From: Candidatus Saccharimonadota bacterium
Lineage (GTDB): Bacteria; Patescibacteriota; Saccharimonadia; Saccharimonadales; JAQGHD01
Direction of reading: 5' to 3'
DNA: 52,582 nucleotides
Assembly (NCBI GenBank): GCA_028288965.1
Contig: JAQGHD010000027.1
Span: 1-52,582, forward strand
In this document: one piece after another, positions 1 to 52,582 of the stretch
Position numbering within the stretch: the stretch's first letter is position 1
Layout of the letters: each line of letters begins with the position of its first letter
Program-made: the position numbers and the translations under genes
Notes under the pieces: model-generated
The model's database searches: none
The model's input: only the letters and a program-made list of their open reading frames with translations
What the model was told of the DNA's origin: nothing

Positions 1-1
1 C

Positions 2-595
2 TACAGTGACTCGGCTTTCAAGCAAAAGCGTCAACTGGTCCAGGAACTTCTAAAAAAGGTAAAGCCAAAACCAGGAGTAGTTTGGGACATAGGCGCCAAT
101 AACGGTGAGTTTAGTGAAGTGGCGGCAGAATTAGGCTATTACACCGTGGCTTTTGATATAGATGAGGTAGCCGTGGCGCGTAACTTTATGGCCAAGCGGA
201 TTCCTGATGTGGCTCGCCAGCTTTTACCGCTGGTACAAGATCTGACTAATCCCAGTCCGGCCCTGGGCTGGGCACACCATGAGCGCCAGTCATTAATGGA
301 GCGCGGTCCGGCAGATGTGGTGTTGGCACTGGCCTTGATTCATCACCTAGCCATAGGCAATAATGTGCCGCTACCCCAGGTTGCCGAGTTTTTAAGCCAA
401 ATCGGTAAGCATGTAATTATAGAATTTGTGCCCAAAGAAGATTCCAAAGTGCAGCATCTGTTGGCCTCTCGTAAGGATATATTTGACACCTACGATGCCA
501 AACATTTTGAGCTAGCTATGGAGCAATATTTTACACTGGTAGACAAAAAACCGGTCAAAGACTCAAAACGGAGCATATACTTATACCAGGCATGA
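2..595 (+). CDS. Class I SAM-dependent methyltransferase, NoeA-like (5'-truncated by window edge)
   Basis: The frame is open from position 2 and encodes the SAM motif VWDIGANNGEFS upstream of the listed ORF; it also has LALALIHHLA and IIEFVPKED segments typical of this family. Confidence 0.8.
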   Translation, partial: YSDSAFKQKRQLVQELLKKVKPKPGVVWDIGANNGEFSEVAAELGYYTVAFDIDEVAVARNFMAKRIPDVARQLLPLVQDLTNPSPALGWAHHERQSLMERGPADVVLALALIHHLAIGNNVPLPQVAEFLSQIGKHVIIEFVPKEDSKVQHLLASRKDIFDTYDAKHFELAMEQYFTLVDKKPVKDSKRSIYLYQA

Positions 596-2340
596 AAAAC
601 CTAAAGGCGCGTACTCAAAAACTAAAAGTAGTACTGACAAAACTTGGGCGGTGGGTAAGTCACTCCAGTTTGCCAGAAGTTTTCCTGATTAGCTCGTTTT
701 TAATTGATCGCTGGGTTGTGAATTCGGATATCACCTATCCGCATGACATGTATCTGCCCCTACTGTTATTTGCCGCTCTAGTAAGCGGCGTGTACTACCT
801 GTATCTATTGGTGTTAAGAAGAAACTTTGCTGCCCATATAGCCAGTTTGCTGCTTAGCTACGTGGGCATATATGCCTACCAGCCTTTGCTGGTTAACAGG
901 GTAGGGAAGCTGCTGGTCCGGTTGCCACACGGCTCCTCACCGTTTACGCAAAGTGTAGTTGTGGTGCTAGTTCTGGCCCTAATTTTTGGTCTGATTGGCT
1001 TGAGTATTGACCAGCTGATTGCCCGCATTAAGCAGCTCCAACATTTACAGCTACATAAAATTTTGATGTTTGTGATTGTGTTTATTTTTGTCTGGGAAGG
1101 GGCGCAGGCTGCTGATCGGTTATGGGATATTCGCCACGAACTCAGTTATCGCTACCCTGCTCCAACAGTCCAAAAAAGCGCAGCAACCACCAGCAAACCA
1201 GACATTTACTTCCTGATGTATGAAGATTACGCTGATGCCACCACGCTCCAACGGGTCAACAACTACGATAATTCCCCGCTGTTTAGTTACTTGGCTAGCC
1301 AGGGTTTTGCTAATCGGCAAACCGGAGCCTACTCTAATTATCCATTTACTACGTCTTCGCTGTCTTCGATGCTGGCCATGAATTACTTTCCGGATTTGCA
1401 GGCTCAGTTTGGCAAGGACGGACCCTGGCAAACCACCTTTCCTTACCGCAGCATAATTAATAATCCGCCATTTGCCCAAATTGTGAAGCAAAATGGCTAT
1501 ACCTATAATCAAGTCAGTTCGTGGTGGGAGAACAGCCGCATTCACATTCAGGCCGATAATCAACCTACCATGGGCTATCGCTTTAACTTCTTAAAATGGC
1601 ATTTTTACTTGGGTGATCTAAGCCGAGATATTATCAATAAAAGTGTATTATCACCTTGGCTTAAAAAAGGTATAACTCTGGGCCACACTACGCTCATAAA
1701 ATATGATCGTGACTACAACCCTATGGAAAATCTGCAAGTTCAAACCAACGCTCTAAAAGCAATTGCTAACCAGGCAGACGCCGCTGGGCCACAGTTTACC
1801 TTTGGCCACATTATGGTGCCACACACGCCGTATATCTTTAAGCCGGACGGCAGCTTGGCTGACTACGACGGAGAGCACAATGATGACGGGATACCTGAGA
1901 CCGAGAAATATGCTAATCAAGCCGCTTACGTGAACCAAAACATCCAAGAAGTGGTTGGCTATATTCGTCAGCATGATCCCAAGGCCGTGGTAATCTTGCA
2001 GTCAGACGAAGGCTCTTATCCGCCGCAATTTCGGTATGTACAGCAACCAGGTCATTATTTTAACCCCCTTGATTTGCCGGTGCCAGACATGCAGCAAAAG
2101 TTTGGCATCCTAGCCAGTTACTACCTGCCGGGGTTGGACGCCAAAACAGTTAGTAATCAACTCAGTAGTCCGGTTAATGTGTTGCCGTTTGTGCTGAATA
2201 ATTACCTTGGTTACACCATTCCTAGGCTGCCCGAATGTCACTTTGCTACCGGTAACAAATTCAATCTGTATAATTATACGTTGGTGACGCAGCAACTTAC
2301 CGGCCAAGCCGCCTCCGCAGCGTGCAATCAGTATAAATAA
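592..2340 (+). CDS. Membrane-anchored sulfatase-like/alkaline phosphatase superfamily protein
   Basis: About 5 N-terminal TM helices, then PDIYFLMYEDY, SNYPFTTSSLSSML, HIMVPHTPY and ILQSDEG segments; ATGA overlap with the upstream gene. Confidence 0.7.
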   Translation: MKNLKARTQKLKVVLTKLGRWVSHSSLPEVFLISSFLIDRWVVNSDITYPHDMYLPLLLFAALVSGVYYLYLLVLRRNFAAHIASLLLSYVGIYAYQPLLVNRVGKLLVRLPHGSSPFTQSVVVVLVLALIFGLIGLSIDQLIARIKQLQHLQLHKILMFVIVFIFVWEGAQAADRLWDIRHELSYRYPAPTVQKSAATTSKPDIYFLMYEDYADATTLQRVNNYDNSPLFSYLASQGFANRQTGAYSNYPFTTSSLSSMLAMNYFPDLQAQFGKDGPWQTTFPYRSIINNPPFAQIVKQNGYTYNQVSSWWENSRIHIQADNQPTMGYRFNFLKWHFYLGDLSRDIINKSVLSPWLKKGITLGHTTLIKYDRDYNPMENLQVQTNALKAIANQADAAGPQFTFGHIMVPHTPYIFKPDGSLADYDGEHNDDGIPETEKYANQAAYVNQNIQEVVGYIRQHDPKAVVILQSDEGSYPPQFRYVQQPGHYFNPLDLPVPDMQQKFGILASYYLPGLDAKTVSNQLSSPVNVLPFVLNNYLGYTIPRLPECHFATGNKFNLYNYTLVTQQLTGQAASAACNQYK

Positions 2341-2402
2341 TTATGAAATGGATATCTAAAAACCAAAAACCCTTCCCCGTTTACAGAGGCTATAACTATA
2401 CA

Positions 2403-3185
2403 ATGCAAGACGAAACCAACCTGCCTGGTGCGCCGAAGCACCGGGCTCGGAGAATCCTAATTGGGCTGATTGTACTGGGGCTGCTAGGCGTTGGTGGCTA
2501 TGTTTTAACTCACCAGTCCAAAAAGGGCCCTCACCAGCCGGCCACCGCCAGCACCACGCCGCCAGCTTTTAATAAAAAACAGTACTCTTTAGATAAATCC
2601 TCTAGTATCTGGGTGGTAGTCAACAAAGGCCGAGCGCTTGCTCCGATCGATTATGCTCCAACCAACTTAATGGCTCCAAATGTCCCGCTCCGATTACCTA
2701 AGACTGACCCAGAAATGCAAATGAATGCCGATGCTGCCCATGCACTAGAGAGCTTATTTGCGGCTGCTCAAGCTGACGGTCTAAAATTTAAGCTATCTAG
2801 TGGCTATCGTTCTTACAAAGAGCAAATAGCTCTGTTTAGTCAGTATGCAGCCCAGCAAGGCCAAGCCTCAGCCAATCGCGAAAGTGCTCACGCTGGGCAT
2901 AGCGAGCACCAAACTGGCTTGGCTGCCGACGTCGCGCCAGCGGATGGGCGCTGCGTCGTTCAGCAGTGCTTTGCCAATACTGCCGAAGGTAAATGGTTGG
3001 TGATTAATGCGGCCACCTTTGGCTTTGTTATTCGCTATCAAGCGGGCAAGGAGAACGTCACTGGGTATGAATATGAGCCCTGGCATATTCGCTTTGTTGG
3101 CCAAGCCCTAGCCTCCGAGTTGAAAAAGACGGGTCAGACTATGGAAGAATTCTTTAGCTTGCCCGCTATTCCTCTCGACTCATAA
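2403..3185 (+). CDS. M15B family D-Ala-D-Ala carboxypeptidase (VanY-like)
   Basis: N-terminal TM; SGYRSY, SEHQTGLAAD and YEPWHIRFVG motifs; ATG 2403 preferred because a -10-like hexamer lies just upstream. Confidence 0.9.
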   Translation: MQDETNLPGAPKHRARRILIGLIVLGLLGVGGYVLTHQSKKGPHQPATASTTPPAFNKKQYSLDKSSSIWVVVNKGRALAPIDYAPTNLMAPNVPLRLPKTDPEMQMNADAAHALESLFAAAQADGLKFKLSSGYRSYKEQIALFSQYAAQQGQASANRESAHAGHSEHQTGLAADVAPADGRCVVQQCFANTAEGKWLVINAATFGFVIRYQAGKENVTGYEYEPWHIRFVGQALASELKKTGQTMEEFFSLPAIPLDS

Positions 3186-3200
3186 GCTCACTCCGGGTGA

Positions 3201-3327
3201 CTATTTCAAAATCTATTAAAAATGGGGTGACAACTGGCGGGGCGGCCCCATTAAATTTTGTATCGTGAAAATTTAATAGGGGCGGACCAGTTGGCAGGAC
3301 CCCAGTCCTTTGGAGATTTTGAAATAG
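3201..3327. repeat. Palindromic intergenic repeat, copy 1 (nested insert, 14-bp perfect flanking inverted repeat)
   Basis: Core AAAATGGGGTGACAACTGGCGGGGCGG..ACCAGTTGGCAGGACCCCAGTCCTTTGGAG is shared with ~20652-20695 and the reverse complement of ~32178-32234; CTATTTCAAAATCT (3201-3214) pairs with AGATTTTGAAATAG (3314-3327). Confidence 0.85.
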
Positions 3328-3412
3328 CAGCCTGCGATTGTGAATTAAGTCATAGCAATTGATGGCCGGTTGAGGTAAAAATTGATCTGCTGATTAAACA
3401 AAGGGGGAAAGT

Positions 3413-3778
3413 GTGAAATACCGTGAATTGATTAAAAAGATACAGGACTACTCTGGATTTTCGGATAACGAGTCCGAGGATGCCCTGGATTTGGTGGTAG
3501 AAACCATTGCTACTCGGTTGGCGCCGGGCCAACGCAAAGATTTTGCCAGCCAATTGCCAGAGGAACTGGAGGATATCGCCATGCGTCCAACTATTGCGCA
3601 GCAATTTTCAGCTGACGATATGCTGGAGGAGTTGTGCGAGCTTGAGGATATTGATCGCGGCCGGGCCAAAAAGCAAGTCATGGCCGTCTGGCGAGCGCTT
3701 AAAGACGCCATCAGCCCACGCAAAATTGAAAATATTCGTTCGCAATTGCCCGAAGATCTTATTCAAGCGCTGCACTAA
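3413..3778 (+). CDS. DUF2267 family protein
   Basis: Two internal SQLPE repeats, helical, 121 aa; pattern typical of DUF2267. Confidence 0.75.
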   Translation: MKYRELIKKIQDYSGFSDNESEDALDLVVETIATRLAPGQRKDFASQLPEELEDIAMRPTIAQQFSADDMLEELCELEDIDRGRAKKQVMAVWRALKDAISPRKIENIRSQLPEDLIQALH

Positions 3779-3788
3779 AAGTTCCTCC

Positions 3789-3817
3789 TTGACGGTTATG
3801 CTCATAGTCTCTAGTCT
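3789..3817 (+). promoter_or_regulatory. Sigma70-type promoter, leaderless trehalase transcript
   Basis: TTGACG (3789-3794), 17 nt, TAGTCT (3812-3817), 6 nt, ATG 3824. Confidence 0.6.
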
Positions 3818-3823
3818 GAAGAT

Positions 3824-5101
3824 ATGTTAGATAAAGCCATCAACGCGGCTCGCGTAGCCAAGAATTTAGTTTTGCTCAATAAATCAGGTCATGTTTCCCC
3901 GGAAGAGGTTAAAAAGGCTCGCCAATATATTGCTGAGTACTGGCCTAAATTGGAGCGGTATCATCCTAAGGATGACGACACTTTAGTTGGCCTACCAAAA
4001 CCGTTTTTGGTGCCAGCCTACGAAAAAGGTCATGAGTTTGACTTTAATGAGATGTATTACTGGGATAGCTATTTTATGATGCTCGGGATCCTCGATGACA
4101 AGCACAAAGCGCTGAATCTGGGTGTGTTAGAGGATCTAGAGGCGCTCATGAAACGCTTTAAGATTATCCCCAACGCTTCCCGAACGTATCTGACTGGCCA
4201 CTCGCAGCCACCGGTGTTAACCAGCATTATTTTTGACCTATACGAGACGTATAAGCTTGATGGGGAATGGCTAAAAACGCATATCGAGCACGCTAAAGAC
4301 GAATATCACATTGTGTGGATGGGTACCACCAAGCCCAATGCTCGTCAGGTGTACCGTGGTTTGTCGCGCTACTATGACTTTAACTACATTCACGACCTGG
4401 CCGAGACCGAGAGCGGTTGGGATATGAACCCGCGCTTTAACCGTAAGGCACTCAACTACCTGCCGGTGGATCTCAATGCCTTGCTGTACAAATACGAAAT
4501 GGACTTTGCGAAAGCAGCCCGAATTTTTAATGATGCCCGTGACGCCGCACGTTGGGAAAATGCTGCCATGCACCGCAAACACACCATGGATGAGCTCATG
4601 TGGGACAAATTACGCGGCTTTTACTACGACTATAATTATGTCAAAGAAAAGCGCGGCAATGTCAGCTCCCTGGCTGGCTACTATCCGCTATGGGTGGGCA
4701 TGGTCAGTGACCAGCAGGCCAAACAGATGGTTCGCACGCTTAAGCGGTTTGAGGTTAAAGGTGGCTTAACCACCACCGATGCCCAACCGCTCAACCAATT
4801 TATGCCTGGGACTGTCCCCACTCAATGGGCCTATCCAAATGGCTGGGCGCCGCTGCACTACATTGTGGTCAAGGGGTTGGAGCGCTATGGCTACTCTGAT
4901 GATGCTCGGCGCATTGTTGGTAAATGGCTCAAAACCAATCTGGATTGGTTCAACAAGCACCATGTGTTTCTAGAAAAATATAATGTCCTGCAACCTGGCA
5001 AACCACCCGGTAAGGGACTGTATCCCTCTCAAACCGGCTTTGGTTGGACCAATTCTGTCTTTGAGCGCTTTTGCCAAGACTACGTCGACGCTGACAAATG
5101 A
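3824..5101 (+). CDS. Trehalase, GH37 family
   Basis: EMYYWDSYF, SQPP, ETESGWD, PVDLN, QWAYPNGWAP, EKYNV and GFGWTN motifs. Confidence 0.92.
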   Translation: MLDKAINAARVAKNLVLLNKSGHVSPEEVKKARQYIAEYWPKLERYHPKDDDTLVGLPKPFLVPAYEKGHEFDFNEMYYWDSYFMMLGILDDKHKALNLGVLEDLEALMKRFKIIPNASRTYLTGHSQPPVLTSIIFDLYETYKLDGEWLKTHIEHAKDEYHIVWMGTTKPNARQVYRGLSRYYDFNYIHDLAETESGWDMNPRFNRKALNYLPVDLNALLYKYEMDFAKAARIFNDARDAARWENAAMHRKHTMDELMWDKLRGFYYDYNYVKEKRGNVSSLAGYYPLWVGMVSDQQAKQMVRTLKRFEVKGGLTTTDAQPLNQFMPGTVPTQWAYPNGWAPLHYIVVKGLERYGYSDDARRIVGKWLKTNLDWFNKHHVFLEKYNVLQPGKPPGKGLYPSQTGFGWTNSVFERFCQDYVDADK

Positions 5102-6123
5102 GCAAAGCCGACACGCTGCCGCGGATCTATGGCCTGGCCACAGTCCTCACCGTAGCGCTACTGGCCGTTGTGCTTATTTGGGGAACCGGCGCAGATTTAA
5201 TTAAAGTTTTGATACTGGCCGGTCTAGAAATAACCTTTAGTTTTGATAACGCCGTGGTTAACGCTCGCATACTGCAGCGGCTCAACCGCTTTTGGCAGCA
5301 ACTGTTTATGACGGTTGGTATTGCCATTGCCGTCTTTGGTGTCCGGGTGCTTTTGCCGCTGTTGCTGGTGTCGTTGACGGCGCACATTAGTATTGGTGAG
5401 GTTTGGAGCCTGGCGCTCAAGCAGCCCACCACCTATGCTGACAAATTACTGACGGCTCACCCCATGATCGCCGCTTTTGGTGGTATATTTTTGCTGATGA
5501 TTTTCCTCGATTTTGTGTTTGAAGAGCGTGAAACTAAGTGGCTCAAGCCGCTGGAGCGTACCTTGGCGGCTATGGGCAAGCTGGAGAGTTTAAGCACCAT
5601 CACCGCTCTTAGTGTGCTGCTGATAGCTTCGGGCACGCTCGTGCCCAGTCATGAACGTTTGCAAGTGCTCACCGCTGCCTTGCTGGGACTGCTGGTGTAT
5701 CTGGCTATTAATGCTCTGGATTCATTCTTCTCGCACGATAAATTGCTAACCAAAAACGCCGCCGGCACGGCTGCCAAAATGGGACTGGTGGGGTTTATTT
5801 ATCTGGAACTCATAGACGCCAGCTTTAGCTTAGACGGCGTCATAGGCGCCTTTGCCATAACTTCTAAAGTGCTGCTGATTGCCGCCGGCTTGGGTATCGG
5901 CGCGCTATACGTGCGGGCCATGACTGTCCACCTGCTGCGCCGCGGCACGCTAGCCAAGTACCGCTACATGGAACACGGCGCCCACTACGCCATCGGCATC
6001 CTAGCTGTGCTAATGCTCCTGACTCTAAAGTACGACGTCCCCGAAGCGGTTACCGGCCTGAGCGGCGTGATTGTTATCGTTACCGCTATTATTCATTCGC
6101 ATACCGAGGCCAAGCACACCTAA
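5098..6123 (+). CDS. DUF475/TerC-like integral membrane protein
   Basis: LEITFSFDNAVVNA, ELIDASFSLDGVIGAFAIT and EHGAHYAI motifs. Confidence 0.9.
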   Translation: MSKADTLPRIYGLATVLTVALLAVVLIWGTGADLIKVLILAGLEITFSFDNAVVNARILQRLNRFWQQLFMTVGIAIAVFGVRVLLPLLLVSLTAHISIGEVWSLALKQPTTYADKLLTAHPMIAAFGGIFLLMIFLDFVFEERETKWLKPLERTLAAMGKLESLSTITALSVLLIASGTLVPSHERLQVLTAALLGLLVYLAINALDSFFSHDKLLTKNAAGTAAKMGLVGFIYLELIDASFSLDGVIGAFAITSKVLLIAAGLGIGALYVRAMTVHLLRRGTLAKYRYMEHGAHYAIGILAVLMLLTLKYDVPEAVTGLSGVIVIVTAIIHSHTEAKHT

Positions 6124-6268
6124 ACAATAACTCACACGTCATAGAAAATGGTTATGCTTGCGTAATAGTGAATTTGCCATAACAATTGACGCTATGACAG
6201 ACTCACCTGATCCAGCAGAAGATGTTAAAGACCTAAAATATCAGCCCGAAGTATAGGCTTGCATATCA

Positions 6269-7045
6269 ATGCTTAATTTAGCTACGGCCAACCTTTCACC
6301 CGAGCAAAGCATTGCTTTGGCACTAGATACCACTGATCTGCATCAAGCCGAACTGTGGATTCGCAGCGCTAAAGCAGCTGGACTAATTATTGTTAAAAAT
6401 GGCATAGAACTTGATTATGGGCATAACCCAAAAGATTTGTCAGAGCTGGCTGCTGATTATGGCATGGAGTGGATTGCCGATCTAAAAACTTTAGGTATAG
6501 CTAAAACAGTCGGCATTGCTTTGCCAGAAATTGTAAATCTGCCGCATCAACCAGTAGGCATTACCATGAGCACGCAATCAGGAGTAGAATCGTTAAAATT
6601 AGCTCAAGCAATTGCCGGCGAGCGGGGCATTACTATTTTTGGAGTAGCCCTCTTGTCCTCAATAGACCAGGACGAAACGCTCAAGTACAACAAAGCCTTG
6701 CCCAGAACCGTTATGTGGCGAGAAACTCAGCGGGCGGTTGATGCCGGAGTATGGGGTCTGGTTAGTTCGGGTGAGGAAATCGCTCGAGTTAAACGGTTCA
6801 AAAAAACCAGAGGGCTGACAACGCTGGTGGTTGGCACCAGATCCGAAGGCGTCGTGATTGAGGGCGATGACCAGCGCCGCGTTACCAGTATTTTTGAGGC
6901 CGCTAACGCCGGTGCTGACCTGATTGAGATCGGTCGCCAGGCCACGGCCAAAGGTAGTGTTGCGGAAACTGCTTTAAGGCAGGTTGGTCGTGAAATTGCC
7001 AAAGGTAGAATTGCTATGAAGCAGCCGAATCACCGAGTAAGTTGA
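6269..7045 (+). CDS. pyrF: Orotidine-5'-phosphate decarboxylase-like protein (divergent)
   Basis: LALD, KNG, DLK, GTR, GDDQRR and IGR segments; the second Asp of DxKxxD is replaced by Gly. Confidence 0.7.
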   Translation: MLNLATANLSPEQSIALALDTTDLHQAELWIRSAKAAGLIIVKNGIELDYGHNPKDLSELAADYGMEWIADLKTLGIAKTVGIALPEIVNLPHQPVGITMSTQSGVESLKLAQAIAGERGITIFGVALLSSIDQDETLKYNKALPRTVMWRETQRAVDAGVWGLVSSGEEIARVKRFKKTRGLTTLVVGTRSEGVVIEGDDQRRVTSIFEAANAGADLIEIGRQATAKGSVAETALRQVGREIAKGRIAMKQPNHRVS

Positions 7046-7703
7046 CGTATTTTATGTCTTGATTAGGGTGTTTTTTGCGGTAAGCATAGCCATGGCCCAA
7101 GGGCTTATCAACGACTATAGGCATGCCCTTGGCACAAGGGCCATTACGCAAGCAATCCTCTTTGTCCCAGGCTTCATAATAAGCTTTGCTTAGCTTGCGA
7201 AACTTTGGAACACCCAGACTCTTTTGATTGACTCCTAGGTTTGCGGCGATAGCCGTCATGCCCACCACTTCACAGTCGGCCTCCATGGCTATGCCGAGCA
7301 GTTGCTGGTAGGTGAACTGCGTGTTCACCATGCCATCAAGAATCAAAACCCGTCGGCCTACCAGCGCCTCAAAGAATCCATTGCGACTAAGTTCCTGGCC
7401 TTCTGGCTCCTTTTTATCGGCAAACACAGAGGTTACATCAATGCCGGTGGTGTCTATTAATTGCTCAGTAGCTAACGTTCCAAGGGGGATTGCTCCCACG
7501 GCAGCGTGTAAAACCGCTTCTACACCTTCGTCAGCAAACGGCTCTACCATCATCCAGGTAATTTCCTGCAAACGGCGAATATGGGGCAGCAAGGGATCAA
7601 CATTGCAGTAACCGGTTAAGTGCATACCGCTATTACCAATAAACTGGTTGCCAGTATTTAAAAATAGGCAGCCTTTGTCAACAAGTTCGCGCTGAACGTC
7701 CAT
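7014..7703 (-). CDS. pyrE: Orotate phosphoribosyltransferase-like protein (divergent)
   Basis: SGMH..GYCN, AVGAIPL, FADK and GRRVLILDGMVNT (degenerate PRPP loop); convergent with the pyrF-like gene and overlapping it. Confidence 0.6.
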   Translation of the reverse strand: MDVQRELVDKGCLFLNTGNQFIGNSGMHLTGYCNVDPLLPHIRRLQEITWMMVEPFADEGVEAVLHAAVGAIPLGTLATEQLIDTTGIDVTSVFADKKEPEGQELSRNGFFEALVGRRVLILDGMVNTQFTYQQLLGIAMEADCEVVGMTAIAANLGVNQKSLGVPKFRKLSKAYYEAWDKEDCLRNGPCAKGMPIVVDKPLGHGYAYRKKHPNQDIKYVNLLGDSAAS

Positions 7704-7782
7704 AGCCAATCCCTCTGCTTTTTACTCGCTAAAGTATACCAGCTTGTTTGTCATGCCAGGCAATAGTTGTTAAAATATATGT

Positions 7783-7827
7783 ATGACCACGTACGTACAA
7801 TCAGTTGTAATGCGTATGATGCCCTAG
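7783..7827 (+). CDS. Putative Met-rich leader peptide MTTYVQSVVMRMMP
   Basis: 14-codon ORF 6 nt after TAAAAT (7771-7776); 3 Met codons in the last 5; directly upstream of metG; the stop overlaps hairpin TAGCC-GCGG-GGCTA. Confidence 0.6.
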   Translation: MTTYVQSVVMRMMP

Positions 7828-7891
7828 CCGCGGGGCTACTCTCTTAATTTTGATTTTAACCATATTAACTTTAGACTAGAACGAGACACTT

Positions 7892-9337
7892 ATGAATTAT
7901 TTTGTTACTACCTCCATACCGTATGTAAACGGTGAACCGCACGTTGGCTTTGCCCTTGAATTACTGCAAGCCGATGTGTTGGCCCGCTACGCTCGTGCTC
8001 AAAAAATGCCAACCTTATTTAGCACCGGTACCGATGAACACGGCGGCAAAATTGCCGAGAAAGCTAAAGAGCTGAAAATTACTCCCAAGCAGTATGTCGA
8101 TCAGATGAGCAAAAAATTTCGTGACCTAGAGAAACTGCTCAATGTCAGCAACGATCGGTTTATTCGCACCACCGATCCCGGGCATGAGCAGCGCGCCCAA
8201 ATTATCTGGAAGGCCATTGCTAAAGATATTTACAAAGGCAAATATTCTGGTTGGTACTGTACCGGCTGTGAAAGCTTTGTCACCGAGGCGGTGGCTAAGG
8301 CCAACAAAGGCATTTGTCCGCTCCATAACCGTCCGTACGAGAAGTTAGAAGAAGAAAATTACTTCTTTAAACTCAGTGCCTACAACGAGCAAATCACCAG
8401 GGCCATTACTGATGGCAAGTTGCGAATTATTCCAGATAGTCGTAAACACGAGATCTTAAATGTACTAAAGAGCGGCATAGAAGATATTAGTATTTCTCGG
8501 CCCAAAGAAAAAATCTCGTGGGGCATACCAGTGCCCGATGACCCAACCCAGGTTATGTACGTCTGGTTCGAGGCGCTGATGAACTATATTACGGTGCTCG
8601 GCTATCCAGAGCATCAGGACTTTAAGAAGTTCTGGCCAGCTAATGTGCAGCTAATAGGCAAAGACATTTTGCGGTTTCATGCCGCCATTTGGCCCGGCAT
8701 ATTACTGAGTTTGGGTCTTCCCTTGCCCCACACCCTGTACGTGCACGGCTTTATCACTATTGAAGGCAAAAAAATCAGTAAAAGTACCGGCAATTTTGTG
8801 ACACCAGAAGAAGTTATCAAGAAATATAATGTCGACACGCTGCGCTACTACCTGTTGCGCCATATTCCTAGTTATGAGGATGGTGACTTCAGTTGGGACC
8901 GCATAGAGCAGGCCTACAACAACGAGCTAGCCAATGAGCTTGGCAACGGCTTACAGCGCACGGTAGCTATGATTAGTAAGTATCAAAACGGTATTATCGG
9001 TGACATTCCGCCCTCTCGGCACGATACTGCTCAGTACACGCAGGCTCTGGCCAACTGTCGGTTTGATCAGGCACTGGACGAGGTTTGGGAAATTGTCCGC
9101 GGATTAAATCAATATATCGAAGAAGAAAAACCTTGGGCTTTAGCTAAAGCTAACGAAGCGGAGCATTTACAAGAAGTGTTAGCTAATCAGGCCAGTGATT
9201 TGTTGCAAATCGCTGACTTGCTGGAGCCGTTTATTCCCGACACGGCCGTAAAAATTCGCCACTCCTTAGGGGAAGGGGTGGTCCGCCCCCTCAAGGAAAC
9301 ACTGTTCCCTAAGCACGAGACAGCCGCCCCGGCTTAA
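7892..9337 (+). CDS. metG: Methionine--tRNA ligase (short form)
   Basis: IPYVNGEPHVG, GTDEHG, Zn-knuckle CTGCE, YVWFEAL, GKDILRFH and KISKS. Confidence 0.97.
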   Translation: MNYFVTTSIPYVNGEPHVGFALELLQADVLARYARAQKMPTLFSTGTDEHGGKIAEKAKELKITPKQYVDQMSKKFRDLEKLLNVSNDRFIRTTDPGHEQRAQIIWKAIAKDIYKGKYSGWYCTGCESFVTEAVAKANKGICPLHNRPYEKLEEENYFFKLSAYNEQITRAITDGKLRIIPDSRKHEILNVLKSGIEDISISRPKEKISWGIPVPDDPTQVMYVWFEALMNYITVLGYPEHQDFKKFWPANVQLIGKDILRFHAAIWPGILLSLGLPLPHTLYVHGFITIEGKKISKSTGNFVTPEEVIKKYNVDTLRYYLLRHIPSYEDGDFSWDRIEQAYNNELANELGNGLQRTVAMISKYQNGIIGDIPPSRHDTAQYTQALANCRFDQALDEVWEIVRGLNQYIEEEKPWALAKANEAEHLQEVLANQASDLLQIADLLEPFIPDTAVKIRHSLGEGVVRPLKETLFPKHETAAPA

Positions 9338-9362
9338 ATTCAGATTCTCTTAACTATGCAGC

Positions 9363-10151
9363 TTATGGCCCGAGGGCTAGCTGTATAAGCACGCGGTGCG
9401 AACCAAAGAGGAGCCCATCTAGGCTGTCTGTCGAGAACCAACTCACAGCTTCTACTTCTGGGTTTTCCGGGGTTTCGCTATACATTTCAAACTGTTGAGC
9501 CCGAACCGTCTCATTATCTAACTCAAAGCGTACAGCTGTTGTTTCCGGCCAGGCATTGGCCGTAGCCCGTAAATCAGCCACCGGGCCTTGATAAATGGTC
9601 TGAACGCTGGGTTCAAGCTGCTCAAGATCGAGGTTAGCTTCTTCACGCGCTTCACGCATAGCAGCCCGCAGGCCATTCTCCCCAGGATCAACAAAACCAC
9701 CAGGCAAGGCCCACGCCCCAGTATCGCGACGCTTAATAAGTAACACGTGTGGCACCTCAAGATCGCGGCGGATAATAATTGGATCGCCAGTGTAGTTTGG
9801 CCCCCAGTTCCGGTAAAAGCCTTTGCCGGTAACAACTCCAATGTTGGGATTGCTTACCATATCATCGAACCATGGATGCAAGGGGCGCCCATAACTATCA
9901 AAACGTAAGTTATGATTGGCGAGTGCTAATTGTTCGGGAATGGTTGGAACTTGTCCACCCGATGTTTCCCAAAGTCCTAAGGGTAACACGGGCGGCTCCC
10001 AATCTGGCGCGTCTGTGAATAGGCGTTCGTTAAAGCCTGGGTAGCCTGGATAGGTCTTTACCGGGAGGTTTTGAGCTAACAGCTCTAGGTTACTGCGCAT
10101 AAACAGTTCTCGATTTACCGGTAAGTGGTCAGTGTTTTGTAGAGTTTCCAT
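9363..10151 (-). CDS. Nudix hydrolase, NUDT9-like ADP-ribose pyrophosphatase
   Basis: GKG..WGPNYTGDPII and Nudix box WALPGGFVDPGE...AAMREAREE. Confidence 0.85.
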   Translation of the reverse strand: METLQNTDHLPVNRELFMRSNLELLAQNLPVKTYPGYPGFNERLFTDAPDWEPPVLPLGLWETSGGQVPTIPEQLALANHNLRFDSYGRPLHPWFDDMVSNPNIGVVTGKGFYRNWGPNYTGDPIIIRRDLEVPHVLLIKRRDTGAWALPGGFVDPGENGLRAAMREAREEANLDLEQLEPSVQTIYQGPVADLRATANAWPETTAVRFELDNETVRAQQFEMYSETPENPEVEAVSWFSTDSLDGLLFGSHRVLIQLALGP

Positions 10152-10153
10152 AA

Positions 10154-11431
10154 TTATTGCTCCTTGACGGCAAAGATCTGCTGGTAGCGTTCAACTAATT
10201 CGTTGTTGCCGGTGTGTTTACTGCTATCATCGCTTAATTTTACTGTATCAGCTCCTTTATTTACTTCAGGTACGTAGACATGCGTAGCTTTCATAACTTG
10301 GTTTATGGCTTTCAGCCCCAGATCGTTGCTTAAATCTGTGCCAACACCAAAATTCTTATTAATCTGGTCCTTGAATTCTTGTTTTATGTTGTCAACGCTG
10401 TCCGGCAAATGTAAGCCATCGCTAAAGGTTATGGACTTGTCGAGAGGATTAAGACCCATGTTGGTGTAAAACTTGAGAACTTTTTCGCCGTATTTTATAG
10501 GGTCACCCGAATCCTGGCGGGTAGCCTGGTATTTTTCGGCTCGCTCCAACGTAAAATCTTCAAAAAAGAAATCAGTCCCAAAGGTATCGCTTAAGGCGAT
10601 AGCCAGCTCGTCACCGTAAAAATCATACCAATCGTCTAGCATCTTACCATGAGAGGCGCGAATATCCTCACCCTTGGCATCGGCTATGGCAGCATAGACC
10701 ATAGGGTTCTCGTGCGCAAAGGTTCCGATGGCTTTTAAGCCCAGTTCTTTAGCGAGCGCAACGCAGCTGGTGCCCACAAAGTTCTCTGGACATTCGTTTT
10801 TTAGTCGCTCATCAACGTGACGCTGCCAGCGCAGGCTAAAGCGGCGCCTGGTACCAAAATCAGCTAACTTAACATCCGGATTGGCTTGTAAGTAGGCAAT
10901 TTTTTCACTTAATCGGTGGTCTCCTTCGGCGTATACATCAAAGATGTCTAGACCTTGTGCGCTTACGCAGTTTTCAAAGTACATTTCGCTGACCTGGCTC
11001 ATAACAATGGTTTCCCAGAAGGTGACTAGTGGCCACTTACCGGTAGATTCTATAGCCAAGTCATCGGTGCTCCGGTCGTGTCTGACGGTGATCTCCGGCA
11101 GGGAATTGTGTTGGAGGTAATCCAGATATTCATCAGCAAACATCCGCTCGCCTTTGGCGCTATGCAAACTTCTAAAGTACTCAATTTCTTCCTGGGCAAA
11201 GCCGTTTTGCCGGATGGTTTCCAGACGATCCTGCAAATCCTCAGCTGCCACGTAGTCGGCCAGGCGCTGATTGCCACGATTTTTAAAGGTAAAAGTCACT
11301 TCGGCATCTGGTTGATATTCATGCTGGAATTGGCTCATGGTTGGCTTGTAGTAGTCCAGCCCTGCTGACAGCATAGTTTCTTCTTTAAAGGGACCATATT
11401 CGATGGGGGAGGTCAGTGTTTGGTGTGTCAT
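10154..11431 (-). CDS. pncB: Nicotinate phosphoribosyltransferase
   Basis: DYYKPTM, DFGTRRRFS, GTFAHE, SDTFG, RQDSGDP, FSDGL and VKLSDD..K motifs. Confidence 0.93.
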   Translation of the reverse strand: MTHQTLTSPIEYGPFKEETMLSAGLDYYKPTMSQFQHEYQPDAEVTFTFKNRGNQRLADYVAAEDLQDRLETIRQNGFAQEEIEYFRSLHSAKGERMFADEYLDYLQHNSLPEITVRHDRSTDDLAIESTGKWPLVTFWETIVMSQVSEMYFENCVSAQGLDIFDVYAEGDHRLSEKIAYLQANPDVKLADFGTRRRFSLRWQRHVDERLKNECPENFVGTSCVALAKELGLKAIGTFAHENPMVYAAIADAKGEDIRASHGKMLDDWYDFYGDELAIALSDTFGTDFFFEDFTLERAEKYQATRQDSGDPIKYGEKVLKFYTNMGLNPLDKSITFSDGLHLPDSVDNIKQEFKDQINKNFGVGTDLSNDLGLKAINQVMKATHVYVPEVNKGADTVKLSDDSSKHTGNNELVERYQQIFAVKEQ

Positions 11432-11442
11432 TTCATGCCTCC

Positions 11443-12114
11443 TTAGACGGCCAGCGCTTCTAATTTACGTAAGTACTCATCAGTGGTCACAAAGTGTACG
11501 CCGGCAGCTTCTAGCTCATCTATGGCCTTGAGGCCGGTAGGTTGGGCGACTGATTCGGTAGCGTCAACCGCAATGGTGACGTCTAAGCCCAGCTTGGTTC
11601 TTAGATCCAAGGCTGTAGCTTTCACGCAGTAATCCAGTGCTAGGCCCCCCAGCAAAACAGCTCGGGTGCCGCGTTGGCGCAGCCAGTGCTCTAGGTTTTG
11701 ACCGCGTTCGTTGACACCGTTCAGGCCGGTGTAGCTGGTGTCTAGAGCCCCATCAGTTAGCTCTTCTTGACCTTTTTTAAAAGCGACAGCTAGCTTAGGC
11801 ACAATGATTTCTGGGTGCAATTCAGCACCTGGTGTATTGGCACGGCAGTGTGGCGGCCAAGTGGTCATAAAGTTCGGCTCGTTGCCATCCAATGCAAAAT
11901 GCGCGGTGCGCTCTGGGTGCCAGTCTTGGGTAGTAAAGATATCCATACCCCGTAAACTAAAGGCTCCGAGTAATGTATTCAGGTACGGAACAATGTGCTC
12001 ACCTTCCATAATGGGCAGCTCGCCAAAGCCAGGCACGTCTAAACGTTCGCCTTCACTGGCGGGCATAAAGCCGCGCTGAGCATCGATAATTCCTAGTGCG
12101 GTTGGGTGGTTCAT
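11443..12114 (-). CDS. pncA: Nicotinamidase/pyrazinamidase
   Basis: IIDAQRGF, TQDWHP..HF, WPPHC and GLALDYCVKATALD. Confidence 0.92.
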   Translation of the reverse strand: MNHPTALGIIDAQRGFMPASEGERLDVPGFGELPIMEGEHIVPYLNTLLGAFSLRGMDIFTTQDWHPERTAHFALDGNEPNFMTTWPPHCRANTPGAELHPEIIVPKLAVAFKKGQEELTDGALDTSYTGLNGVNERGQNLEHWLRQRGTRAVLLGGLALDYCVKATALDLRTKLGLDVTIAVDATESVAQPTGLKAIDELEAAGVHFVTTDEYLRKLEALAV

Positions 12115-12139
12115 GATTGTCTCCTTCTCTGTTACATAG

Positions 12140-12209
12140 TAAGTGTAGAATCAACACTATTTAGTGTTAGTTACAGACTACTCCATAGTTAGTGTCTTGT
12201 CAACACTTA
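12140..12209. promoter_or_regulatory. Three NrtR-type operator boxes in the pncA/ARH divergent region
   Basis: TAAGTGT-agaatca-ACACTAT (12140-12160), TTAGTGT-tagttac-AGACTAC (12161-12181), TTAGTGT-cttgtca-ACACTTA (12189-12209); GT-N7-AC core. Confidence 0.8.
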
Positions 12210-12263
12210 TTTTATTTGATTTAATGTTGTAAGGAGTAATAAACTTAATGAAAGGGGGGGATC

Positions 12264-13223
12264 ATGGCTATAGATAAGCTAGGAGCAGTAGGAGAAAATT
12301 TATTAGTGGCTGTTGGCTACGGTGACTCAGCTGGCTTGCCGGCAGAAACACTAACGCCGGAGCAAATCCAGGATAAGTTTGGACGGCTGAGTGGGCTTAT
12401 TCCGATTGATAATAAATTTATGGGTAAACACCCAATTGGTAGATGGAGCGATGATACAAAGCTGTCATTGGCCATAGCCGAAGCCTTAATAGACAGCGAA
12501 GGTTTTAACATGAAGGCAATTGCCACAAACCATGTCGGGGCATTGCGCGACCCCGTCAATCGGGGCTGGGGTAGCAGTACTCGTAAAAGCATTAAGCGGT
12601 TGCGTAAAGACGGCAGCTGGCGTACTAGTGGAAGCCAGGAAGGTGAGGGTAACGGGGTGCTTATGAAGTTGAGCCCCTTGGCGCTCTGGCAGACAGTAAA
12701 ACAACCCGTCGCCGCTGATAATCAAGTCGAAGCCATAGCCCGCATGACGCATGCCAATACACTCAGTGTAGTCACGGCTCTGGTTCACAGAGATATTTTA
12801 GGAGCCTTATTGATGGGTTATTTAGAGCCGGCAGATGTGCCCCAAGCTGGCGCCGCGCAGGCCGAAATGTACGAGCAGCACTTAGGTGAACCCAGCCAGG
12901 TAACGTCTGGACTGCTTGGCCGGCTGGCCTTAGACAGGCGTATTACAGACAGGACTATTGCTGATCTAACGCCAAAGGCCGGTTTTTGGTCACCAGAGAC
13001 GCTGGTTATGGCTTACGGAGCCTTTGCCCGCACCCCACACTACCCAGATAACATCTATGACGTGATTAATTTAGGGGGCGATACCGATAGTACTGGTTCA
13101 ATTGTAGGAGCTATGTCGGCCATGCACCAAGGTGATCTAGAACATCCAGCCGATGTGGCTCAACTTGAGCAAGTAGACTACTTACGCAAAGTCGGCCAGG
13201 AACTAGTAGCCATGTTGAGCTGA
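12264..13223 (+). CDS. ADP-ribosylglycohydrolase (DraG/ARH family)
   Basis: GYGDSAG, WSDDT, GNGVLM, MTH and GGDTDSTGSIVG motifs. Confidence 0.9.
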   Translation: MAIDKLGAVGENLLVAVGYGDSAGLPAETLTPEQIQDKFGRLSGLIPIDNKFMGKHPIGRWSDDTKLSLAIAEALIDSEGFNMKAIATNHVGALRDPVNRGWGSSTRKSIKRLRKDGSWRTSGSQEGEGNGVLMKLSPLALWQTVKQPVAADNQVEAIARMTHANTLSVVTALVHRDILGALLMGYLEPADVPQAGAAQAEMYEQHLGEPSQVTSGLLGRLALDRRITDRTIADLTPKAGFWSPETLVMAYGAFARTPHYPDNIYDVINLGGDTDSTGSIVGAMSAMHQGDLEHPADVAQLEQVDYLRKVGQELVAMLS

Positions 13224-13226
13224 GTT

Positions 13227-13529
13227 TTACTGCTCCAAACGAGTTTCAATTTCAAAAAAGCTAGTAATTTCACCAACAGTTTTGCCACATGGCAGGACAT
13301 CAACGGTGTGATAATCATGAGCGCCACTAAGCACAAAGTGCAGCCAATCTTCATCTGGCTCCCCAAATGATAGAACCTGCACGCCGCTTTCATTAGTAAA
13401 TCCTTCGGTATCAACCAGTTCATGCCGTGCTGCAATAACTCCACCTAACACAGCGCGCAATACACTGCTGCATGCACTCTGGCATCTGTCCTGCTCTTGG
13501 CAGGTCGGACGCAAATATTCACTACCCAT
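13227..13529 (-). CDS. Hypothetical protein (100 aa, Cys-containing)
   Basis: ORF with an AAGGGAG SD-like site, downstream of nrtR; no family recognised. Confidence 0.5.
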   Translation of the reverse strand: MGSEYLRPTCQEQDRCQSACSSVLRAVLGGVIAARHELVDTEGFTNESGVQVLSFGEPDEDWLHFVLSGAHDYHTVDVLPCGKTVGEITSFFEIETRLEQ

Positions 13530-13613
13530 AGCTCACTCCCTTTTAGCTTGTACTGACCAATTTTAGTCTCGTGCTTGCAGCCCAGATAGGAAAAAATTCG
13601 CCCTCACGAGCGG

Positions 13614-14315
13614 CTAATCAAAACTGCGTGAGAGCGTTTCTAGGTGCTGTTTGTTGAACTTGTAGAGCTTAGCAGGACGGTGAGCACCTTCACGGAATAA
13701 ATCACCGGTGGGCGCAATGAGATTGAGGTCTAAGAATTTCTTTCGGAAATTGCGTTTATCTAGTTCGCGGCCAAAAACGGCTTCGTAGGCTTTTTGCAGT
13801 TGGGTAAGGGTAAAGAACTTGGGCAACAGCGCGTAGATGGCGTTGGTATAGGTGATTTTGGCACTGAGGCGATCATGGGCGTACTTGATAATGTCGGCAT
13901 GATCATATGCCAAGTTTTTAGGGAGATGGCTGATTGGGAAGAATTGCGGATTTTGGGTGGTTTTGCTGGTTTTTGGGGCTAAATTGTGGCCCAAACAAGT
14001 ATAGGTCACCGAAACAGCATGACCGCGAGGGTCACGGGCCACCGTGTCAAAGGTATACAGTTGCTCCACTAGGGCAAAGTCCTTGACCGAAAAGCCGGCT
14101 TTGGCTCGCAAAATACGATTAAGAGCCTGCGTGGTGGTTTCGCCTTGGGCGTTGTAACCGCCGGGTAGGGCCCAATAATCCTTAAAGGGCTCTTCTGGCC
14201 GACGGATTAAAAGCACATTTAATTGGTTGTTGATAAGCTGCAGAACTACCCCGTCAACTGTCAGGATGGGGGGTACGTATTCTCCGCTATATTTGGCAGT
14301 CATAATGTCTATCAT
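13614..14315 (-). CDS. nrtR: Nudix-related transcriptional regulator
   Basis: Degenerate Nudix domain (WALPGG, EQLYTF, RDPRG) plus C-terminal wHTH (FTLTQLQKAYE..LDKRNFRKK..GAHRPAKLY). Confidence 0.93.
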   Translation of the reverse strand: MIDIMTAKYSGEYVPPILTVDGVVLQLINNQLNVLLIRRPEEPFKDYWALPGGYNAQGETTTQALNRILRAKAGFSVKDFALVEQLYTFDTVARDPRGHAVSVTYTCLGHNLAPKTSKTTQNPQFFPISHLPKNLAYDHADIIKYAHDRLSAKITYTNAIYALLPKFFTLTQLQKAYEAVFGRELDKRNFRKKFLDLNLIAPTGDLFREGAHRPAKLYKFNKQHLETLSRSFD

Positions 14316-14318
14316 ACA

Positions 14319-16244
14319 CTATTCCCAAATAGCGGTATTATACAGATCAGAAGGCATGCGCCAATCGCCCCGCGGGCTGAGCGCCACACTGCCAACTTTG
14401 GCACCATCGGGCAGGCTTGAGCGCTTAAATTGACTGAAGGCAAAGCGCTTATAAAATACCATTAACCACTTATTGATTTCCTCTGGCTGGTACACTCCTT
14501 CAAAGGCTTGGTTGGCCAAAAAACGTATTTTAGCCGGCTCATCGCCCCAACGAATAAGATAGTACAAAAAAAAGTCGTGCAGCTCGTACGGGCCAATAAT
14601 ATCCTCAGTTTTTTGATCAATCTCGCCTTTGGCTGCCCGGGTAAGTTCCGGTGAAACGGGTGTATCGAGTATATCGAGCAGTATGTCTCGGGCTTCGGCA
14701 CCAGCTTGATTATCGGTAATATGCCGGACCAAGTGCCGGACCAGTGTTTTAGGCACCCCGGCATTCACGTGGTAGTGACTCATATGGTCGGCGTTAAAGG
14801 TACACCAGCCCAGCGCAATTTCGCTTAAATCACCAGTCCCCAAGTTGATCCCTTGCAGCTGGTTGCCCTTGTTAAAGAGAATTTCGGTTCGTATGCGGGC
14901 CTGGACGTTTTCGTAGGTAACATCTTGGGTTTGGCCATCATGACCAATGGCCTTGTGCATCTGATGAGCCAGTTGATCGATAGGCACGACTTGGTTTGGG
15001 ACGTTGTACAGCTGGGCTAACTTTACCGCGTTATTTTGGGTACGGTCAGAGCTAGCCACACCTGGCATGGTGTAGGTGCGGATTAAGTCTTTGGGTGGCA
15101 CGCCGATGATTTCTGCTGAACGACAGGCGACTAAAAAGGCCAAAGTAGAATCCAGCCCACCGGACAAACCAAGATGTACATACGGCGTTTTGGTGGCTTG
15201 TAGCCGCCCGGCCAAGCCATGAGCTTGAATGTCGATAATCGATTGTAAACGCTCGGCGCGCTCGGTTTCATTTTCCCAGGTGGGCAAGAAGGGGTGGGGA
15301 TTAATATGAGGACTTGGCACAAACTCAGGGGTGCCTACAACCGTTTTGACCACTTGCCAGCCAACTTTATTTACAAAGTTAGTATCGCGCAGCCGATCAT
15401 GTTTTAGGTGGTCAATATCTATGTCTGCTACTCGCAGCCGCTCATCTTTTGTAAATGGTTTACGTTCGGCTAGTAGGCGGCCATTTTCGGCAATTAACTG
15501 GTGCCCACCCATAACCACGTCCATGGTTGATTCGGTCCAATCACTGCCAGCGTAGACGTAGCCGGCCATAAGCTTGGCGGATTGCATAGCCACCAATTGG
15601 CGACGGTAGGCGGCTTTGCCAACCAGCTCGGGTGAGGCTGATAAATTAGCAATTACTAACGCTCCGTGCTGGGCTTGCTGGATGCTGGGGGCTTCGGCTA
15701 CCCAGAGGTCCTCACAGGTTTCGACGCCAATTTTTGCGCCACCAATGTCAAATAGCAATTCCGTGCCAAAGGGCACGTCTTGCTGGCCAACCCTCACCGC
15801 GGTATTAGGCTGCTGCCAGGTTTGGTACCACCGCTTTTCGTAAAATTCACCATAGGTAGGTAGGTTTTGCTTTGGCACAAGGCCTTTTATGTCGCCATCG
15901 GCTAGCACGGCACTACAGTTGTATAATGCGTTGTCCACCTGCAGAGGCAAGCCAACTACCATGGTCGTTTCGCTACCCCGTGTTTGTTCGGCCAACTGTT
16001 GCAGCCCTGTGCGGGCTTGCTTAAGCAAGCTTTGTTGCTGTACAAGATCACCAATGGAATAGCCGGTCAGACTCAGCTCCGGAAAGACTACCAGGGCCAC
16101 GCCTTGAGCGGTAGCCTCTTTATACAACTCGGTGATTCGAGTAGTGTTAGTGGCTACGTCGGCGATGTTAACTTCAGGGCAGGCAGTAGCCACCCGCAGA
16201 TAACTTTCATATGGCTGGAATTCCAATTGTGATAGCGTTTCCAT
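14319..16244 (-). CDS. nadE: Glutamine-dependent NAD+ synthetase
   Basis: Nitrilase domain (FPELSLTGY, PK..LP.Y.EFYEKR, CEDLW) plus synthetase domain (GLSGGLDST, ENVQAR.R, GTGDLSE). Confidence 0.96.
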   Translation of the reverse strand: METLSQLEFQPYESYLRVATACPEVNIADVATNTTRITELYKEATAQGVALVVFPELSLTGYSIGDLVQQQSLLKQARTGLQQLAEQTRGSETTMVVGLPLQVDNALYNCSAVLADGDIKGLVPKQNLPTYGEFYEKRWYQTWQQPNTAVRVGQQDVPFGTELLFDIGGAKIGVETCEDLWVAEAPSIQQAQHGALVIANLSASPELVGKAAYRRQLVAMQSAKLMAGYVYAGSDWTESTMDVVMGGHQLIAENGRLLAERKPFTKDERLRVADIDIDHLKHDRLRDTNFVNKVGWQVVKTVVGTPEFVPSPHINPHPFLPTWENETERAERLQSIIDIQAHGLAGRLQATKTPYVHLGLSGGLDSTLAFLVACRSAEIIGVPPKDLIRTYTMPGVASSDRTQNNAVKLAQLYNVPNQVVPIDQLAHQMHKAIGHDGQTQDVTYENVQARIRTEILFNKGNQLQGINLGTGDLSEIALGWCTFNADHMSHYHVNAGVPKTLVRHLVRHITDNQAGAEARDILLDILDTPVSPELTRAAKGEIDQKTEDIIGPYELHDFFLYYLIRWGDEPAKIRFLANQAFEGVYQPEEINKWLMVFYKRFAFSQFKRSSLPDGAKVGSVALSPRGDWRMPSDLYNTAIWE

Positions 16245-16255
16245 GATAGTTCTCC

Positions 16256-16324
16256 TTAGTGTAAAAAATACATTTACTTATTCTAAAGTAGCAGGTACAA
16301 TAATTAGTGTCAATACCACACTAA
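16256..16324. promoter_or_regulatory. Two NrtR-type operator boxes in the nadE/nadD divergent region
   Basis: TTAGTGT-aaaaaat-ACATTTA (16256-16276) and perfect TTAGTGT-caatacc-ACACTAA (16304-16324). Confidence 0.8.
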
Positions 16325-16337
16325 CAGGAGATTTGAC

Positions 16338-16946
16338 ATGGAAATAGCAATATTTGGCGGCAGTTTCAACCCACCGACTCGAGCCCACGAGGCCGGTGTT
16401 CAGGCCTGTCTTGATCGGCAGGATATTGATGAGGTGTGGCTGATGCCATCTGGCTATCGGGCTGATAAGCCAGGCTTAGTCGATGATCAAGCGCGGCTGG
16501 AAATGCTACAAATTGTTAAGCGCCAGGAGTTTTATGATAATCCTCGGGTAGTCATCTCGGACTTTGAGCTTAGCCTGCCGCGGCCAACCCAAACTTATAA
16601 AACCATGGGGGCGCTGGCCAGGGCCTACCCTGAGCATAGATTTTGGTTTGTCAGTGGGGCTGATACCTATGCCACCATGCAAAACTGGGAAGGTGGCCAC
16701 CAACTAAAGGCCAGCTTGCCTATGTTGCTCATCCCTCGCATTGGTTATGAGTTACCCGAGCCGACCCAGCAGTTGCGCCAACTGGAAGTACTAGAAGATA
16801 TGGTCGATGGCATATCCTCTAGTCAAGTGCGTGAGCGTTTGGCCTTAGGCGGCCCCATTGAGTTCTTGGTCTGCGACGCCATAGCGCGCTACATTGCTGA
16901 AAAAGGTTTATACCTAGCCAAAGGCTCAAAATATGTAAGCATTTAG
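16338..16946 (+). CDS. nadD: Nicotinate-nucleotide adenylyltransferase
   Basis: FGGSFNPPTRAH, GAD....W and ISSSQVR motifs. Confidence 0.9.
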   Translation: MEIAIFGGSFNPPTRAHEAGVQACLDRQDIDEVWLMPSGYRADKPGLVDDQARLEMLQIVKRQEFYDNPRVVISDFELSLPRPTQTYKTMGALARAYPEHRFWFVSGADTYATMQNWEGGHQLKASLPMLLIPRIGYELPEPTQQLRQLEVLEDMVDGISSSQVRERLALGGPIEFLVCDAIARYIAEKGLYLAKGSKYVSI

Positions 16947-17044
16947 GTAACTGGGGAATGGATGCGATTGCCTATCCGATGAGCATAGCTACCCCTATTC
17001 CGGTAGCTTTGGCTAATTTGATCAAGTTCGGCATACTTAATGGC

Positions 17045-17839
17045 ATGGAACTTGTTGACACTCACTGCCATATTCAATTTCCGGACTATGGCCAAAAAGA
17101 AGGTTTTGATGCCAGTGATGCGATAACCGCTGCTCAAGCCGAGGCTGTAACGCGTTTGTTGTGTGTTGGCACCGATCTGCCAGACAGCCGCCGGGCCATT
17201 GATTTTGTGCAGCAGCGTGATAATTGTTGGGCTACCATTGGGCTGCATCCCCACGAAGGTGCTAGTTATGCGCATGACAATAAGGCCTTAGAGGAGTTTG
17301 CCGCTCTGGTATCGCAGCCAAAAGTAGTGGCGATTGGCGAGTGCGGCTTGGACTATTACTATCATCATTCGCCAAAAGCCGATCAAGAAAAAATACTACG
17401 CTGGCAGCTTGAACTAGCTACCACATACAAATTGCCCTGTGTCTTCCATGTGCGTGACGCTTTTGATGACTTTTGGAAGATAGTTGACAACTATCCAGGC
17501 ATTACTGGTGTCATCCATAGTTTTACGGCCGATAAAAAAGTACTTTTACAAACGCTCCAGCGGGGGTATTATGTTGGCTTGAATGGGATAATGACATTTA
17601 CTCGCACTGAGGCCCAACTCGAGGCGGCAAAAGCCGTGCCGCTTGACAAATTACTCCTTGAAACAGATGCCCCGTTCTTGACTCCTGTGCCATTTCGTGG
17701 TAAAATCTGCCAGCCTAAACATGTGCGCCTAACCGCCCAGTTTTTGGCCAATCTCCGGGGAGAAACTTTATCAGAACTGGCTTCAGCCACTACCGCCAAC
17801 GCCCTATCCCTTTTCAATCTTTCAAACGTTTATGAATAA
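17045..17839 (+). CDS. tatD: TatD family DNase
   Basis: DTHCH, GLHPH, GECGLDY, H.RDA, IHSFT and ETDAPFL; ATG 17045 follows CATACT. Confidence 0.95.
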   Translation: MELVDTHCHIQFPDYGQKEGFDASDAITAAQAEAVTRLLCVGTDLPDSRRAIDFVQQRDNCWATIGLHPHEGASYAHDNKALEEFAALVSQPKVVAIGECGLDYYYHHSPKADQEKILRWQLELATTYKLPCVFHVRDAFDDFWKIVDNYPGITGVIHSFTADKKVLLQTLQRGYYVGLNGIMTFTRTEAQLEAAKAVPLDKLLLETDAPFLTPVPFRGKICQPKHVRLTAQFLANLRGETLSELASATTANALSLFNLSNVYE

Positions 17840-18116
17840 TCAATTACAATCACGAGAACAATATCAAGACGTGCCCGAACCAGTTAAGAGACGGGCTCAA
17901 GTTGAGCGCACCGCTGCCCGGCTAGTTGAAGAAGCTTTGGCTATTGACAGGGTAGTGCACGCCATTATTGAACGCTCACGTAACCCTGCCCCAGCTCAAT
18001 CCGAGTCTCAGCCACCGCAATCCGAAACTCCTACAGATACAACGCCTCCAACTACCCAAGATCCCGAGGTCCTCAGGGCATACATCGATATGATAGGAAA
18101 CCAGCATGATTCGTAA
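17832..18116 (+). CDS. Hypothetical protein
   Basis: Overlaps both neighbours (translational coupling); Pro/Thr-rich linker. Confidence 0.6.
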   Translation: MNNQLQSREQYQDVPEPVKRRAQVERTAARLVEEALAIDRVVHAIIERSRNPAPAQSESQPPQSETPTDTTPPTTQDPEVLRAYIDMIGNQHDS

Positions 18117-18474
18117 AATCTTGAGTACTCTACTAGCTGGTCAAAAAGAAGAGCGCGAAGCCGAGTTGTACCGCAATCTTATTCGTCACGAAGCCAAGAT
18201 TGGCGGCCAATTATTTGGCCCCGTATCAAAAGATGGTCGTCGTGAATTCTTTTGCCTAGACGAAAAAACCTGGATTTGGCATGAAGAATGGGTAGATAAC
18301 ACCGGCCAACGTCAAATTCGCACGACGCGTTACGATGTCCGACCTAACGGACTATTAAAAGCCCAAGACGGACAGTATTATCAGAGCGTTTCGCCTAATG
18401 AGGCTGCTCGGTTCCTGCAAGCTGTTCGTTTGTATCACCAGCGCGTTAACGACGAGCTGTACGCCAACGTTTAG
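18106..18474 (+). CDS. Hypothetical protein
   Basis: Globular-looking 122 aa (RREFFCLDEKTWIWHEEW); operon-like overlap. Confidence 0.75.
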   Translation: MIRKILSTLLAGQKEEREAELYRNLIRHEAKIGGQLFGPVSKDGRREFFCLDEKTWIWHEEWVDNTGQRQIRTTRYDVRPNGLLKAQDGQYYQSVSPNEAARFLQAVRLYHQRVNDELYANV

Positions 18475-18484
18475 CTCCGGCGCC

Positions 18485-19627
18485 ATGAAGCAAATATATC
18501 TTGATTACGCGGCAGCTTCGCCGATGGATCCCAGCGTGCTTGCGGTCATGCAACCCTATTTTGCCAGAGCGTTTTATAACCCCTCGGCCACCTACCTCGC
18601 AGCCCGCCAGGTCAAGGCGAATATTGCTGAGGCCCGGGCGCGTGTAGCCCATTGGTTTGGCGCCAAACCAGCTGAAATTATTTTTACGGCTGGCGGTACA
18701 GAGGCTAACAATTTAGCCATTCACGGCATTATGCAGCAATATCCTCAGGCCAATGTGGTGGTCAGTAGCATTGAGCATGAATCAGTCTTAGCGCCGGCTA
18801 AGCAATATGCCTGCAAGGAAGTGGGGGTGGAGCCAGACGGAAGACTAAATCGCGCTGAGCTAAAGACCGTCATTGATGACAAAACGGTGCTGGTAAGTAT
18901 TATGTATGCCAATAACGAGGTGGGCACCATCCAACCCCTAAAAGAAGTTGCCACGTTAGTGGCTGAAATTCGCAACGGCCGCCAAAAATCTGGAAATAGC
19001 CTGCCACTGTTTTTGCACACCGACGCTTGCCAAGCGCCAGCCTACCTAGCTATTCATGCTGCCCGTCTGGGTGTGGACCTTATGACGATCAATGCTGGCA
19101 AAATCTATGGCCCCAAGCAATGCGGGGCGCTGTACGCCAGCGCTCGGGTCCGGCTGCAGCCCCAAATTTTGGGTGGTGGCCAGGAGCGCGGACTGCGCAG
19201 TGGCACGGAAAATGTGGCCAACATTACGGGATTGGCTACAGCTTTAGACTTGGTGCAAAATCGCCGCCAGCAAGAAACGCCTCGCTTGCAGACGTTGCAG
19301 GCATATTTTATTAAGCAGCTCCAAAAGGCTTTGCCGCAAGTTATTATTAACGGTTCCCTAAAACACCGTTTGCCAAATAATGTGCACCTTACAATTCCTG
19401 GCGCCGATAACGAACGCCTCATTATGGAGCTGGATGAGCGGGGCATACTCTGCGCGGCCGGCTCAGCCTGTAGCGCCAGTGATGAAGAGCCTTCGCATGT
19501 ACTAAAAGCCATGGGTCTGCCCGACGCTGATACCCAAGCCAGTCTGCGTTTTAGTTTTGGCCATCAAACCACTAAGGCTGACATCGAAAAAACAGTCCGC
19601 GTTTTACACCAACTAACTCGGAGATGA
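18485..19627 (+). CDS. iscS: Cysteine desulfurase (IscS/NifS family)
   Basis: IYLDYAA, FTAGGTEANN, HTDACQ, KIYGPK, GGGQE.GLRSGTEN and GSACS. Confidence 0.93.
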   Translation: MKQIYLDYAAASPMDPSVLAVMQPYFARAFYNPSATYLAARQVKANIAEARARVAHWFGAKPAEIIFTAGGTEANNLAIHGIMQQYPQANVVVSSIEHESVLAPAKQYACKEVGVEPDGRLNRAELKTVIDDKTVLVSIMYANNEVGTIQPLKEVATLVAEIRNGRQKSGNSLPLFLHTDACQAPAYLAIHAARLGVDLMTINAGKIYGPKQCGALYASARVRLQPQILGGGQERGLRSGTENVANITGLATALDLVQNRRQQETPRLQTLQAYFIKQLQKALPQVIINGSLKHRLPNNVHLTIPGADNERLIMELDERGILCAAGSACSASDEEPSHVLKAMGLPDADTQASLRFSFGHQTTKADIEKTVRVLHQLTRR

Positions 19628-19745
19628 CTGTTACTTTCTGTCTCTTCAGAGCGTTTCACGCGGGTTTGCCTAAATCCCAATGGCTTAGGCAAACACCGGT
19701 TGCACTTGGCTGACTCTTGCGATCCAAAAAGTAATAGTCATCTCC
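19620..19745 (+). other. Long intergenic stem-loop at the left edge of the ATPase block
   Basis: GAGATGACTGTTACTTT (19621-19637) pairs with AAAGTAATAGTCATCTC (19728-19744) with one G-T pair; inner GTTTGCCTAA (19664-19673) pairs with TTAGGCAAAC (19685-19694). Confidence 0.7.
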
Positions 19746-19784
19746 AGCTCAGTGATAAAACGCGGTATACTACGAGTGTTTATT

Positions 19785-20621
19785 ATGAACAAAACAAAAA
19801 TCATGACATTTAGACGAGTCAGCGCCTTGCTGGGCCTGGCTTTACTGGTGGCTTTAAGCATTTGGAGGGTGGGATTGGCGCAGTCGGTGGTGCAGAGCTA
19901 TAAAGCTGGTGGCACATTAGAGCGCGGCATGATTATCGGCCTGGACGCTAAAGATCCTACTAAGGTTGCGGCGCTTACCAATGACACCATTAACCGTATG
20001 CATGGGGTTATTGTTGATCCTAACGACGCCCCGGTAGCCTTATCTCAAGCCGGACAAGATGTCTTTGTGGCAACCACTGGGAAGTATGACGTACTGGTGT
20101 CCGATCAAAACGGTGGTCTAAAAGCCGGAGATTATGTCAGTATTTCGAGTGTTGCAGGCATTGGCCAAAAGGCTAATGACCAACAAAATTACGTCATTGG
20201 CAAAGCACTGACTGGCTTTAATGGCAAGACTGGTGTGGTCAGCGTAACACAAGTTAAAAATGGGCAGGGAACCAGCGATGTCTCCATCGGGCGCGTAACG
20301 GTAGATATTGGCGTGTCCAGAAATCCCACTGCCCGTCCCCTTGATCAGAATATACCGACCTTTTTGCGACGAGCCAGTGAAGCGGTGTCTCAAAAACCAG
20401 TTACCGCCCTTAAAATGTACAGCGCTGCCACCATACTGGCCATCACTGTGGCCATCACGGCCAGCATGCTATTTGCCGGTACCCGGAGCAGCATTCTAGC
20501 CATTGGCCGTAACCCTTTAGGCAAGGGTTCTATCATGCGGGGCCTACTAGAGGTCATTATAGGCAGCATTATCATATTTATCGTCGGCCTCTTCATCGCC
20601 TTCCTGCTCTTAAGGCATTAA
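19785..20621 (+). CDS. Secreted-domain protein with a C-terminal ATP synthase subunit-c-like hairpin
   Basis: Signal-peptide-like N-terminus; beta-rich domain (GDYVSISSVAGIGQKA..VIGKAL); two C-terminal TM helices joined by SILAIGRNPLG. Confidence 0.65.
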   Translation: MNKTKIMTFRRVSALLGLALLVALSIWRVGLAQSVVQSYKAGGTLERGMIIGLDAKDPTKVAALTNDTINRMHGVIVDPNDAPVALSQAGQDVFVATTGKYDVLVSDQNGGLKAGDYVSISSVAGIGQKANDQQNYVIGKALTGFNGKTGVVSVTQVKNGQGTSDVSIGRVTVDIGVSRNPTARPLDQNIPTFLRRASEAVSQKPVTALKMYSAATILAITVAITASMLFAGTRSSILAIGRNPLGKGSIMRGLLEVIIGSIIIFIVGLFIAFLLLRH

Positions 20622-20651
20622 GGCTGAGTTTAAGGCGCTATATCGTTAATT

Positions 20652-20695
20652 AAAATGGGGTGACAGTCGGCGGGGAAATCAGTTGACAGGACCCC
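20652..20695. repeat. Palindromic intergenic repeat, copy 2 (degenerate)
   Basis: AAAATGGGGTGACAGTCGGCGGGGAAATCAGTTGACAGGACCCC matches the core of copies 1 and 3. Confidence 0.75.
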
Positions 20696-20769
20696 TTCAT
20701 TTTTGCGATTCAGAGCGTGATTTCATGGTATAGTACTACTGATAAACATAAGCAGGTCAAAGAACAAAC

Positions 20770-21390
20770 ATGCAGTGGTGGGAACTGGCTTTAATCCTCG
20801 GAACTATCTTTGCAGCAACGGCGGCGTTTATTTGGGTCGCTATCAGTCATAGCCATAATCCGGCAAAGCAAAAAAATAACGCTCAGGCCCTTACTGGGGC
20901 CGCCGAAAAAGACGTTGAGCACATCTTTAACGAAGAGTTCCGTGAGGAGTTGCGTAATCGTGGGCGTCTGCACTTTGAAAAAATTATTGGCGAGAATGCC
21001 ATGTTCTTGCAACAAGACTTGCGCCTGACTACTTCGCAATTAAACGACTACATGAAGCAGGAAATTACCCATACGCTACAAGAGGAGTTTGCCAAGTACG
21101 AAGAGTCTATCAGTGATGCCAAGCAACTAGCGCAGCAGGCCATTGAAAAAACTACTACGGCGCTTGACCAGCAGCGCCAGCTGATGAGCCACCAGTTAGA
21201 CCAGCAACTCCAAGACCAAAAGGCCCAAATGTTGGCTCGTTTTGAAGCCAACATGGCCGATATCGTCAACCATTACGTACTGGCGGCGATTGGTAATCAA
21301 ATTGATCTAAGTGATCAGCTGGAATACATCCTAGGCGATCTCGAAACCAATAAGCAAGCCATGATTGAGGACTTACGCCGTGGCGCCTGA
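20770..21390 (+). CDS. F-type ATPase subunit b-like stator protein
   Basis: Single N-terminal TM followed by a long Q/E-rich helix; immediately precedes the delta- and alpha-like genes. Confidence 0.6.
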   Translation: MQWWELALILGTIFAATAAFIWVAISHSHNPAKQKNNAQALTGAAEKDVEHIFNEEFREELRNRGRLHFEKIIGENAMFLQQDLRLTTSQLNDYMKQEITHTLQEEFAKYEESISDAKQLAQQAIEKTTTALDQQRQLMSHQLDQQLQDQKAQMLARFEANMADIVNHYVLAAIGNQIDLSDQLEYILGDLETNKQAMIEDLRRGA

Positions 21391-21877
21391 GGCAAGTCAA
21401 ATCCAATTGCCGATTAACCTGATAGATACTACTGACATTAATCGGGCCAAGCGGGAAGTAGAAGCCCTGGCTGAATTTTTAGATCAAGCTAGCATTCGCG
21501 AGCCCGGTAAGCAGCCGGCTATGCCGCGGACGAGTAAAACCTTAGAAGAACTGGCTCGGATCAACAAGCTTAACTTACTTATTGCCGATCAACGCCAGCA
21601 GGTACTCTCTTTTTTAGAGTATTTACAGCAAAAAGCTCCCAATATTCACATTAGTTTTGCTACCGATCCATCGGCAGCATTCTTGGGTAAAATTGTCCAG
21701 TGGTTTAGGGCTGAGGTTCACCCCCACACGCTTGTGCACGTTGGCTTGCAGCCCAGCATAGCTGCCGGTTGTATTGTCCGCACGCCCAATAAATATTTTG
21801 ATTTAAGCTTGCGGCAGCATTTCAACCAAAATCGTCAGTCATTACTGGATAGTCTGGAAGGCTTAAAGAGTGAGTGA
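21380..21877 (+). CDS. atpH: F-type ATPase subunit delta-like
   Basis: C-terminal [23 protein letters not shown] resembles the delta/OSCP signature; the GTG start overlaps the upstream gene's end. Confidence 0.7.
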
Positions 21878-23293
21878 TAATCGCCACTTTGACCAGTTAG
21901 TAAAAAGCGGCCGGCCGGTGGGTGAGGTCGTGAGCGTCGATCGCTTCATTGTCCGGCTTAAGGGACTTCAGCCGATTAACACCCACTCCTTAATTATGTT
22001 TGAAGATGGCAGCAAGGGTTTTGTGCGCTATATTCAGGAAGATTTTGTGGTGGTGTTGCACCTTGGTAGCAAACCGTTGCCGATTGGCATGCTGGCGGTC
22101 TTACAGCACAGTGAACTGGTTAGCAAAGTGGGCAAGGATTTTATAGGCCGAGTAATTTCGGTTACCGGTGAGCCGCTTGATGGCAAGGGCCCGATTGCTG
22201 CCGATGATGTCTGGCCGGTGTTTAATCCGGCGCCAAATTTATACGAGCGCGAACAGCTAAATGATCAGCTGGAAACGGGCATTGCGGTCATTGATTCACT
22301 CTTCCCGATTGTCCGCGGCCAGCGTATAGCTATTTTAGGCGACAGTAAGTCCGGTAAAAGCACTATGGCTACCCAACTAGCTATGAATCAAACCAAGGGC
22401 GATATGGTGGTGGTTTACGCCTTAATTGCCAAGCGCCGTAGTGATGTTGACGCACTTCTGAATAACCTAGAAGAAAGTGGGGCTATTAAAAACTCAATTG
22501 TCGTGGTGGCGACCATGTTTGAGTCATTAGTTATGAGCTATTTGGCACCGTACGTGGCCTGCTCGCTGGCTGAGTATTTGTGGCAAAAGCACGATCAAGA
22601 TACGACCATTATTTATGACGATTTGACCAGCCACGCTCACGTATACCGAGAAATATCACTCCTTACCGGCAGTAGCCCGGGGCGCGATTCATACCCAGGC
22701 GATATGTTTTACGCACACTCTTCGTTACTCGAGCGAGCTGGCCGGTTGAGCCGCAATCACAAGACCTTGACCAGCTTGCCTCTAGTTTTGGCCAGTGGCG
22801 GCGATATTACGGCTTATTTGCCGACCAACATCATGTCTATTACCGACGGGCAATGGATCCTGGATATGGAAGTCTTTCGTAACGGTTTGCGACCGGCCCT
22901 CAATATTGGGTTGAGTGTGACTCGTGTTGGTGGACGGGGACATAACGATCGCCAGAAAAAGCTCAATGGCCAAGCGTTTAAGGTGTACGGTGCCTATCAG
23001 CAAGCCCAAGAGTTTGCTCACTTTGGTTCGGAGCTGGCTTTGGCGGCGCGCAAAGATCTAGAAACTGGTAAGCGCATGAATGAGTTATTTAATCAGCCGG
23101 CTACCGAACGCTTTTCAGTGTTTGACCAGCAGCTAATGCTCGACATTGTGCTGAACGTGGCCGATGGTGAGAGCCTGGACATGCAAGCCATGAAAACAGC
23201 CGTGAAAGATCTGGCTGCCCAAGCCAAAAGCGATGATGATTTTGATAAAATTCGCGATGCCTTAAAGGGCAAAAGCCTTATGGAGCTCAAGAA

Positions 23294-23297
<4 letters not shown>
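21870..23297 (+). CDS. atpA: F1-like ATPase subunit alpha (divergent)
   Basis: [19 protein letters not shown]-loop [40 protein letters not shown] and SVTRVGG. Confidence 0.9.
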
Positions 23298-25454
<2,157 letters not shown>

Positions 25455-25455
<1 letters not shown>

Positions 25456-25775
25456 TGGCTGCGCACCAAGATGCCAGTACGGGGGCAATTTCGGCCGAGT
25501 CGGTGGCTGCCAAACCGGCCGATGCCCGGCATCCGGTTATGCACGTTAAGGTCTACTCGCCGTTTAAAACCTATTTTGATGAGTCAGCTGACAGTATTTC
25601 GGCAGTTAACGCTACAGGCCCGTTTGACATATTACCTAGGCACCACAACTTTATGACGCTGTTAAGCGCCGGAGAGTTGATTATTCGCCAGGGCACTGTC
25701 CAGCACAAGATTCGCATCTCGCGCGGGGTCATGCACGTCAAAGCTAACCAGGTTATCGTTTTCCTCGACGTTTGA
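25455..25775 (+). CDS. atpC: F1-like ATPase subunit epsilon, N-terminal beta-sandwich only
   Basis: VKVYSP, GPFDILPRH, L..GEL and ISRGVMHVKANQVIVF; ends without the C-terminal helices. Confidence 0.8.
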
Positions 25776-25824
25776 TACTAAAGGGCTTGTCCTTATTTTC
25801 GCTCCAGCAGTGCACTATACGAGT

Positions 25825-26035
25825 GGACCTGTGGTCCAGCTCGTGGCGCTAGCAACCCTGCCGGATCAAAAACAAGGACCCGCCAGTTATGTGTCGATGC
25901 ACAATGATGCCTCTTTGCTGTCAAACGTATTTGGCGGGCAGGTCTTTTGGTAAACGAGTGGGTAAGCTAGCGCCACAGGCTTCGCGCTAGCGAACCTGTA
26001 AAGCGCCCACGAGAGACCAAAAGCCTGCCCGCCAA
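25825..26035. ncRNA. Candidate structured RNA / overlapping alternative hairpins between convergent genes
   Basis: Pairings GACCTG/CAGGTC, TGGTCC/GGATCA, CCCGCCA/TGGCGGG, GTGGCGCTAGC/GCTAGCGCCAC and a 20-bp arm 25931-25951/26016-26035. Confidence 0.4.
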
Positions 26036-26042
26036 GAACACC

Positions 26043-27050
26043 TTAGTCGAGGACGACGTAGTCGAAGACGTAGTTGGTGCCGGCGGCTGGGTTAGTGGCG
26101 CAGACGCTAAAGTTGGTGACAGAGCGATTGGTGTAGTAACTGAGGCTGCCGGTATTGCTATTGACCGGACTAATGATAACGTGCGGCGTGCCATTAAACT
26201 TTTGCGTAAAGTTGACGGTAATAAAACAGCCGGCCGCGGGACTACTGCCAGTGTTAATACTAACAGTGCCGGCCGTATCGGTGCCACTGACGCCGGCCGT
26301 GCCTCCGCCACCTAGTGCCGAGCCGCCGGAGCTGCTTGGTGAGGCACCCGTAGGATCTATGTGGTGACCCAGCTGCAAATCACCAGTTAGCTGCAATACG
26401 CCGACCGTAATTTGCGGGGCCGACAACGGGCCGGTGAATGAACCGCCACTGCTTACAGATAGACTTTTTTGAACTGTGAGCGTGCCTTGCACCGAAGCGT
26501 TGCCAGCAATCGCCAGGCTGTTTATTTGTACTTGGTCGAAACTACTTTTTCCAGATACGGTGATGCCGGGCAGGCTCAAAGCGCCACCTACGCGAATAGT
26601 ACCGGCTACGTCAAGGCTGTCACGCACCAGGACCGTACCGGCAAAGACCGCGTTTGATTCAATATTAAGCGTTTGCTTGGGGTCGCCTACCTTGGATGTG
26701 CTGCTTTTTAAATCTTTTAAAGCTTTATCGGTGAGCGTTTGATCGGATGCGGTGGTAGCAGTTTTTCGGTTATAAAGTACGGCTACACTAATAGCAACTC
26801 CGGCTATGACAATGAGCAAAATAAAGGCCAAGAAGTAAATATTTAATTTACCAAAAAAGTGTTTGACGCCATCTTTACGTGATTTTTTGCTGGGTTTCTG
26901 GTCCTTGTCGGTTTTTTCGGTGGTCAGGTTAGTGTCGGCCGTGGCGTCAAGTGACAGTCCAGACTCTAGCGATCCAGAATGGGGGGCTTCAGCTGGCTGA
27001 TCTGGCTTTTTGTCGGCGGCTGGCTCGGCAGTTTTATTAGAAGAATCCAT
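26043..27050 (-). CDS. Membrane-anchored fibre-like surface protein
   Basis: Disordered N-terminus, one TM, short-period beta repeats (LDVAGT/IRVGGA/LAIAGN/ASVQGT/LTVQKS), Gly/Ser linker, C-terminal VNFTQKFNGTPHVIISP domain. Confidence 0.7.
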   Translation of the reverse strand: MDSSNKTAEPAADKKPDQPAEAPHSGSLESGLSLDATADTNLTTEKTDKDQKPSKKSRKDGVKHFFGKLNIYFLAFILLIVIAGVAISVAVLYNRKTATTASDQTLTDKALKDLKSSTSKVGDPKQTLNIESNAVFAGTVLVRDSLDVAGTIRVGGALSLPGITVSGKSSFDQVQINSLAIAGNASVQGTLTVQKSLSVSSGGSFTGPLSAPQITVGVLQLTGDLQLGHHIDPTGASPSSSGGSALGGGGTAGVSGTDTAGTVSINTGSSPAAGCFITVNFTQKFNGTPHVIISPVNSNTGSLSYYTNRSVTNFSVCATNPAAGTNYVFDYVVLD

Positions 27051-27179
27051 TACGTCCTAGGGGTCTGCACCTACTCTTATATTTCTCTTATCATACTATG
27101 CATTAGCCGTAAGCGTAAACGCCTATAAGCATAGGCATATTTGCGGTTTTATGGGCCTTTGAGGCAGAATATATAGATA

Positions 27180-27914
27180 ATGAGGCTACCAAAACACAAA
27201 CTCAGATCAGTAAGCTACGTGTTGTCAGCGTTGTTATTCGTACTGGCCTCGCCAGTATTTGCTCAATCGAGCTCCTCAAATTACTCCACGAATGAGTATT
27301 ATTTTGGTACCGGTGGTGGAGATAGTTCTTCGGCTAATTATTCGGGTTGTCAATCATCCGGAGCAGCAGGTGTCGGTAGCACCAACAGTAGTAATTTTTC
27401 AGCCCAAGGCGGCTTTTGTACGTCCGACGCACCCTATTTAGAAATGTCCGTCACTAACTCTAACGTCGATCTTGGCTACTTAAGTAAGATTGCCGCCACT
27501 ACCAGTACTGGAACATTCACCGTTAAGGCTTATTTGGCCTCCGGCTACGTGGTTACCAATGCCTCTGACCCGCCGTCCAACGGGTCGCATAACCTTACCG
27601 GACTGACTTCACCCTCGGCATCGAGCGTGGGTGCCGAGCAGTTTGGCATCAATCTAGTGCACAATACCAGCCCGGCTACCTTTGGCACGAACCCGGTACA
27701 AGTACCGGATTCGACCTTTAGCTTTGGTGCCGCTTCCACCGGCTATGACACGGCTAATCTGTATAAATATGTTAAGGGCGACATTGTTGCTAGCTCTACC
27801 AAGAGCTCCGGCGAAACAGATTATACCATTGCCTATTTATTTAATATCAGCAGCCTGACGCCGGCTGGGCAGTATACGTTTAACCATACGATTGTGGTAA
27901 CGGCTACGTACTGA
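27180..27914 (+). CDS. Secreted WxL/pilin-like protein 1
   Basis: Signal peptide (VFA-Q), EQFGINL, C-terminal strand TPAGQYTFNHTIVVTATY. Confidence 0.65.
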   Translation: MRLPKHKLRSVSYVLSALLFVLASPVFAQSSSSNYSTNEYYFGTGGGDSSSANYSGCQSSGAAGVGSTNSSNFSAQGGFCTSDAPYLEMSVTNSNVDLGYLSKIAATTSTGTFTVKAYLASGYVVTNASDPPSNGSHNLTGLTSPSASSVGAEQFGINLVHNTSPATFGTNPVQVPDSTFSFGAASTGYDTANLYKYVKGDIVASSTKSSGETDYTIAYLFNISSLTPAGQYTFNHTIVVTATY

Positions 27915-28037
27915 TAAAAAGTTTATCCACACCCTGTCTACTAGATAATTGGCAAAATTGCGTGAAATATTGCACTTAAGCTTTGCCCTATGCTACACTC
28001 CTCTCATATAGCATAAGCACATCGGTGCGCTTGAAAT

Positions 28038-29144
28038 GTGAGACAAAGAGTGCGGCAACGCCACAAAACACTACGTTTTAGACTAGGATTAATGATTGCC
28101 GGCTTGTTGGTGGCCAACATTCTGGCGGTACTTGTAAGTGTTTCTAAAGCCCAGGCTTACACCTTAATAACCAGTCGTAGTATTAAAATGAGTAACTCGG
28201 CTATCGGCGGCGTAGCGATCCATCACGTTGCTTTCACAACAGCCGCTACGTACAACGTGGCCTCCGTTGAAATTCAGTATTGTACTGACCCATTCATTGG
28301 CGCCGCGTGTACAGCGCCGACGGGATTAGATGTTAATGAAGCCACCCCGCTGACCATTAACAACCAGGTCGGTATTACTGGCATGACGCTTCATGCCATC
28401 ACCTCCACCAACCGGGTGGTCTTAACTCGCTCCACAAGCAGTATTACCTCTGCCACAGCCGTATCGTTTGACCTAGGAACTGGCGTCGGCAACGATGGCA
28501 TCAAGAACCCCACGACGCTCGGAACTTTTTACGCCCGGATTGGCACCTTCGCGTCCACCGATGGAACGGGCGCCCAACAGGATGCCGGTGGCGTGGCCCT
28601 GAGTACCGCCAACCAGTTGACCATTACTGCTAAAGTTCAGGAAACCTTGACTTTCTGTGTCTATGTTACGGGTGTAAACTGCGCCGGTGGTACCGGTACA
28701 GCCTTGGCGCTTGGTGACGTTAACGGCGTGCTCAGTAGCACCACCACCGATTACACCGGTTCTGCCAAGTTTGGCCTAGCTTCTAATGCCCCAGCGGTGG
28801 TTGTGCGCATGAAGGGCGCTACACTTACGGCCGGGACGTTTACGATAACCCAGCAAGGCACCACTTGTACGGCCGATTCGACCACGTCCTCGGTTGAACA
28901 ATTTGGAGTGCGAGTAACACCAGGCACCAATGTTACAGCCGATCCGGTCTATGCTTGCGGCAGTGGACTGCATGCTTTTGACGGCGCTAACACGGTTGGC
29001 ACCTATGGAGATGATATTGCCAGCACTGCGGTCCCCCTGGATGAAGTACAGAGCACCATGGAATTCAACGCCAAAGCGGCTACTACTACCGAAGCTTCGG
29101 TTTACACAACCACGCTAACGTTTATTGCCACAGGTACATTCTAA
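28038..29144 (+). CDS. Secreted two-domain WxL/pilin-like protein 2
   Basis: Signal peptide (AQA-Y), Cys pairs, EQFGV, C-terminal YTTTLTFIATGTF; paralog of the next gene. Confidence 0.65.
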   Translation: MRQRVRQRHKTLRFRLGLMIAGLLVANILAVLVSVSKAQAYTLITSRSIKMSNSAIGGVAIHHVAFTTAATYNVASVEIQYCTDPFIGAACTAPTGLDVNEATPLTINNQVGITGMTLHAITSTNRVVLTRSTSSITSATAVSFDLGTGVGNDGIKNPTTLGTFYARIGTFASTDGTGAQQDAGGVALSTANQLTITAKVQETLTFCVYVTGVNCAGGTGTALALGDVNGVLSSTTTDYTGSAKFGLASNAPAVVVRMKGATLTAGTFTITQQGTTCTADSTTSSVEQFGVRVTPGTNVTADPVYACGSGLHAFDGANTVGTYGDDIASTAVPLDEVQSTMEFNAKAATTTEASVYTTTLTFIATGTF

Positions 29145-29163
29145 CTCTAGAATATAAGCAGTT

Positions 29164-30207
29164 ATGAAAGCTCGCACACGCGGCCGTCTTTGCCTCATCG
29201 CCCTGATACTTTTGGTAGTGATCAGTTGGATGGCGCGCCCAAGTGCGGCTCTCAGGCTCGATAATCGCCGCATAGAAATCACCTCCAGCGCGGTGGGGCA
29301 AACAAACGTCAATTACGATGTCTTTTTTGACTTGACTACCGCTGGCACAATGGGGTCCGTAATGATTGAGTTTTGTAGCAATGATCCATATCCCAACACG
29401 CCCTGTACCCCGCCAACCAATTTTGATGATTCAGCGGCAATCTTAGTGCAACAGACAGGTGAAACGGGCTTTACTATCCACTCAAGTTCCACCAGCAATA
29501 AACTGGTGTTGAGCCGTATCCCAGTCGCAGCTGTTGCGGGTTCGGTATCCTATGCATTCAATGGCATTACCAACCCAACTACGCTTGGCACCTACTACGT
29601 TCGCTTGCTAACGTTCGCTAGCAACGATGCCACGGGCCCACCTATAGATATTGGCGGTATTGCTATGACAACCGTCCAGCAGCTCAATATCAGTGCCGAG
29701 GTGCCGCCGTATTTAGAGTTTTGTTCGGCAGTCATTATTAGCAGCCAAGATTGTAGCAATACCAGTGGCAATTTTACCGATCTTGGTAATTTAGTGCCCA
29801 GTAACACCGGTACCATGACTTCGCAATTTTTAGGGGCCACTAATGCTATTTTTGGCTACAATGTCTATATAAATGGCACCACCTTGACCGCTGGAAATAA
29901 TGTGATTCCGGCGTTGAGTACGCCAGCTCCTTCACAAAAAGGCAATAGTCAGTTTGGCATAAATCTACACGCCAATTCTGCTCCGCCAATCGGTCAGGCA
30001 CTAAGCGGCAGTGGCAACGCCTCCGCCGACGCGAGCTATAATTTAGCCAATTTGTTTACGTTCAACGATGGTGATACGCTGGCCTCTACCAGCGGGGCTA
30101 GTGATTTTAATAAATTTACCGTCAGTTATATTGTTAACGTTAACACCAAGCAGCCACCGGGACAGTACGTCACCACACTGACTTATATTTGTCTAGCCAG
30201 CTTCTAG
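29164..30207 (+). CDS. Secreted two-domain WxL/pilin-like protein 3
   Basis: Signal peptide; GITNPTTLGTYYVR (cf. GIKNPTTLGTFYAR in protein 2); SQFGINL; C-terminal PPGQYVTTLTYICLASF. Confidence 0.65.
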   Translation: MKARTRGRLCLIALILLVVISWMARPSAALRLDNRRIEITSSAVGQTNVNYDVFFDLTTAGTMGSVMIEFCSNDPYPNTPCTPPTNFDDSAAILVQQTGETGFTIHSSSTSNKLVLSRIPVAAVAGSVSYAFNGITNPTTLGTYYVRLLTFASNDATGPPIDIGGIAMTTVQQLNISAEVPPYLEFCSAVIISSQDCSNTSGNFTDLGNLVPSNTGTMTSQFLGATNAIFGYNVYINGTTLTAGNNVIPALSTPAPSQKGNSQFGINLHANSAPPIGQALSGSGNASADASYNLANLFTFNDGDTLASTSGASDFNKFTVSYIVNVNTKQPPGQYVTTLTYICLASF

Positions 30208-30282
30208 TGGACGCCTAAGCTTGTCACGGCTTGCAATAATCTGTTACGATACACGGAGCATTTACGGGTGCAACAGAGTTTT

Positions 30283-31257
30283 ATGAAAAAACGCATACTG
30301 GCAACCATTGCCCTCCTTACGCTCATCATAGTGAGCGCTCAACGTCTCAGTTTGGCCCAATCGGCCCCAAGCGGCAGCGGTTTTAGAATCTCGCCCGTTC
30401 GCCAAGAGCTCAGCCTTGCGCCAGGTACTAGTCGAACCGTTGAGATCGCTGTCGAAAACATCACCAGCGCACCAATTACTGCTCACGCCATTGTTAATGA
30501 CTTTGTGGCTGACAGCAGCGAAAAAGGTGAGCCAAAACTAGTGCTTGACACCTCTACACCACCAGGCAGCACAAGTTTTCGTGGACTAGTTAAAAGTATT
30601 CCAGACCTTACCTTAGCCGTTAAAGAACGCAAAATTATCAAGGTATCTCTTACCGTGCCACCAAATGGCGCCTCCGGCGGCTACTACGGAGCGATTCGCT
30701 TTGCCCCGGTGAGTACCGACAATCAAAATCAAGTTTCATTGTCAGCCAGCGTGGGCACACTGTATCTTATTACCGTGCCTGGCAACATTACAGAAAAATT
30801 GGGCATAGAGAGTTTGAGCGTCAGCCGTCATGGCAAGGCGGGCTCGTTCTTTTTGACCTCGCCGGACAATGTATCGGTTCGCTTAAAAAACACCGGTAAC
30901 ATTCATGTAAAGCCATTTGGCAAAATTGCCATCAAGAATAGTCAGGGCAAGTCCGTAAGTGATGTAGAGGTGAATCCAGCCCCCACGCAAGATGCCCGGG
31001 GTAATGTTTTACCCAACAGCATTCGGCGTTTTGACACAGCCGTGAAATCTCATTTTGGCCTTGGCCATTACAGCGTAACTGCCAACATTGCATATGGCAG
31101 CAGCGGCTCAGCGCTCCTGAGCGCTAAAACCAGTTTTTGGATTGTGCCTTTGTGGCTCATAATAACGGTGGGCGTATTGCTCGTGCTTATAATCCTAGTG
31201 ATTGTCTTCTTACTGTTTCGACGTAAAAAGCGGCGCTACAAGCAACGAACCCTTTAA
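30283..31257 (+). CDS. DUF916/DUF3324-like (WxL-interacting, chaperone-like) membrane protein
   Basis: Signal peptide, ISPVR.EL.L.PG, VPPN..SGGYYGAI, LKNTGNIHVKP.G, VLPNSIR; C-terminal TM plus basic tail. Confidence 0.75.
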   Translation: MKKRILATIALLTLIIVSAQRLSLAQSAPSGSGFRISPVRQELSLAPGTSRTVEIAVENITSAPITAHAIVNDFVADSSEKGEPKLVLDTSTPPGSTSFRGLVKSIPDLTLAVKERKIIKVSLTVPPNGASGGYYGAIRFAPVSTDNQNQVSLSASVGTLYLITVPGNITEKLGIESLSVSRHGKAGSFFLTSPDNVSVRLKNTGNIHVKPFGKIAIKNSQGKSVSDVEVNPAPTQDARGNVLPNSIRRFDTAVKSHFGLGHYSVTANIAYGSSGSALLSAKTSFWIVPLWLIITVGVLLVLIILVIVFLLFRRKKRRYKQRTL

Positions 31258-31276
31258 AATAAAACTATAAATTTGT

Positions 31277-32152
31277 ATGAATCGTTTTAGACTATCAAAA
31301 TCAGTCTGGTTGCTGAGCGTGTTACTGGGGTTACTGCTCAGCTTGTCGGCCACGCCAGTGCTGGCCGTAACCAATCCTCAATCTGGGCCAATTGGTTTAC
31401 AGGGCACGGTTGCTTCGCCACCGCCAACGCAGGCTGCCGTCATTAGTTTGCCCAGGGCCGGACAGGTCTTTACGGCTATTCCTATAACTGTCAGTGGCCT
31501 ATGCCCTAAAGGCACTGTAGTTAAAATTTTTAAGAATGGTGTATTTGCTGGTTCGGCTGACTGTGCCAATGGCAGCTTTTCGTTGCAGATAGATTTATTC
31601 AGCGGCCAGAATGATCTGATAGCTCGGGTCTACGACTCTTTGGATCAAGCTGGTCCTGATTCGACCGTAGTAACGGTTACCTTCCAAGATGCCACCTATG
31701 GTACTTTTGGCAATCATGTAAGTTTAACCAGTAGTTACGCCAAAAGAGGCGCCAATCCTGGCCAAACACTCAGTTGGCCAATAATTTTAAGTGGCGGCAC
31801 GGCACCGTATGCCATTAGTGTCGATTGGGGCGATGGCAAGGCACCGGATCTTATTAGCCTGGCAGCGCCTGGTACTTTTACGCCAACGCACGTCTACGCC
31901 GCTGCCGGCGTTTATAACGTTATTGTTAAGGCCACTGATAAAAACGGCGTTGCCGCCTTTCTGCAGCTGGTGGCTATTGCTAATGGCGCTGTTGGCCAAA
32001 CCTCCTCCCAGGCTGGATCCACCAATGCGGCGACTAAGGCCAATAAGTTTCTGTGGGGGCCGGCCATACTGCTGGTGCCACTTACGGTCACGGCCTATTT
32101 CCTAGGTCGTCGCTCCCAACTCCAAACACTCAAAAAACGCTTCAATCAGTAG
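31277..32152 (+). CDS. Membrane-anchored Ig/PKD-domain surface protein
   Basis: Signal peptide, Ig-like domain, PKD motif VDWGDG...HVYAAAGVYNV.V.ATD, C-terminal TM. Confidence 0.75.
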   Translation: MNRFRLSKSVWLLSVLLGLLLSLSATPVLAVTNPQSGPIGLQGTVASPPPTQAAVISLPRAGQVFTAIPITVSGLCPKGTVVKIFKNGVFAGSADCANGSFSLQIDLFSGQNDLIARVYDSLDQAGPDSTVVTVTFQDATYGTFGNHVSLTSSYAKRGANPGQTLSWPIILSGGTAPYAISVDWGDGKAPDLISLAAPGTFTPTHVYAAAGVYNVIVKATDKNGVAAFLQLVAIANGAVGQTSSQAGSTNAATKANKFLWGPAILLVPLTVTAYFLGRRSQLQTLKKRFNQ

Positions 32153-32264
32153 TTTCTAGCCAGCCGCCCGGGTGAGGCTCCAAAGGACTGGGGTCCTGCC
32201 AACTGGTCCGCCCCGCCAGTTGGCACCCCATTTTATATGGCCCTTGCCAATGACTGGCTAGAAA
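32153..32264. repeat. Palindromic intergenic repeat, copy 3 (inverted) inside an 11-bp inverted repeat
   Basis: The reverse complement of ~32178-32234 reads AAAATGGGGTGCCAACTGGCGGGGCGGACCAGTTGGCAGGACCCCAGTCCTTTGGAG; TTTCTAGCCAG (32153-32163) pairs with CTGGCTAGAAA (32254-32264). Confidence 0.85.
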
Positions 32265-32296
32265 AACAGAGGTGAAAATGCTATACTTCACCGACT

Positions 32297-33337
32297 ATGG
32301 CCAAAAAAGTCTATGTTGGGATGAGTGGCGGCGTTGATAGCTCCGTTACGGCAGCTTTGCTTAAAGAGCAGGGATACATCGTCACGGGCGTCTACATGAA
32401 AAACTGGACCCAAGACTTTCCGGGTTTTGAGTGCCCTTGGAAGCAAGACTACCAAGATGCCAAGCGAGTAGCCGTGCGCCTAGGCATCGATTTTAAGGTG
32501 TTTGATTTTCAAAAAGAGTACAAACAGAAAGTGGTGGATTACATGATTGCCGAGTATCAGGCCGGCCGCACGCCCAACCCGGACATTATGTGTAATCAAG
32601 AGGTCAAGTTTAAGCTGTTTTTAGAGACGGCCCTAGCTGAAGGTGCCGAGTTGATAGCCACCGGCCATTACGCTCGCACCCGTGACGGCCAGCTGCTGAC
32701 GGCTCGTAATGCTGCCAAAGACCAAACCTACTTTCTGTACCGGGTTACCGAGGCGGCCTTGCAAAAAACGCTGTTCCCAATTGGTGAATTCAAAACTAAA
32801 GCCGAAGTTCGCGCTCTAGCTAAAAAGTTTGGCCTGTCTACCGCCGCCAAAAAGGATAGTCAGGGTATCTGTTTTGTCGGCGAAATCGGCATAAAAGAGT
32901 TTTTGCAAAACTACGTTACGACTGAACCCGGCGCCATTATTGATCAACAGGGCAAAGTAATTGGCGAGCATGAAGGAGCCATTTTCTACACCATTGGCCA
33001 GCGCCATGGCCTCAATGTGGGCGGCGGACTGCCCTACTACGTGGTTGGCAAGGATATGAAAAAGAATGAAGTCTACGTGACCACTGATCTGAATGACGCC
33101 AAGTTGTGGCACACCGAAATTCCGGTAACCGATATTCACTGGATCAATGGGCCGCCCATCAACCAACCGCTCCAAGTCCGCACTCGTTACCGCGGCCCGC
33201 TGCTGGATTGCAGCATCGACCGGCAGGGCAAGGCTTGGGTCATAAAGACAAAAGACGAAGTTCGGGCCATTGCTCCCGGACAATCAGCTGTAATTTATAG
33301 CGGCCAACAGGTCTTAGGCGGCGGGGTTATCACCTGA
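32297..33337 (+). CDS. mnmA: tRNA 2-thiouridine(34) synthase
   Basis: MSGGVDSS, TPNPDIMCN, ATGHY, KDQTYFL, DSQGICF and PGQSAV. Confidence 0.97.
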   Translation: MAKKVYVGMSGGVDSSVTAALLKEQGYIVTGVYMKNWTQDFPGFECPWKQDYQDAKRVAVRLGIDFKVFDFQKEYKQKVVDYMIAEYQAGRTPNPDIMCNQEVKFKLFLETALAEGAELIATGHYARTRDGQLLTARNAAKDQTYFLYRVTEAALQKTLFPIGEFKTKAEVRALAKKFGLSTAAKKDSQGICFVGEIGIKEFLQNYVTTEPGAIIDQQGKVIGEHEGAIFYTIGQRHGLNVGGGLPYYVVGKDMKKNEVYVTTDLNDAKLWHTEIPVTDIHWINGPPINQPLQVRTRYRGPLLDCSIDRQGKAWVIKTKDEVRAIAPGQSAVIYSGQQVLGGGVIT

Positions 33338-33796
33338 AGCATTGCCCAAAAAATCGCGGCACAGTGCTGCATAACCTTGGTCAAGCTCTCCAGTCGCTTT
33401 CTCGACCACCTCGTCTTCTATGTTGTGTAGGACCCGACTAAAAGACTTGAACGTTTCTGACATTTCAATAGCAGTCCGGCCTAATTCCATTTGGGGGAAG
33501 CTCCCTTTGTCTGCTTCAACTAGTGGCCGCTGGATTTCAGCTTCTTTGGCTATCATTTTTCCAATTTCAGTTGCTGATTCATCTAAATGAAAAGTATGAA
33601 AAATCGACCGCTCTTTAGGCCCTGACACTGCCATATCTTTTATCAAGCTCTCCATATATGGAGGTACTTCTAGATTACTCCTTCGGTGCTTCACTAGGGC
33701 TCTACTTACAGCACACTTCATCGCGGTTCGTTCATAAAGGCCTTCAAGCTCAAGGCATACAGCAGCTGGGTTTGATTCGTCACTACCTAATTTCAT
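33314..33796 (-). CDS. Hypothetical protein
   Basis: 160-aa ORF with a strong SD (GGAGGAGGT); overlaps the mnmA end convergently. Confidence 0.6.
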   Translation of the reverse strand: MKLGSDESNPAAVCLELEGLYERTAMKCAVSRALVKHRRSNLEVPPYMESLIKDMAVSGPKERSIFHTFHLDESATEIGKMIAKEAEIQRPLVEADKGSFPQMELGRTAIEMSETFKSFSRVLHNIEDEVVEKATGELDQGYAALCRDFLGNASGDNPAA

Positions 33797-33885
33797 GTTT
33801 TACCTCCTCCCCAGAAGGGGTGAATTCGAAATTATAATACCAACTAATTACTGATCTGTCAATAGTCTGATAAACTGTAACGGAT

Positions 33886-35763
33886 ATGAACGCACAGCAA
33901 ATTCGGCAGGCTTACTTAGAGTTTTACAAAAAACGCGGGCACAAAGTGATCCCGCGGGCCCGGATTGTGCCGGAAAACGACCCCACCACACTGTTTACCG
34001 GCTCTGGTATGCAGCCGCTGATTCCGTATTTACTGGGCCAAAAGCACCCCGACGGCACCCGCTTAACCGATTCTCAAACTTGCTTCCGGGCTGAGGATAT
34101 CGATGAAGTTGGCGATAACCGTCACACCACCTTTTTTGAGATGCTGGGCAACTGGAGTCTGGGCGATTATTTCAAACAAGAACAGCTGCCCTGGTTTTTT
34201 GAGTTTCTAACTGACGTGGTTGGTTTGGATCCCGAAAAGCTGTATGTGACGGTCTTTATTGGCGACTCCAAAAACAAGGTGCCCAAAGACACCGAGTCGG
34301 CCGAAATTTGGCAAAAACTGTTTACATCTAAGAACATAGAAGCCAAGGTGGTAGAAATTGGCAGTGAGGCCGATGGCTATAGCAAGGGCATGAACGACGG
34401 CCGGATTTTTTACTATGACGCCAGCAAAAACTGGTGGAGCCGGGCCGGCAAGCCGGAAAACATGCCAGCCGGTGAGCCCGGCGGCCCAGATAGTGAAGTA
34501 TTTTATGACTTTGGTACCCCACATGACACTGCCTGGGGCGAGCACTGTCACCCCAACTGTGATTGCGGCCGGTTCTTAGAAATTGGCAACTCCGTCTTTA
34601 TGCAGTACATCAAAACTGAGGACGGCGGCTTTAAAGAGCTGCCCCAAAAGAATGTGGATTTTGGCGGTGGCTTAGAACGCATTGCGGCGGCTGCCATGCA
34701 CAGCCCTGACGTTTTTAAGATTGATCTGCTGTGGCCCATTATCACTAAAATTCAGGAGCTATCTGGCAAGCAATACCAGGACAATGTCCAGTCCATGCGC
34801 ATCATTGCCGACCATATGCGCAGCGCCGTGTTTATGGCAGCTGATGGCGTGACGCCCAGCAATAAAACCCAAGGCTACATATTGCGCCGCTTGCTACGCC
34901 GGGCCATTCGCCAAGGGCACGAACTGGGTATAGAAAACGGCTTGTTCACGGCTATTGCGCCCCTAGTGATTGATATGTACCGCGAACCGTTCCCAGAAAC
35001 TACCAAACATGAAAAAACAGTGGTAGAAGTCCTAGAAAAAGAAGAAAAACTGTTCCGCCAAACCCTGCGCAAAGGCCTGCGGGAGTTTGAAAAACTGGCT
35101 AAGGCTAAACTAGACGGACGCACCATTTTTACTTTGTTTGATACCTACGGTTTTCCGCCGGAACTGAGCGTGGAAGAAGCCAAGAAACAAAAGATCCAGA
35201 TTCCGGATAACTGGCAGGATCAATTTAACGCGGAACTAGAAAAGCAGCGGGAGCGCTCCCGTAGTGCCACAGCTGGTATGTTTAAGGGCGGATTAGCCGA
35301 GCACTCCGAGCAAACTATTAAGTACCACACGGCGACGCACCTGATGTACAAGGCCCTGCGTTTAGTGCTGGGCGACCACGTGGAGCAGCGGGGCAGTAAC
35401 ATTACCAACGAGCGCCTACGTTTTGACTTTAACCACCCTAGTAAAATGACGCCGGAAGAGATCAAAAAGGTAGAAGATATTGTAAACGAGCAAATAGATA
35501 AAGACCTGCCGGTGACCTGGAAAGAAATGCCCACCAAAGAGGGCCTGGCCACTGGCGCCCGCGGTCACTTTGGTGAAAAATACGGTGAGACTGTCAAGGT
35601 TTACATCATGGGCCCAGAAGATAACCCGTACACCATGGAACTCTGCGGCGGCCCGCACGTGGAACACACTGGCACGCTTGGCGAAGGCGGCAAACGGTTT
35701 AAGATCATCAAAGAAGAATCCAGTGCCGCTGGTATTCGTCGCATTAAGGCCGTCTTGCAGTAA
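33886..35763 (+). CDS. alaS: Alanine--tRNA ligase (lacking the C-Ala domain)
   Basis: DPTTLFTGSGMQP, HTTFFEMLGNWS, DFGGGLER, HTATH and ELCGGPH; ends at GIRRIKA. Confidence 0.97.
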   Translation: MNAQQIRQAYLEFYKKRGHKVIPRARIVPENDPTTLFTGSGMQPLIPYLLGQKHPDGTRLTDSQTCFRAEDIDEVGDNRHTTFFEMLGNWSLGDYFKQEQLPWFFEFLTDVVGLDPEKLYVTVFIGDSKNKVPKDTESAEIWQKLFTSKNIEAKVVEIGSEADGYSKGMNDGRIFYYDASKNWWSRAGKPENMPAGEPGGPDSEVFYDFGTPHDTAWGEHCHPNCDCGRFLEIGNSVFMQYIKTEDGGFKELPQKNVDFGGGLERIAAAAMHSPDVFKIDLLWPIITKIQELSGKQYQDNVQSMRIIADHMRSAVFMAADGVTPSNKTQGYILRRLLRRAIRQGHELGIENGLFTAIAPLVIDMYREPFPETTKHEKTVVEVLEKEEKLFRQTLRKGLREFEKLAKAKLDGRTIFTLFDTYGFPPELSVEEAKKQKIQIPDNWQDQFNAELEKQRERSRSATAGMFKGGLAEHSEQTIKYHTATHLMYKALRLVLGDHVEQRGSNITNERLRFDFNHPSKMTPEEIKKVEDIVNEQIDKDLPVTWKEMPTKEGLATGARGHFGEKYGETVKVYIMGPEDNPYTMELCGGPHVEHTGTLGEGGKRFKIIKEESSAAGIRRIKAVLQ

Positions 35764-35796
35764 GTAAAAACTTATTAGACAATACGGTAATCAATT

Positions 35797-36141
35797 ATGA
35801 GATTTCGGAAAAGTACTCCACAACGAGAAGTTTTTGATCCACATCCGGCTGTAAATTTCAGTCAGGTATGTACCAGCGTAGCAGAGTCGTATGAACTCAA
35901 AGGTGACTACGAATGGGCAACAGCTATGAGAAAACTGGGGTTTAATCTACTTGTCGCCTACAAAGCAGGTGAATTTAACAAACTTACTGCTAATGAAACA
36001 ATGACAAAATTTGCGGCAGTTATATTCGATTCTGCCGTAGCTGTTGCGGAACTTCACCCGGAATGCGCAGATAAAATGACAGTATTAGCCGGGTCAGTGG
36101 AAGCGGTTGGTGTCGAAGAACTTCTTGCGCCAACTTTGTAG
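35797..36141 (+). CDS. Hypothetical protein
   Basis: 114-aa AT-richer ORF filling the alaS-ftsA-like gap. Confidence 0.55.
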   Translation: MRFRKSTPQREVFDPHPAVNFSQVCTSVAESYELKGDYEWATAMRKLGFNLLVAYKAGEFNKLTANETMTKFAAVIFDSAVAVAELHPECADKMTVLAGSVEAVGVEELLAPTL

Positions 36142-36186
36142 ACCGGTTGGGCATCGCCTTGCCGGAATGGTATAATTAAAGAAGTT

Positions 36187-37485
36187 ATGCTTGATAAAAT
36201 AAAGAATCTTGGCCAAGTTGCGGCCGCCAAAACTAAGTATCGGAAAAAGAATGGCGAGCACTATTTGGTGGCGCTAGATATTGGCACTGAAAACGTTAAA
36301 GCTTTGATTGGCCGGATAGTTGAAGATGGCATAGAGATTGTGGGGGCCGGCCGGGCCCACCAAGAGTTAAGTGATATGCAAGCCGGGGCGATTGCCGACA
36401 TCGCCGCCGTGGTTGGTAATTGTGACAAGGCTCTGGCCGCCGCCGAACAGCAGGCCGGTATTAGTGCCAGGACAGCGGTAATTGGTATTGCTGGAGAGTT
36501 GGTCAAAGGCACCACTACAACCGTGCGCGCTCAGCGTAAAGACCCTGAAAAAGCCCTCGATACTGATGAAGTAGAACGGATTGTTAACGCTGTACAACAA
36601 CGGGCCCAAGCTCGAGCCAAACAAGAACTTATTTGGGAGCTGGGTGGCAAAGAAGTTGATGTGCGTTTAGTTAACAGTGCTGTGGTGAACATGAACATCG
36701 ACGGCTACACGGTCAGTAATCCGATTGGCTTTCAGGGTAAAGAAGTTCAAATCGAACTGTATACCGCTTACGCGCCGCTGATTCACATTGGCGCTCTAGA
36801 GCGCACCGCTAAAGAACTCGACCTGGATTTGTTAGCCGTCGCCGCCGAACCATTTGCCGTTGCTCGATCGGTGATCGGCAATGACCCCAACGCCAGCATG
36901 AGCGCTATATTAATGGATGTGGGTGGCGGTACAACGGACATTGCGGTTATTAACGATGGTGGCGTTCAGGGTACTAAGATGTTTGGCATTGGCGGCCGGG
37001 CTTTTACTAAATCTGTCGAGCGCGATCTTGGTGTGGAGTTTACTCAAGCAGAAGAGTTTAAATTAGGTTTATCAGATAATCATACGCCGCGGGCAAAAGT
37101 TCCGGCTGTAGAAGCGGCCCTTAAAAAGACCCTCGATGTCTGGACCAGCGGCGTGGAACTGGCCCTGGCTGAATTTACCAAGCTTGATCACTTGCCGCAT
37201 CAGTTGCTGCTTTGCGGCGGCGGTTCAAGCCTGGACATGCTTATGGAAAAACTAGAAGAAAGCAAGTGGTACGCCAGCTTACCGTTCACCAAGCGCCCGG
37301 TTGTTAAGCATATTCAGCCCAAGCAAGTGGTCGGTATTATTGACAAAAGCGGGCAGGTTGCCGATCATACATTCATAACCGCAATGGGTCTATTACGAGT
37401 CGGCTTAGACACGCTTATGCAAGATAGCCAAACGGCGGCCACCGGTACCATCAAAGAAAGATTGAACAGGATACTCAAAGTTTAA
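36187..37485 (+). CDS. FtsA-like actin-family ATPase
   Basis: ALDIGTENVK, AEPFA, MDVGGGTTD, AEEFK and LCGGGS. Confidence 0.85.
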   Translation: MLDKIKNLGQVAAAKTKYRKKNGEHYLVALDIGTENVKALIGRIVEDGIEIVGAGRAHQELSDMQAGAIADIAAVVGNCDKALAAAEQQAGISARTAVIGIAGELVKGTTTTVRAQRKDPEKALDTDEVERIVNAVQQRAQARAKQELIWELGGKEVDVRLVNSAVVNMNIDGYTVSNPIGFQGKEVQIELYTAYAPLIHIGALERTAKELDLDLLAVAAEPFAVARSVIGNDPNASMSAILMDVGGGTTDIAVINDGGVQGTKMFGIGGRAFTKSVERDLGVEFTQAEEFKLGLSDNHTPRAKVPAVEAALKKTLDVWTSGVELALAEFTKLDHLPHQLLLCGGGSSLDMLMEKLEESKWYASLPFTKRPVVKHIQPKQVVGIIDKSGQVADHTFITAMGLLRVGLDTLMQDSQTAATGTIKERLNRILKV

Positions 37486-37501
37486 TGAACTCATTTCTAT
37501 T

Positions 37502-39184
37502 ATGACTGCAGCTCAAAAAGATACTATTTATATAGATGTAGACGACGAGATTACAACGATTGTTGAGAAAGTTAGTAGCAGCGATCACAAGATTCTCGCT
37601 CTGGTACTGCCCAAACGTGCCGCCATGCTCCAAAGCATTGTCAATATGAAATTACTGAAGCGCACCGCTGACTCCGAGCATAAAAAAGTGGTTCTGATCA
37701 CCTCAGAAGCCGGGCTTATTCCACTCGCTGGAGCTGTGGGACTGTATGTGGCAAAAAATCTCCAAAGTAAGCCCTTGGTGCCCAGTGGTCCCAGTATTTC
37801 AGATAAGATTGAGACAATTGCTGCTGAGGAGCCAGAACTCGATGCCTCAACTGATGATGCTCCGCTCGATCCTAAACGCAGTGTGGGTGATTTAGCTGGT
37901 TTGTCAGCCGCAGATGCCGCGGATGATGAGGTTATTGAGATTGACGATCAGCCAGATGAAGCCGAGGCCACAATCCCAAAGTCCAAAAAATCAAAGACTA
38001 AGAAGCCAAAAGTGCCCAACTTTAATCAGTTTCGCCTGCGGCTTATCTTGGGCATAGCGGCCTTTATTATTTTAGTTGTGGGCTGGTACCTTGCCTTTTT
38101 TGTTATGCCTAAAGCCCACATAGTCCTTCAAACCAACACCAGTAATGTCAACAGCAGTCTGTCTTTTACGGCGAGCCCTACCGCGACCGCTTTAGATGAA
38201 ACTAAACTCATTTTGCCAGCCAAACTCGATCAACTCAAAAAAGATAACAGCCAAAAAGCCACTGCCACCGGCCAAAAAGACGTTGGCACTAAGGCTACCG
38301 GGACAGCTACCTTTGCGACCCAAACAAATTGCGTGACTCCAGTAGGAACTGTTCCGTCTGGAACGACTATTTCGGCGACTAATTTAAGCTTTGTAACTCA
38401 AGAAACGGCTAGTTTTAGTCCATCTGGGTTTCAGGGTGGTAAATGTGTCTTTACGAGCGGAGCTGTGCCGGTAGTTGCCCAGAATGCGGGCGAAAAATAT
38501 AATCTTGGCACTCAAAGCTATACAGTAAATGGTTATTCAAGCATTAGTGGGACTGGTAGTGATATGACAGGTGGAACCAGTAAAGTAGTCACTGTAGTAA
38601 GCCAGCAAGATATCGATAGCGCCAAGCAAAAGATTGTCGATCAAGGTAACTCTGGGGCCATGCAAGATCTGAAAAACACGCTCAAAACCGAGGGCTATAT
38701 GAGCATAGAAGATAGCTTTACCTCCAGCGATCCGGCAGTGACGGCTACGCCAAAAGTTGGCGAGCAAGCTGCTGAAGTTACCGTTACAGCTACCACTACC
38801 TATACGCTACTCGGAATTAAGCAGGCTGACCTCAAGAAAATCATCGATAACGACGCTAAGAAACAGATTGATAGCAGTAAACAGACCATCCTTGATGAAG
38901 GACTGAGTGCGGCCGTGATTCAGGTGCAGGATAAAAAGGGTGCCGATACTAAATTGTCGGTGCAGACCGTTGTGGTGGCCGGGCCCGAACTTAATGCTGA
39001 TGTTGTGCGCAAATCCGTGGCTGGCAAGAAAAAAGGTGATGCTAAGGCAACTCTAGAAGCACGTCCGGGTATCAAGCAGGCAACAGTTACTTATAGCCCA
39101 TTCTGGGTGAGTAAGACACCGAAGAAAACCAGTAAAATAAGCGTCATTTTTGAGCAATCAAGTACCAATGCCACCAAAAAGTAA
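37502..39184 (+). CDS. Bitopic protein with an extracellular baseplate-J-like region
   Basis: N-terminal IYIDVDDEIT..LVLPKRA domain, acidic linker, one TM, ATG.KDVGTKATG..F, VAQNAGEKYN and MTGG. Confidence 0.65.
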   Translation: MTAAQKDTIYIDVDDEITTIVEKVSSSDHKILALVLPKRAAMLQSIVNMKLLKRTADSEHKKVVLITSEAGLIPLAGAVGLYVAKNLQSKPLVPSGPSISDKIETIAAEEPELDASTDDAPLDPKRSVGDLAGLSAADAADDEVIEIDDQPDEAEATIPKSKKSKTKKPKVPNFNQFRLRLILGIAAFIILVVGWYLAFFVMPKAHIVLQTNTSNVNSSLSFTASPTATALDETKLILPAKLDQLKKDNSQKATATGQKDVGTKATGTATFATQTNCVTPVGTVPSGTTISATNLSFVTQETASFSPSGFQGGKCVFTSGAVPVVAQNAGEKYNLGTQSYTVNGYSSISGTGSDMTGGTSKVVTVVSQQDIDSAKQKIVDQGNSGAMQDLKNTLKTEGYMSIEDSFTSSDPAVTATPKVGEQAAEVTVTATTTYTLLGIKQADLKKIIDNDAKKQIDSSKQTILDEGLSAAVIQVQDKKGADTKLSVQTVVVAGPELNADVVRKSVAGKKKGDAKATLEARPGIKQATVTYSPFWVSKTPKKTSKISVIFEQSSTNATKK

Positions 39185-39593
39185 TGTGAGTTCATCCATC
39201 ATTGCCCTAGACGTCGGTGAACGACGGATTGGGGTGGCGCGAGCCTCGCTCATTGCTAGGTTACCTGAGCCTCTGACTACACTTGAGCGGGGTGAAAGCA
39301 GCCTGCAAGATATTAAACGTTTGGTTGATGAGCAAGCTGCCGAGGCAGTAGTGGTGGGCTTGCCGCGTGGCTTGCAAGGGCAGGATACTCAACAGACCAT
39401 GACCACTCAGGCATTTATAGCTATGCTGATTGCTACCTTAGCAGTTCCCGTCCATACACAGGATGAGGCAGTAACTTCTGTAAAAGCTGAGGCTGAACTG
39501 GTTGGGCGCAAAGTGCCGTATAATAAAGGGGATGTGGATGCCCTGGCTGCCACGTATATTTTGGAAGATTATCTAAGCACACATCACTCATAA
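39168..39593 (+). CDS. ruvX: Holliday junction resolvase-like RuvX/YqgF
   Basis: ALDVGERRIGVA, VVGLP, QDEAVTS and VDALAATYILE. Confidence 0.93.
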   Translation: MPPKSNVSSSIIALDVGERRIGVARASLIARLPEPLTTLERGESSLQDIKRLVDEQAAEAVVVGLPRGLQGQDTQQTMTTQAFIAMLIATLAVPVHTQDEAVTSVKAEAELVGRKVPYNKGDVDALAATYILEDYLSTHHS

Positions 39594-39596
39594 ATT

Positions 39597-40649
39597 ATGG
39601 AAGTAAAGAATATTATGCAGCGCCATGCCAAGTGGCAAAAAATCTTTGTCGGGACTCTAGCGACTGTACTTATTCTGGGTATTGGCAGTATTTTAGTGGT
39701 CAGAAAGGTGTATCACCAGAACTTGCAACCAGCTAGCGCCTCACAACATTCGCGCATTGTCAGCGTGCCGCTTGGTTCATCGCCACACACTATTGCAGTC
39801 TTGCTGCAGCAAAAGGGGATTATCCGCAGTAGTTGGGCCTTTGAGTGGTATATCCGTAGCCACGAAGTCCAAGATCAACTCAAGGCTGGCAGTTATGAAT
39901 TGCGGCCCAGCCAGGCCGTGGCCGATATCGTCAACGTTTTGACCAACGGCAAGATCGCCACTAACTTAGTTACCATTTTGCCGGCCCAGCGAATTGATCA
40001 AATTCAGAGGTCTCTGGTAAACGCTGGTTTTTCAGAAGCCGACGTCACTGCCGCCCTCAACCCAGCCAATTATCCAGATCATCCGGCCTTGGTTGATAAA
40101 CCTGCCGGTGCTAGCTTAGAAGGTTATTTATATCCCGAATCTTTCCAGAAAACTGCTGCCACCAGCCCCAAAGAAATTGTGCATAAAAGCTTAGACGAAA
40201 TGCAAAAGCGCTTGACTCCGGATATTCGCAATGCTTTTACCAGGAACGGTTTATCAGTTCATCAAGGCATTATTCTGGCCTCAATTGTCGAGCAAGAAGT
40301 CTCCACGACCGGTGACCGCGGCCGAGTCGCCCAAGTATTTTATAGCCGGATGCGTCAAAACATGCCGCTCCAGTCTGATGTGACGGCCTTTTATGGTGCA
40401 CATGTCAATGGCCAACCCAACTCCACTAGTTATGACTCACCGTATAACACCTATTTGCATCCAGGTCTTCCAGCCGGCCCCATAAGTAATGTCAGCCAAA
40501 GTTCACTACAAGCGGTGGCCTTTCCGGCTGCCACCGATTTCTTATACTTTGTAGCCGGTGATGATGGTGTCACGCACTTCTCACATACCCAAGCCGAGCA
40601 CGAGGCTCTGGTCAAGCAATACTGCCACAAACTCTGTAGCGGCCAGTAA
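39597..40649 (+). CDS. mltG: Endolytic transglycosylase
   Basis: LEGYLYPES, LASIVEQE, LQSD.T, SPYNTY..GLPAGPI and LYFVA. Confidence 0.93.
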   Translation: MEVKNIMQRHAKWQKIFVGTLATVLILGIGSILVVRKVYHQNLQPASASQHSRIVSVPLGSSPHTIAVLLQQKGIIRSSWAFEWYIRSHEVQDQLKAGSYELRPSQAVADIVNVLTNGKIATNLVTILPAQRIDQIQRSLVNAGFSEADVTAALNPANYPDHPALVDKPAGASLEGYLYPESFQKTAATSPKEIVHKSLDEMQKRLTPDIRNAFTRNGLSVHQGIILASIVEQEVSTTGDRGRVAQVFYSRMRQNMPLQSDVTAFYGAHVNGQPNSTSYDSPYNTYLHPGLPAGPISNVSQSSLQAVAFPAATDFLYFVAGDDGVTHFSHTQAEHEALVKQYCHKLCSGQ

Positions 40650-40796
40650 CAGGGGTTACCTCTGTTATGACGGGTTGTTTTGGGTAGGGGTGGGTGGTAA
40701 AATGTGGATTGCAACCCGTTGTTATTTTGCGGCTTCAACAGGTTGTGACCTCAGGGAGCAGTCTATTAGATAGTTAGGCAAGATTGGTCGACTTTC

Positions 40797-42005
40797 TTGC
40801 GAGATATAAATGTAATTAATTGCTTCCCTTGTTTGTGTTCAAAAACACACGGAGTAGATATTCGTACCCAAACTCAAGTGCTTGATCGAACTGATCCTTC
40901 CAGATTGAGCACCATTCAAGCAAGTTCAATTTATAAGCGTACATTCGGGCGCCTGTACAAACGCTCCCGACGACGACTTGTTCGTTACGGTATTTTAACT
41001 GCCAACTTGGTGGTTGTAGCTGTGGTGATTGGCTTTGTCGTCAATACTCCCAGCAGTTCGCCAACGGCCAGCAAGAGTCCATTAGCTTTAACGGCGCCTG
41101 CTGAAGCGGCTGCTAGCCCGGTGGATCAAATCTCCTCAGCTGATATTGCTGTAAACGTGGCCCGTATGGCTCGATTAGATGAGGCTACGTCTGTAGCCAA
41201 CAAAGCCGATACGGTTAATGCCCAATTGGCTATTGCCCCAGCCGAGAGCAGTATTCTGGCCAAGCCAGAAATTATTACTACCAGCCTTAAATCGCGGAAA
41301 GATATTAAGCATTATGTAACTGTGGCTGGCGACACGGTGAGTAGCTTGGCCACCAAGTTTGGTATCACCTCCGATACTATTCGTTGGTCAAATGGTTTGT
41401 CTGGCGACACCATACAGGCCGGCAAGGACATTCTTATTTCGCCCATTAACGGGGTGGTCTACTTAGTAAAACCAGGCGATACTGCCGATAGCGTAGCTGC
41501 CAAGTATCATGCTGACAAAGCCCATCTGGTAGCTTTTAATGACGTTGAGCTATCTGGCTTGCCGGTTGGCGAACTTGTTGTGGTTCCGAATGGTGTGCAA
41601 GTTACTACCACAGCTCGGGCTTCCAGTTTTAGTGGTAGTGGGGGCTTTGCCTGGGGCGGTTTTTCCCCGGTCTACGGTGGCAACGGTTATGATTATGGCT
41701 ACTGCACCTGGTGGGCCGCTGTTCGGCGGGCTCAAATTGGGCGCCCCGTTCCCAGCAACTTAGGTAATGCCAGTACCTGGAAGGTACTGTCTCAGCGTGC
41801 CGGACTTGGTGTTGGCACCAAACCAGCCGCCGGTGCAATTATCTGGTATCCACCTCGTGATTTTTACGGTCACGTGGGCTTTGTTGAATCAGTTGATCCC
41901 GATGGCACTGTTCATACTTCAGAAATGAATGTTAATGGTTGGGCCCGAGTTAGTTATCGAACCATCGGCCCCGCCGAAGCCGGCAACTACTGGTACATTT
42001 ATTAG
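40797..42005 (+). CDS. LysM-LysM-CHAP peptidoglycan hydrolase (start codon uncertain)
   Basis: One TM, two LysM repeats (GDTVSSLATKFG, GDTADSVAAKY), CHAP motifs GYCTWW and GHVGFVE..SEMN. Confidence 0.9.
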   Translation: MRDINVINCFPCLCSKTHGVDIRTQTQVLDRTDPSRLSTIQASSIYKRTFGRLYKRSRRRLVRYGILTANLVVVAVVIGFVVNTPSSSPTASKSPLALTAPAEAAASPVDQISSADIAVNVARMARLDEATSVANKADTVNAQLAIAPAESSILAKPEIITTSLKSRKDIKHYVTVAGDTVSSLATKFGITSDTIRWSNGLSGDTIQAGKDILISPINGVVYLVKPGDTADSVAAKYHADKAHLVAFNDVELSGLPVGELVVVPNGVQVTTTARASSFSGSGGFAWGGFSPVYGGNGYDYGYCTWWAAVRRAQIGRPVPSNLGNASTWKVLSQRAGLGVGTKPAAGAIIWYPPRDFYGHVGFVESVDPDGTVHTSEMNVNGWARVSYRTIGPAEAGNYWYIY

Positions 42006-42008
42006 CCT

Positions 42009-42146
42009 CTAACTCGCATCTTGTTTGTAAGAACTTGGCCGAAGTGGAGCCGGGTCGGTAGATCTGCGGAGATGCTACTCTTTGGAGCAGCTCAGGCAGG
42101 CTACCGTCCGCGCGTGAACGGTTCTTACAGGCAAGATGCGAGTTAG
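42009..42146 (+). ncRNA. Candidate long rod-shaped structured RNA (6S-like architecture)
   Basis: 26-bp closing stem (42009-42034/42121-42146) with two U-G pairs, an internal bubble and an apical stem CGGTAG/CTACCG. Confidence 0.4.
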
Positions 42147-42187
42147 CGGTAGCCTTTCACCTCTGTTTGCGGTAGACTAGTGTTGTA

Positions 42188-43462
42188 ATGTTTGTAGATA
42201 AGGCCAAGGTTGAGGTTTGTGGTGGTGATGGCGGCAATGGTGCCGTCAGTTTTCGTCATGAGAAATTTGTGGACCGGGGTGGCCCTGATGGGGGAGATGG
42301 CGGCAATGGTGGTGACGTGGTGTTTGAGGCTAGCCGGAACGAAAACACGCTAGCTAACTTTCGCTACCAACGTTCACTTGAAGCTCCGCCCGGCAAGCCT
42401 GGGCTTAAGAGCCACAAGCACGGCCGAAGTGGTAAAGACCTGGTTGTAAAAGTGCCGATTGGCACAGTGGTGCTTGATAGTGAAGAAAACATCTTGGCCG
42501 ATTTAGTTGATGATGACCAACAAGCGATTATTGCCAAGGGCGGAAAAGGCGGGTTTGGCAATGCTCACTTTATATCCTCTGTTCGTCAGGCGCCGCGAGT
42601 AGCCGAAAAGGGAGAACTAGGTGATCGACTAGATGTTAACTTAGAACTTAAGATGATTGCCGATGTGGGGTTGGTGGGGCAGCCCAATGCGGGCAAATCT
42701 ACGCTCCTAGCCACCCTCAGCAACGCCCGGCCAGAAATTGCCGATTATCCGTTTACAACCTTGCGGCCCAACCTGGGCGTGGTCGAGGTAGACAAGCACA
42801 CCAGCTTATTGTTTGCCGACATCCCTGGCCTTATAGCGGGCGCTAGCGAAGGCAAGGGTCTGGGTGATGATTTTTTGCGTCATGTAGAGCGCACCAATGT
42901 GTTAATTCATTTAATTGATATTTACCAGGACGATGTAGTTGACACCTATAAGACCATTCAAAAAGAATTGGCCTCATACAAAATTAATTTGTCTAAACGC
43001 CCGCAAATCGTGGTGATTAACAAAGTAGAAGGGCTGGATCAAGATATTGTTGATGACAAAATCAGCAGCTTACGAAAAGTGGTGCCAAAAACTACTAAAA
43101 TTATGGCTATCTCGGCCCAAAGCAAGCAGGGCGTTCAAGAATTGCTATACGTCGTAAAAAAACTGGTAGAAAAAACGCGCCAGGCCGAAGCTAAAAAGAC
43201 AGCCAAAAACTCGCTACCGGTTATTCGTCTGACCGAAACCGATGATGCCTGGCAGGTGAGCCAAGCCGACGACGGCTTTAAGGTTACCGGCAAGAAGATT
43301 GAGCGCTTTGCAATGCGGACGGATTTTGCCAGCCCTTTTGCTATAGAACGCTTGCGTGACATCATGCGTAAGATGGGCATACTCAACCAGCTCGAGCGCC
43401 AAGGCATCAACCCTGGCCAAAAGATCACCATCGGCAATTCCATCGGCAATATCGAGTACTAA
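42188..43462 (+). CDS. obgE: GTPase Obg
   Basis: MFVD, Gly-rich GGPDGGDGG, GQPNAGKST, YPFTTL, DIPGLI and NKVE. Confidence 0.97.
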   Translation: MFVDKAKVEVCGGDGGNGAVSFRHEKFVDRGGPDGGDGGNGGDVVFEASRNENTLANFRYQRSLEAPPGKPGLKSHKHGRSGKDLVVKVPIGTVVLDSEENILADLVDDDQQAIIAKGGKGGFGNAHFISSVRQAPRVAEKGELGDRLDVNLELKMIADVGLVGQPNAGKSTLLATLSNARPEIADYPFTTLRPNLGVVEVDKHTSLLFADIPGLIAGASEGKGLGDDFLRHVERTNVLIHLIDIYQDDVVDTYKTIQKELASYKINLSKRPQIVVINKVEGLDQDIVDDKISSLRKVVPKTTKIMAISAQSKQGVQELLYVVKKLVEKTRQAEAKKTAKNSLPVIRLTETDDAWQVSQADDGFKVTGKKIERFAMRTDFASPFAIERLRDIMRKMGILNQLERQGINPGQKITIGNSIGNIEY

Positions 43463-43495
43463 TTCAGGTTACGGGCCACCTGTTACACTATTATT

Positions 43496-44935
43496 ATGGC
43501 CAACACGTTTTATTTTTATGACTTAGAAACCTCGGGAGTGAGCCCCAAAGAGGCTCGGATTATGCAATTTGCTGGCCAAAGGACAGACATGGAACTTAAC
43601 CCAATTGGGCCACCGCATAATTTTTATATAAAATTCCCTCGTGACTCGTTGCCGGAGCCCGTTGCCATATTCATAACCGGCATTACGCCTCAGAAGGCCA
43701 TAGCCGACGGCATAACCGAAGCCGAGTTTCTAAAGATATTCGATAGCCAAATCGCTACCCCAGAGACCATCATGGTGGGATTTAATACGCTGCGCTTTGA
43801 CGACGAGTTTATGCGCTACTTACGCTACCGCAACTTTTACGATGCCTATGAGTGGGGATGGAAAGATGGCCGATCCCGCTGGGATTTGCTGGATATGGTT
43901 CGTATGGTCCGCGCGCTCAGGCCAAGTGATATTAAGTGGCCATTTAATAGTGACGGTCAACCGACCAATCGCCTGGAGCTGCTAACGGCCCTCAATAAGC
44001 TCTCGCACGATAACGCGCACGATGCCTTAAACGATGTCTATGCCTCTATCGCGGTGGCTAAACTCATGAAGGATAAGCAGCCCAAGCTGTTCGATTTTTT
44101 GCTAAACATGCGCACTAAACAAGCGGTCGCAAAGCTGGTTCACGCCGGTCAGCCGTATCTGTACACTTCGGGCCGCTACGCCAATGAATTTGAAAAAACT
44201 ACCGTAGTGGCCACCTTGGCCGATCATCCGGACAAGCAAGCGGCATTTGTGTTTGACTTGCGCTATGATCCAACCCCATTTGCTAAACTCAAACCGGATG
44301 CCATGGTAGAAGCCTGGCGTCGAAAAAAGGGAGAGACTGGTCCACGCTTGCCCGTTAAAACAATTACCTTTAATCGCTGTCCGGCAATTGCTCCGCTGTC
44401 AGTGCTGGATGAGGCCAGCCAAAAACGGCTTAAGCTCAATCCCCAAACTATTGCCAAAAACTTTAAGGCCCTACAGGAAGTTAAGGATGAGTTGGTACCA
44501 AACATGCTAGCGGCCCTGAGACTGATCACCAAAAAGCAGCAACTTAAATTTATGCAGGATGATCAAGTTGTCGATAATTTACTGTACGACGGTTTTTTTG
44601 AACCAGCCGATCAAAAGCGGATGGCCGAAGTGAGATCGGCCGATCCGCAAAAGCTAAAAGAACTGACGCTCGACTTTGAAGATTCCCGGCTGCAAGCCCT
44701 GCTGCCATTGTATAAAGCTCGCAATTTCCCACAATCGTTAACCAATGCCGAGCAAAAGATTTGGGAGAACTACCGGACCCAAAAGTTACTCCAGGGTAAG
44801 CGCAGTAATCGTCTAGTGCGCTTTTATAAGCAGTTGGATGATATGAAAAAGAAGGGCCAGCTCACCGATCACCAAAAGTACTTGCTAGAAGAGTTACGTC
44901 TGTTTGCCGAAAGCATTATGCCGGTTGAGGCTTAA
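43496..44935 (+). CDS. sbcB: Exodeoxyribonuclease I
   Basis: FYDLETSG, QFAGQRTD, GFNTLRFDDE, SRWDLLD, AHDALNDV and LYKARNFP. Confidence 0.93.
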   Translation: MANTFYFYDLETSGVSPKEARIMQFAGQRTDMELNPIGPPHNFYIKFPRDSLPEPVAIFITGITPQKAIADGITEAEFLKIFDSQIATPETIMVGFNTLRFDDEFMRYLRYRNFYDAYEWGWKDGRSRWDLLDMVRMVRALRPSDIKWPFNSDGQPTNRLELLTALNKLSHDNAHDALNDVYASIAVAKLMKDKQPKLFDFLLNMRTKQAVAKLVHAGQPYLYTSGRYANEFEKTTVVATLADHPDKQAAFVFDLRYDPTPFAKLKPDAMVEAWRRKKGETGPRLPVKTITFNRCPAIAPLSVLDEASQKRLKLNPQTIAKNFKALQEVKDELVPNMLAALRLITKKQQLKFMQDDQVVDNLLYDGFFEPADQKRMAEVRSADPQKLKELTLDFEDSRLQALLPLYKARNFPQSLTNAEQKIWENYRTQKLLQGKRSNRLVRFYKQLDDMKKKGQLTDHQKYLLEELRLFAESIMPVEA

Positions 44936-44985
44936 TCTCTACGCTCGTTTTACTTCATTTACCCATTCACGTACAGTATCGTCGT

Positions 44986-45585
44986 ATGAAGGAACAGAAA
45001 TTTAGTGACCAATTAGAGCAATGGCTCCACGGTAAATCGCCCAAGACGCTCGATTCCTTAGAACAAGTGTTTCGTGAGCGTAGCTTTGCCATAATTATTT
45101 TGCTACTGATGTTCTTGCCGTCACTGCCGCTGCCTACTGGCGGTATTACCCATGTTTTTGAAATTATTTCTATGTTACTGGCCCTAGAAATGATTGCTGG
45201 CCGAACAACGCTCTGGGTCCCTAAGCGCTGGCGTCATCGAAAGTTAGGGCAGCGAACCGTGAATAAGGCCTTGCCATTTATTATGCGTAGGATTCGCTGG
45301 TTTGAGAAATTTTCACGTCCCAGACTGAAAGGAATGTTAGACAATCATAACTTTTTGCGTCTGGCTGGGCTGCTGCTATTTGTATTTAGCCTGGCGGCTT
45401 TTTTGTCGCCGCCATTTTCTGGGCTGGATACGCTGCCCTCGCTGGGCGCGGTAGTCATTGCCTTGTCTTTGATATTGGGTGACACAATACTTTTTATTGC
45501 CGGGTGCATTGTTGGACTTGGCGGCATTGCGCTCATTATTGGCCTGGGCACAGCCGTTACTAGTGTTTTTAAACACATTTTTTAA
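44986..45585 (+). CDS. exoD: ExoD family membrane protein
   Basis: ERSFAIIILLLMFLPSLP, LWVPKRW, FEKFSRPRL and DTLPS. Confidence 0.8.
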   Translation: MKEQKFSDQLEQWLHGKSPKTLDSLEQVFRERSFAIIILLLMFLPSLPLPTGGITHVFEIISMLLALEMIAGRTTLWVPKRWRHRKLGQRTVNKALPFIMRRIRWFEKFSRPRLKGMLDNHNFLRLAGLLLFVFSLAAFLSPPFSGLDTLPSLGAVVIALSLILGDTILFIAGCIVGLGGIALIIGLGTAVTSVFKHIF

Positions 45586-45718
45586 GCAGCCTAGGCTTTT
45601 TTGCCTACGTTTTCTCTATAAAAAACCTCGTCTAAAGCACAACAGACAGCTTTTATCATAACTGCTAATGTAAAAGTATTAGAATTCTCACAAAGAGTGT
45701 AAGAACACAGGAGGGACT

Positions 45719-46483
45719 ATGCCAAGAAGAGGGAATATTATGCCACGAGGCTCCCTTCCTCCCAGCATTTCCTCACGCACGCCCGGCCTTGGTGCTTTTC
45801 ACGCCCTAGATTTCGAAAGCCAAGAGGATAGTAACGTCGATTTCTCAGCGGTGATGGCCAGTCTGGAAGCTAACCTAGAAGATGCCCATGGTTTTAAGAC
45901 CCACCAACACAATCAAGTAGCGGCTACTGACCCAAAACCGCCAGCCGCTACTCATGGTCACCAACCCCGGGCCAAGCTGCCTGTAAAACTCTATCATCCG
46001 GAACATATGCGTTTAAAAGTTTTGGAGCGGCGCTTATCTAAAGATTATGCCCAGCAACACCGCTTGTACTGGAATAAAAATGACATGGGCCAAATACGTG
46101 GCGAGATCGCCAACTCCCTAGCTCGGCTGGAAATGAGCCATGGTCCGTTCGAGGTAGTATTTACTGGCATTGCCCGGGTTGGTGATGCTGAGAAAAATGA
46201 ATATGGCGGCCGCAAACTGGCTTTTGTGCCTGAGGTTACGAGTGCTGCCGCTGAGTTTTTATGTGACGAGCACGAAATCTGCGTCGACGGTTTATCTAAA
46301 CGGCTCAGTCGGTTTCGCTATCCATATGATGAGTACATGGCTAAACAAATGTTTGCTCGGGTTGATAGGCGCGAACCAGAGTCGGTGGTTCGCGACGTGA
46401 TTGATGCAGCCCATGCACTTTTACCGGTTACGGTTACCTATCTACCGCTTGAGTTCTATGCCAACCAGTCGTTTAGAGCCTAG
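45719..46483 (+). CDS. Hypothetical protein
   Basis: 254-aa ORF with an AGGAGGG SD; no family recognised. Confidence 0.6.
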   Translation: MPRRGNIMPRGSLPPSISSRTPGLGAFHALDFESQEDSNVDFSAVMASLEANLEDAHGFKTHQHNQVAATDPKPPAATHGHQPRAKLPVKLYHPEHMRLKVLERRLSKDYAQQHRLYWNKNDMGQIRGEIANSLARLEMSHGPFEVVFTGIARVGDAEKNEYGGRKLAFVPEVTSAAAEFLCDEHEICVDGLSKRLSRFRYPYDEYMAKQMFARVDRREPESVVRDVIDAAHALLPVTVTYLPLEFYANQSFRA

Positions 46484-46527
46484 ACACTGGATTTTATCTC
46501 TGTTTTCATGTATAATTCTTGGACTTT

Positions 46528-49359
46528 ATGCATGACGAAATTGTAGTCAAGGGAGCTCGGGAGCACAACCTCAAAAACGTGGACGTGACTATCCCGCGAG
46601 GCAAGCTGGTAGTGATTACCGGTCTATCCGGGTCGGGTAAATCCAGCTTAGCCTTTGATACTATTTATGCCGAAGGCCAACGCCGCTACGTAGAAAGTCT
46701 GAGTTCTTATGCCCGCCAATTCTTGGGCCTGATGGAAAAGCCTGACGTTGACCAAATTGATGGCCTGAGCCCGGCAATTAGTATTGATCAAAAATCTACC
46801 AGCCGGAATCCCCGCTCGACGGTGGCCACGGTGACCGAAATTTACGATTATTTGCGTTTGTTATTTGCGCGCGTTGGCGTGCCGCACTGTCCGGTGTGTG
46901 GCAAACCAGTGGTTCGCCAAACTTCCACGGCCATTGTTGATCAAGTGGTGGCTCTGGCACCCGGTGCTCGCTTGATGATCTTGGCCCCAGTGGTCATTGA
47001 TAAAAAGGGTGCCTTTGAGCATATTCCCGAGCAATTTATGCGGGCTGGTTTTGCTCGTGCCCGAGTAGATGGCGTGGTCTACTCTCTTGATGAATTTCCG
47101 ACGCTTGATAAAAACTACAAGCACAATATTGAAATTGTAGTCGACCGGTTGGTGAACGATAAAGAAAGCCTTGGCCGGCTGAGCCAATCGTTGGAGCAAG
47201 CGCTGGATATCGCCGAAGGCCGAGCCAAAGTCCTCAATGCCGACAGCAACCAAGAGCATACTTACAGCCTCATGTACGCCTGTGTTGATCATCCCGATGT
47301 GTCTATTCCAGAGCTCGAGCCTCGAACCTTTAGCTTTAACAGTCCACATGGCGCCTGTCCGGTCTGTACCGGCCTAGGCAGCCGATTAGAGGTTGATCCA
47401 GAACTCGTAATTCCCAATGGCCGGCTGACCATAGCCGAGGGCGCCATTCGTCCGTTTAACCGCATTAACACCGATGCTTGGTACACTAAAAAGATTCAGG
47501 CGGTGGCCGATCGCTACGGCTTTAGTTTGCATGTGCCGACCAGCGAGCTTAAGAACGAAGACTTAGACAGGCTGATGTACGGCACTGGCAGTGAGAAATA
47601 CCGGGTCAGTTTAGGCCTGGGCCGTTCGTTTGAAACGACCTACGAGGGTGTGGTGCCTAACTTAGAGCGTCGGCATAAAGAAACCGAGAGTGATTTTATC
47701 CGTCGAGACATTGAGCGCTTTATGCAGGAACGTCCCTGTCATGCCTGTAACGGACTGCGCCTCAAGCCCGAAGTTTTAGCGGTAACGGTTGCCGACAAAT
47801 CTATTATGGATCTGTGTCAACTTAGTATCGACGAGGCGCTGACTTTCTTTAGCCAGCTAAAACTCAATGCCAAGGATGCCCACATTGCGGAGCTTATCTT
47901 AAAAGAAATTTGTGCCCGTCTGCAGTTCTTACAAGACGTGGGCCTAAACTACCTTAACTTGCTGCGCAGTGCCGTGACGCTGTCTGGCGGGGAAGCCCAG
48001 CGCATCCGCCTAGCTACTCAAATTGGATCGGGATTAATGGGTGTTCTGTACGTGCTGGATGAACCAAGCATTGGCTTGCACCAGCGCGATAACGCCAAGC
48101 TCATTGCCACCCTTAAGCACCTGCGCGATTTAGGTAATACCGTCATTGTGGTGGAACACGACGAAGAAACGATTCGGACAGCTGACTTTTTACTCGACAT
48201 TGGCCCAGGAGCCGGTATCCACGGCGGTGAGATTGTAGCTGTCGGCAAACCCAGCGAGGTAGCCAGGGTGGAAAAAAGTATTACCGGCCAATACCTACTC
48301 GGCAAAAAAGTCATTGCCACACCCAAAAAACGACGTGAAGGTAATGGCAAAAAGTTGCTCATTCGCGGTGCCCGCGAAAACAATTTACGCAATATTAATG
48401 TGGAGCTGCCTCTAGGAAAAATGGTGGTAGTCAGTGGAGTATCTGGTTCTGGAAAATCCAGCCTCATCAATGACATTTTAGCTAAAGAGCTTTCAGCCCG
48501 CTTGCATCGGGCTAACACTGTACCAGGCCGGCATGACGACATAGAAGGCATAGAGCATTTAGATAAAGCCATTATTATTGATCAATCACCAATTGGCCGC
48601 ACGCCACGTTCCAACCCAGCCACTTACACTGGTTTATTTACGCCAATTCGCGAGCTGTTTGCCAGTACCCCAGAAGCCAAGTTGCGTGGCTACAGCCCAG
48701 GCCGCTTTAGCTTTAACGTGCGCGGCGGTCGCTGTGAAAACTGTGCCGGGGATGGCATTATCAAAATAGAAATGCATTTCTTGCCTGACGTTTACGTCCC
48801 CTGTGAAGTCTGTCACGGTAAGCGCTATAACCGCGAAGCTTTAGAGATTCATTACAAGGGCAAGACTATCAGTGACGTTCTGGAAATGACCTGCGAGACA
48901 GCGCTGGCCTTCTTTGAAAACGTACCATCAATAGCCCGCAAGCTCCAAACTCTGGTGGATGTGGGCCTGGGCTACATAGCGCTCGGTCAACCAGCCACCA
49001 CCTTATCTGGTGGTGAAGCTCAGCGTATTAAGCTAGCCACCGAGCTATCACGCCGCCCCACTGGCCGCACATTGTATATCCTAGATGAGCCAACCACTGG
49101 CCTGCACATGGCCGATGTGGAAAAACTCCTGCAAGTTTTGCATGCTTTAGTTGAGGCTGGCAACAGCATGATTGTTATTGAACATAACTTAGACGTCATT
49201 AAGTCGGCCGATCATATTATTGATATGGGCCCAGAAGGCGGCAATGGTGGCGGCCTGGTGGTGGCCGAAGGTACTCCCGAGCAAGTTGCTAAGGCAGCCC
49301 ATTCTTATACTGGCCAATACCTAAAGAAGACCTTAAATAAGGCCCAAAAAAGGGACTAA
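46528..49359 (+). CDS. uvrA: Excinuclease ABC subunit A
   Basis: GAREHNLKN, two Walker A motifs ([18 protein letters not shown]), LSGGEAQRI twice, Zn fingers. Confidence 0.98.
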
Positions 49360-49361
49360 TT

Positions 49362-49985
49362 TTATTTCTTGCCTGAAAAGCGGGCGAACAATCTGCGTCT
49401 AATTTTGGGATCAGCTACCAAATGGTACACTGTTGGGCCAAACGACAGCACCATAACCAGCAAAATTATCGGCAATAAATAGCGGTCAATGTTGGGAATT
49501 TTGCTGCCCAGCCAGTAGCCCAGCAGGGTTACGCCAATGGTCCAGGTCGCGCCACCAGCAATGTTAAAGGCAGTAAATTTCTTTTGGGGCATATTACCAA
49601 TGCCGGCGACAATCGGCGCAAAGGTGCGGACAATGGGCACAAAGCGCGACAGCAAAATGGTTTTGCCGCCATGACGCTTATAAAAATCTTCGGATTTGAG
49701 CAGGTATTCCTGCCTAAACACCAGACCGTCTTGCTTACGAAACAAGCGTTTGCCAAAACGTTTGCCAATGTAATAACCACTTTCATAGCCAGCAATGGCC
49801 GCCACTAACACCAGAATTAATAGCCAACCAAGAGGCAATTTGCCTTGGGCGGCAAAAAAGCCGGCCGAAAACAACAGCGTGTCTCCAGGTAAAAAGAAAC
49901 CAACAAGTAATCCAGATTCGGCAAAAATGATTGCGGTAATGAGGAGTAAACCGCCACTTTCTATAATTGAGGCAACGCTTGGCAT
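49362..49985 (-). CDS. dedA: DedA/VTT family membrane protein
   Basis: FAESGLLVGFFLPGDTLL and RFVPIVRTFAP. Confidence 0.93.
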   Translation of the reverse strand: MPSVASIIESGGLLLITAIIFAESGLLVGFFLPGDTLLFSAGFFAAQGKLPLGWLLILVLVAAIAGYESGYYIGKRFGKRLFRKQDGLVFRQEYLLKSEDFYKRHGGKTILLSRFVPIVRTFAPIVAGIGNMPQKKFTAFNIAGGATWTIGVTLLGYWLGSKIPNIDRYLLPIILLVMVLSFGPTVYHLVADPKIRRRLFARFSGKK

Positions 49986-50076
49986 GCTGTTTACTAGACT
50001 ACAAGCATAATCTAGTCTCGTCCAGTGGACATATTTCTGTTAAAATGTATACGCATACAAGATAGTTGAGGAGCTT

Positions 50077-50799
50077 ATGCAGAACATCTCGTTAAAGTTA
50101 GAAGAACGTACGGTTGTGGGCAAAGGAATTAAAGAGCTACGTCGCCAAGGTTTGGTGCCGGCGGTTATTCATGATCACGGCAAAGAATCGGTGGTGGTTA
50201 TGGGCCCGCAAATCTCGTTACTAAAAGCCTATGGCGAGGCTGGTAAGCACCATCCGTTAAATCTAGACGTCGCTGGTAAAAAATACCTGGCGCTTATTAA
50301 AGAGACAGATTTTGAACCCAAAAAACACCAACTGCGCCACCTGGTATTCAACGCCATTAAGCAGAACGAAAAAGTTGAAGCTGAGATTCCAATTGAAATG
50401 CAGCTTGATGAAGGCAACGAAGCTACTCCAGCCGAACGCACCGGCTTAATTGTGTTGCAAGCCATGGAAGCTATTGAAGTGAAAGCTTTGCCAAACAATT
50501 TACCAGATGCACTGAAGTTTAATGGTGAGAAGTTGGTAGAAGTAGGTGATCACGCAACGGTGGCTGACTTAATTGTGCCCGAAGGTGTGGAAATAGACAG
50601 CGATCCTAACCAAACAATAGCCAGTGTTTATGAACCAAGTGCGCTGCAAGCCGCCAACGATGCTGCTGGTGGCGATGCCACAGACGATACTGCAGCTACA
50701 GCTACTGATGAAGAAGCTGTTGAAGGCGAAGAAGGCGAGACTCCTGCCGAAGGCGGCGCAGAACCTACGACAGAAGCTAGCAACTCCGACAAACCTTAA
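50077..50799 (+). CDS. rplY: 50S ribosomal protein bL25 (CTC-type)
   Basis: LRRQGLVPAVI, CTC beta domain and acidic tail. Confidence 0.9.
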   Translation: MQNISLKLEERTVVGKGIKELRRQGLVPAVIHDHGKESVVVMGPQISLLKAYGEAGKHHPLNLDVAGKKYLALIKETDFEPKKHQLRHLVFNAIKQNEKVEAEIPIEMQLDEGNEATPAERTGLIVLQAMEAIEVKALPNNLPDALKFNGEKLVEVGDHATVADLIVPEGVEIDSDPNQTIASVYEPSALQAANDAAGGDATDDTAATATDEEAVEGEEGETPAEGGAEPTTEASNSDKP

Positions 50800-50943
50800 A
50801 GAGTAATCGGCACCGATTACTTATAGGGGATTACTCTTCTAAAAAGCCGCCCGATTGGTGACTGGCTTTCCTATATTTGTAAATATTGCTACAATATCGT
50901 ACCTGTTGGGCAATCATGTTAACACTTTAGTATAATGAGTCCA

Positions 50944-51807
50944 ATGCAAAAGATAATTCTATTTTATACCTTCGTGCCGGTGCCGGATCCTCAGACGGTG
51001 ATGTTTTGGCAGCGGAACTTATGCGAGCGCCTCAATCTGCGGGGCCGGATTATTATCTCCACTCAGGGTATTAACGGTACACTGGGCGGTGACATGGACG
51101 ATGTGAAACGCTACATCCGCGACATGAACAAGCATCCCTTGTTTAAAGGTACTCAGTACAAATGGAGCGATGGCGTGCGCGAGGATTTCCCGCGCTTGTC
51201 CGTAAAAGTTCGTGACGAGTTGGTGACGCTGGCACCTGGCGAGCAGTTTGACGTGTTCAACAGTACCCGCGGACTCAAGCCTAAAGCCTGGCATAAATAC
51301 CTAGAAGACCATCCCGACGCCATTGTGCTTGATGCTCGTAACGATTACGAGAGTGACATTGGCGCCTTTAAGGCCAAGAACGTTATTAAGCCGCGTATCA
51401 AAAACTTTCGGGACATCAAGCCGGAACTAGACAAGCTCCCCAAGGACCAACCAGTTTTAACCTACTGTACTGGTGACATTCGCTGCGAATACCTGAGTGC
51501 CTACATGAAGCATAAAGGCTTTGACGAGGTCTACCACCTGGACGGCGGTATTGTAAAATACGGCCAAGAATTTGGCGACGATGGCCTATGGGAAGGCAAG
51601 TGTTTTGTATTTGATGACCGGCTCAATCTGGCCTTTAGTGATCAGGCCAAGGACATTGGCGAGTGTGTGCACTGTGGCGGCCCCACCAGTAACCACGAAA
51701 ACTGTGCCAATAAGGCATGCAATCGACTGGTGCTCATCTGTAAAGACTGTATTGATTCCGAAGTTGGCCAATATTGCGAACTAGAGGTTGAGCTGCATGA
51801 AGCTTAG
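50944..51807 (+). CDS. trhO: Rhodanese-domain tRNA hydroxylase (UPF0176)
   Basis: GINGT, LDARNDYE..IG.F, YCTGDIRCE, LDGGIVKY and WEGKCFVFD.R. Confidence 0.9.
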   Translation: MQKIILFYTFVPVPDPQTVMFWQRNLCERLNLRGRIIISTQGINGTLGGDMDDVKRYIRDMNKHPLFKGTQYKWSDGVREDFPRLSVKVRDELVTLAPGEQFDVFNSTRGLKPKAWHKYLEDHPDAIVLDARNDYESDIGAFKAKNVIKPRIKNFRDIKPELDKLPKDQPVLTYCTGDIRCEYLSAYMKHKGFDEVYHLDGGIVKYGQEFGDDGLWEGKCFVFDDRLNLAFSDQAKDIGECVHCGGPTSNHENCANKACNRLVLICKDCIDSEVGQYCELEVELHEA

Positions 51808-52048
51808 CAAACAAATCGGGCCTGATATTGAGCAAATACCAGGCGGTGTTGGTCCCGGTTTGCGAGAACAGTGGCGCCAGGAAAAAGAAGTCATTGGTAT
51901 GGCGGCTTTAGCTATTGGTACGTTCGCTGTAGCAGCAGCTTCGATGCATGTTGATACGTTTTTCATTAACTTAGCCGCAGAGCCTATAATACAAGTAGCC
52001 CGCAGCGTCTCCGAAACTATTCATATCAGCCCGTCGCCGTCATATTGA
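51800..52048 (+). CDS. Small hypothetical membrane protein
   Basis: ATG overlaps the trhO end; one hydrophobic segment. Confidence 0.4.
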   Translation, partial: KLSKQIGPDIEQIPGGVGPGLREQWRQEKEVIGMAALAIGTFAVAAASMHVDTFFINLAAEPIIQVARSVSETIHISPSPSY

Positions 52049-52081
52049 GGGTGACGAGGGACTATCTGTCATAATATAGGC

Positions 52082-52582
52082 ATGACGGAAAAGTTGGAAA
52101 AAAAGTTGCAAGACCTGCCTAAACAGCCCGGCGTTTATTTTCATAAGAATAAACGTGGCAAGATTATTTACGTAGGCAAAGCGGCGGTGCTGCGCAACCG
52201 GGTGCGGCAGTATTTTCAAGCTAGCCGCGGGCGTGATGCCAAAACCGAAGCCCTGGTGGCCGAGATTGCCGACGTGGATTGGATTACGGTAGAGAGCGAA
52301 CTCGACGCTCTGTTTTTAGAAGCCGAGATGATCCGGCGCTACATGCCACCCTACAACATTTTGCTGCGCGATGATAAATCGATGAGTTATATTCGGATTA
52401 GTTACGATAGCGATTATCCCACCGTTACCACCACTCGCCGCCCGTTGGACGACGGCGCTAAATATTTTGGCCCGTACCTTTCAACCATGAGCGTGCGCCA
52501 AGCGCTAAAATTACTGCGGCGAATTTTTCCGTACGCCACCACTCGCACGCCAAATCAAAAACGTGCCACACTCTATTATCAT
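52082..52582 (+). CDS. uvrC: Excinuclease ABC subunit C (3'-truncated by window edge)
   Basis: My translation from ATG 52082 gives MTEKLEKKLQDLPKQPGVYFHK..IIYVGKAAVLRNRVRQYFQ (GIY-YIG), plus PPYNILLRDDK and YFGPY. Confidence 0.93.
   Translation, partial: MTEKLEKKLQDLPKQPGVYFHKNKRGKIIYVGKAAVLRNRVRQYFQASRGRDAKTEALVAEIADVDWITVESELDALFLEAEMIRRYMPPYNILLRDDKSMSYIRISYDSDYPTVTTTRRPLDDGAKYFGPYLSTMSVRQALKLLRRIFPYATTRTPNQKRATLYYH

Follow-up and report, generated by a model that had tools for sequence, protein, structure and literature searches.

The window, a stretch of 52,582 nucleotides from the genome of a Candidatus Saccharimonadota bacterium (hereafter G000), holds a 7.6-kb gene cluster between metG and tatD in which all open reading frames were confirmed at the coordinates given in Table 1. 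Its predicted products are the four enzymes that lead from nicotinamide to NAD, an ADP-ribose pyrophosphatase, an ADP-ribosyl hydrolase and the repressor NrtR. The initial annotation had named Nudix, pncB, pncA, ARH, nrtR, nadE and nadD at this junction and placed them in two divergent units; coordinates and strands bear this arrangement out, and the gene identities were upheld by family profiles, PDB matches and a NUDT9 fold match. Given that the genome comprises 915,775 bases (30 contigs, 94.4% complete), its description as a reduced genome is apt.

Table 1 Features of the metG-tatD island and its flanks, in window positions
Feature	Position	Strand	Evidence or remark
metG, left flank	7892..9337	+	PF09334 E 1.1e-102; TIGR00398 455.8 bits, cut-off 336
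NUDT9-type ADP-ribose pyrophosphatase (Nudix)	9363..10151	-	PF00293 E 1e-14; last gene of the pncA-pncB-Nudix unit
pncB, nicotinate phosphoribosyltransferase	10154..11431	-	PF04095 + PF17767; TIGR01514 278.3 bits, cut-off 269.55
pncA, nicotinamidase	11443..12114	-	PF00857, isochorismatase family
Three operator-like palindromes between pncA and ARH	12141-12159, 12162-12180, 12190-12208	.	One mismatch each
ARH, ADP-ribosylglycohydrolase (ARH/DraG family)	12264..13223	+	PF03747 E 2.8e-42; divergent from pncA
Orphan 100-aa ORF, doubtful gene	13227..13529	-	Matches no family
Terminator-like hairpin	13599..13612	-	Directly past the nrtR stop; consensus scan only
nrtR, Nudix-related repressor	13614..14315	-	PF21906 NrtR_WHD E 1.2e-24 + PF00293
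Operator-like palindrome over nrtR start and nadE stop	14303..14321	.	One mismatch
nadE, glutamine-dependent NAD synthetase	14319..16244	-	NF002730 750.1 bits, cut-off 473
Operator-like pair between nadE and nadD	16257..16323	.	16305-16323 perfect; 16257-16275 two mismatches
nadD, island-type NaMN adenylyltransferase	16338..16946	+	TIGR00482 117.3 bits, cut-off 112.45
tatD, right flank	16958..17839	+	PF01026 E 1.1e-73

The pncA product scored 86 bits against NF008623 (cut-off 174); all seven of its PDB matches were nicotinamidases (top match 3pl1, E 3e-25), and on alignment the Asp/His/His/His of the metal site, the catalytic Cys and the Lys all had counterparts in M. tuberculosis PncA (3pl1). 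Both a CN_hydrolase (glutaminase) and a NAD_synthase domain were identified in nadE. The island nadD has its orthologs in the nadD genes of other islands and is only 22% identical to a second nadD that G000 carries on contig 6; the nadD of the Pseudomonas cluster is likewise a second copy. No niacin transporter was identified in G000, with PnuC as the family looked for. The salvage route had been called complete, which is an overstatement: no match to prs reached the cut-off in G000 at its 94.4% completeness, nor in five of the six other island holders checked (G017 and four of five more), and prs was present in 13 of 61 genomes of the order. Given that PncB needs PRPP, this substrate must have another source, and the salvage route may not be self-sufficient.

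On the basis of sequence and a structural model, the Nudix protein is newly assigned here to the two-domain NUDT9 type of ADP-ribose pyrophosphatase, with ADP-ribose as its predicted substrate. It matched human NUDT9 (PDB 1q33) at E 2.8e-14 as a single sequence and 2.6e-29 as a profile. The AF2 model (pLDDT 90.6) gave the NUDT9-H domain of TRPM2 as its top fold (8sr7, Z 16.2, rmsd 3.5, 215 aligned), and NUDT9 itself was matched at similar strength (1qvj, Z 15.5, rmsd 3.5, 217 aligned). Both matches cover both domains (residues 15-262), and the Nudix box G-x5-E-x7-RE-x2-EE is intact. Identity to the human proteins is 28-29%, and the bacterial protein differs from them in being encoded within a salvage operon.

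In NrtR, the Nudix box is degenerate (R-I-L-R-A-K instead of RE-x2-EE), and the protein is therefore predicted to be a sensor only; it scored 140.6 bits against NF050029, under the NCBIfam equivalog cut-off of 400. Using an operator consensus derived here from these genomes alone (TAGTGT-N7-ACACTA), five sites with at most one mismatch were found in the 915-kb genome, and all five lie in regulatory regions of the island; from mononucleotide shuffles of the genome, 1.8 sites with one mismatch would be expected and none without. The weaker palindrome between nadE and nadD, recognised by inspection of the sequence, precedes the perfect one by 48 bp. A promoter-like TTTACT-17-TACAAT (16273-16301) stands just ahead of the perfect site and the nadD start, and another promoter-like site (14364-14337, minus strand) lies just upstream of the palindrome over the nrtR start.

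Across 567,905 bases from 33 homologous islands the same motif recurred 90 times, with copies in 31 of the 33, whereas the reversed pattern occurred once. Nearly all of the 90 sites lay either in the nadD-nadE interval or upstream of pncA, where two sites with a spacing of about 48 bp were usual, and the two islands without a palindrome are loci in which those upstream and intergenic regions are missing. G017 also carries the palindrome in its corresponding intergenic regions, and four genomes that hold nrtR alone carry it beside that gene. Given that all five genomic palindromes fall in the island and that the motif is found in 31 of 33 islands, control by the island's own NrtR, which had been proposed at the outset, is strongly indicated, with the palindrome as its predicted binding site.

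The PDB matches of the ARH were 8za7, MJ1187, 2cwc and DraG, and its motifs (YGD..GLP.E, SDDT, TH and GGD.DS) were invariant in all 12 island ARHs. A purely metabolic reading leaves this enzyme without a stated target. The small ORF that had been listed beside it exists as a reading frame and is doubtful as a gene: no homolog was found in the 33 homologous islands or the rest of the genome, only a self-match was returned among 5.8 billion proteins, its Atlas model was poor (pLDDT 0.38), and it sits behind the terminator-like hairpin abutting the nrtR stop.

Across the order, pncB was present in 35 of 401 genomes (27 of 255 genera) and nrtR in 61 of 401, including 34 of the 35 pncB holders. In the phylum sample pncB was rare, being found in 5 of 401 genomes. 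An island with the same end modules, with both flanks in view, occupies the metG-tatD junction in 14 of the 33 other pncB-bearing genomes, these occurrences falling in many families. Gene content varies among the 33 islands: pncB, pncA and nrtR occur in 30-33 of them, ARH in 11, a His_Phos_1 phosphatase in 16, NadR in seven, PnuC in six, a short NH3-type NadE in five and an IMPase-family gene in two. The PnuC, NadR, short NadE and phosphatase genes point to NAD homeostasis.

With a probability of roughly 0.7, we read the cluster as an NrtR regulon carried on an old accessory metG-tatD island, with NAD homeostasis as its predicted main role. The pncA-pncB-Nudix unit and ARH, and the nadE-nrtR unit and nadD, would form two divergent pairs repressed by the island NrtR; site binding and release by ADP-ribose are established for the NrtR of other bacteria. 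A build-up of ADP-ribose, a breakdown product of NAD, would release the repressor from its palindromes and switch the units on. PncA would then deamidate nicotinamide to nicotinate, PncB would join nicotinate and PRPP to give NaMN, the island NadD would adenylate NaMN, and NadE would amidate the product to NAD. In parallel, ARH would release ADP-ribose from ADP-ribosylated substrates and the NUDT9-type enzyme would split ADP-ribose into AMP and ribose-5-phosphate; this splitting would remove the inducer and thus close a negative feedback loop. Homeostasis would in this way be fed by scavenged niacin and by the cell's own NAD breakdown products. Roughly one species in eleven keeps the island at metG-tatD, and it has probably been lost many times, with some exchange between lineages. 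The cluster would add a further case to the NrtR regulons already described and would not be a fresh acquisition in G000.

The initial annotation had regarded the module as acquired, and a recent gain of the whole block, from outside or within the order, by recombination at metG/tatD would explain several observations. As had been suggested, the two flanking genes are often neighbours (directly adjoining in 40 of 60 relatives), so that the cluster counts as inserted when set against the usual arrangement. G041, the nearest relative of G000 in a first local tree, holds nrtR and no further island genes. Turnover at the site has been recent in places, given the clean presence/absence between the congeneric G018 and G083 (110 bases versus 10.7 kb, flanks 85-87% identical). 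AU tests on groups picked after the tree had been seen rejected monophyly for families f51 (p 8e-86) and f7 (p 6e-4) and not for f71 (p 0.118), which shows movement of some island genes inside the order. Against such an event in G000, its island proteins share only 32-70% identity with those of any other island, so that no recent donor is in view; pncB from the phylum sample outside the order was 31-40% identical and the best viral contigs 39%. The island does not differ from the core genes in GC content or in codon-position GC, and no integrase or mobility gene, tRNA or bounding repeat was found at the island. The island and flank trees are largely concordant and both pair G000 with G224, species relationships here being represented by 4 to 7 genes beside the island and not by a genome-wide marker set. 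Members of a family also tend to group together on the island tree (16 changes of family label, minimum 14, shuffled mean 23.9), and in 7 of 13 genomes whose junction holds a small insert, remnants of island genes are still found there. Recent acquisition therefore appears very improbable, and the island is more likely a long-standing accessory trait of this order of the class Saccharimonadia, retained in patches, lost repeatedly and exchanged to some extent within the order. The flank tree requires at least 11 changes of island state among 66 genomes, in which gains and losses are not separable since the tree has no root. For part of the island (families f51 and f7) the AU tests reject strictly vertical inheritance.

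Nor do we favour, as the main role, survival of NADases or ADP-ribosylating toxins of hosts, competitors or phages, as put forward in the initial annotation. In that scheme ARH would take off the modification, releasing ADP-ribose as the inducer of the regulon, and NAD would be restored through salvage; as the main role this is unlikely, though some features speak for it. ARH stands under NrtR operator-like sites, and ARH (39%), Nudix (40%) and pncA (32%) are the island proteins that have diverged most between G000 and G017 (pncB, nadE and nrtR, 56-70%). No sirtuin was found in five genomes, and no macrodomain or ADPrib_exo_Tox-type transferase in five ARH-bearing ones, G000 and G017 being in both sets; absence of a cognate partner is the selection criterion described for the ARG-centric systems predicted to counter viral ADP-ribosylation (Iyer, Burroughs, Anantharaman, Aravind 2022, PMC9503650), in which ARG likewise lacks a linked transferase or sirtuin and a Nudix-wHTH repressor occurs. 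Over half of those systems are described as coupled to a tightly linked phosphatase, and a phosphatase gene stands beside the pncA-divergent unit in 16 of the 33 homologous islands; it belongs, however, to the histidine-phosphatase superfamily, which is absent from the list in that paper. The chaperone, restriction-endonuclease-fold and ARPP modules described there are lacking here, where the core is NAD biosynthesis, missing from their description (section 3.8). Most islands do without ARH, the variable genes are NAD-metabolic (PnuC, NadR, NadE) and not nucleases or chaperones, the only PADLOC family to match an island protein was a generic Nudix one, and weakly, and the surroundings of the island showed no toxin, NADase or phage gene. 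Elsewhere, NrtR-run pncA-pncB-nadD-nadE clusters are ordinary housekeeping regulons in the account of PMC2330246. Least probable is that ARH serves as the reversing half of the cell's own DraT/DraG-like ADP-ribosylation switch, sharing a promoter region with salvage. Its closeness to DraG-like and bacterial ARH structures and the Streptomyces nrtR-draG operon (PMC2330246) agree with such a cycle; the rarity of ARH among islands does not, nor does the failure to find a transferase in the five ARH-bearing genomes, a search of two families of which DRAT had no match anywhere, controls included, and so carries no weight.

Among known systems, NAD homeostasis under NrtR has its closest counterpart in the Pseudomonas regulon (nrtR-nadD<#>pncA-pncB-nadE; Rodionov 2008, PMC2330246, Table 1). 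As listed there for P. aeruginosa and P. fluorescens, the same five genes form divergent units with NrtR sites between them; here nrtR follows nadE and not nadD, a NUDT9-type enzyme and an ARH are added, and the host is a 0.9-Mb genome without detectable prs. The same source gives #nrtR-pncA-#pncB-nadD-nadE for Clostridium acetobutylicum and #nrtR1-draG-SCO1765 for Streptomyces. The latter likewise places an ADP-ribosylglycohydrolase under NrtR control and, as written there, has no NAD salvage genes, whereas both are joined in one regulon here. Phage NARP1, NARP2 and NARP3 are described as rebuilding NAD from breakdown products or precursors (PMC13464706), as is predicted here. NARP1 re-joins ADP-ribose and nicotinamide directly, whereas the present island would degrade ADP-ribose and send nicotinamide through the four-step Preiss-Handler route; it is also cellular, chromosomal and, by prediction, repressor-controlled, and G000 lacks the PnuC of NARP3. 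Of the 33 homologous islands, 6 to 7 contain the NARP3 pair PnuC-NadR.

Between metG and tatD, the window (contig 3 of a 915,775-base genome in 30 contigs, 94.4% complete) carries eight open reading frames (ORFs). With the exception of a 100-aa ORF, every gene name was backed by both Pfam and NCBIfam, and the ORF coordinates together with these databases bore out the gene cluster described in the initial annotation. The curated NCBIfam cut-offs were passed by pncB, nadD, and nadE and missed, at the equivalog level, by pncA and nrtR. All four enzymes of the Preiss-Handler set (PncA, PncB, NadD, and NadE) had family-level support. Each of the seven PDB matches to PncA was a nicotinamidase, and alignment to M. 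tuberculosis PncA matched the metal ligands, the Lys, and the catalytic Cys, with the catalytic Asp falling outside of the aligned part. Coordinates of the island and of the other features discussed are provided in the table.

Location of the island genes, their flanks, and related features (positions without a prefix are those of the window; L numbers are loci extracted from genomes of the same order)
Feature	Location	Strand	Remark
metG	7892-9337	+	left flank
tatD	16958-17839	+	right flank
Nudix (262 aa), pncB, pncA	metG-tatD interval	-	
ARH (ADP-ribosylglycohydrolase)	metG-tatD interval	+	
100-aa ORF, nrtR, glutamine-dependent nadE (641 aa)	metG-tatD interval	-	100-aa ORF doubtful as a gene
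nadD	metG-tatD interval	+	
Palindromes (predicted NrtR operators)	three between pncA and ARH; one over the nrtR start; one between nadE and nadD		the nadE-nadD copy is perfect
Second nadD	contig 6, 16459-17025 (L073:3370-4047)		outside the window
pyrF and pyrE-like phosphoribosyltransferase	6269-7709		just upstream of metG
122-aa ORF	18106-18474		no Pfam family
Six consecutive ORFs (244-368 aa)	26043-32152		no Pfam family
Histidine phosphatase (His_Phos_1)	L078:7601-8476, L003:9135-10016		also in 14 further islands
Third operator-like site of G017	L003:5647-5665 (contig 1, 95646-95664)		between divergent 270-aa and 749-aa genes
53-58-aa ORF	L016:8465-8626, L019:8464-8634, L020:6793-6969		no family; no copy in the genome carrying the window
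Clean island absence and presence, two species of one genus	L013:6900-7009 vs L084:3217-13923		

The 100-aa ORF is doubtful as a gene because it had no family, no homolog in the 33 homologous islands (other pncB-bearing loci of the order), its own genome, or 5.8 billion proteins, because its Atlas model was poor (pLDDT 0.38), and because it is preceded by a terminator-like hairpin. Structural neighbors of the Atlas model (TM 0.36-0.48) were set aside given this pLDDT.

As judged by its regulator and gene set, the island is one of the NrtR-controlled NAD salvage regulons. The nearest described form is the Pseudomonas cluster nrtR-nadD<#>pncA-pncB-nadE, which has the same five genes (Rodionov 2008, PMC2330246), and the nrtR-draG pairing of Streptomyces comes as an addition to that form. 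Compared to known NrtR regulons, the island differs in carrying a NUDT9-type ADP-ribose pyrophosphatase, in its host lineage, which is new, in the absence of a detected prs, and in behaving as a decaying accessory at a single junction. Throughout the literature searched, NrtR was never mentioned together with Patescibacteria or Saccharibacteria, and searches on Lmo0067, on NAD salvage and Patescibacteria, and on CPR metabolism returned nothing on the island.

The regulator combines a PF00293 domain (E 1.4e-12, residues 24-144) with a PF21906 winged-helix domain (E 1.2e-24, residues 161-220) and scored 140.6 bits against NF050029 (cut-off 400); by Pfam, it belongs to the NrtR family without being an equivalog of the curated members. 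R-I-L-R-A-K occupies the position of the catalytic RE-x2-EE, and this degenerate Nudix box fits a non-catalytic sensor role. The palindrome TAGTGT-N7-ACACTA was present in both divergent intergenic regions of the island. When up to one mismatch was allowed, five palindromes were found in the whole genome, all five of them inside the island, while mononucleotide shuffles of the genome gave an expectation of 1.8 one-mismatch sites and 0 perfect sites. An extra site with two mismatches was located 48 bases from the perfect palindrome, and a promoter-like site immediately precedes both the perfect operator and the start of nadD. By analogy to characterized NrtR proteins (Rodionov 2008, PMC2330246), the regulator would bind these palindromes and be released by ADP-ribose.

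The motif recurred at equivalent places in G017, an island-bearing genome of another family, and, in four more genomes, next to nrtR. Across the 33 homologous islands (567,905 bases), 90 sites were distributed over 31 loci, compared to a single site for the reversed pattern; the sites nearly always formed pairs with a spacing of approximately 48 bases, located ahead of pncA or in the nadD/nadE intergenic region, and in the two loci with no site the sequence ends before the operator-bearing regions. The motif defined here makes the NrtR regulon predictable across the whole order. A perfect palindrome within an SHMT gene of one relative (G055) was judged to be chance, and in another genome (G009) a one-mismatch site had a glutaredoxin gene on one side and an uncharacterized gene on the other. 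The two divergent genes around the third operator-like site of G017 are possible further NrtR targets.

The closest solved relatives of the island Nudix protein were human NUDT9 structures (E 2.8e-14 for the sequence alone and 2.6e-29 when 24 island homologs were combined in a profile). Its AlphaFold model (pLDDT 90.6) was aligned using VIA-align to the TRPM2 NUDT9-H domain (Z 16.2, rmsd 3.5, 215 residues aligned, both domains covered) and to NUDT9 1qvj (Z 15.5, rmsd 3.5, 217 residues aligned, model residues 15-262), whereas other Nudix enzymes matched the core alone (~120-140 residues aligned, Z ≤ 13.2). The Nudix box is intact in the translation (GFVDPGE-x7-REAREE), and E167, E170, and E171 were invariant or almost so in the 24 island homologs. 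Sequence and model together indicate that this is a NUDT9-type two-domain protein and not a generic Nudix enzyme, with a predicted specificity for ADP-ribose. The ARH was assigned by PF03747 (145.8 bits); its SDDT and GGDTDS motifs, the acidic motifs by which ARHs hold two metal ions, align with those of solved ARHs and were invariant in 12 island ARHs.

Variation among the homologous islands bears on the role of the locus. Additional genes in the 33 islands included PnuC (6), NadR (7), a short NH3-type NadE (5), an IMPase-family gene (2), and an APH-family kinase (3), and the commonest was a histidine phosphatase (16 of 33 islands), always divergent from pncA and absent from the genome carrying the window. 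This phosphatase is weakly similar to alpha-ribazole phosphatase and is sometimes in one operon with ARH. ARH itself was present in 11 of the 33 islands, always in the nrtR-pncA intergenic position. Given that the variable genes are NAD genes and that published NrtR regulons have the same five genes, NAD homeostasis is the most likely role of the island, as read from its gene content and by analogy.

A minority reading is that the island guards against ADP-ribosylation or NAD loss. It is retained because the genome has an ADP-ribosylglycohydrolase (ARG) to which neither a transferase nor a sirtuin is linked, together with a Nudix-type repressor, and such a pattern was used to predict ARG-centric systems directed against viral ADP-ribosylation (Iyer et al. 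2022, PMC9503650). Those systems are described there as having Nudix-HTH repressors and linked phosphatases, whereas none of the linked modules (phosphatase, peptide-binding chaperone, nuclease effector) was found in this genome, and no chaperone or nuclease was recognized among 19 proteins from the islands of relatives, comprising six single extra genes and representatives of the recurrent ones. PADLOC returned only a weak generic Nudix match, and there was no neighboring toxin. Searches of five ARH-bearing genomes, including the present one and G017, detected no PF03496 transferase (ADPrib_exo_Tox type), no PF07357 (DRAT), an uninformative result because control genomes were likewise without a match, and no macrodomain; no sirtuin was found in these two genomes or in three island-less relatives. 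We consider it unlikely that an epibiotic bacterium uses ARH, NrtR, and the NUDT9-type enzyme as a self-priming alarm loop that responds to damage by ADP-ribosylation. In such a loop, basal ARH would clear the ADP-ribose that the transferase of a host, competitor, or phage had placed on proteins or nucleic acids, and the freed ADP-ribose would open the NrtR regulon, so that more ARH would be made, consumed NAD would be rebuilt, and the inducer would then be destroyed. The island would in that case be a cellular equivalent of the NAD-reconstitution pathways of phages and would represent the first defense against ADP-ribosylation with a direct coupling to NAD resynthesis.

The initial annotation had called NAD salvage complete and proposed looking for prs elsewhere in the genome; the four Preiss-Handler enzymes are present, but prs was not found (TIGR01251, best score 31 bits, cut-off 113, in a genome 94.4% complete), nor was it found in G017 and four of five further island holders. 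PRPP would therefore come from another route, and "complete" overstates the salvage. Other phosphoribosyltransferases are present in the genome, including the pyrE-like gene that lies with pyrF near metG, so that there are several PRPP users and no recognized PRPP source. The single NAD kinase profile used (PF01513) had no match in the genome. Contig 6 carries another nadD, which shares 22% identity with the island copy and had an ortholog in 48 of 61 relatives. Given that nearly all of these relatives keep it without nadE and pncB, the contig-6 enzyme may act on NMN and not on NaMN, for example on NMN released by the NAD-dependent ligase that is present in this genome.

Sixty relatives of the order with metG were compared at the junction, as the initial annotation had proposed, and adjacency proved to be common. 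The tatD gene was within 300 bases in 40 of them, 0.4-2.4 kb away in 13, on a different contig in 4, and far apart in 1; the spacing was 7.6 kb in the present genome and 19.3 kb in G017, where both end modules recur, identically oriented, at this junction. The island is thus an insert when measured against the common state. Beside tatD, the 122-aa ORF was conserved in at least 51 genomes of the order, and its copies were 32-70% identical to that of the window among 58 loci compared.

The salvage genes were rare. Even sampling of the order gave pncB in 35 of 401 genomes (27 of 255 genera, at least 15 families) and nrtR in 61 of them, 34 of the 35 genomes with pncB being among the latter. All six core genes were found in 15 of the 33 other pncB loci, and both metG and tatD bordered 14; neither flank was within ~9 kb in 12, mainly from families f64, f7, f52, and f14 and on short contigs. 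Only 5 of 401 genomes in a sample of the phylum had pncB, four of them outside of the order and just 31-40% identical. A locus search of genome contigs with a single-protein query returned 2 loci, and viral contigs yielded only two distant pncB genes (39% identity). In these small-genome, host-dependent bacteria, making NAD out of niacin is an accessory ability, a pattern that offers a cultivation hint in separating lineages possibly using niacin from lineages needing NAD or its nucleotides.

In order to follow inheritance, an island tree was built from pncB, nadE, and nrtR for 32 of the 35 holders, leaving out three in which fewer than two markers were usable, and a flank tree was built with FastTree from four flanking genes for those 66 of 94 genomes that had at least three markers. 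The island tree for the most part followed the family labels, requiring 16 label changes (minimum 14, shuffled mean 23.9), and grouped the present genome, G000, with G224, G017, G217, G111, and G061 (SH-aLRT 99). The flank tree placed G000 near G224 and G017 near G217; an earlier local tree of seven genes (50 of 61 genomes) had placed G000 beside G041 (SH-aLRT 95), which the four-gene tree does not repeat. Island-less genomes retained relics at the junction, namely nrtR alone in G009, G041, G055, and G058, an IMPase-family gene in G034, a family-less island gene in G042, and an APH-family gene in G050; 3 of 10 junction ORFs tested matched island genes. Island GC (0.46-0.52) was like that of the rest of the window, and codon-position GC was that of core genes. 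The island does not have the marks of a mobile genomic island: with every ORF accounted for, no integrase or transposase was found among them, and there was no tRNA in the window and no bounding repeat around the island. The earlier description of the island as acquired is not supported in the sense of a fresh gain, given the agreement of both trees on G224, the junction relics, and the unshifted composition.

Strict vertical descent also failed for part of the island. AU tests on groups picked after inspection of the tree rejected monophyly for families f51 (p 8e-86) and f7 (p 6e-4) and did not reject it for f71 (p 0.118). Two types of nadE were seen, sharing 43-47% and 53-67% identity with the G000 gene, and the island state required at least 11 changes on the unrooted flank tree. 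A congeneric pair, G018 and G083, had 110 bases in one genome and 10.7 kb in the other between flanks at 85-87% DNA identity. The island is likely an old accessory trait that was lost many times and was exchanged to some extent between members of the order, and its piecemeal loss at one junction provides a natural series for studying deepening host dependence.

Genomes with nrtR and no pncB numbered 27 of 401; in family f10, nrtR was present in 9 of 11 sampled genomes and pncB in none. NrtR seems to have another target there. A conserved 53-58-aa ORF (51-60% identical) was found just past the NrtR operator and adjoining metG in nrtR-only genomes of three families. Such small ORFs, along with ARH and the histidine phosphatase, are recurrent partners of the regulon and are targets for biochemistry. 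Elsewhere in the window, the six consecutive ORFs may encode surface proteins, one of them having a sub-threshold match to a WxL-interacting peptidoglycan-binding domain.

Follow-up and report, generated by a model that had tools for sequence, protein, structure and literature searches.

Three modules between iscS and mnmA in a Saccharimonadota bacterium: an accessory F1-like ATPase operon encoding a putative c-like fusion protein, a fibre protein gene, and a Pam pilus operon

We analyzed the interval between iscS and mnmA in a 52,582-nucleotide stretch of DNA (the window; contig JAQGHD010000027.1, positions 1 to 52,582) from a Candidatus Saccharimonadota bacterium; all coordinates refer to the window. 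Gene content was established from a listing of open reading frames together with Pfam and NCBIfam profile searches. The interval holds 13 genes (19752-32152), seven belonging to an F1-type operon and six encoding secreted or membrane-anchored beta-rich proteins, which confirms the claim of an earlier note on this DNA that F1-like ATPase or beta-rich surface genes fill it. The 13 genes form three modules, namely, an accessory F1-like ATPase operon, the fibre protein TFL335, and a Pam pilus operon, arranged as follows.

18398..19627, + strand: cysteine desulfurase (IscS/NifS-like), left flank; PF00266 206.6 bits, NCBIfam NifS and IscS models below cut-offs
19620..19745, + strand: long imperfect hairpin (inverted repeat I1) in the iscS/Lc spacer; -57.4 kcal/mol, z -7.4
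19752..20621, + strand: Lc, 289 aa; predicted signal/TM helix, outward beta domain, and c-subunit-like helical hairpin
20652..20695, + strand: short copy of a six-copy structured genomic repeat, Lc/b-like spacer
20770..21390, + strand: putative b-like stalk protein; N-terminal TM helix, long helical region, conserved operon place
21365..21877, + strand: delta/OSCP-like subunit; PF00213 24.5 bits, cut-off 22.3
21870..23297, + strand: F1-like alpha; PF00006 232.7 bits, NF009884 400.1 bits (under cut-off 554)
23294..24151, + strand: F1-like gamma; PF00231 105.1 bits
24148..25455, + strand: F1-like beta (catalytic); TIGR01039 439 bits (under cut-off 462.85)
25455..25775, + strand: epsilon, N-terminal beta-sandwich only, 106 aa; PF02823 over residues 29-104
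25927..26038, either strand: strong hairpin separating epsilon from the convergent TFL335 gene; + strand -66 kcal/mol (z -9.4), - strand -63.6 kcal/mol (z -7.4)
26043..27050, - strand: TFL335; predicted cytoplasmic tail, TM helix, beta-helix stalk, and C-terminal beta-sandwich
27180..27914, + strand: PamT (tip pilin); NF058579 290 bits, cut-off 240
28038..29144, + strand: Pam pilin; NF058581 75 bits, cut-off 55
29164..30207, + strand: Pam pilin; NF058581 159.4 bits
30268..31257, + strand: PamC/PamD-like membrane-anchored chaperone candidate; signal sequence, C-terminal TM helix, conserved place before PamR
31277..32152, + strand: PamR (RbmA-like anchor/terminator); NF058578 399.1 bits, cut-off 300
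about 32188-32235, - strand: short, hairpin-forming copy of the same six-copy repeat, PamR/mnmA spacer; z -2.8
32297..33337, + strand: MnmA, right flank; NF001138 433.3 bits, cut-off 284

The hairpin at 25927..26038 looks like a bidirectional terminator. With this hairpin downstream of epsilon and TFL335 on the opposite strand between the clusters, the ATPase and Pam clusters are, on the face of it, separate transcription units. The hairpins that the earlier note placed at both ends of the block are real (z -7.4, left; z -2.8, right), but they are not specific to the block: the window contains further long inverted repeats (42006-42149, 14501-14631, and 16238-16344). The left hairpin had no Rfam match; the right one and the copy at 20652-20695, two of the six genome-wide copies of their repeat, lie in opposite orientations. 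As for the upstream motif said to be shared by the two clusters, none specific to them was found, and promoter-like and terminator-like consensus sites were not enriched over shuffles (16 versus 15.5 and 18 versus 15.7, respectively).

The genome carries its ordinary F1Fo operon on a separate contig (C25), to whose subunits the window copies are 34% (alpha), 45% (beta), and 20% (gamma) identical. Four genes in the genome match PF00006, while PF00119 (subunit a) and PF00137 (subunit c) match in the C25 operon only; the window operon has no subunit a. It shares with canonical F1Fo operons (atpBEFHAGDC) the order b-delta-alpha-gamma-beta-epsilon, the delta/OSCP, gamma, and epsilon N-domain families, and the catalytic motifs: alpha has the P-loop and Arg-finger motifs, beta keeps Walker A and the catalytic Glu motif, and Walker A plus a GER.RE motif was present in 39/39 F1-like betas. 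Unlike them, it has, in place of c, a 289-aa fusion lacking the ion-binding carboxylate, alpha and beta scores under the equivalog cut-offs, and an epsilon without the C-terminal domain (the canonical epsilon of this genome has 146 aa). It also lacks the DELSEED-like motif, which was found in none of the 39 F1-like betas versus 14 of 18 canonical betas. The product of 20770..21390 matched no Pfam or NCBIfam family, and its architecture and operon place suggest that it is b-like.

Other second ATPases offer points of comparison. N-ATPases (alternate F1F0), which possess a and c subunits, likewise constitute a second F-type operon in one genome, but the window genes score 408.2 against a cut-off of 752 (TIGR03305) and 333 against 750.5 (TIGR03324). 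Extra F1-derived ATPases are also described, in the available text of the sources, for the Mycoplasma MSC_0618/0619 type and as the G1-ATPase of M. mobile gliding (PMC3369863, PMC8406192, 10.1101/2024.06.11.597861). As far as that text goes, these resemble the window operon in standing beside a genuine F1Fo, in lacking Fo a and c, and in being encoded with membrane or surface proteins; the CPR operon differs in retaining b-like and delta genes and in having the Lc fusion. The Mycoplasma family was ruled out as the identity of the window ATPase, the NCBIfam exception models scoring far under their cut-offs. Against solved relatives, the window beta scored 288 bits with the G1-ATPase beta (9io5_A) versus 363-377 bits with ordinary bacterial F1 betas. 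The F1-like motor of the earlier note is upheld as an accessory machine distinct from the housekeeping enzyme; the mechanical link to a pilus drawn with it was shown by none of the tests.

Lc takes the place of c. Its structure model (pLDDT 87.9) predicts a TM helix, a beta domain, and a hairpin whose G-R-N-P turn is invariant, and acidic residues (D/E) are absent from the membrane helices in 32/32 sequences. Structural superposition of the modeled hairpin with c subunits gave Z 10.4 and an rmsd of 1.3 over 69 residues for 2x2v_A and an rmsd of 1.2 over 71 residues for 6tmh_H, with the caveat that helical hairpins are a common fold. Aligned by hhalign with 29 canonical CPR c subunits, it gave a probability of 73.8% (E 2.9e-5); Pfam ATP-synt_C matched 1/32 Lc sequences (E 0.22), and the Lc hairpin HMM reached canonical c at E 0.18 only. 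Among 10 genomes without subunit a, PF00137 matches located in an ATPase operon were confined to two Lc hairpins, those of G108 (E 3.5e-4) and G042 (E 0.013); the one remaining match, to a 735-aa frame of G039 (E 0.53), was at chance level. These sequence comparisons lend modest support to Lc being c-like.

The beta domain of Lc matched the phi29 gp12 C-terminal fragment (3gqh_A, Z 12.7), the HFTV1 capsid-portal interface chain 8qsy_JI (Z 12.0), and the Pam3 capsid chain 8hdt_G (Foldseek E 1.8e-5), and 5/32 Lc sequences matched Pfam XM1_gp53_minor_capsid (best E 1.2e-5). The predicted fold is common to phage head-decoration/cement proteins and the gp12 fragment, from which Lc differs in that the domain is fused to a membrane hairpin within a cellular ATPase operon. 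Lc was assigned to no Pfam family, and all of its named relatives are called "hypothetical protein." Beta domains of the Lc type are also found inside giant CPR surface proteins.

Could the operon encode a working ATP synthase or ion pump, with an a-like subunit diverged beyond recognition or borrowed from the canonical operon? F0F1 models give the highest scores for its alpha, beta, gamma, delta, and epsilon, and ordinary bacterial F1 betas are the closest solved relatives of its beta. We consider this highly improbable in light of the missing membrane carboxylate in Lc, the 148-nt Lc-to-b-like spacer, which is too small for an extra gene, and the distribution of subunit a. The latter was found in 98 of 201 genomes of the class sample, always in single copy and always in the canonical operon. 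Its counts were 0/8 in family f19, 0/14 in f25, 0/2 in f27, 0/3 in f29, and 1/32 in f21, all of which possess the F1-like operon, and PF00119 was not found in families where the F1-like enzyme is the only F-type ATPase. Neither was it found in five of five genomes of other classes, four of which have just one alpha/beta pair, the F1-like one.

Lc lies inside the F1-like operon at 31 of 38 class loci, and 17 of 20 Lc loci in other classes have the order Lc, ~1 kb, alpha, gamma, beta, epsilon. Six genomes of the window's order (G018, G038, G047, G062, G095, and G104) retain the b-like to epsilon genes in the iscS-mnmA interval with no Lc in the operon; the F1 part can therefore persist without an adjacent Lc. 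A search of these genomes other than G095 found a diverged Lc paralogue elsewhere in G018, G038, G047, and G062 and none in G104. The commonest neighbors of the F1-like operon in the class sample are tail-fibre-like or giant surface proteins: at 25/38 loci, the gene directly beside it encodes a TFL-like, Peptidase_S74 tail-fibre-like, Kelch giant, or other giant protein. No such gene adjoins the operon at 13/38 class loci and 14/17 other-class loci. On the best reading, the ATPase predates Pam and is more widely distributed, and it has Lc rather than the pilus as its core partner.

The model of TFL335 has a pLDDT of 68.8 overall and above 90 in the C-terminal domain; it matched 4wa0_A (Z 13.4, rmsd 1.9 over 111 residues) and a bactofilin (Z 13.2), with weak tailspike and lectin matches. 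TFL335 is best read as a membrane-anchored beta-helix fibre that may be adhesin- or tail-fibre-like.

Donor-strand exchange in chaperone-usher pili is established to need no ATP. The Pam pilus of Ca. Mycosynbacter amalyticus, for which Sec export and donor-strand exchange are proposed, was described by Troman et al. (bioRxiv 2026 preprint, PMC13278184), whose available text already notes that "ATP synthase" and tail-fibre-like genes lie alongside, as in the window, and reports no retraction machinery for Pam. The window has PamT, PamR, and the Pam pilin C-terminal domain above NCBIfam cut-offs and a membrane-anchored chaperone-like gene (30268..31257; WxLIP_PGBD 26.3 bits, slightly under the cut-off of 27.3). 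It is minimal, with one chaperone-like gene and two pilins, whereas Ca. M. amalyticus has, in the same text, PamC and PamD plus PamA, PamB, and PamE. That text takes the ATPase genes beside Pam as a link to ATP production, whereas the window copies constitute a second ATPase without subunit a; in our literature search, we found nothing in print that calls the Pam-adjacent ATPase such an enzyme.

In 27 of the 33 window-order genomes that have both clusters, no more than about 15 kb separates the F1-like gamma gene from Pam pilin genes. Co-occurrence in the order was 33/8/2/30 (33 genomes with both, 8 with the ATPase but no strong Pam pilin match, 2 with Pam but no ATPase), counts that overstate the association because related genomes are not independent. 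The synteny extends over order families f2, f3, f5, f7, f8, f10, f12-f15, and f17 and two families outside the order, f19 (G008, G014, and G035) and f36 (G061 and G148); G061 has two F1-like operons, each adjoining TFL and Pam-like genes. In 5/5 examined relatives lacking both clusters, iscS lies near mnmA and the block is missing, and the clusters are jointly absent within genera g2, g6, and g38. These observations would fit an F1-like ATPase that directly powers the Pam pilus, whether by rotating or retracting it or by anchoring and releasing it via an Lc crown, so that the block would be one appendage system, as the earlier note suggested; the retraction role, unfilled in the available text of PMC13278184, would suit it. 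Joint loss of adjacent genes can nevertheless be a single deletion, and the exchange mechanism proposed for Pam in that text would proceed without ATP. Besides the 8 order genomes, 36 genomes of other orders carry the ATPase but no strong Pam pilin match, and 9 class genomes (the 2 in the order plus 7) have Pam but lack the ATPase. The two clusters are 420 kb apart in G130 and 180 kb apart in G043, are likewise unlinked in G039, and occupy different contigs in five assemblies with at most 10 contigs; other families of the class also carry them separated. Of 17 other-class genomes with Lc and the F1-like operon, 1 has a Pam pilin match, weak and 75 kb away. We regard such direct coupling as quite unlikely. 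The single module of the earlier note is partly supported: adjacency and absence of the block as a unit in the 5/5 relatives speak for it, and G130, G043, and G039 speak against it, so that the independent, unlinked distribution named there as its refutation is seen in part.

The cargo between iscS and mnmA also varies: G043 has Pam only, six order genomes have the ATPase by itself, and G018 has the ATPase with a 1611-aa protein and prepilin-type genes. This, with the apparently separate transcription units, would fit a tolerated insertion site for unrelated surface and ATPase modules whose adjacency is functionally meaningless. We find this rather unlikely, since the synteny persists over many order families and two outside and the F1-like-TFL-Pam arrangement is duplicated in G061.

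We favor, with about even confidence, a block of three neighboring modules in which an ATP-burning surface machine is built on Lc and Pam is a frequent neighbor rather than an obligatory load. The F1-like operon would yield an ATP-hydrolyzing alpha3beta3-gamma-epsilon motor, held at the membrane by a b-like and delta stalk and coupled to Lc. The Lc hairpin, presumably c-subunit derived, would be incapable of carrying ions, since it lacks a membrane carboxylate and no subunit a is encoded in the operon, and Lc, exported via its signal sequence, would display its phage-decoration-like beta domain outside the cell. With these two properties, the motor would perform mechanical or conformational work at the cell surface and would neither pump ions nor synthesize ATP. 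Lc may form a ring and touch gamma and epsilon, rotation may take place, and there may be contact with TFL335 or Pam. The Pam operon would build its pilus by Sec export and donor-strand exchange, polymerizing without need of the ATPase. Closer coupling of the ATPase and Pam than this reading allows is possible, because order-level synteny with Pam is strong (27/33). The three modules, which travel together between iscS and mnmA in the window's order, probably do so because all serve host attachment, and comparison of relatives suggests that the motor has a general cell-surface role not confined to the Pam pilus.

The genome around the window is CPR-sized (0.92 Mb in 30 contigs, the window being contig C3). 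ORF listing with Pfam and NCBIfam searches placed 13 genes between the NifS/IscS-like cysteine desulfurase gene (iscS below) and mnmA. Seven genes, for Lc, a b-like protein, a delta/OSCP-like protein, alpha, gamma, beta, and epsilon, are co-oriented as one operon, the F1-like operon. Beyond the gene for the tail-fibre-like (TFL) protein TFL335 lies a second co-oriented set, encoding proteins of the CPR pilus system Pam: the tip pilin PamT, two pilins, a 329-aa chaperone-like protein, and the RbmA-like anchor PamR.

Features of the block and its flanks
18398-19627, NifS/IscS-like cysteine desulfurase, left flank
19752-20621, Lc, 289 aa, first gene of the F1-like operon
F1-like operon, b-like protein, 206 aa, with a single N-terminal membrane helix
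F1-like operon, delta/OSCP-like protein, together with alpha, gamma, and beta
F1-like operon, epsilon, 106 aa, N-terminal beta-sandwich only
25927-26038, strong hairpin 3' of the F1-like operon, z -9.4
26043-27050, TFL335, on the strand opposite to the F1-like operon
30268-31257, candidate Pam chaperone, 329 aa, with a signal sequence and a C-terminal membrane helix
32297-33337, mnmA, right flank

Apart from this block, the window carries housekeeping genes (NAD salvage, TatD, alaS, ruvX, mltG, obg, and uvrA). A compact cluster at 9363-16946 serves NAD salvage and its regulation, with genes for NUDIX, NAPRTase, an isochorismatase-type nicotinamidase, an ADP-ribosylglycohydrolase, an NrtR-like regulator, NAD synthase, and a NadD-like transferase.

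The genome holds four PF00006 genes, a single subunit a gene (PF00119), and a single subunit c gene (PF00137), the last two both within a complete canonical F1Fo operon on contig C25. Compared with their C25 counterparts, the window's alpha, beta, and gamma show 34, 45, and 20% identity, and they fall below every NCBIfam cut-off, those of the N-ATPase and mycoplasma F1-like families included; the atpA and atpD equivalog cut-offs were missed at 400.1 versus 554 bits and 439 versus 462.85 bits. The alpha/beta pair carries a P-loop, a catalytic Glu, and an Arg finger. All 39 F1-like betas collected have the Walker A and catalytic Glu motifs, and a DELSEED-like motif was found in none of them versus 14 of 18 canonical betas. 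The complex looks ATP hydrolysing, because its catalytic site is intact and both the epsilon C-terminal domain and the DELSEED-like motif are absent. A quick LG+G4 tree of 74 betas with 8 alphas as outgroup keeps the F1-like and canonical Saccharimonadia clades apart; since it contains CPR sequences only, with no non-CPR references, its deep branching order is unsettled.

Two known groups of divergent F1 enzymes were compared with the operon. The alt_F1F0 alpha and beta models of the N-ATPase scored 408.2 bits (cut-off, 752) and 333 bits (cut-off, 750.5), and, unlike an N-ATPase, the F1-like operon has no a and c subunits of its own. The mycoplasma models MSC_0618, MSC_0619, MMOB1660, and MMOB1670 likewise scored below their cut-offs (389.6/570, 270.5/520, 352.8/850, and 306.4/600 bits). 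The nearest solved relatives of the window beta are ordinary bacterial F1 betas (363 to 377 bits), whereas the beta of the M. mobile G1-ATPase scores 288 bits. The mycoplasma enzymes and the window have one thing in common: next to a genuine F1Fo there is an additional F1-derived ATPase that lacks Fo a and c. On these comparisons, the likeness is one of working principle rather than of family.

The first protein of the operon, Lc, was modelled with AlphaFold2 on 32 orthologues (pLDDT, 87.9). From the N to the C terminus, the model comprises a signal-like helix, a beta domain (residues 47 to 190), a short helix, and a helical hairpin (219 to 253 and 255 to 288) whose turn is an invariant G-R-N-P. 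The canonical c of the lineage has the same G-R-N-P, likewise invariant, followed by E, plus an invariant Glu in helix 2. Profile comparison of Lc with 29 canonical c subunits (hhalign) gave a probability of 73.8% (E 2.9e-5) over 50 columns that take in helix 1, the loop, and the first part of helix 2, and the hairpin's best structural matches include c subunits (rmsd 1.2 to 1.3 Å over 69 to 71 residues). Helical hairpins are a common fold, so this likeness in shape weighs less. Lc has a two-helix hairpin with a polar R-N-P-type loop, judged homologous to c. Family searches stayed below threshold: no Lc reached the Pfam PF00137 gathering score (best, 20.9 bits versus a cut-off of 24, in G108), the window Lc had no PF00137 match, and Pfam returned no significant family for the hairpin across the 32 sequences. 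In line with descent of the hairpin from c, the Pfam family ATP-synt_C gave three sub-threshold matches in ten genomes that lack subunit a, two of them Lc hairpins (G108, E 3.5e-4; G042, E 0.013) and the third at chance level in a 735-aa frame (G039, E 0.53). Searched against all ORFs of the window's genome, a hairpin HMM found the canonical c as its top non-self match, but at E 0.18; the Lc profile had no match among PDB sequences at E up to 10.

None of the 32 Lc sequences has an acidic residue (D/E) in its membrane helices, in contrast to the conserved membrane carboxylate of canonical subunit c, and the classical ion site is therefore absent. Canonical F1Fo complexes also contain a PF00119 subunit a, whose sole match in this genome lies in the C25 operon, and PF00119 was not found in lineages, within or outside the class, whose only F-type ATPase is the F1-like one. 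Judged from its sequence, an ion-coupled enzyme of the normal kind is not what the F1-like complex can be; that it is a hidden ion-coupled enzyme we regard as highly improbable.

In fold, the beta domain of Lc matches the C-terminal fragment of phi29 gp12 (Z 12.7) and phage decoration/cement proteins (Z 12.0; Foldseek E 1.8e-5). Domains of this type recur within giant CPR surface proteins. One such domain occupies residues 1146 to 1254 of a 1524-aa protein with two carbohydrate-binding CBM_4_9 domains encoded elsewhere in the window's genome (G000:C15:47395-51969; positions 96-4670 of fetched locus L102). The Lc domain is therefore a building block that giant surface proteins of CPR have in common. 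A profile search with Lc retrieved 720 cluster representatives at E up to 1e-30 out of 1.84 billion. Relatives of Lc have neither a name nor a Pfam domain.

Across 201 Saccharimonadia genomes, subunit a was found in 98, once per genome and in the canonical operon only. It was not found in families f19, f25, f27, and f29 and occurred in 1 of 32 f21 genomes, and all of these families have the F1-like operon, which is the sole F-type ATPase of these families. Lc lay within the operon at 31 of 38 fetched F1-like loci of the class. Four f21 loci (L031, L032, L041, and L042) have a minimal operon, Lc-alpha-gamma-beta-epsilon, in which BLAST found no b-like gene and a delta-like ORF in L032 only; at L041, alpha starts 7 nt after the end of Lc, and Peptidase_S74 fibre-like genes come after each minimal operon. 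G039 and G003 have two F1-like operons each, both minimal in G039 (L031 and L032), and in G003 one minimal (L041) and one with b-like and delta-like ORFs (L040). A third kind of alpha-gamma-beta-epsilon cluster was seen in G077 (L022, G077:C1:98000-117999), with alpha and beta 40% and 51% identical to the canonical subunits and gamma merely 25% identical to the F1-like gamma; this genome also has a canonical operon and, about 90 kb away, a Pam cluster.

The second gene set of the block was identified with the Pam models. PamT (NF058579; 290 bits, cut-off 240), PamR (NF058578; 399.1 bits, cut-off 300), and, in three genes, the Pam pilin C-terminal domain (NF058581; 155.5, 75, and 159.4 bits, cut-off 55) were all found. 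The candidate for a PapD/FimC-like chaperone is DUF916/WxLIP-like, its score of 26.3 bits for the peptidoglycan-binding domain WxLIP_PGBD lying just below the Pfam cut-off of 27.3, and the earlier note had seen WxL-like features in the pilins. Firmicutes carry WxL/Csc surface clusters, to which the Pam operons may be akin.

The Pam pilus of Ca. Mycosynbacter amalyticus has been solved, with PamA to PamE, PamT, and PamR named, in a 2026 preprint (PMC13278184). Its cryo-EM data show a donor-strand exchange filament only for PamA and PamB of M. amalyticus. For assembly, it proposes that subunits leave through Sec and then undergo donor-strand exchange on chaperones anchored in the membrane. It reports finding no retraction machinery, and the words WxL, DUF916, and paralog are absent from its main text. 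It also describes co-localisation of the pam operon with ATP synthase subunit genes and a tail-fibre-like gene across CPR lineages, which it connects with the production of ATP. Both the adjacency of the ATPase and the surface-fibre part of the present finding are thus already in print. In literature searches we found no paper that describes, for CPR, a c-fusion protein or an additional F1-like ATPase lacking subunit a; Figure 5 and the supplements of the Pam preprint may show such operons. The methods of a rotary-ATPase preprint of October 2026 (10.64898/2026.10.01.756066) mention unusual CPR beta-subunit neighbourhoods and do not describe the F1-like Lc one, which its Supplementary Figure S3 may show.

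The earlier note had suggested that the block between iscS and mnmA may be a single system, a motor-linked appendage. In five of five examined genomes of the order Saccharimonadales that have neither cluster, about 0.6 kb separates iscS from mnmA. Linkage was upheld in part. Among 73 genomes of the order besides the window's own, 33 have both the F1-like operon and Pam pilins, 8 the F1-like operon only, 2 Pam only, and 30 neither; in 127 genomes of other orders, the corresponding counts are 43, 36, 7, and 41 (related genomes being treated as independent, with kinship ignored). The two clusters lie within about 15 kb in 27 of the 33 order genomes with both, on different contigs in 4, and without listed positions in 2. 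In other orders, adjacency was seen in 5 genomes (f19 and f36); 3 genomes (G130, G043, and G039) have the clusters apart on a single contig, and in 5 assemblies with no more than 10 contigs they fall on different ones. One genome (G061) has two F1-like operons with TFL and Pam-like genes next to each, and in G043 the iscS-mnmA interval holds Pam alone. In six order genomes the genes from b-like to epsilon stand alone in the interval, without Lc, TFL, or Pam; four of these have a diverged Lc paralogue elsewhere, beside 1745- to 1982-aa proteins, G104 yielded none, and G095 was outside the search. On our reading, Pam is a frequent neighbour of the ATPase in Saccharimonadales but does not define it as a partner. 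There are two rival accounts: that the F1-like ATPase drives the Pam pilus directly, which we consider quite unlikely, and that the modules share a place by mere historical adjacency, which is unlikely.

A fibre-type or giant protein gene directly adjoins the F1-like operon at 25 of 38 class loci.

Neighbours directly adjoining the F1-like operon in the class
TFL335-like gene, 18 of 38 class loci
Large protein with a Peptidase_S74 tail-fibre chaperone domain, 4 loci, all f21
Kelch giants, 2 loci, with Pfam confirmation at one
1611-aa protein, 1 locus

The last is encoded directly after epsilon, where relatives have TFL and Pam (L008, G018:C1:596600-616599, at 3239-11258); the same locus has three genes with prepilin-type (type IV minor pilin-like) N termini. 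In TFL335, which is predicted to be membrane anchored, the modelled beta-helix resembles an adhesin domain from Caldicellulosiruptor (Z 13.4, rmsd 1.9 over 111 residues); the C-terminal beta-sandwich is confidently modelled, with weak lectin/CBM-like matches. Complex prediction for TFL335 (96 to 335) with Lc (40 to 215) scored 0.00, an outcome that bears neither way on contact.

Beyond the class, in a phylum-wide sample of 301 genomes, full-length Lc is present in many other classes, and 17 of 20 fetched loci read Lc, about 1 kb, alpha, gamma, beta, epsilon. Only 3 of 17 other-class loci have a fibre or giant neighbour; in one (G391), a 2803-aa protein directly after epsilon has Peptidase_S74 and then an Lc-ecto-like domain. 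Five other-class genomes with an Lc locus have no subunit a, and in four of these this alpha/beta pair is the only one. The Pam pilin domain exceeded its cut-off in 27 of the 301 genomes, and 1 of 17 other-class genomes with Lc and the F1-like operon had any Pam match, a weak one 75 kb away. The ATPase thus has a far wider distribution than Pam.

A shared upstream motif, on which the earlier note had also based the link, was not recovered: only a six-copy repeat and -10-like boxes were seen, and consensus scans were at shuffle level. The repeat is structured and lies in the window at 3219-3303 (+), 20652-20695 (+), and 32190-32234 (-), and elsewhere in the genome on C19 (~21670-21754), C25 (3781-3864), and C28 (~13110-13194). 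Its ends are conserved and its middle stem covaries between copies; the four long copies have an apical hairpin with a conserved loop, and each long copy has its own flanking inverted repeat of 13 to 14 nt. It matches no Rfam family (no match at E up to 1 in 19400-32500; chance-level rows only in 3100-3420) and may represent a small RNA, a family of terminators, or a miniature mobile element. The inverted repeats seen at 20651 and 32235 were considered as mobile-element ends and rejected, being copies of this genome-wide repeat.

The most economical account, to which we give about even credence, is three modules serving the cell surface, in which the F1-like complex would hydrolyse ATP and act via Lc on something beyond the membrane. 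We infer ring formation by Lc, its rotation, and the identity of the load. A bolder version, speculative and rather unlikely, makes Lc a c-ring-like rotor without ions, crowned outside by phage-decoration-like domains; the F1-like head would turn or flex the crown with ATP, and the crown would hold trimeric tail-fibre-like adhesins (TFL335, Peptidase_S74 fibres, and giant CBM/Kelch proteins) and perhaps, in Saccharimonadales, the bases of Pam pili.

CPR bacteria have no respiratory chains and yet retain "ATP synthase" genes. In one Saccharibacterium the predicted F-type ATP synthase is dispensable, and why it is kept was asked in that study (Cell 2023 genetics paper). Our gene-level survey indicates that many CPR genomes have an F1-like ATPase that lacks both subunit a and the c carboxylate, for some the only F-type ATPase they encode. 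Where metabolic reconstructions score these genes as ATP synthase, they are in error for those genomes, and the published link of the Pam neighbourhood to ATP production needs revision. A new surface use of the F1 motor becomes testable in cultivable Saccharibacteria; if the rotor-and-crown version were true, a large part of the annotated CPR "ATP synthases" would be ATP-driven rotary machines for host attachment on the cell surface, with energy conservation not their role.
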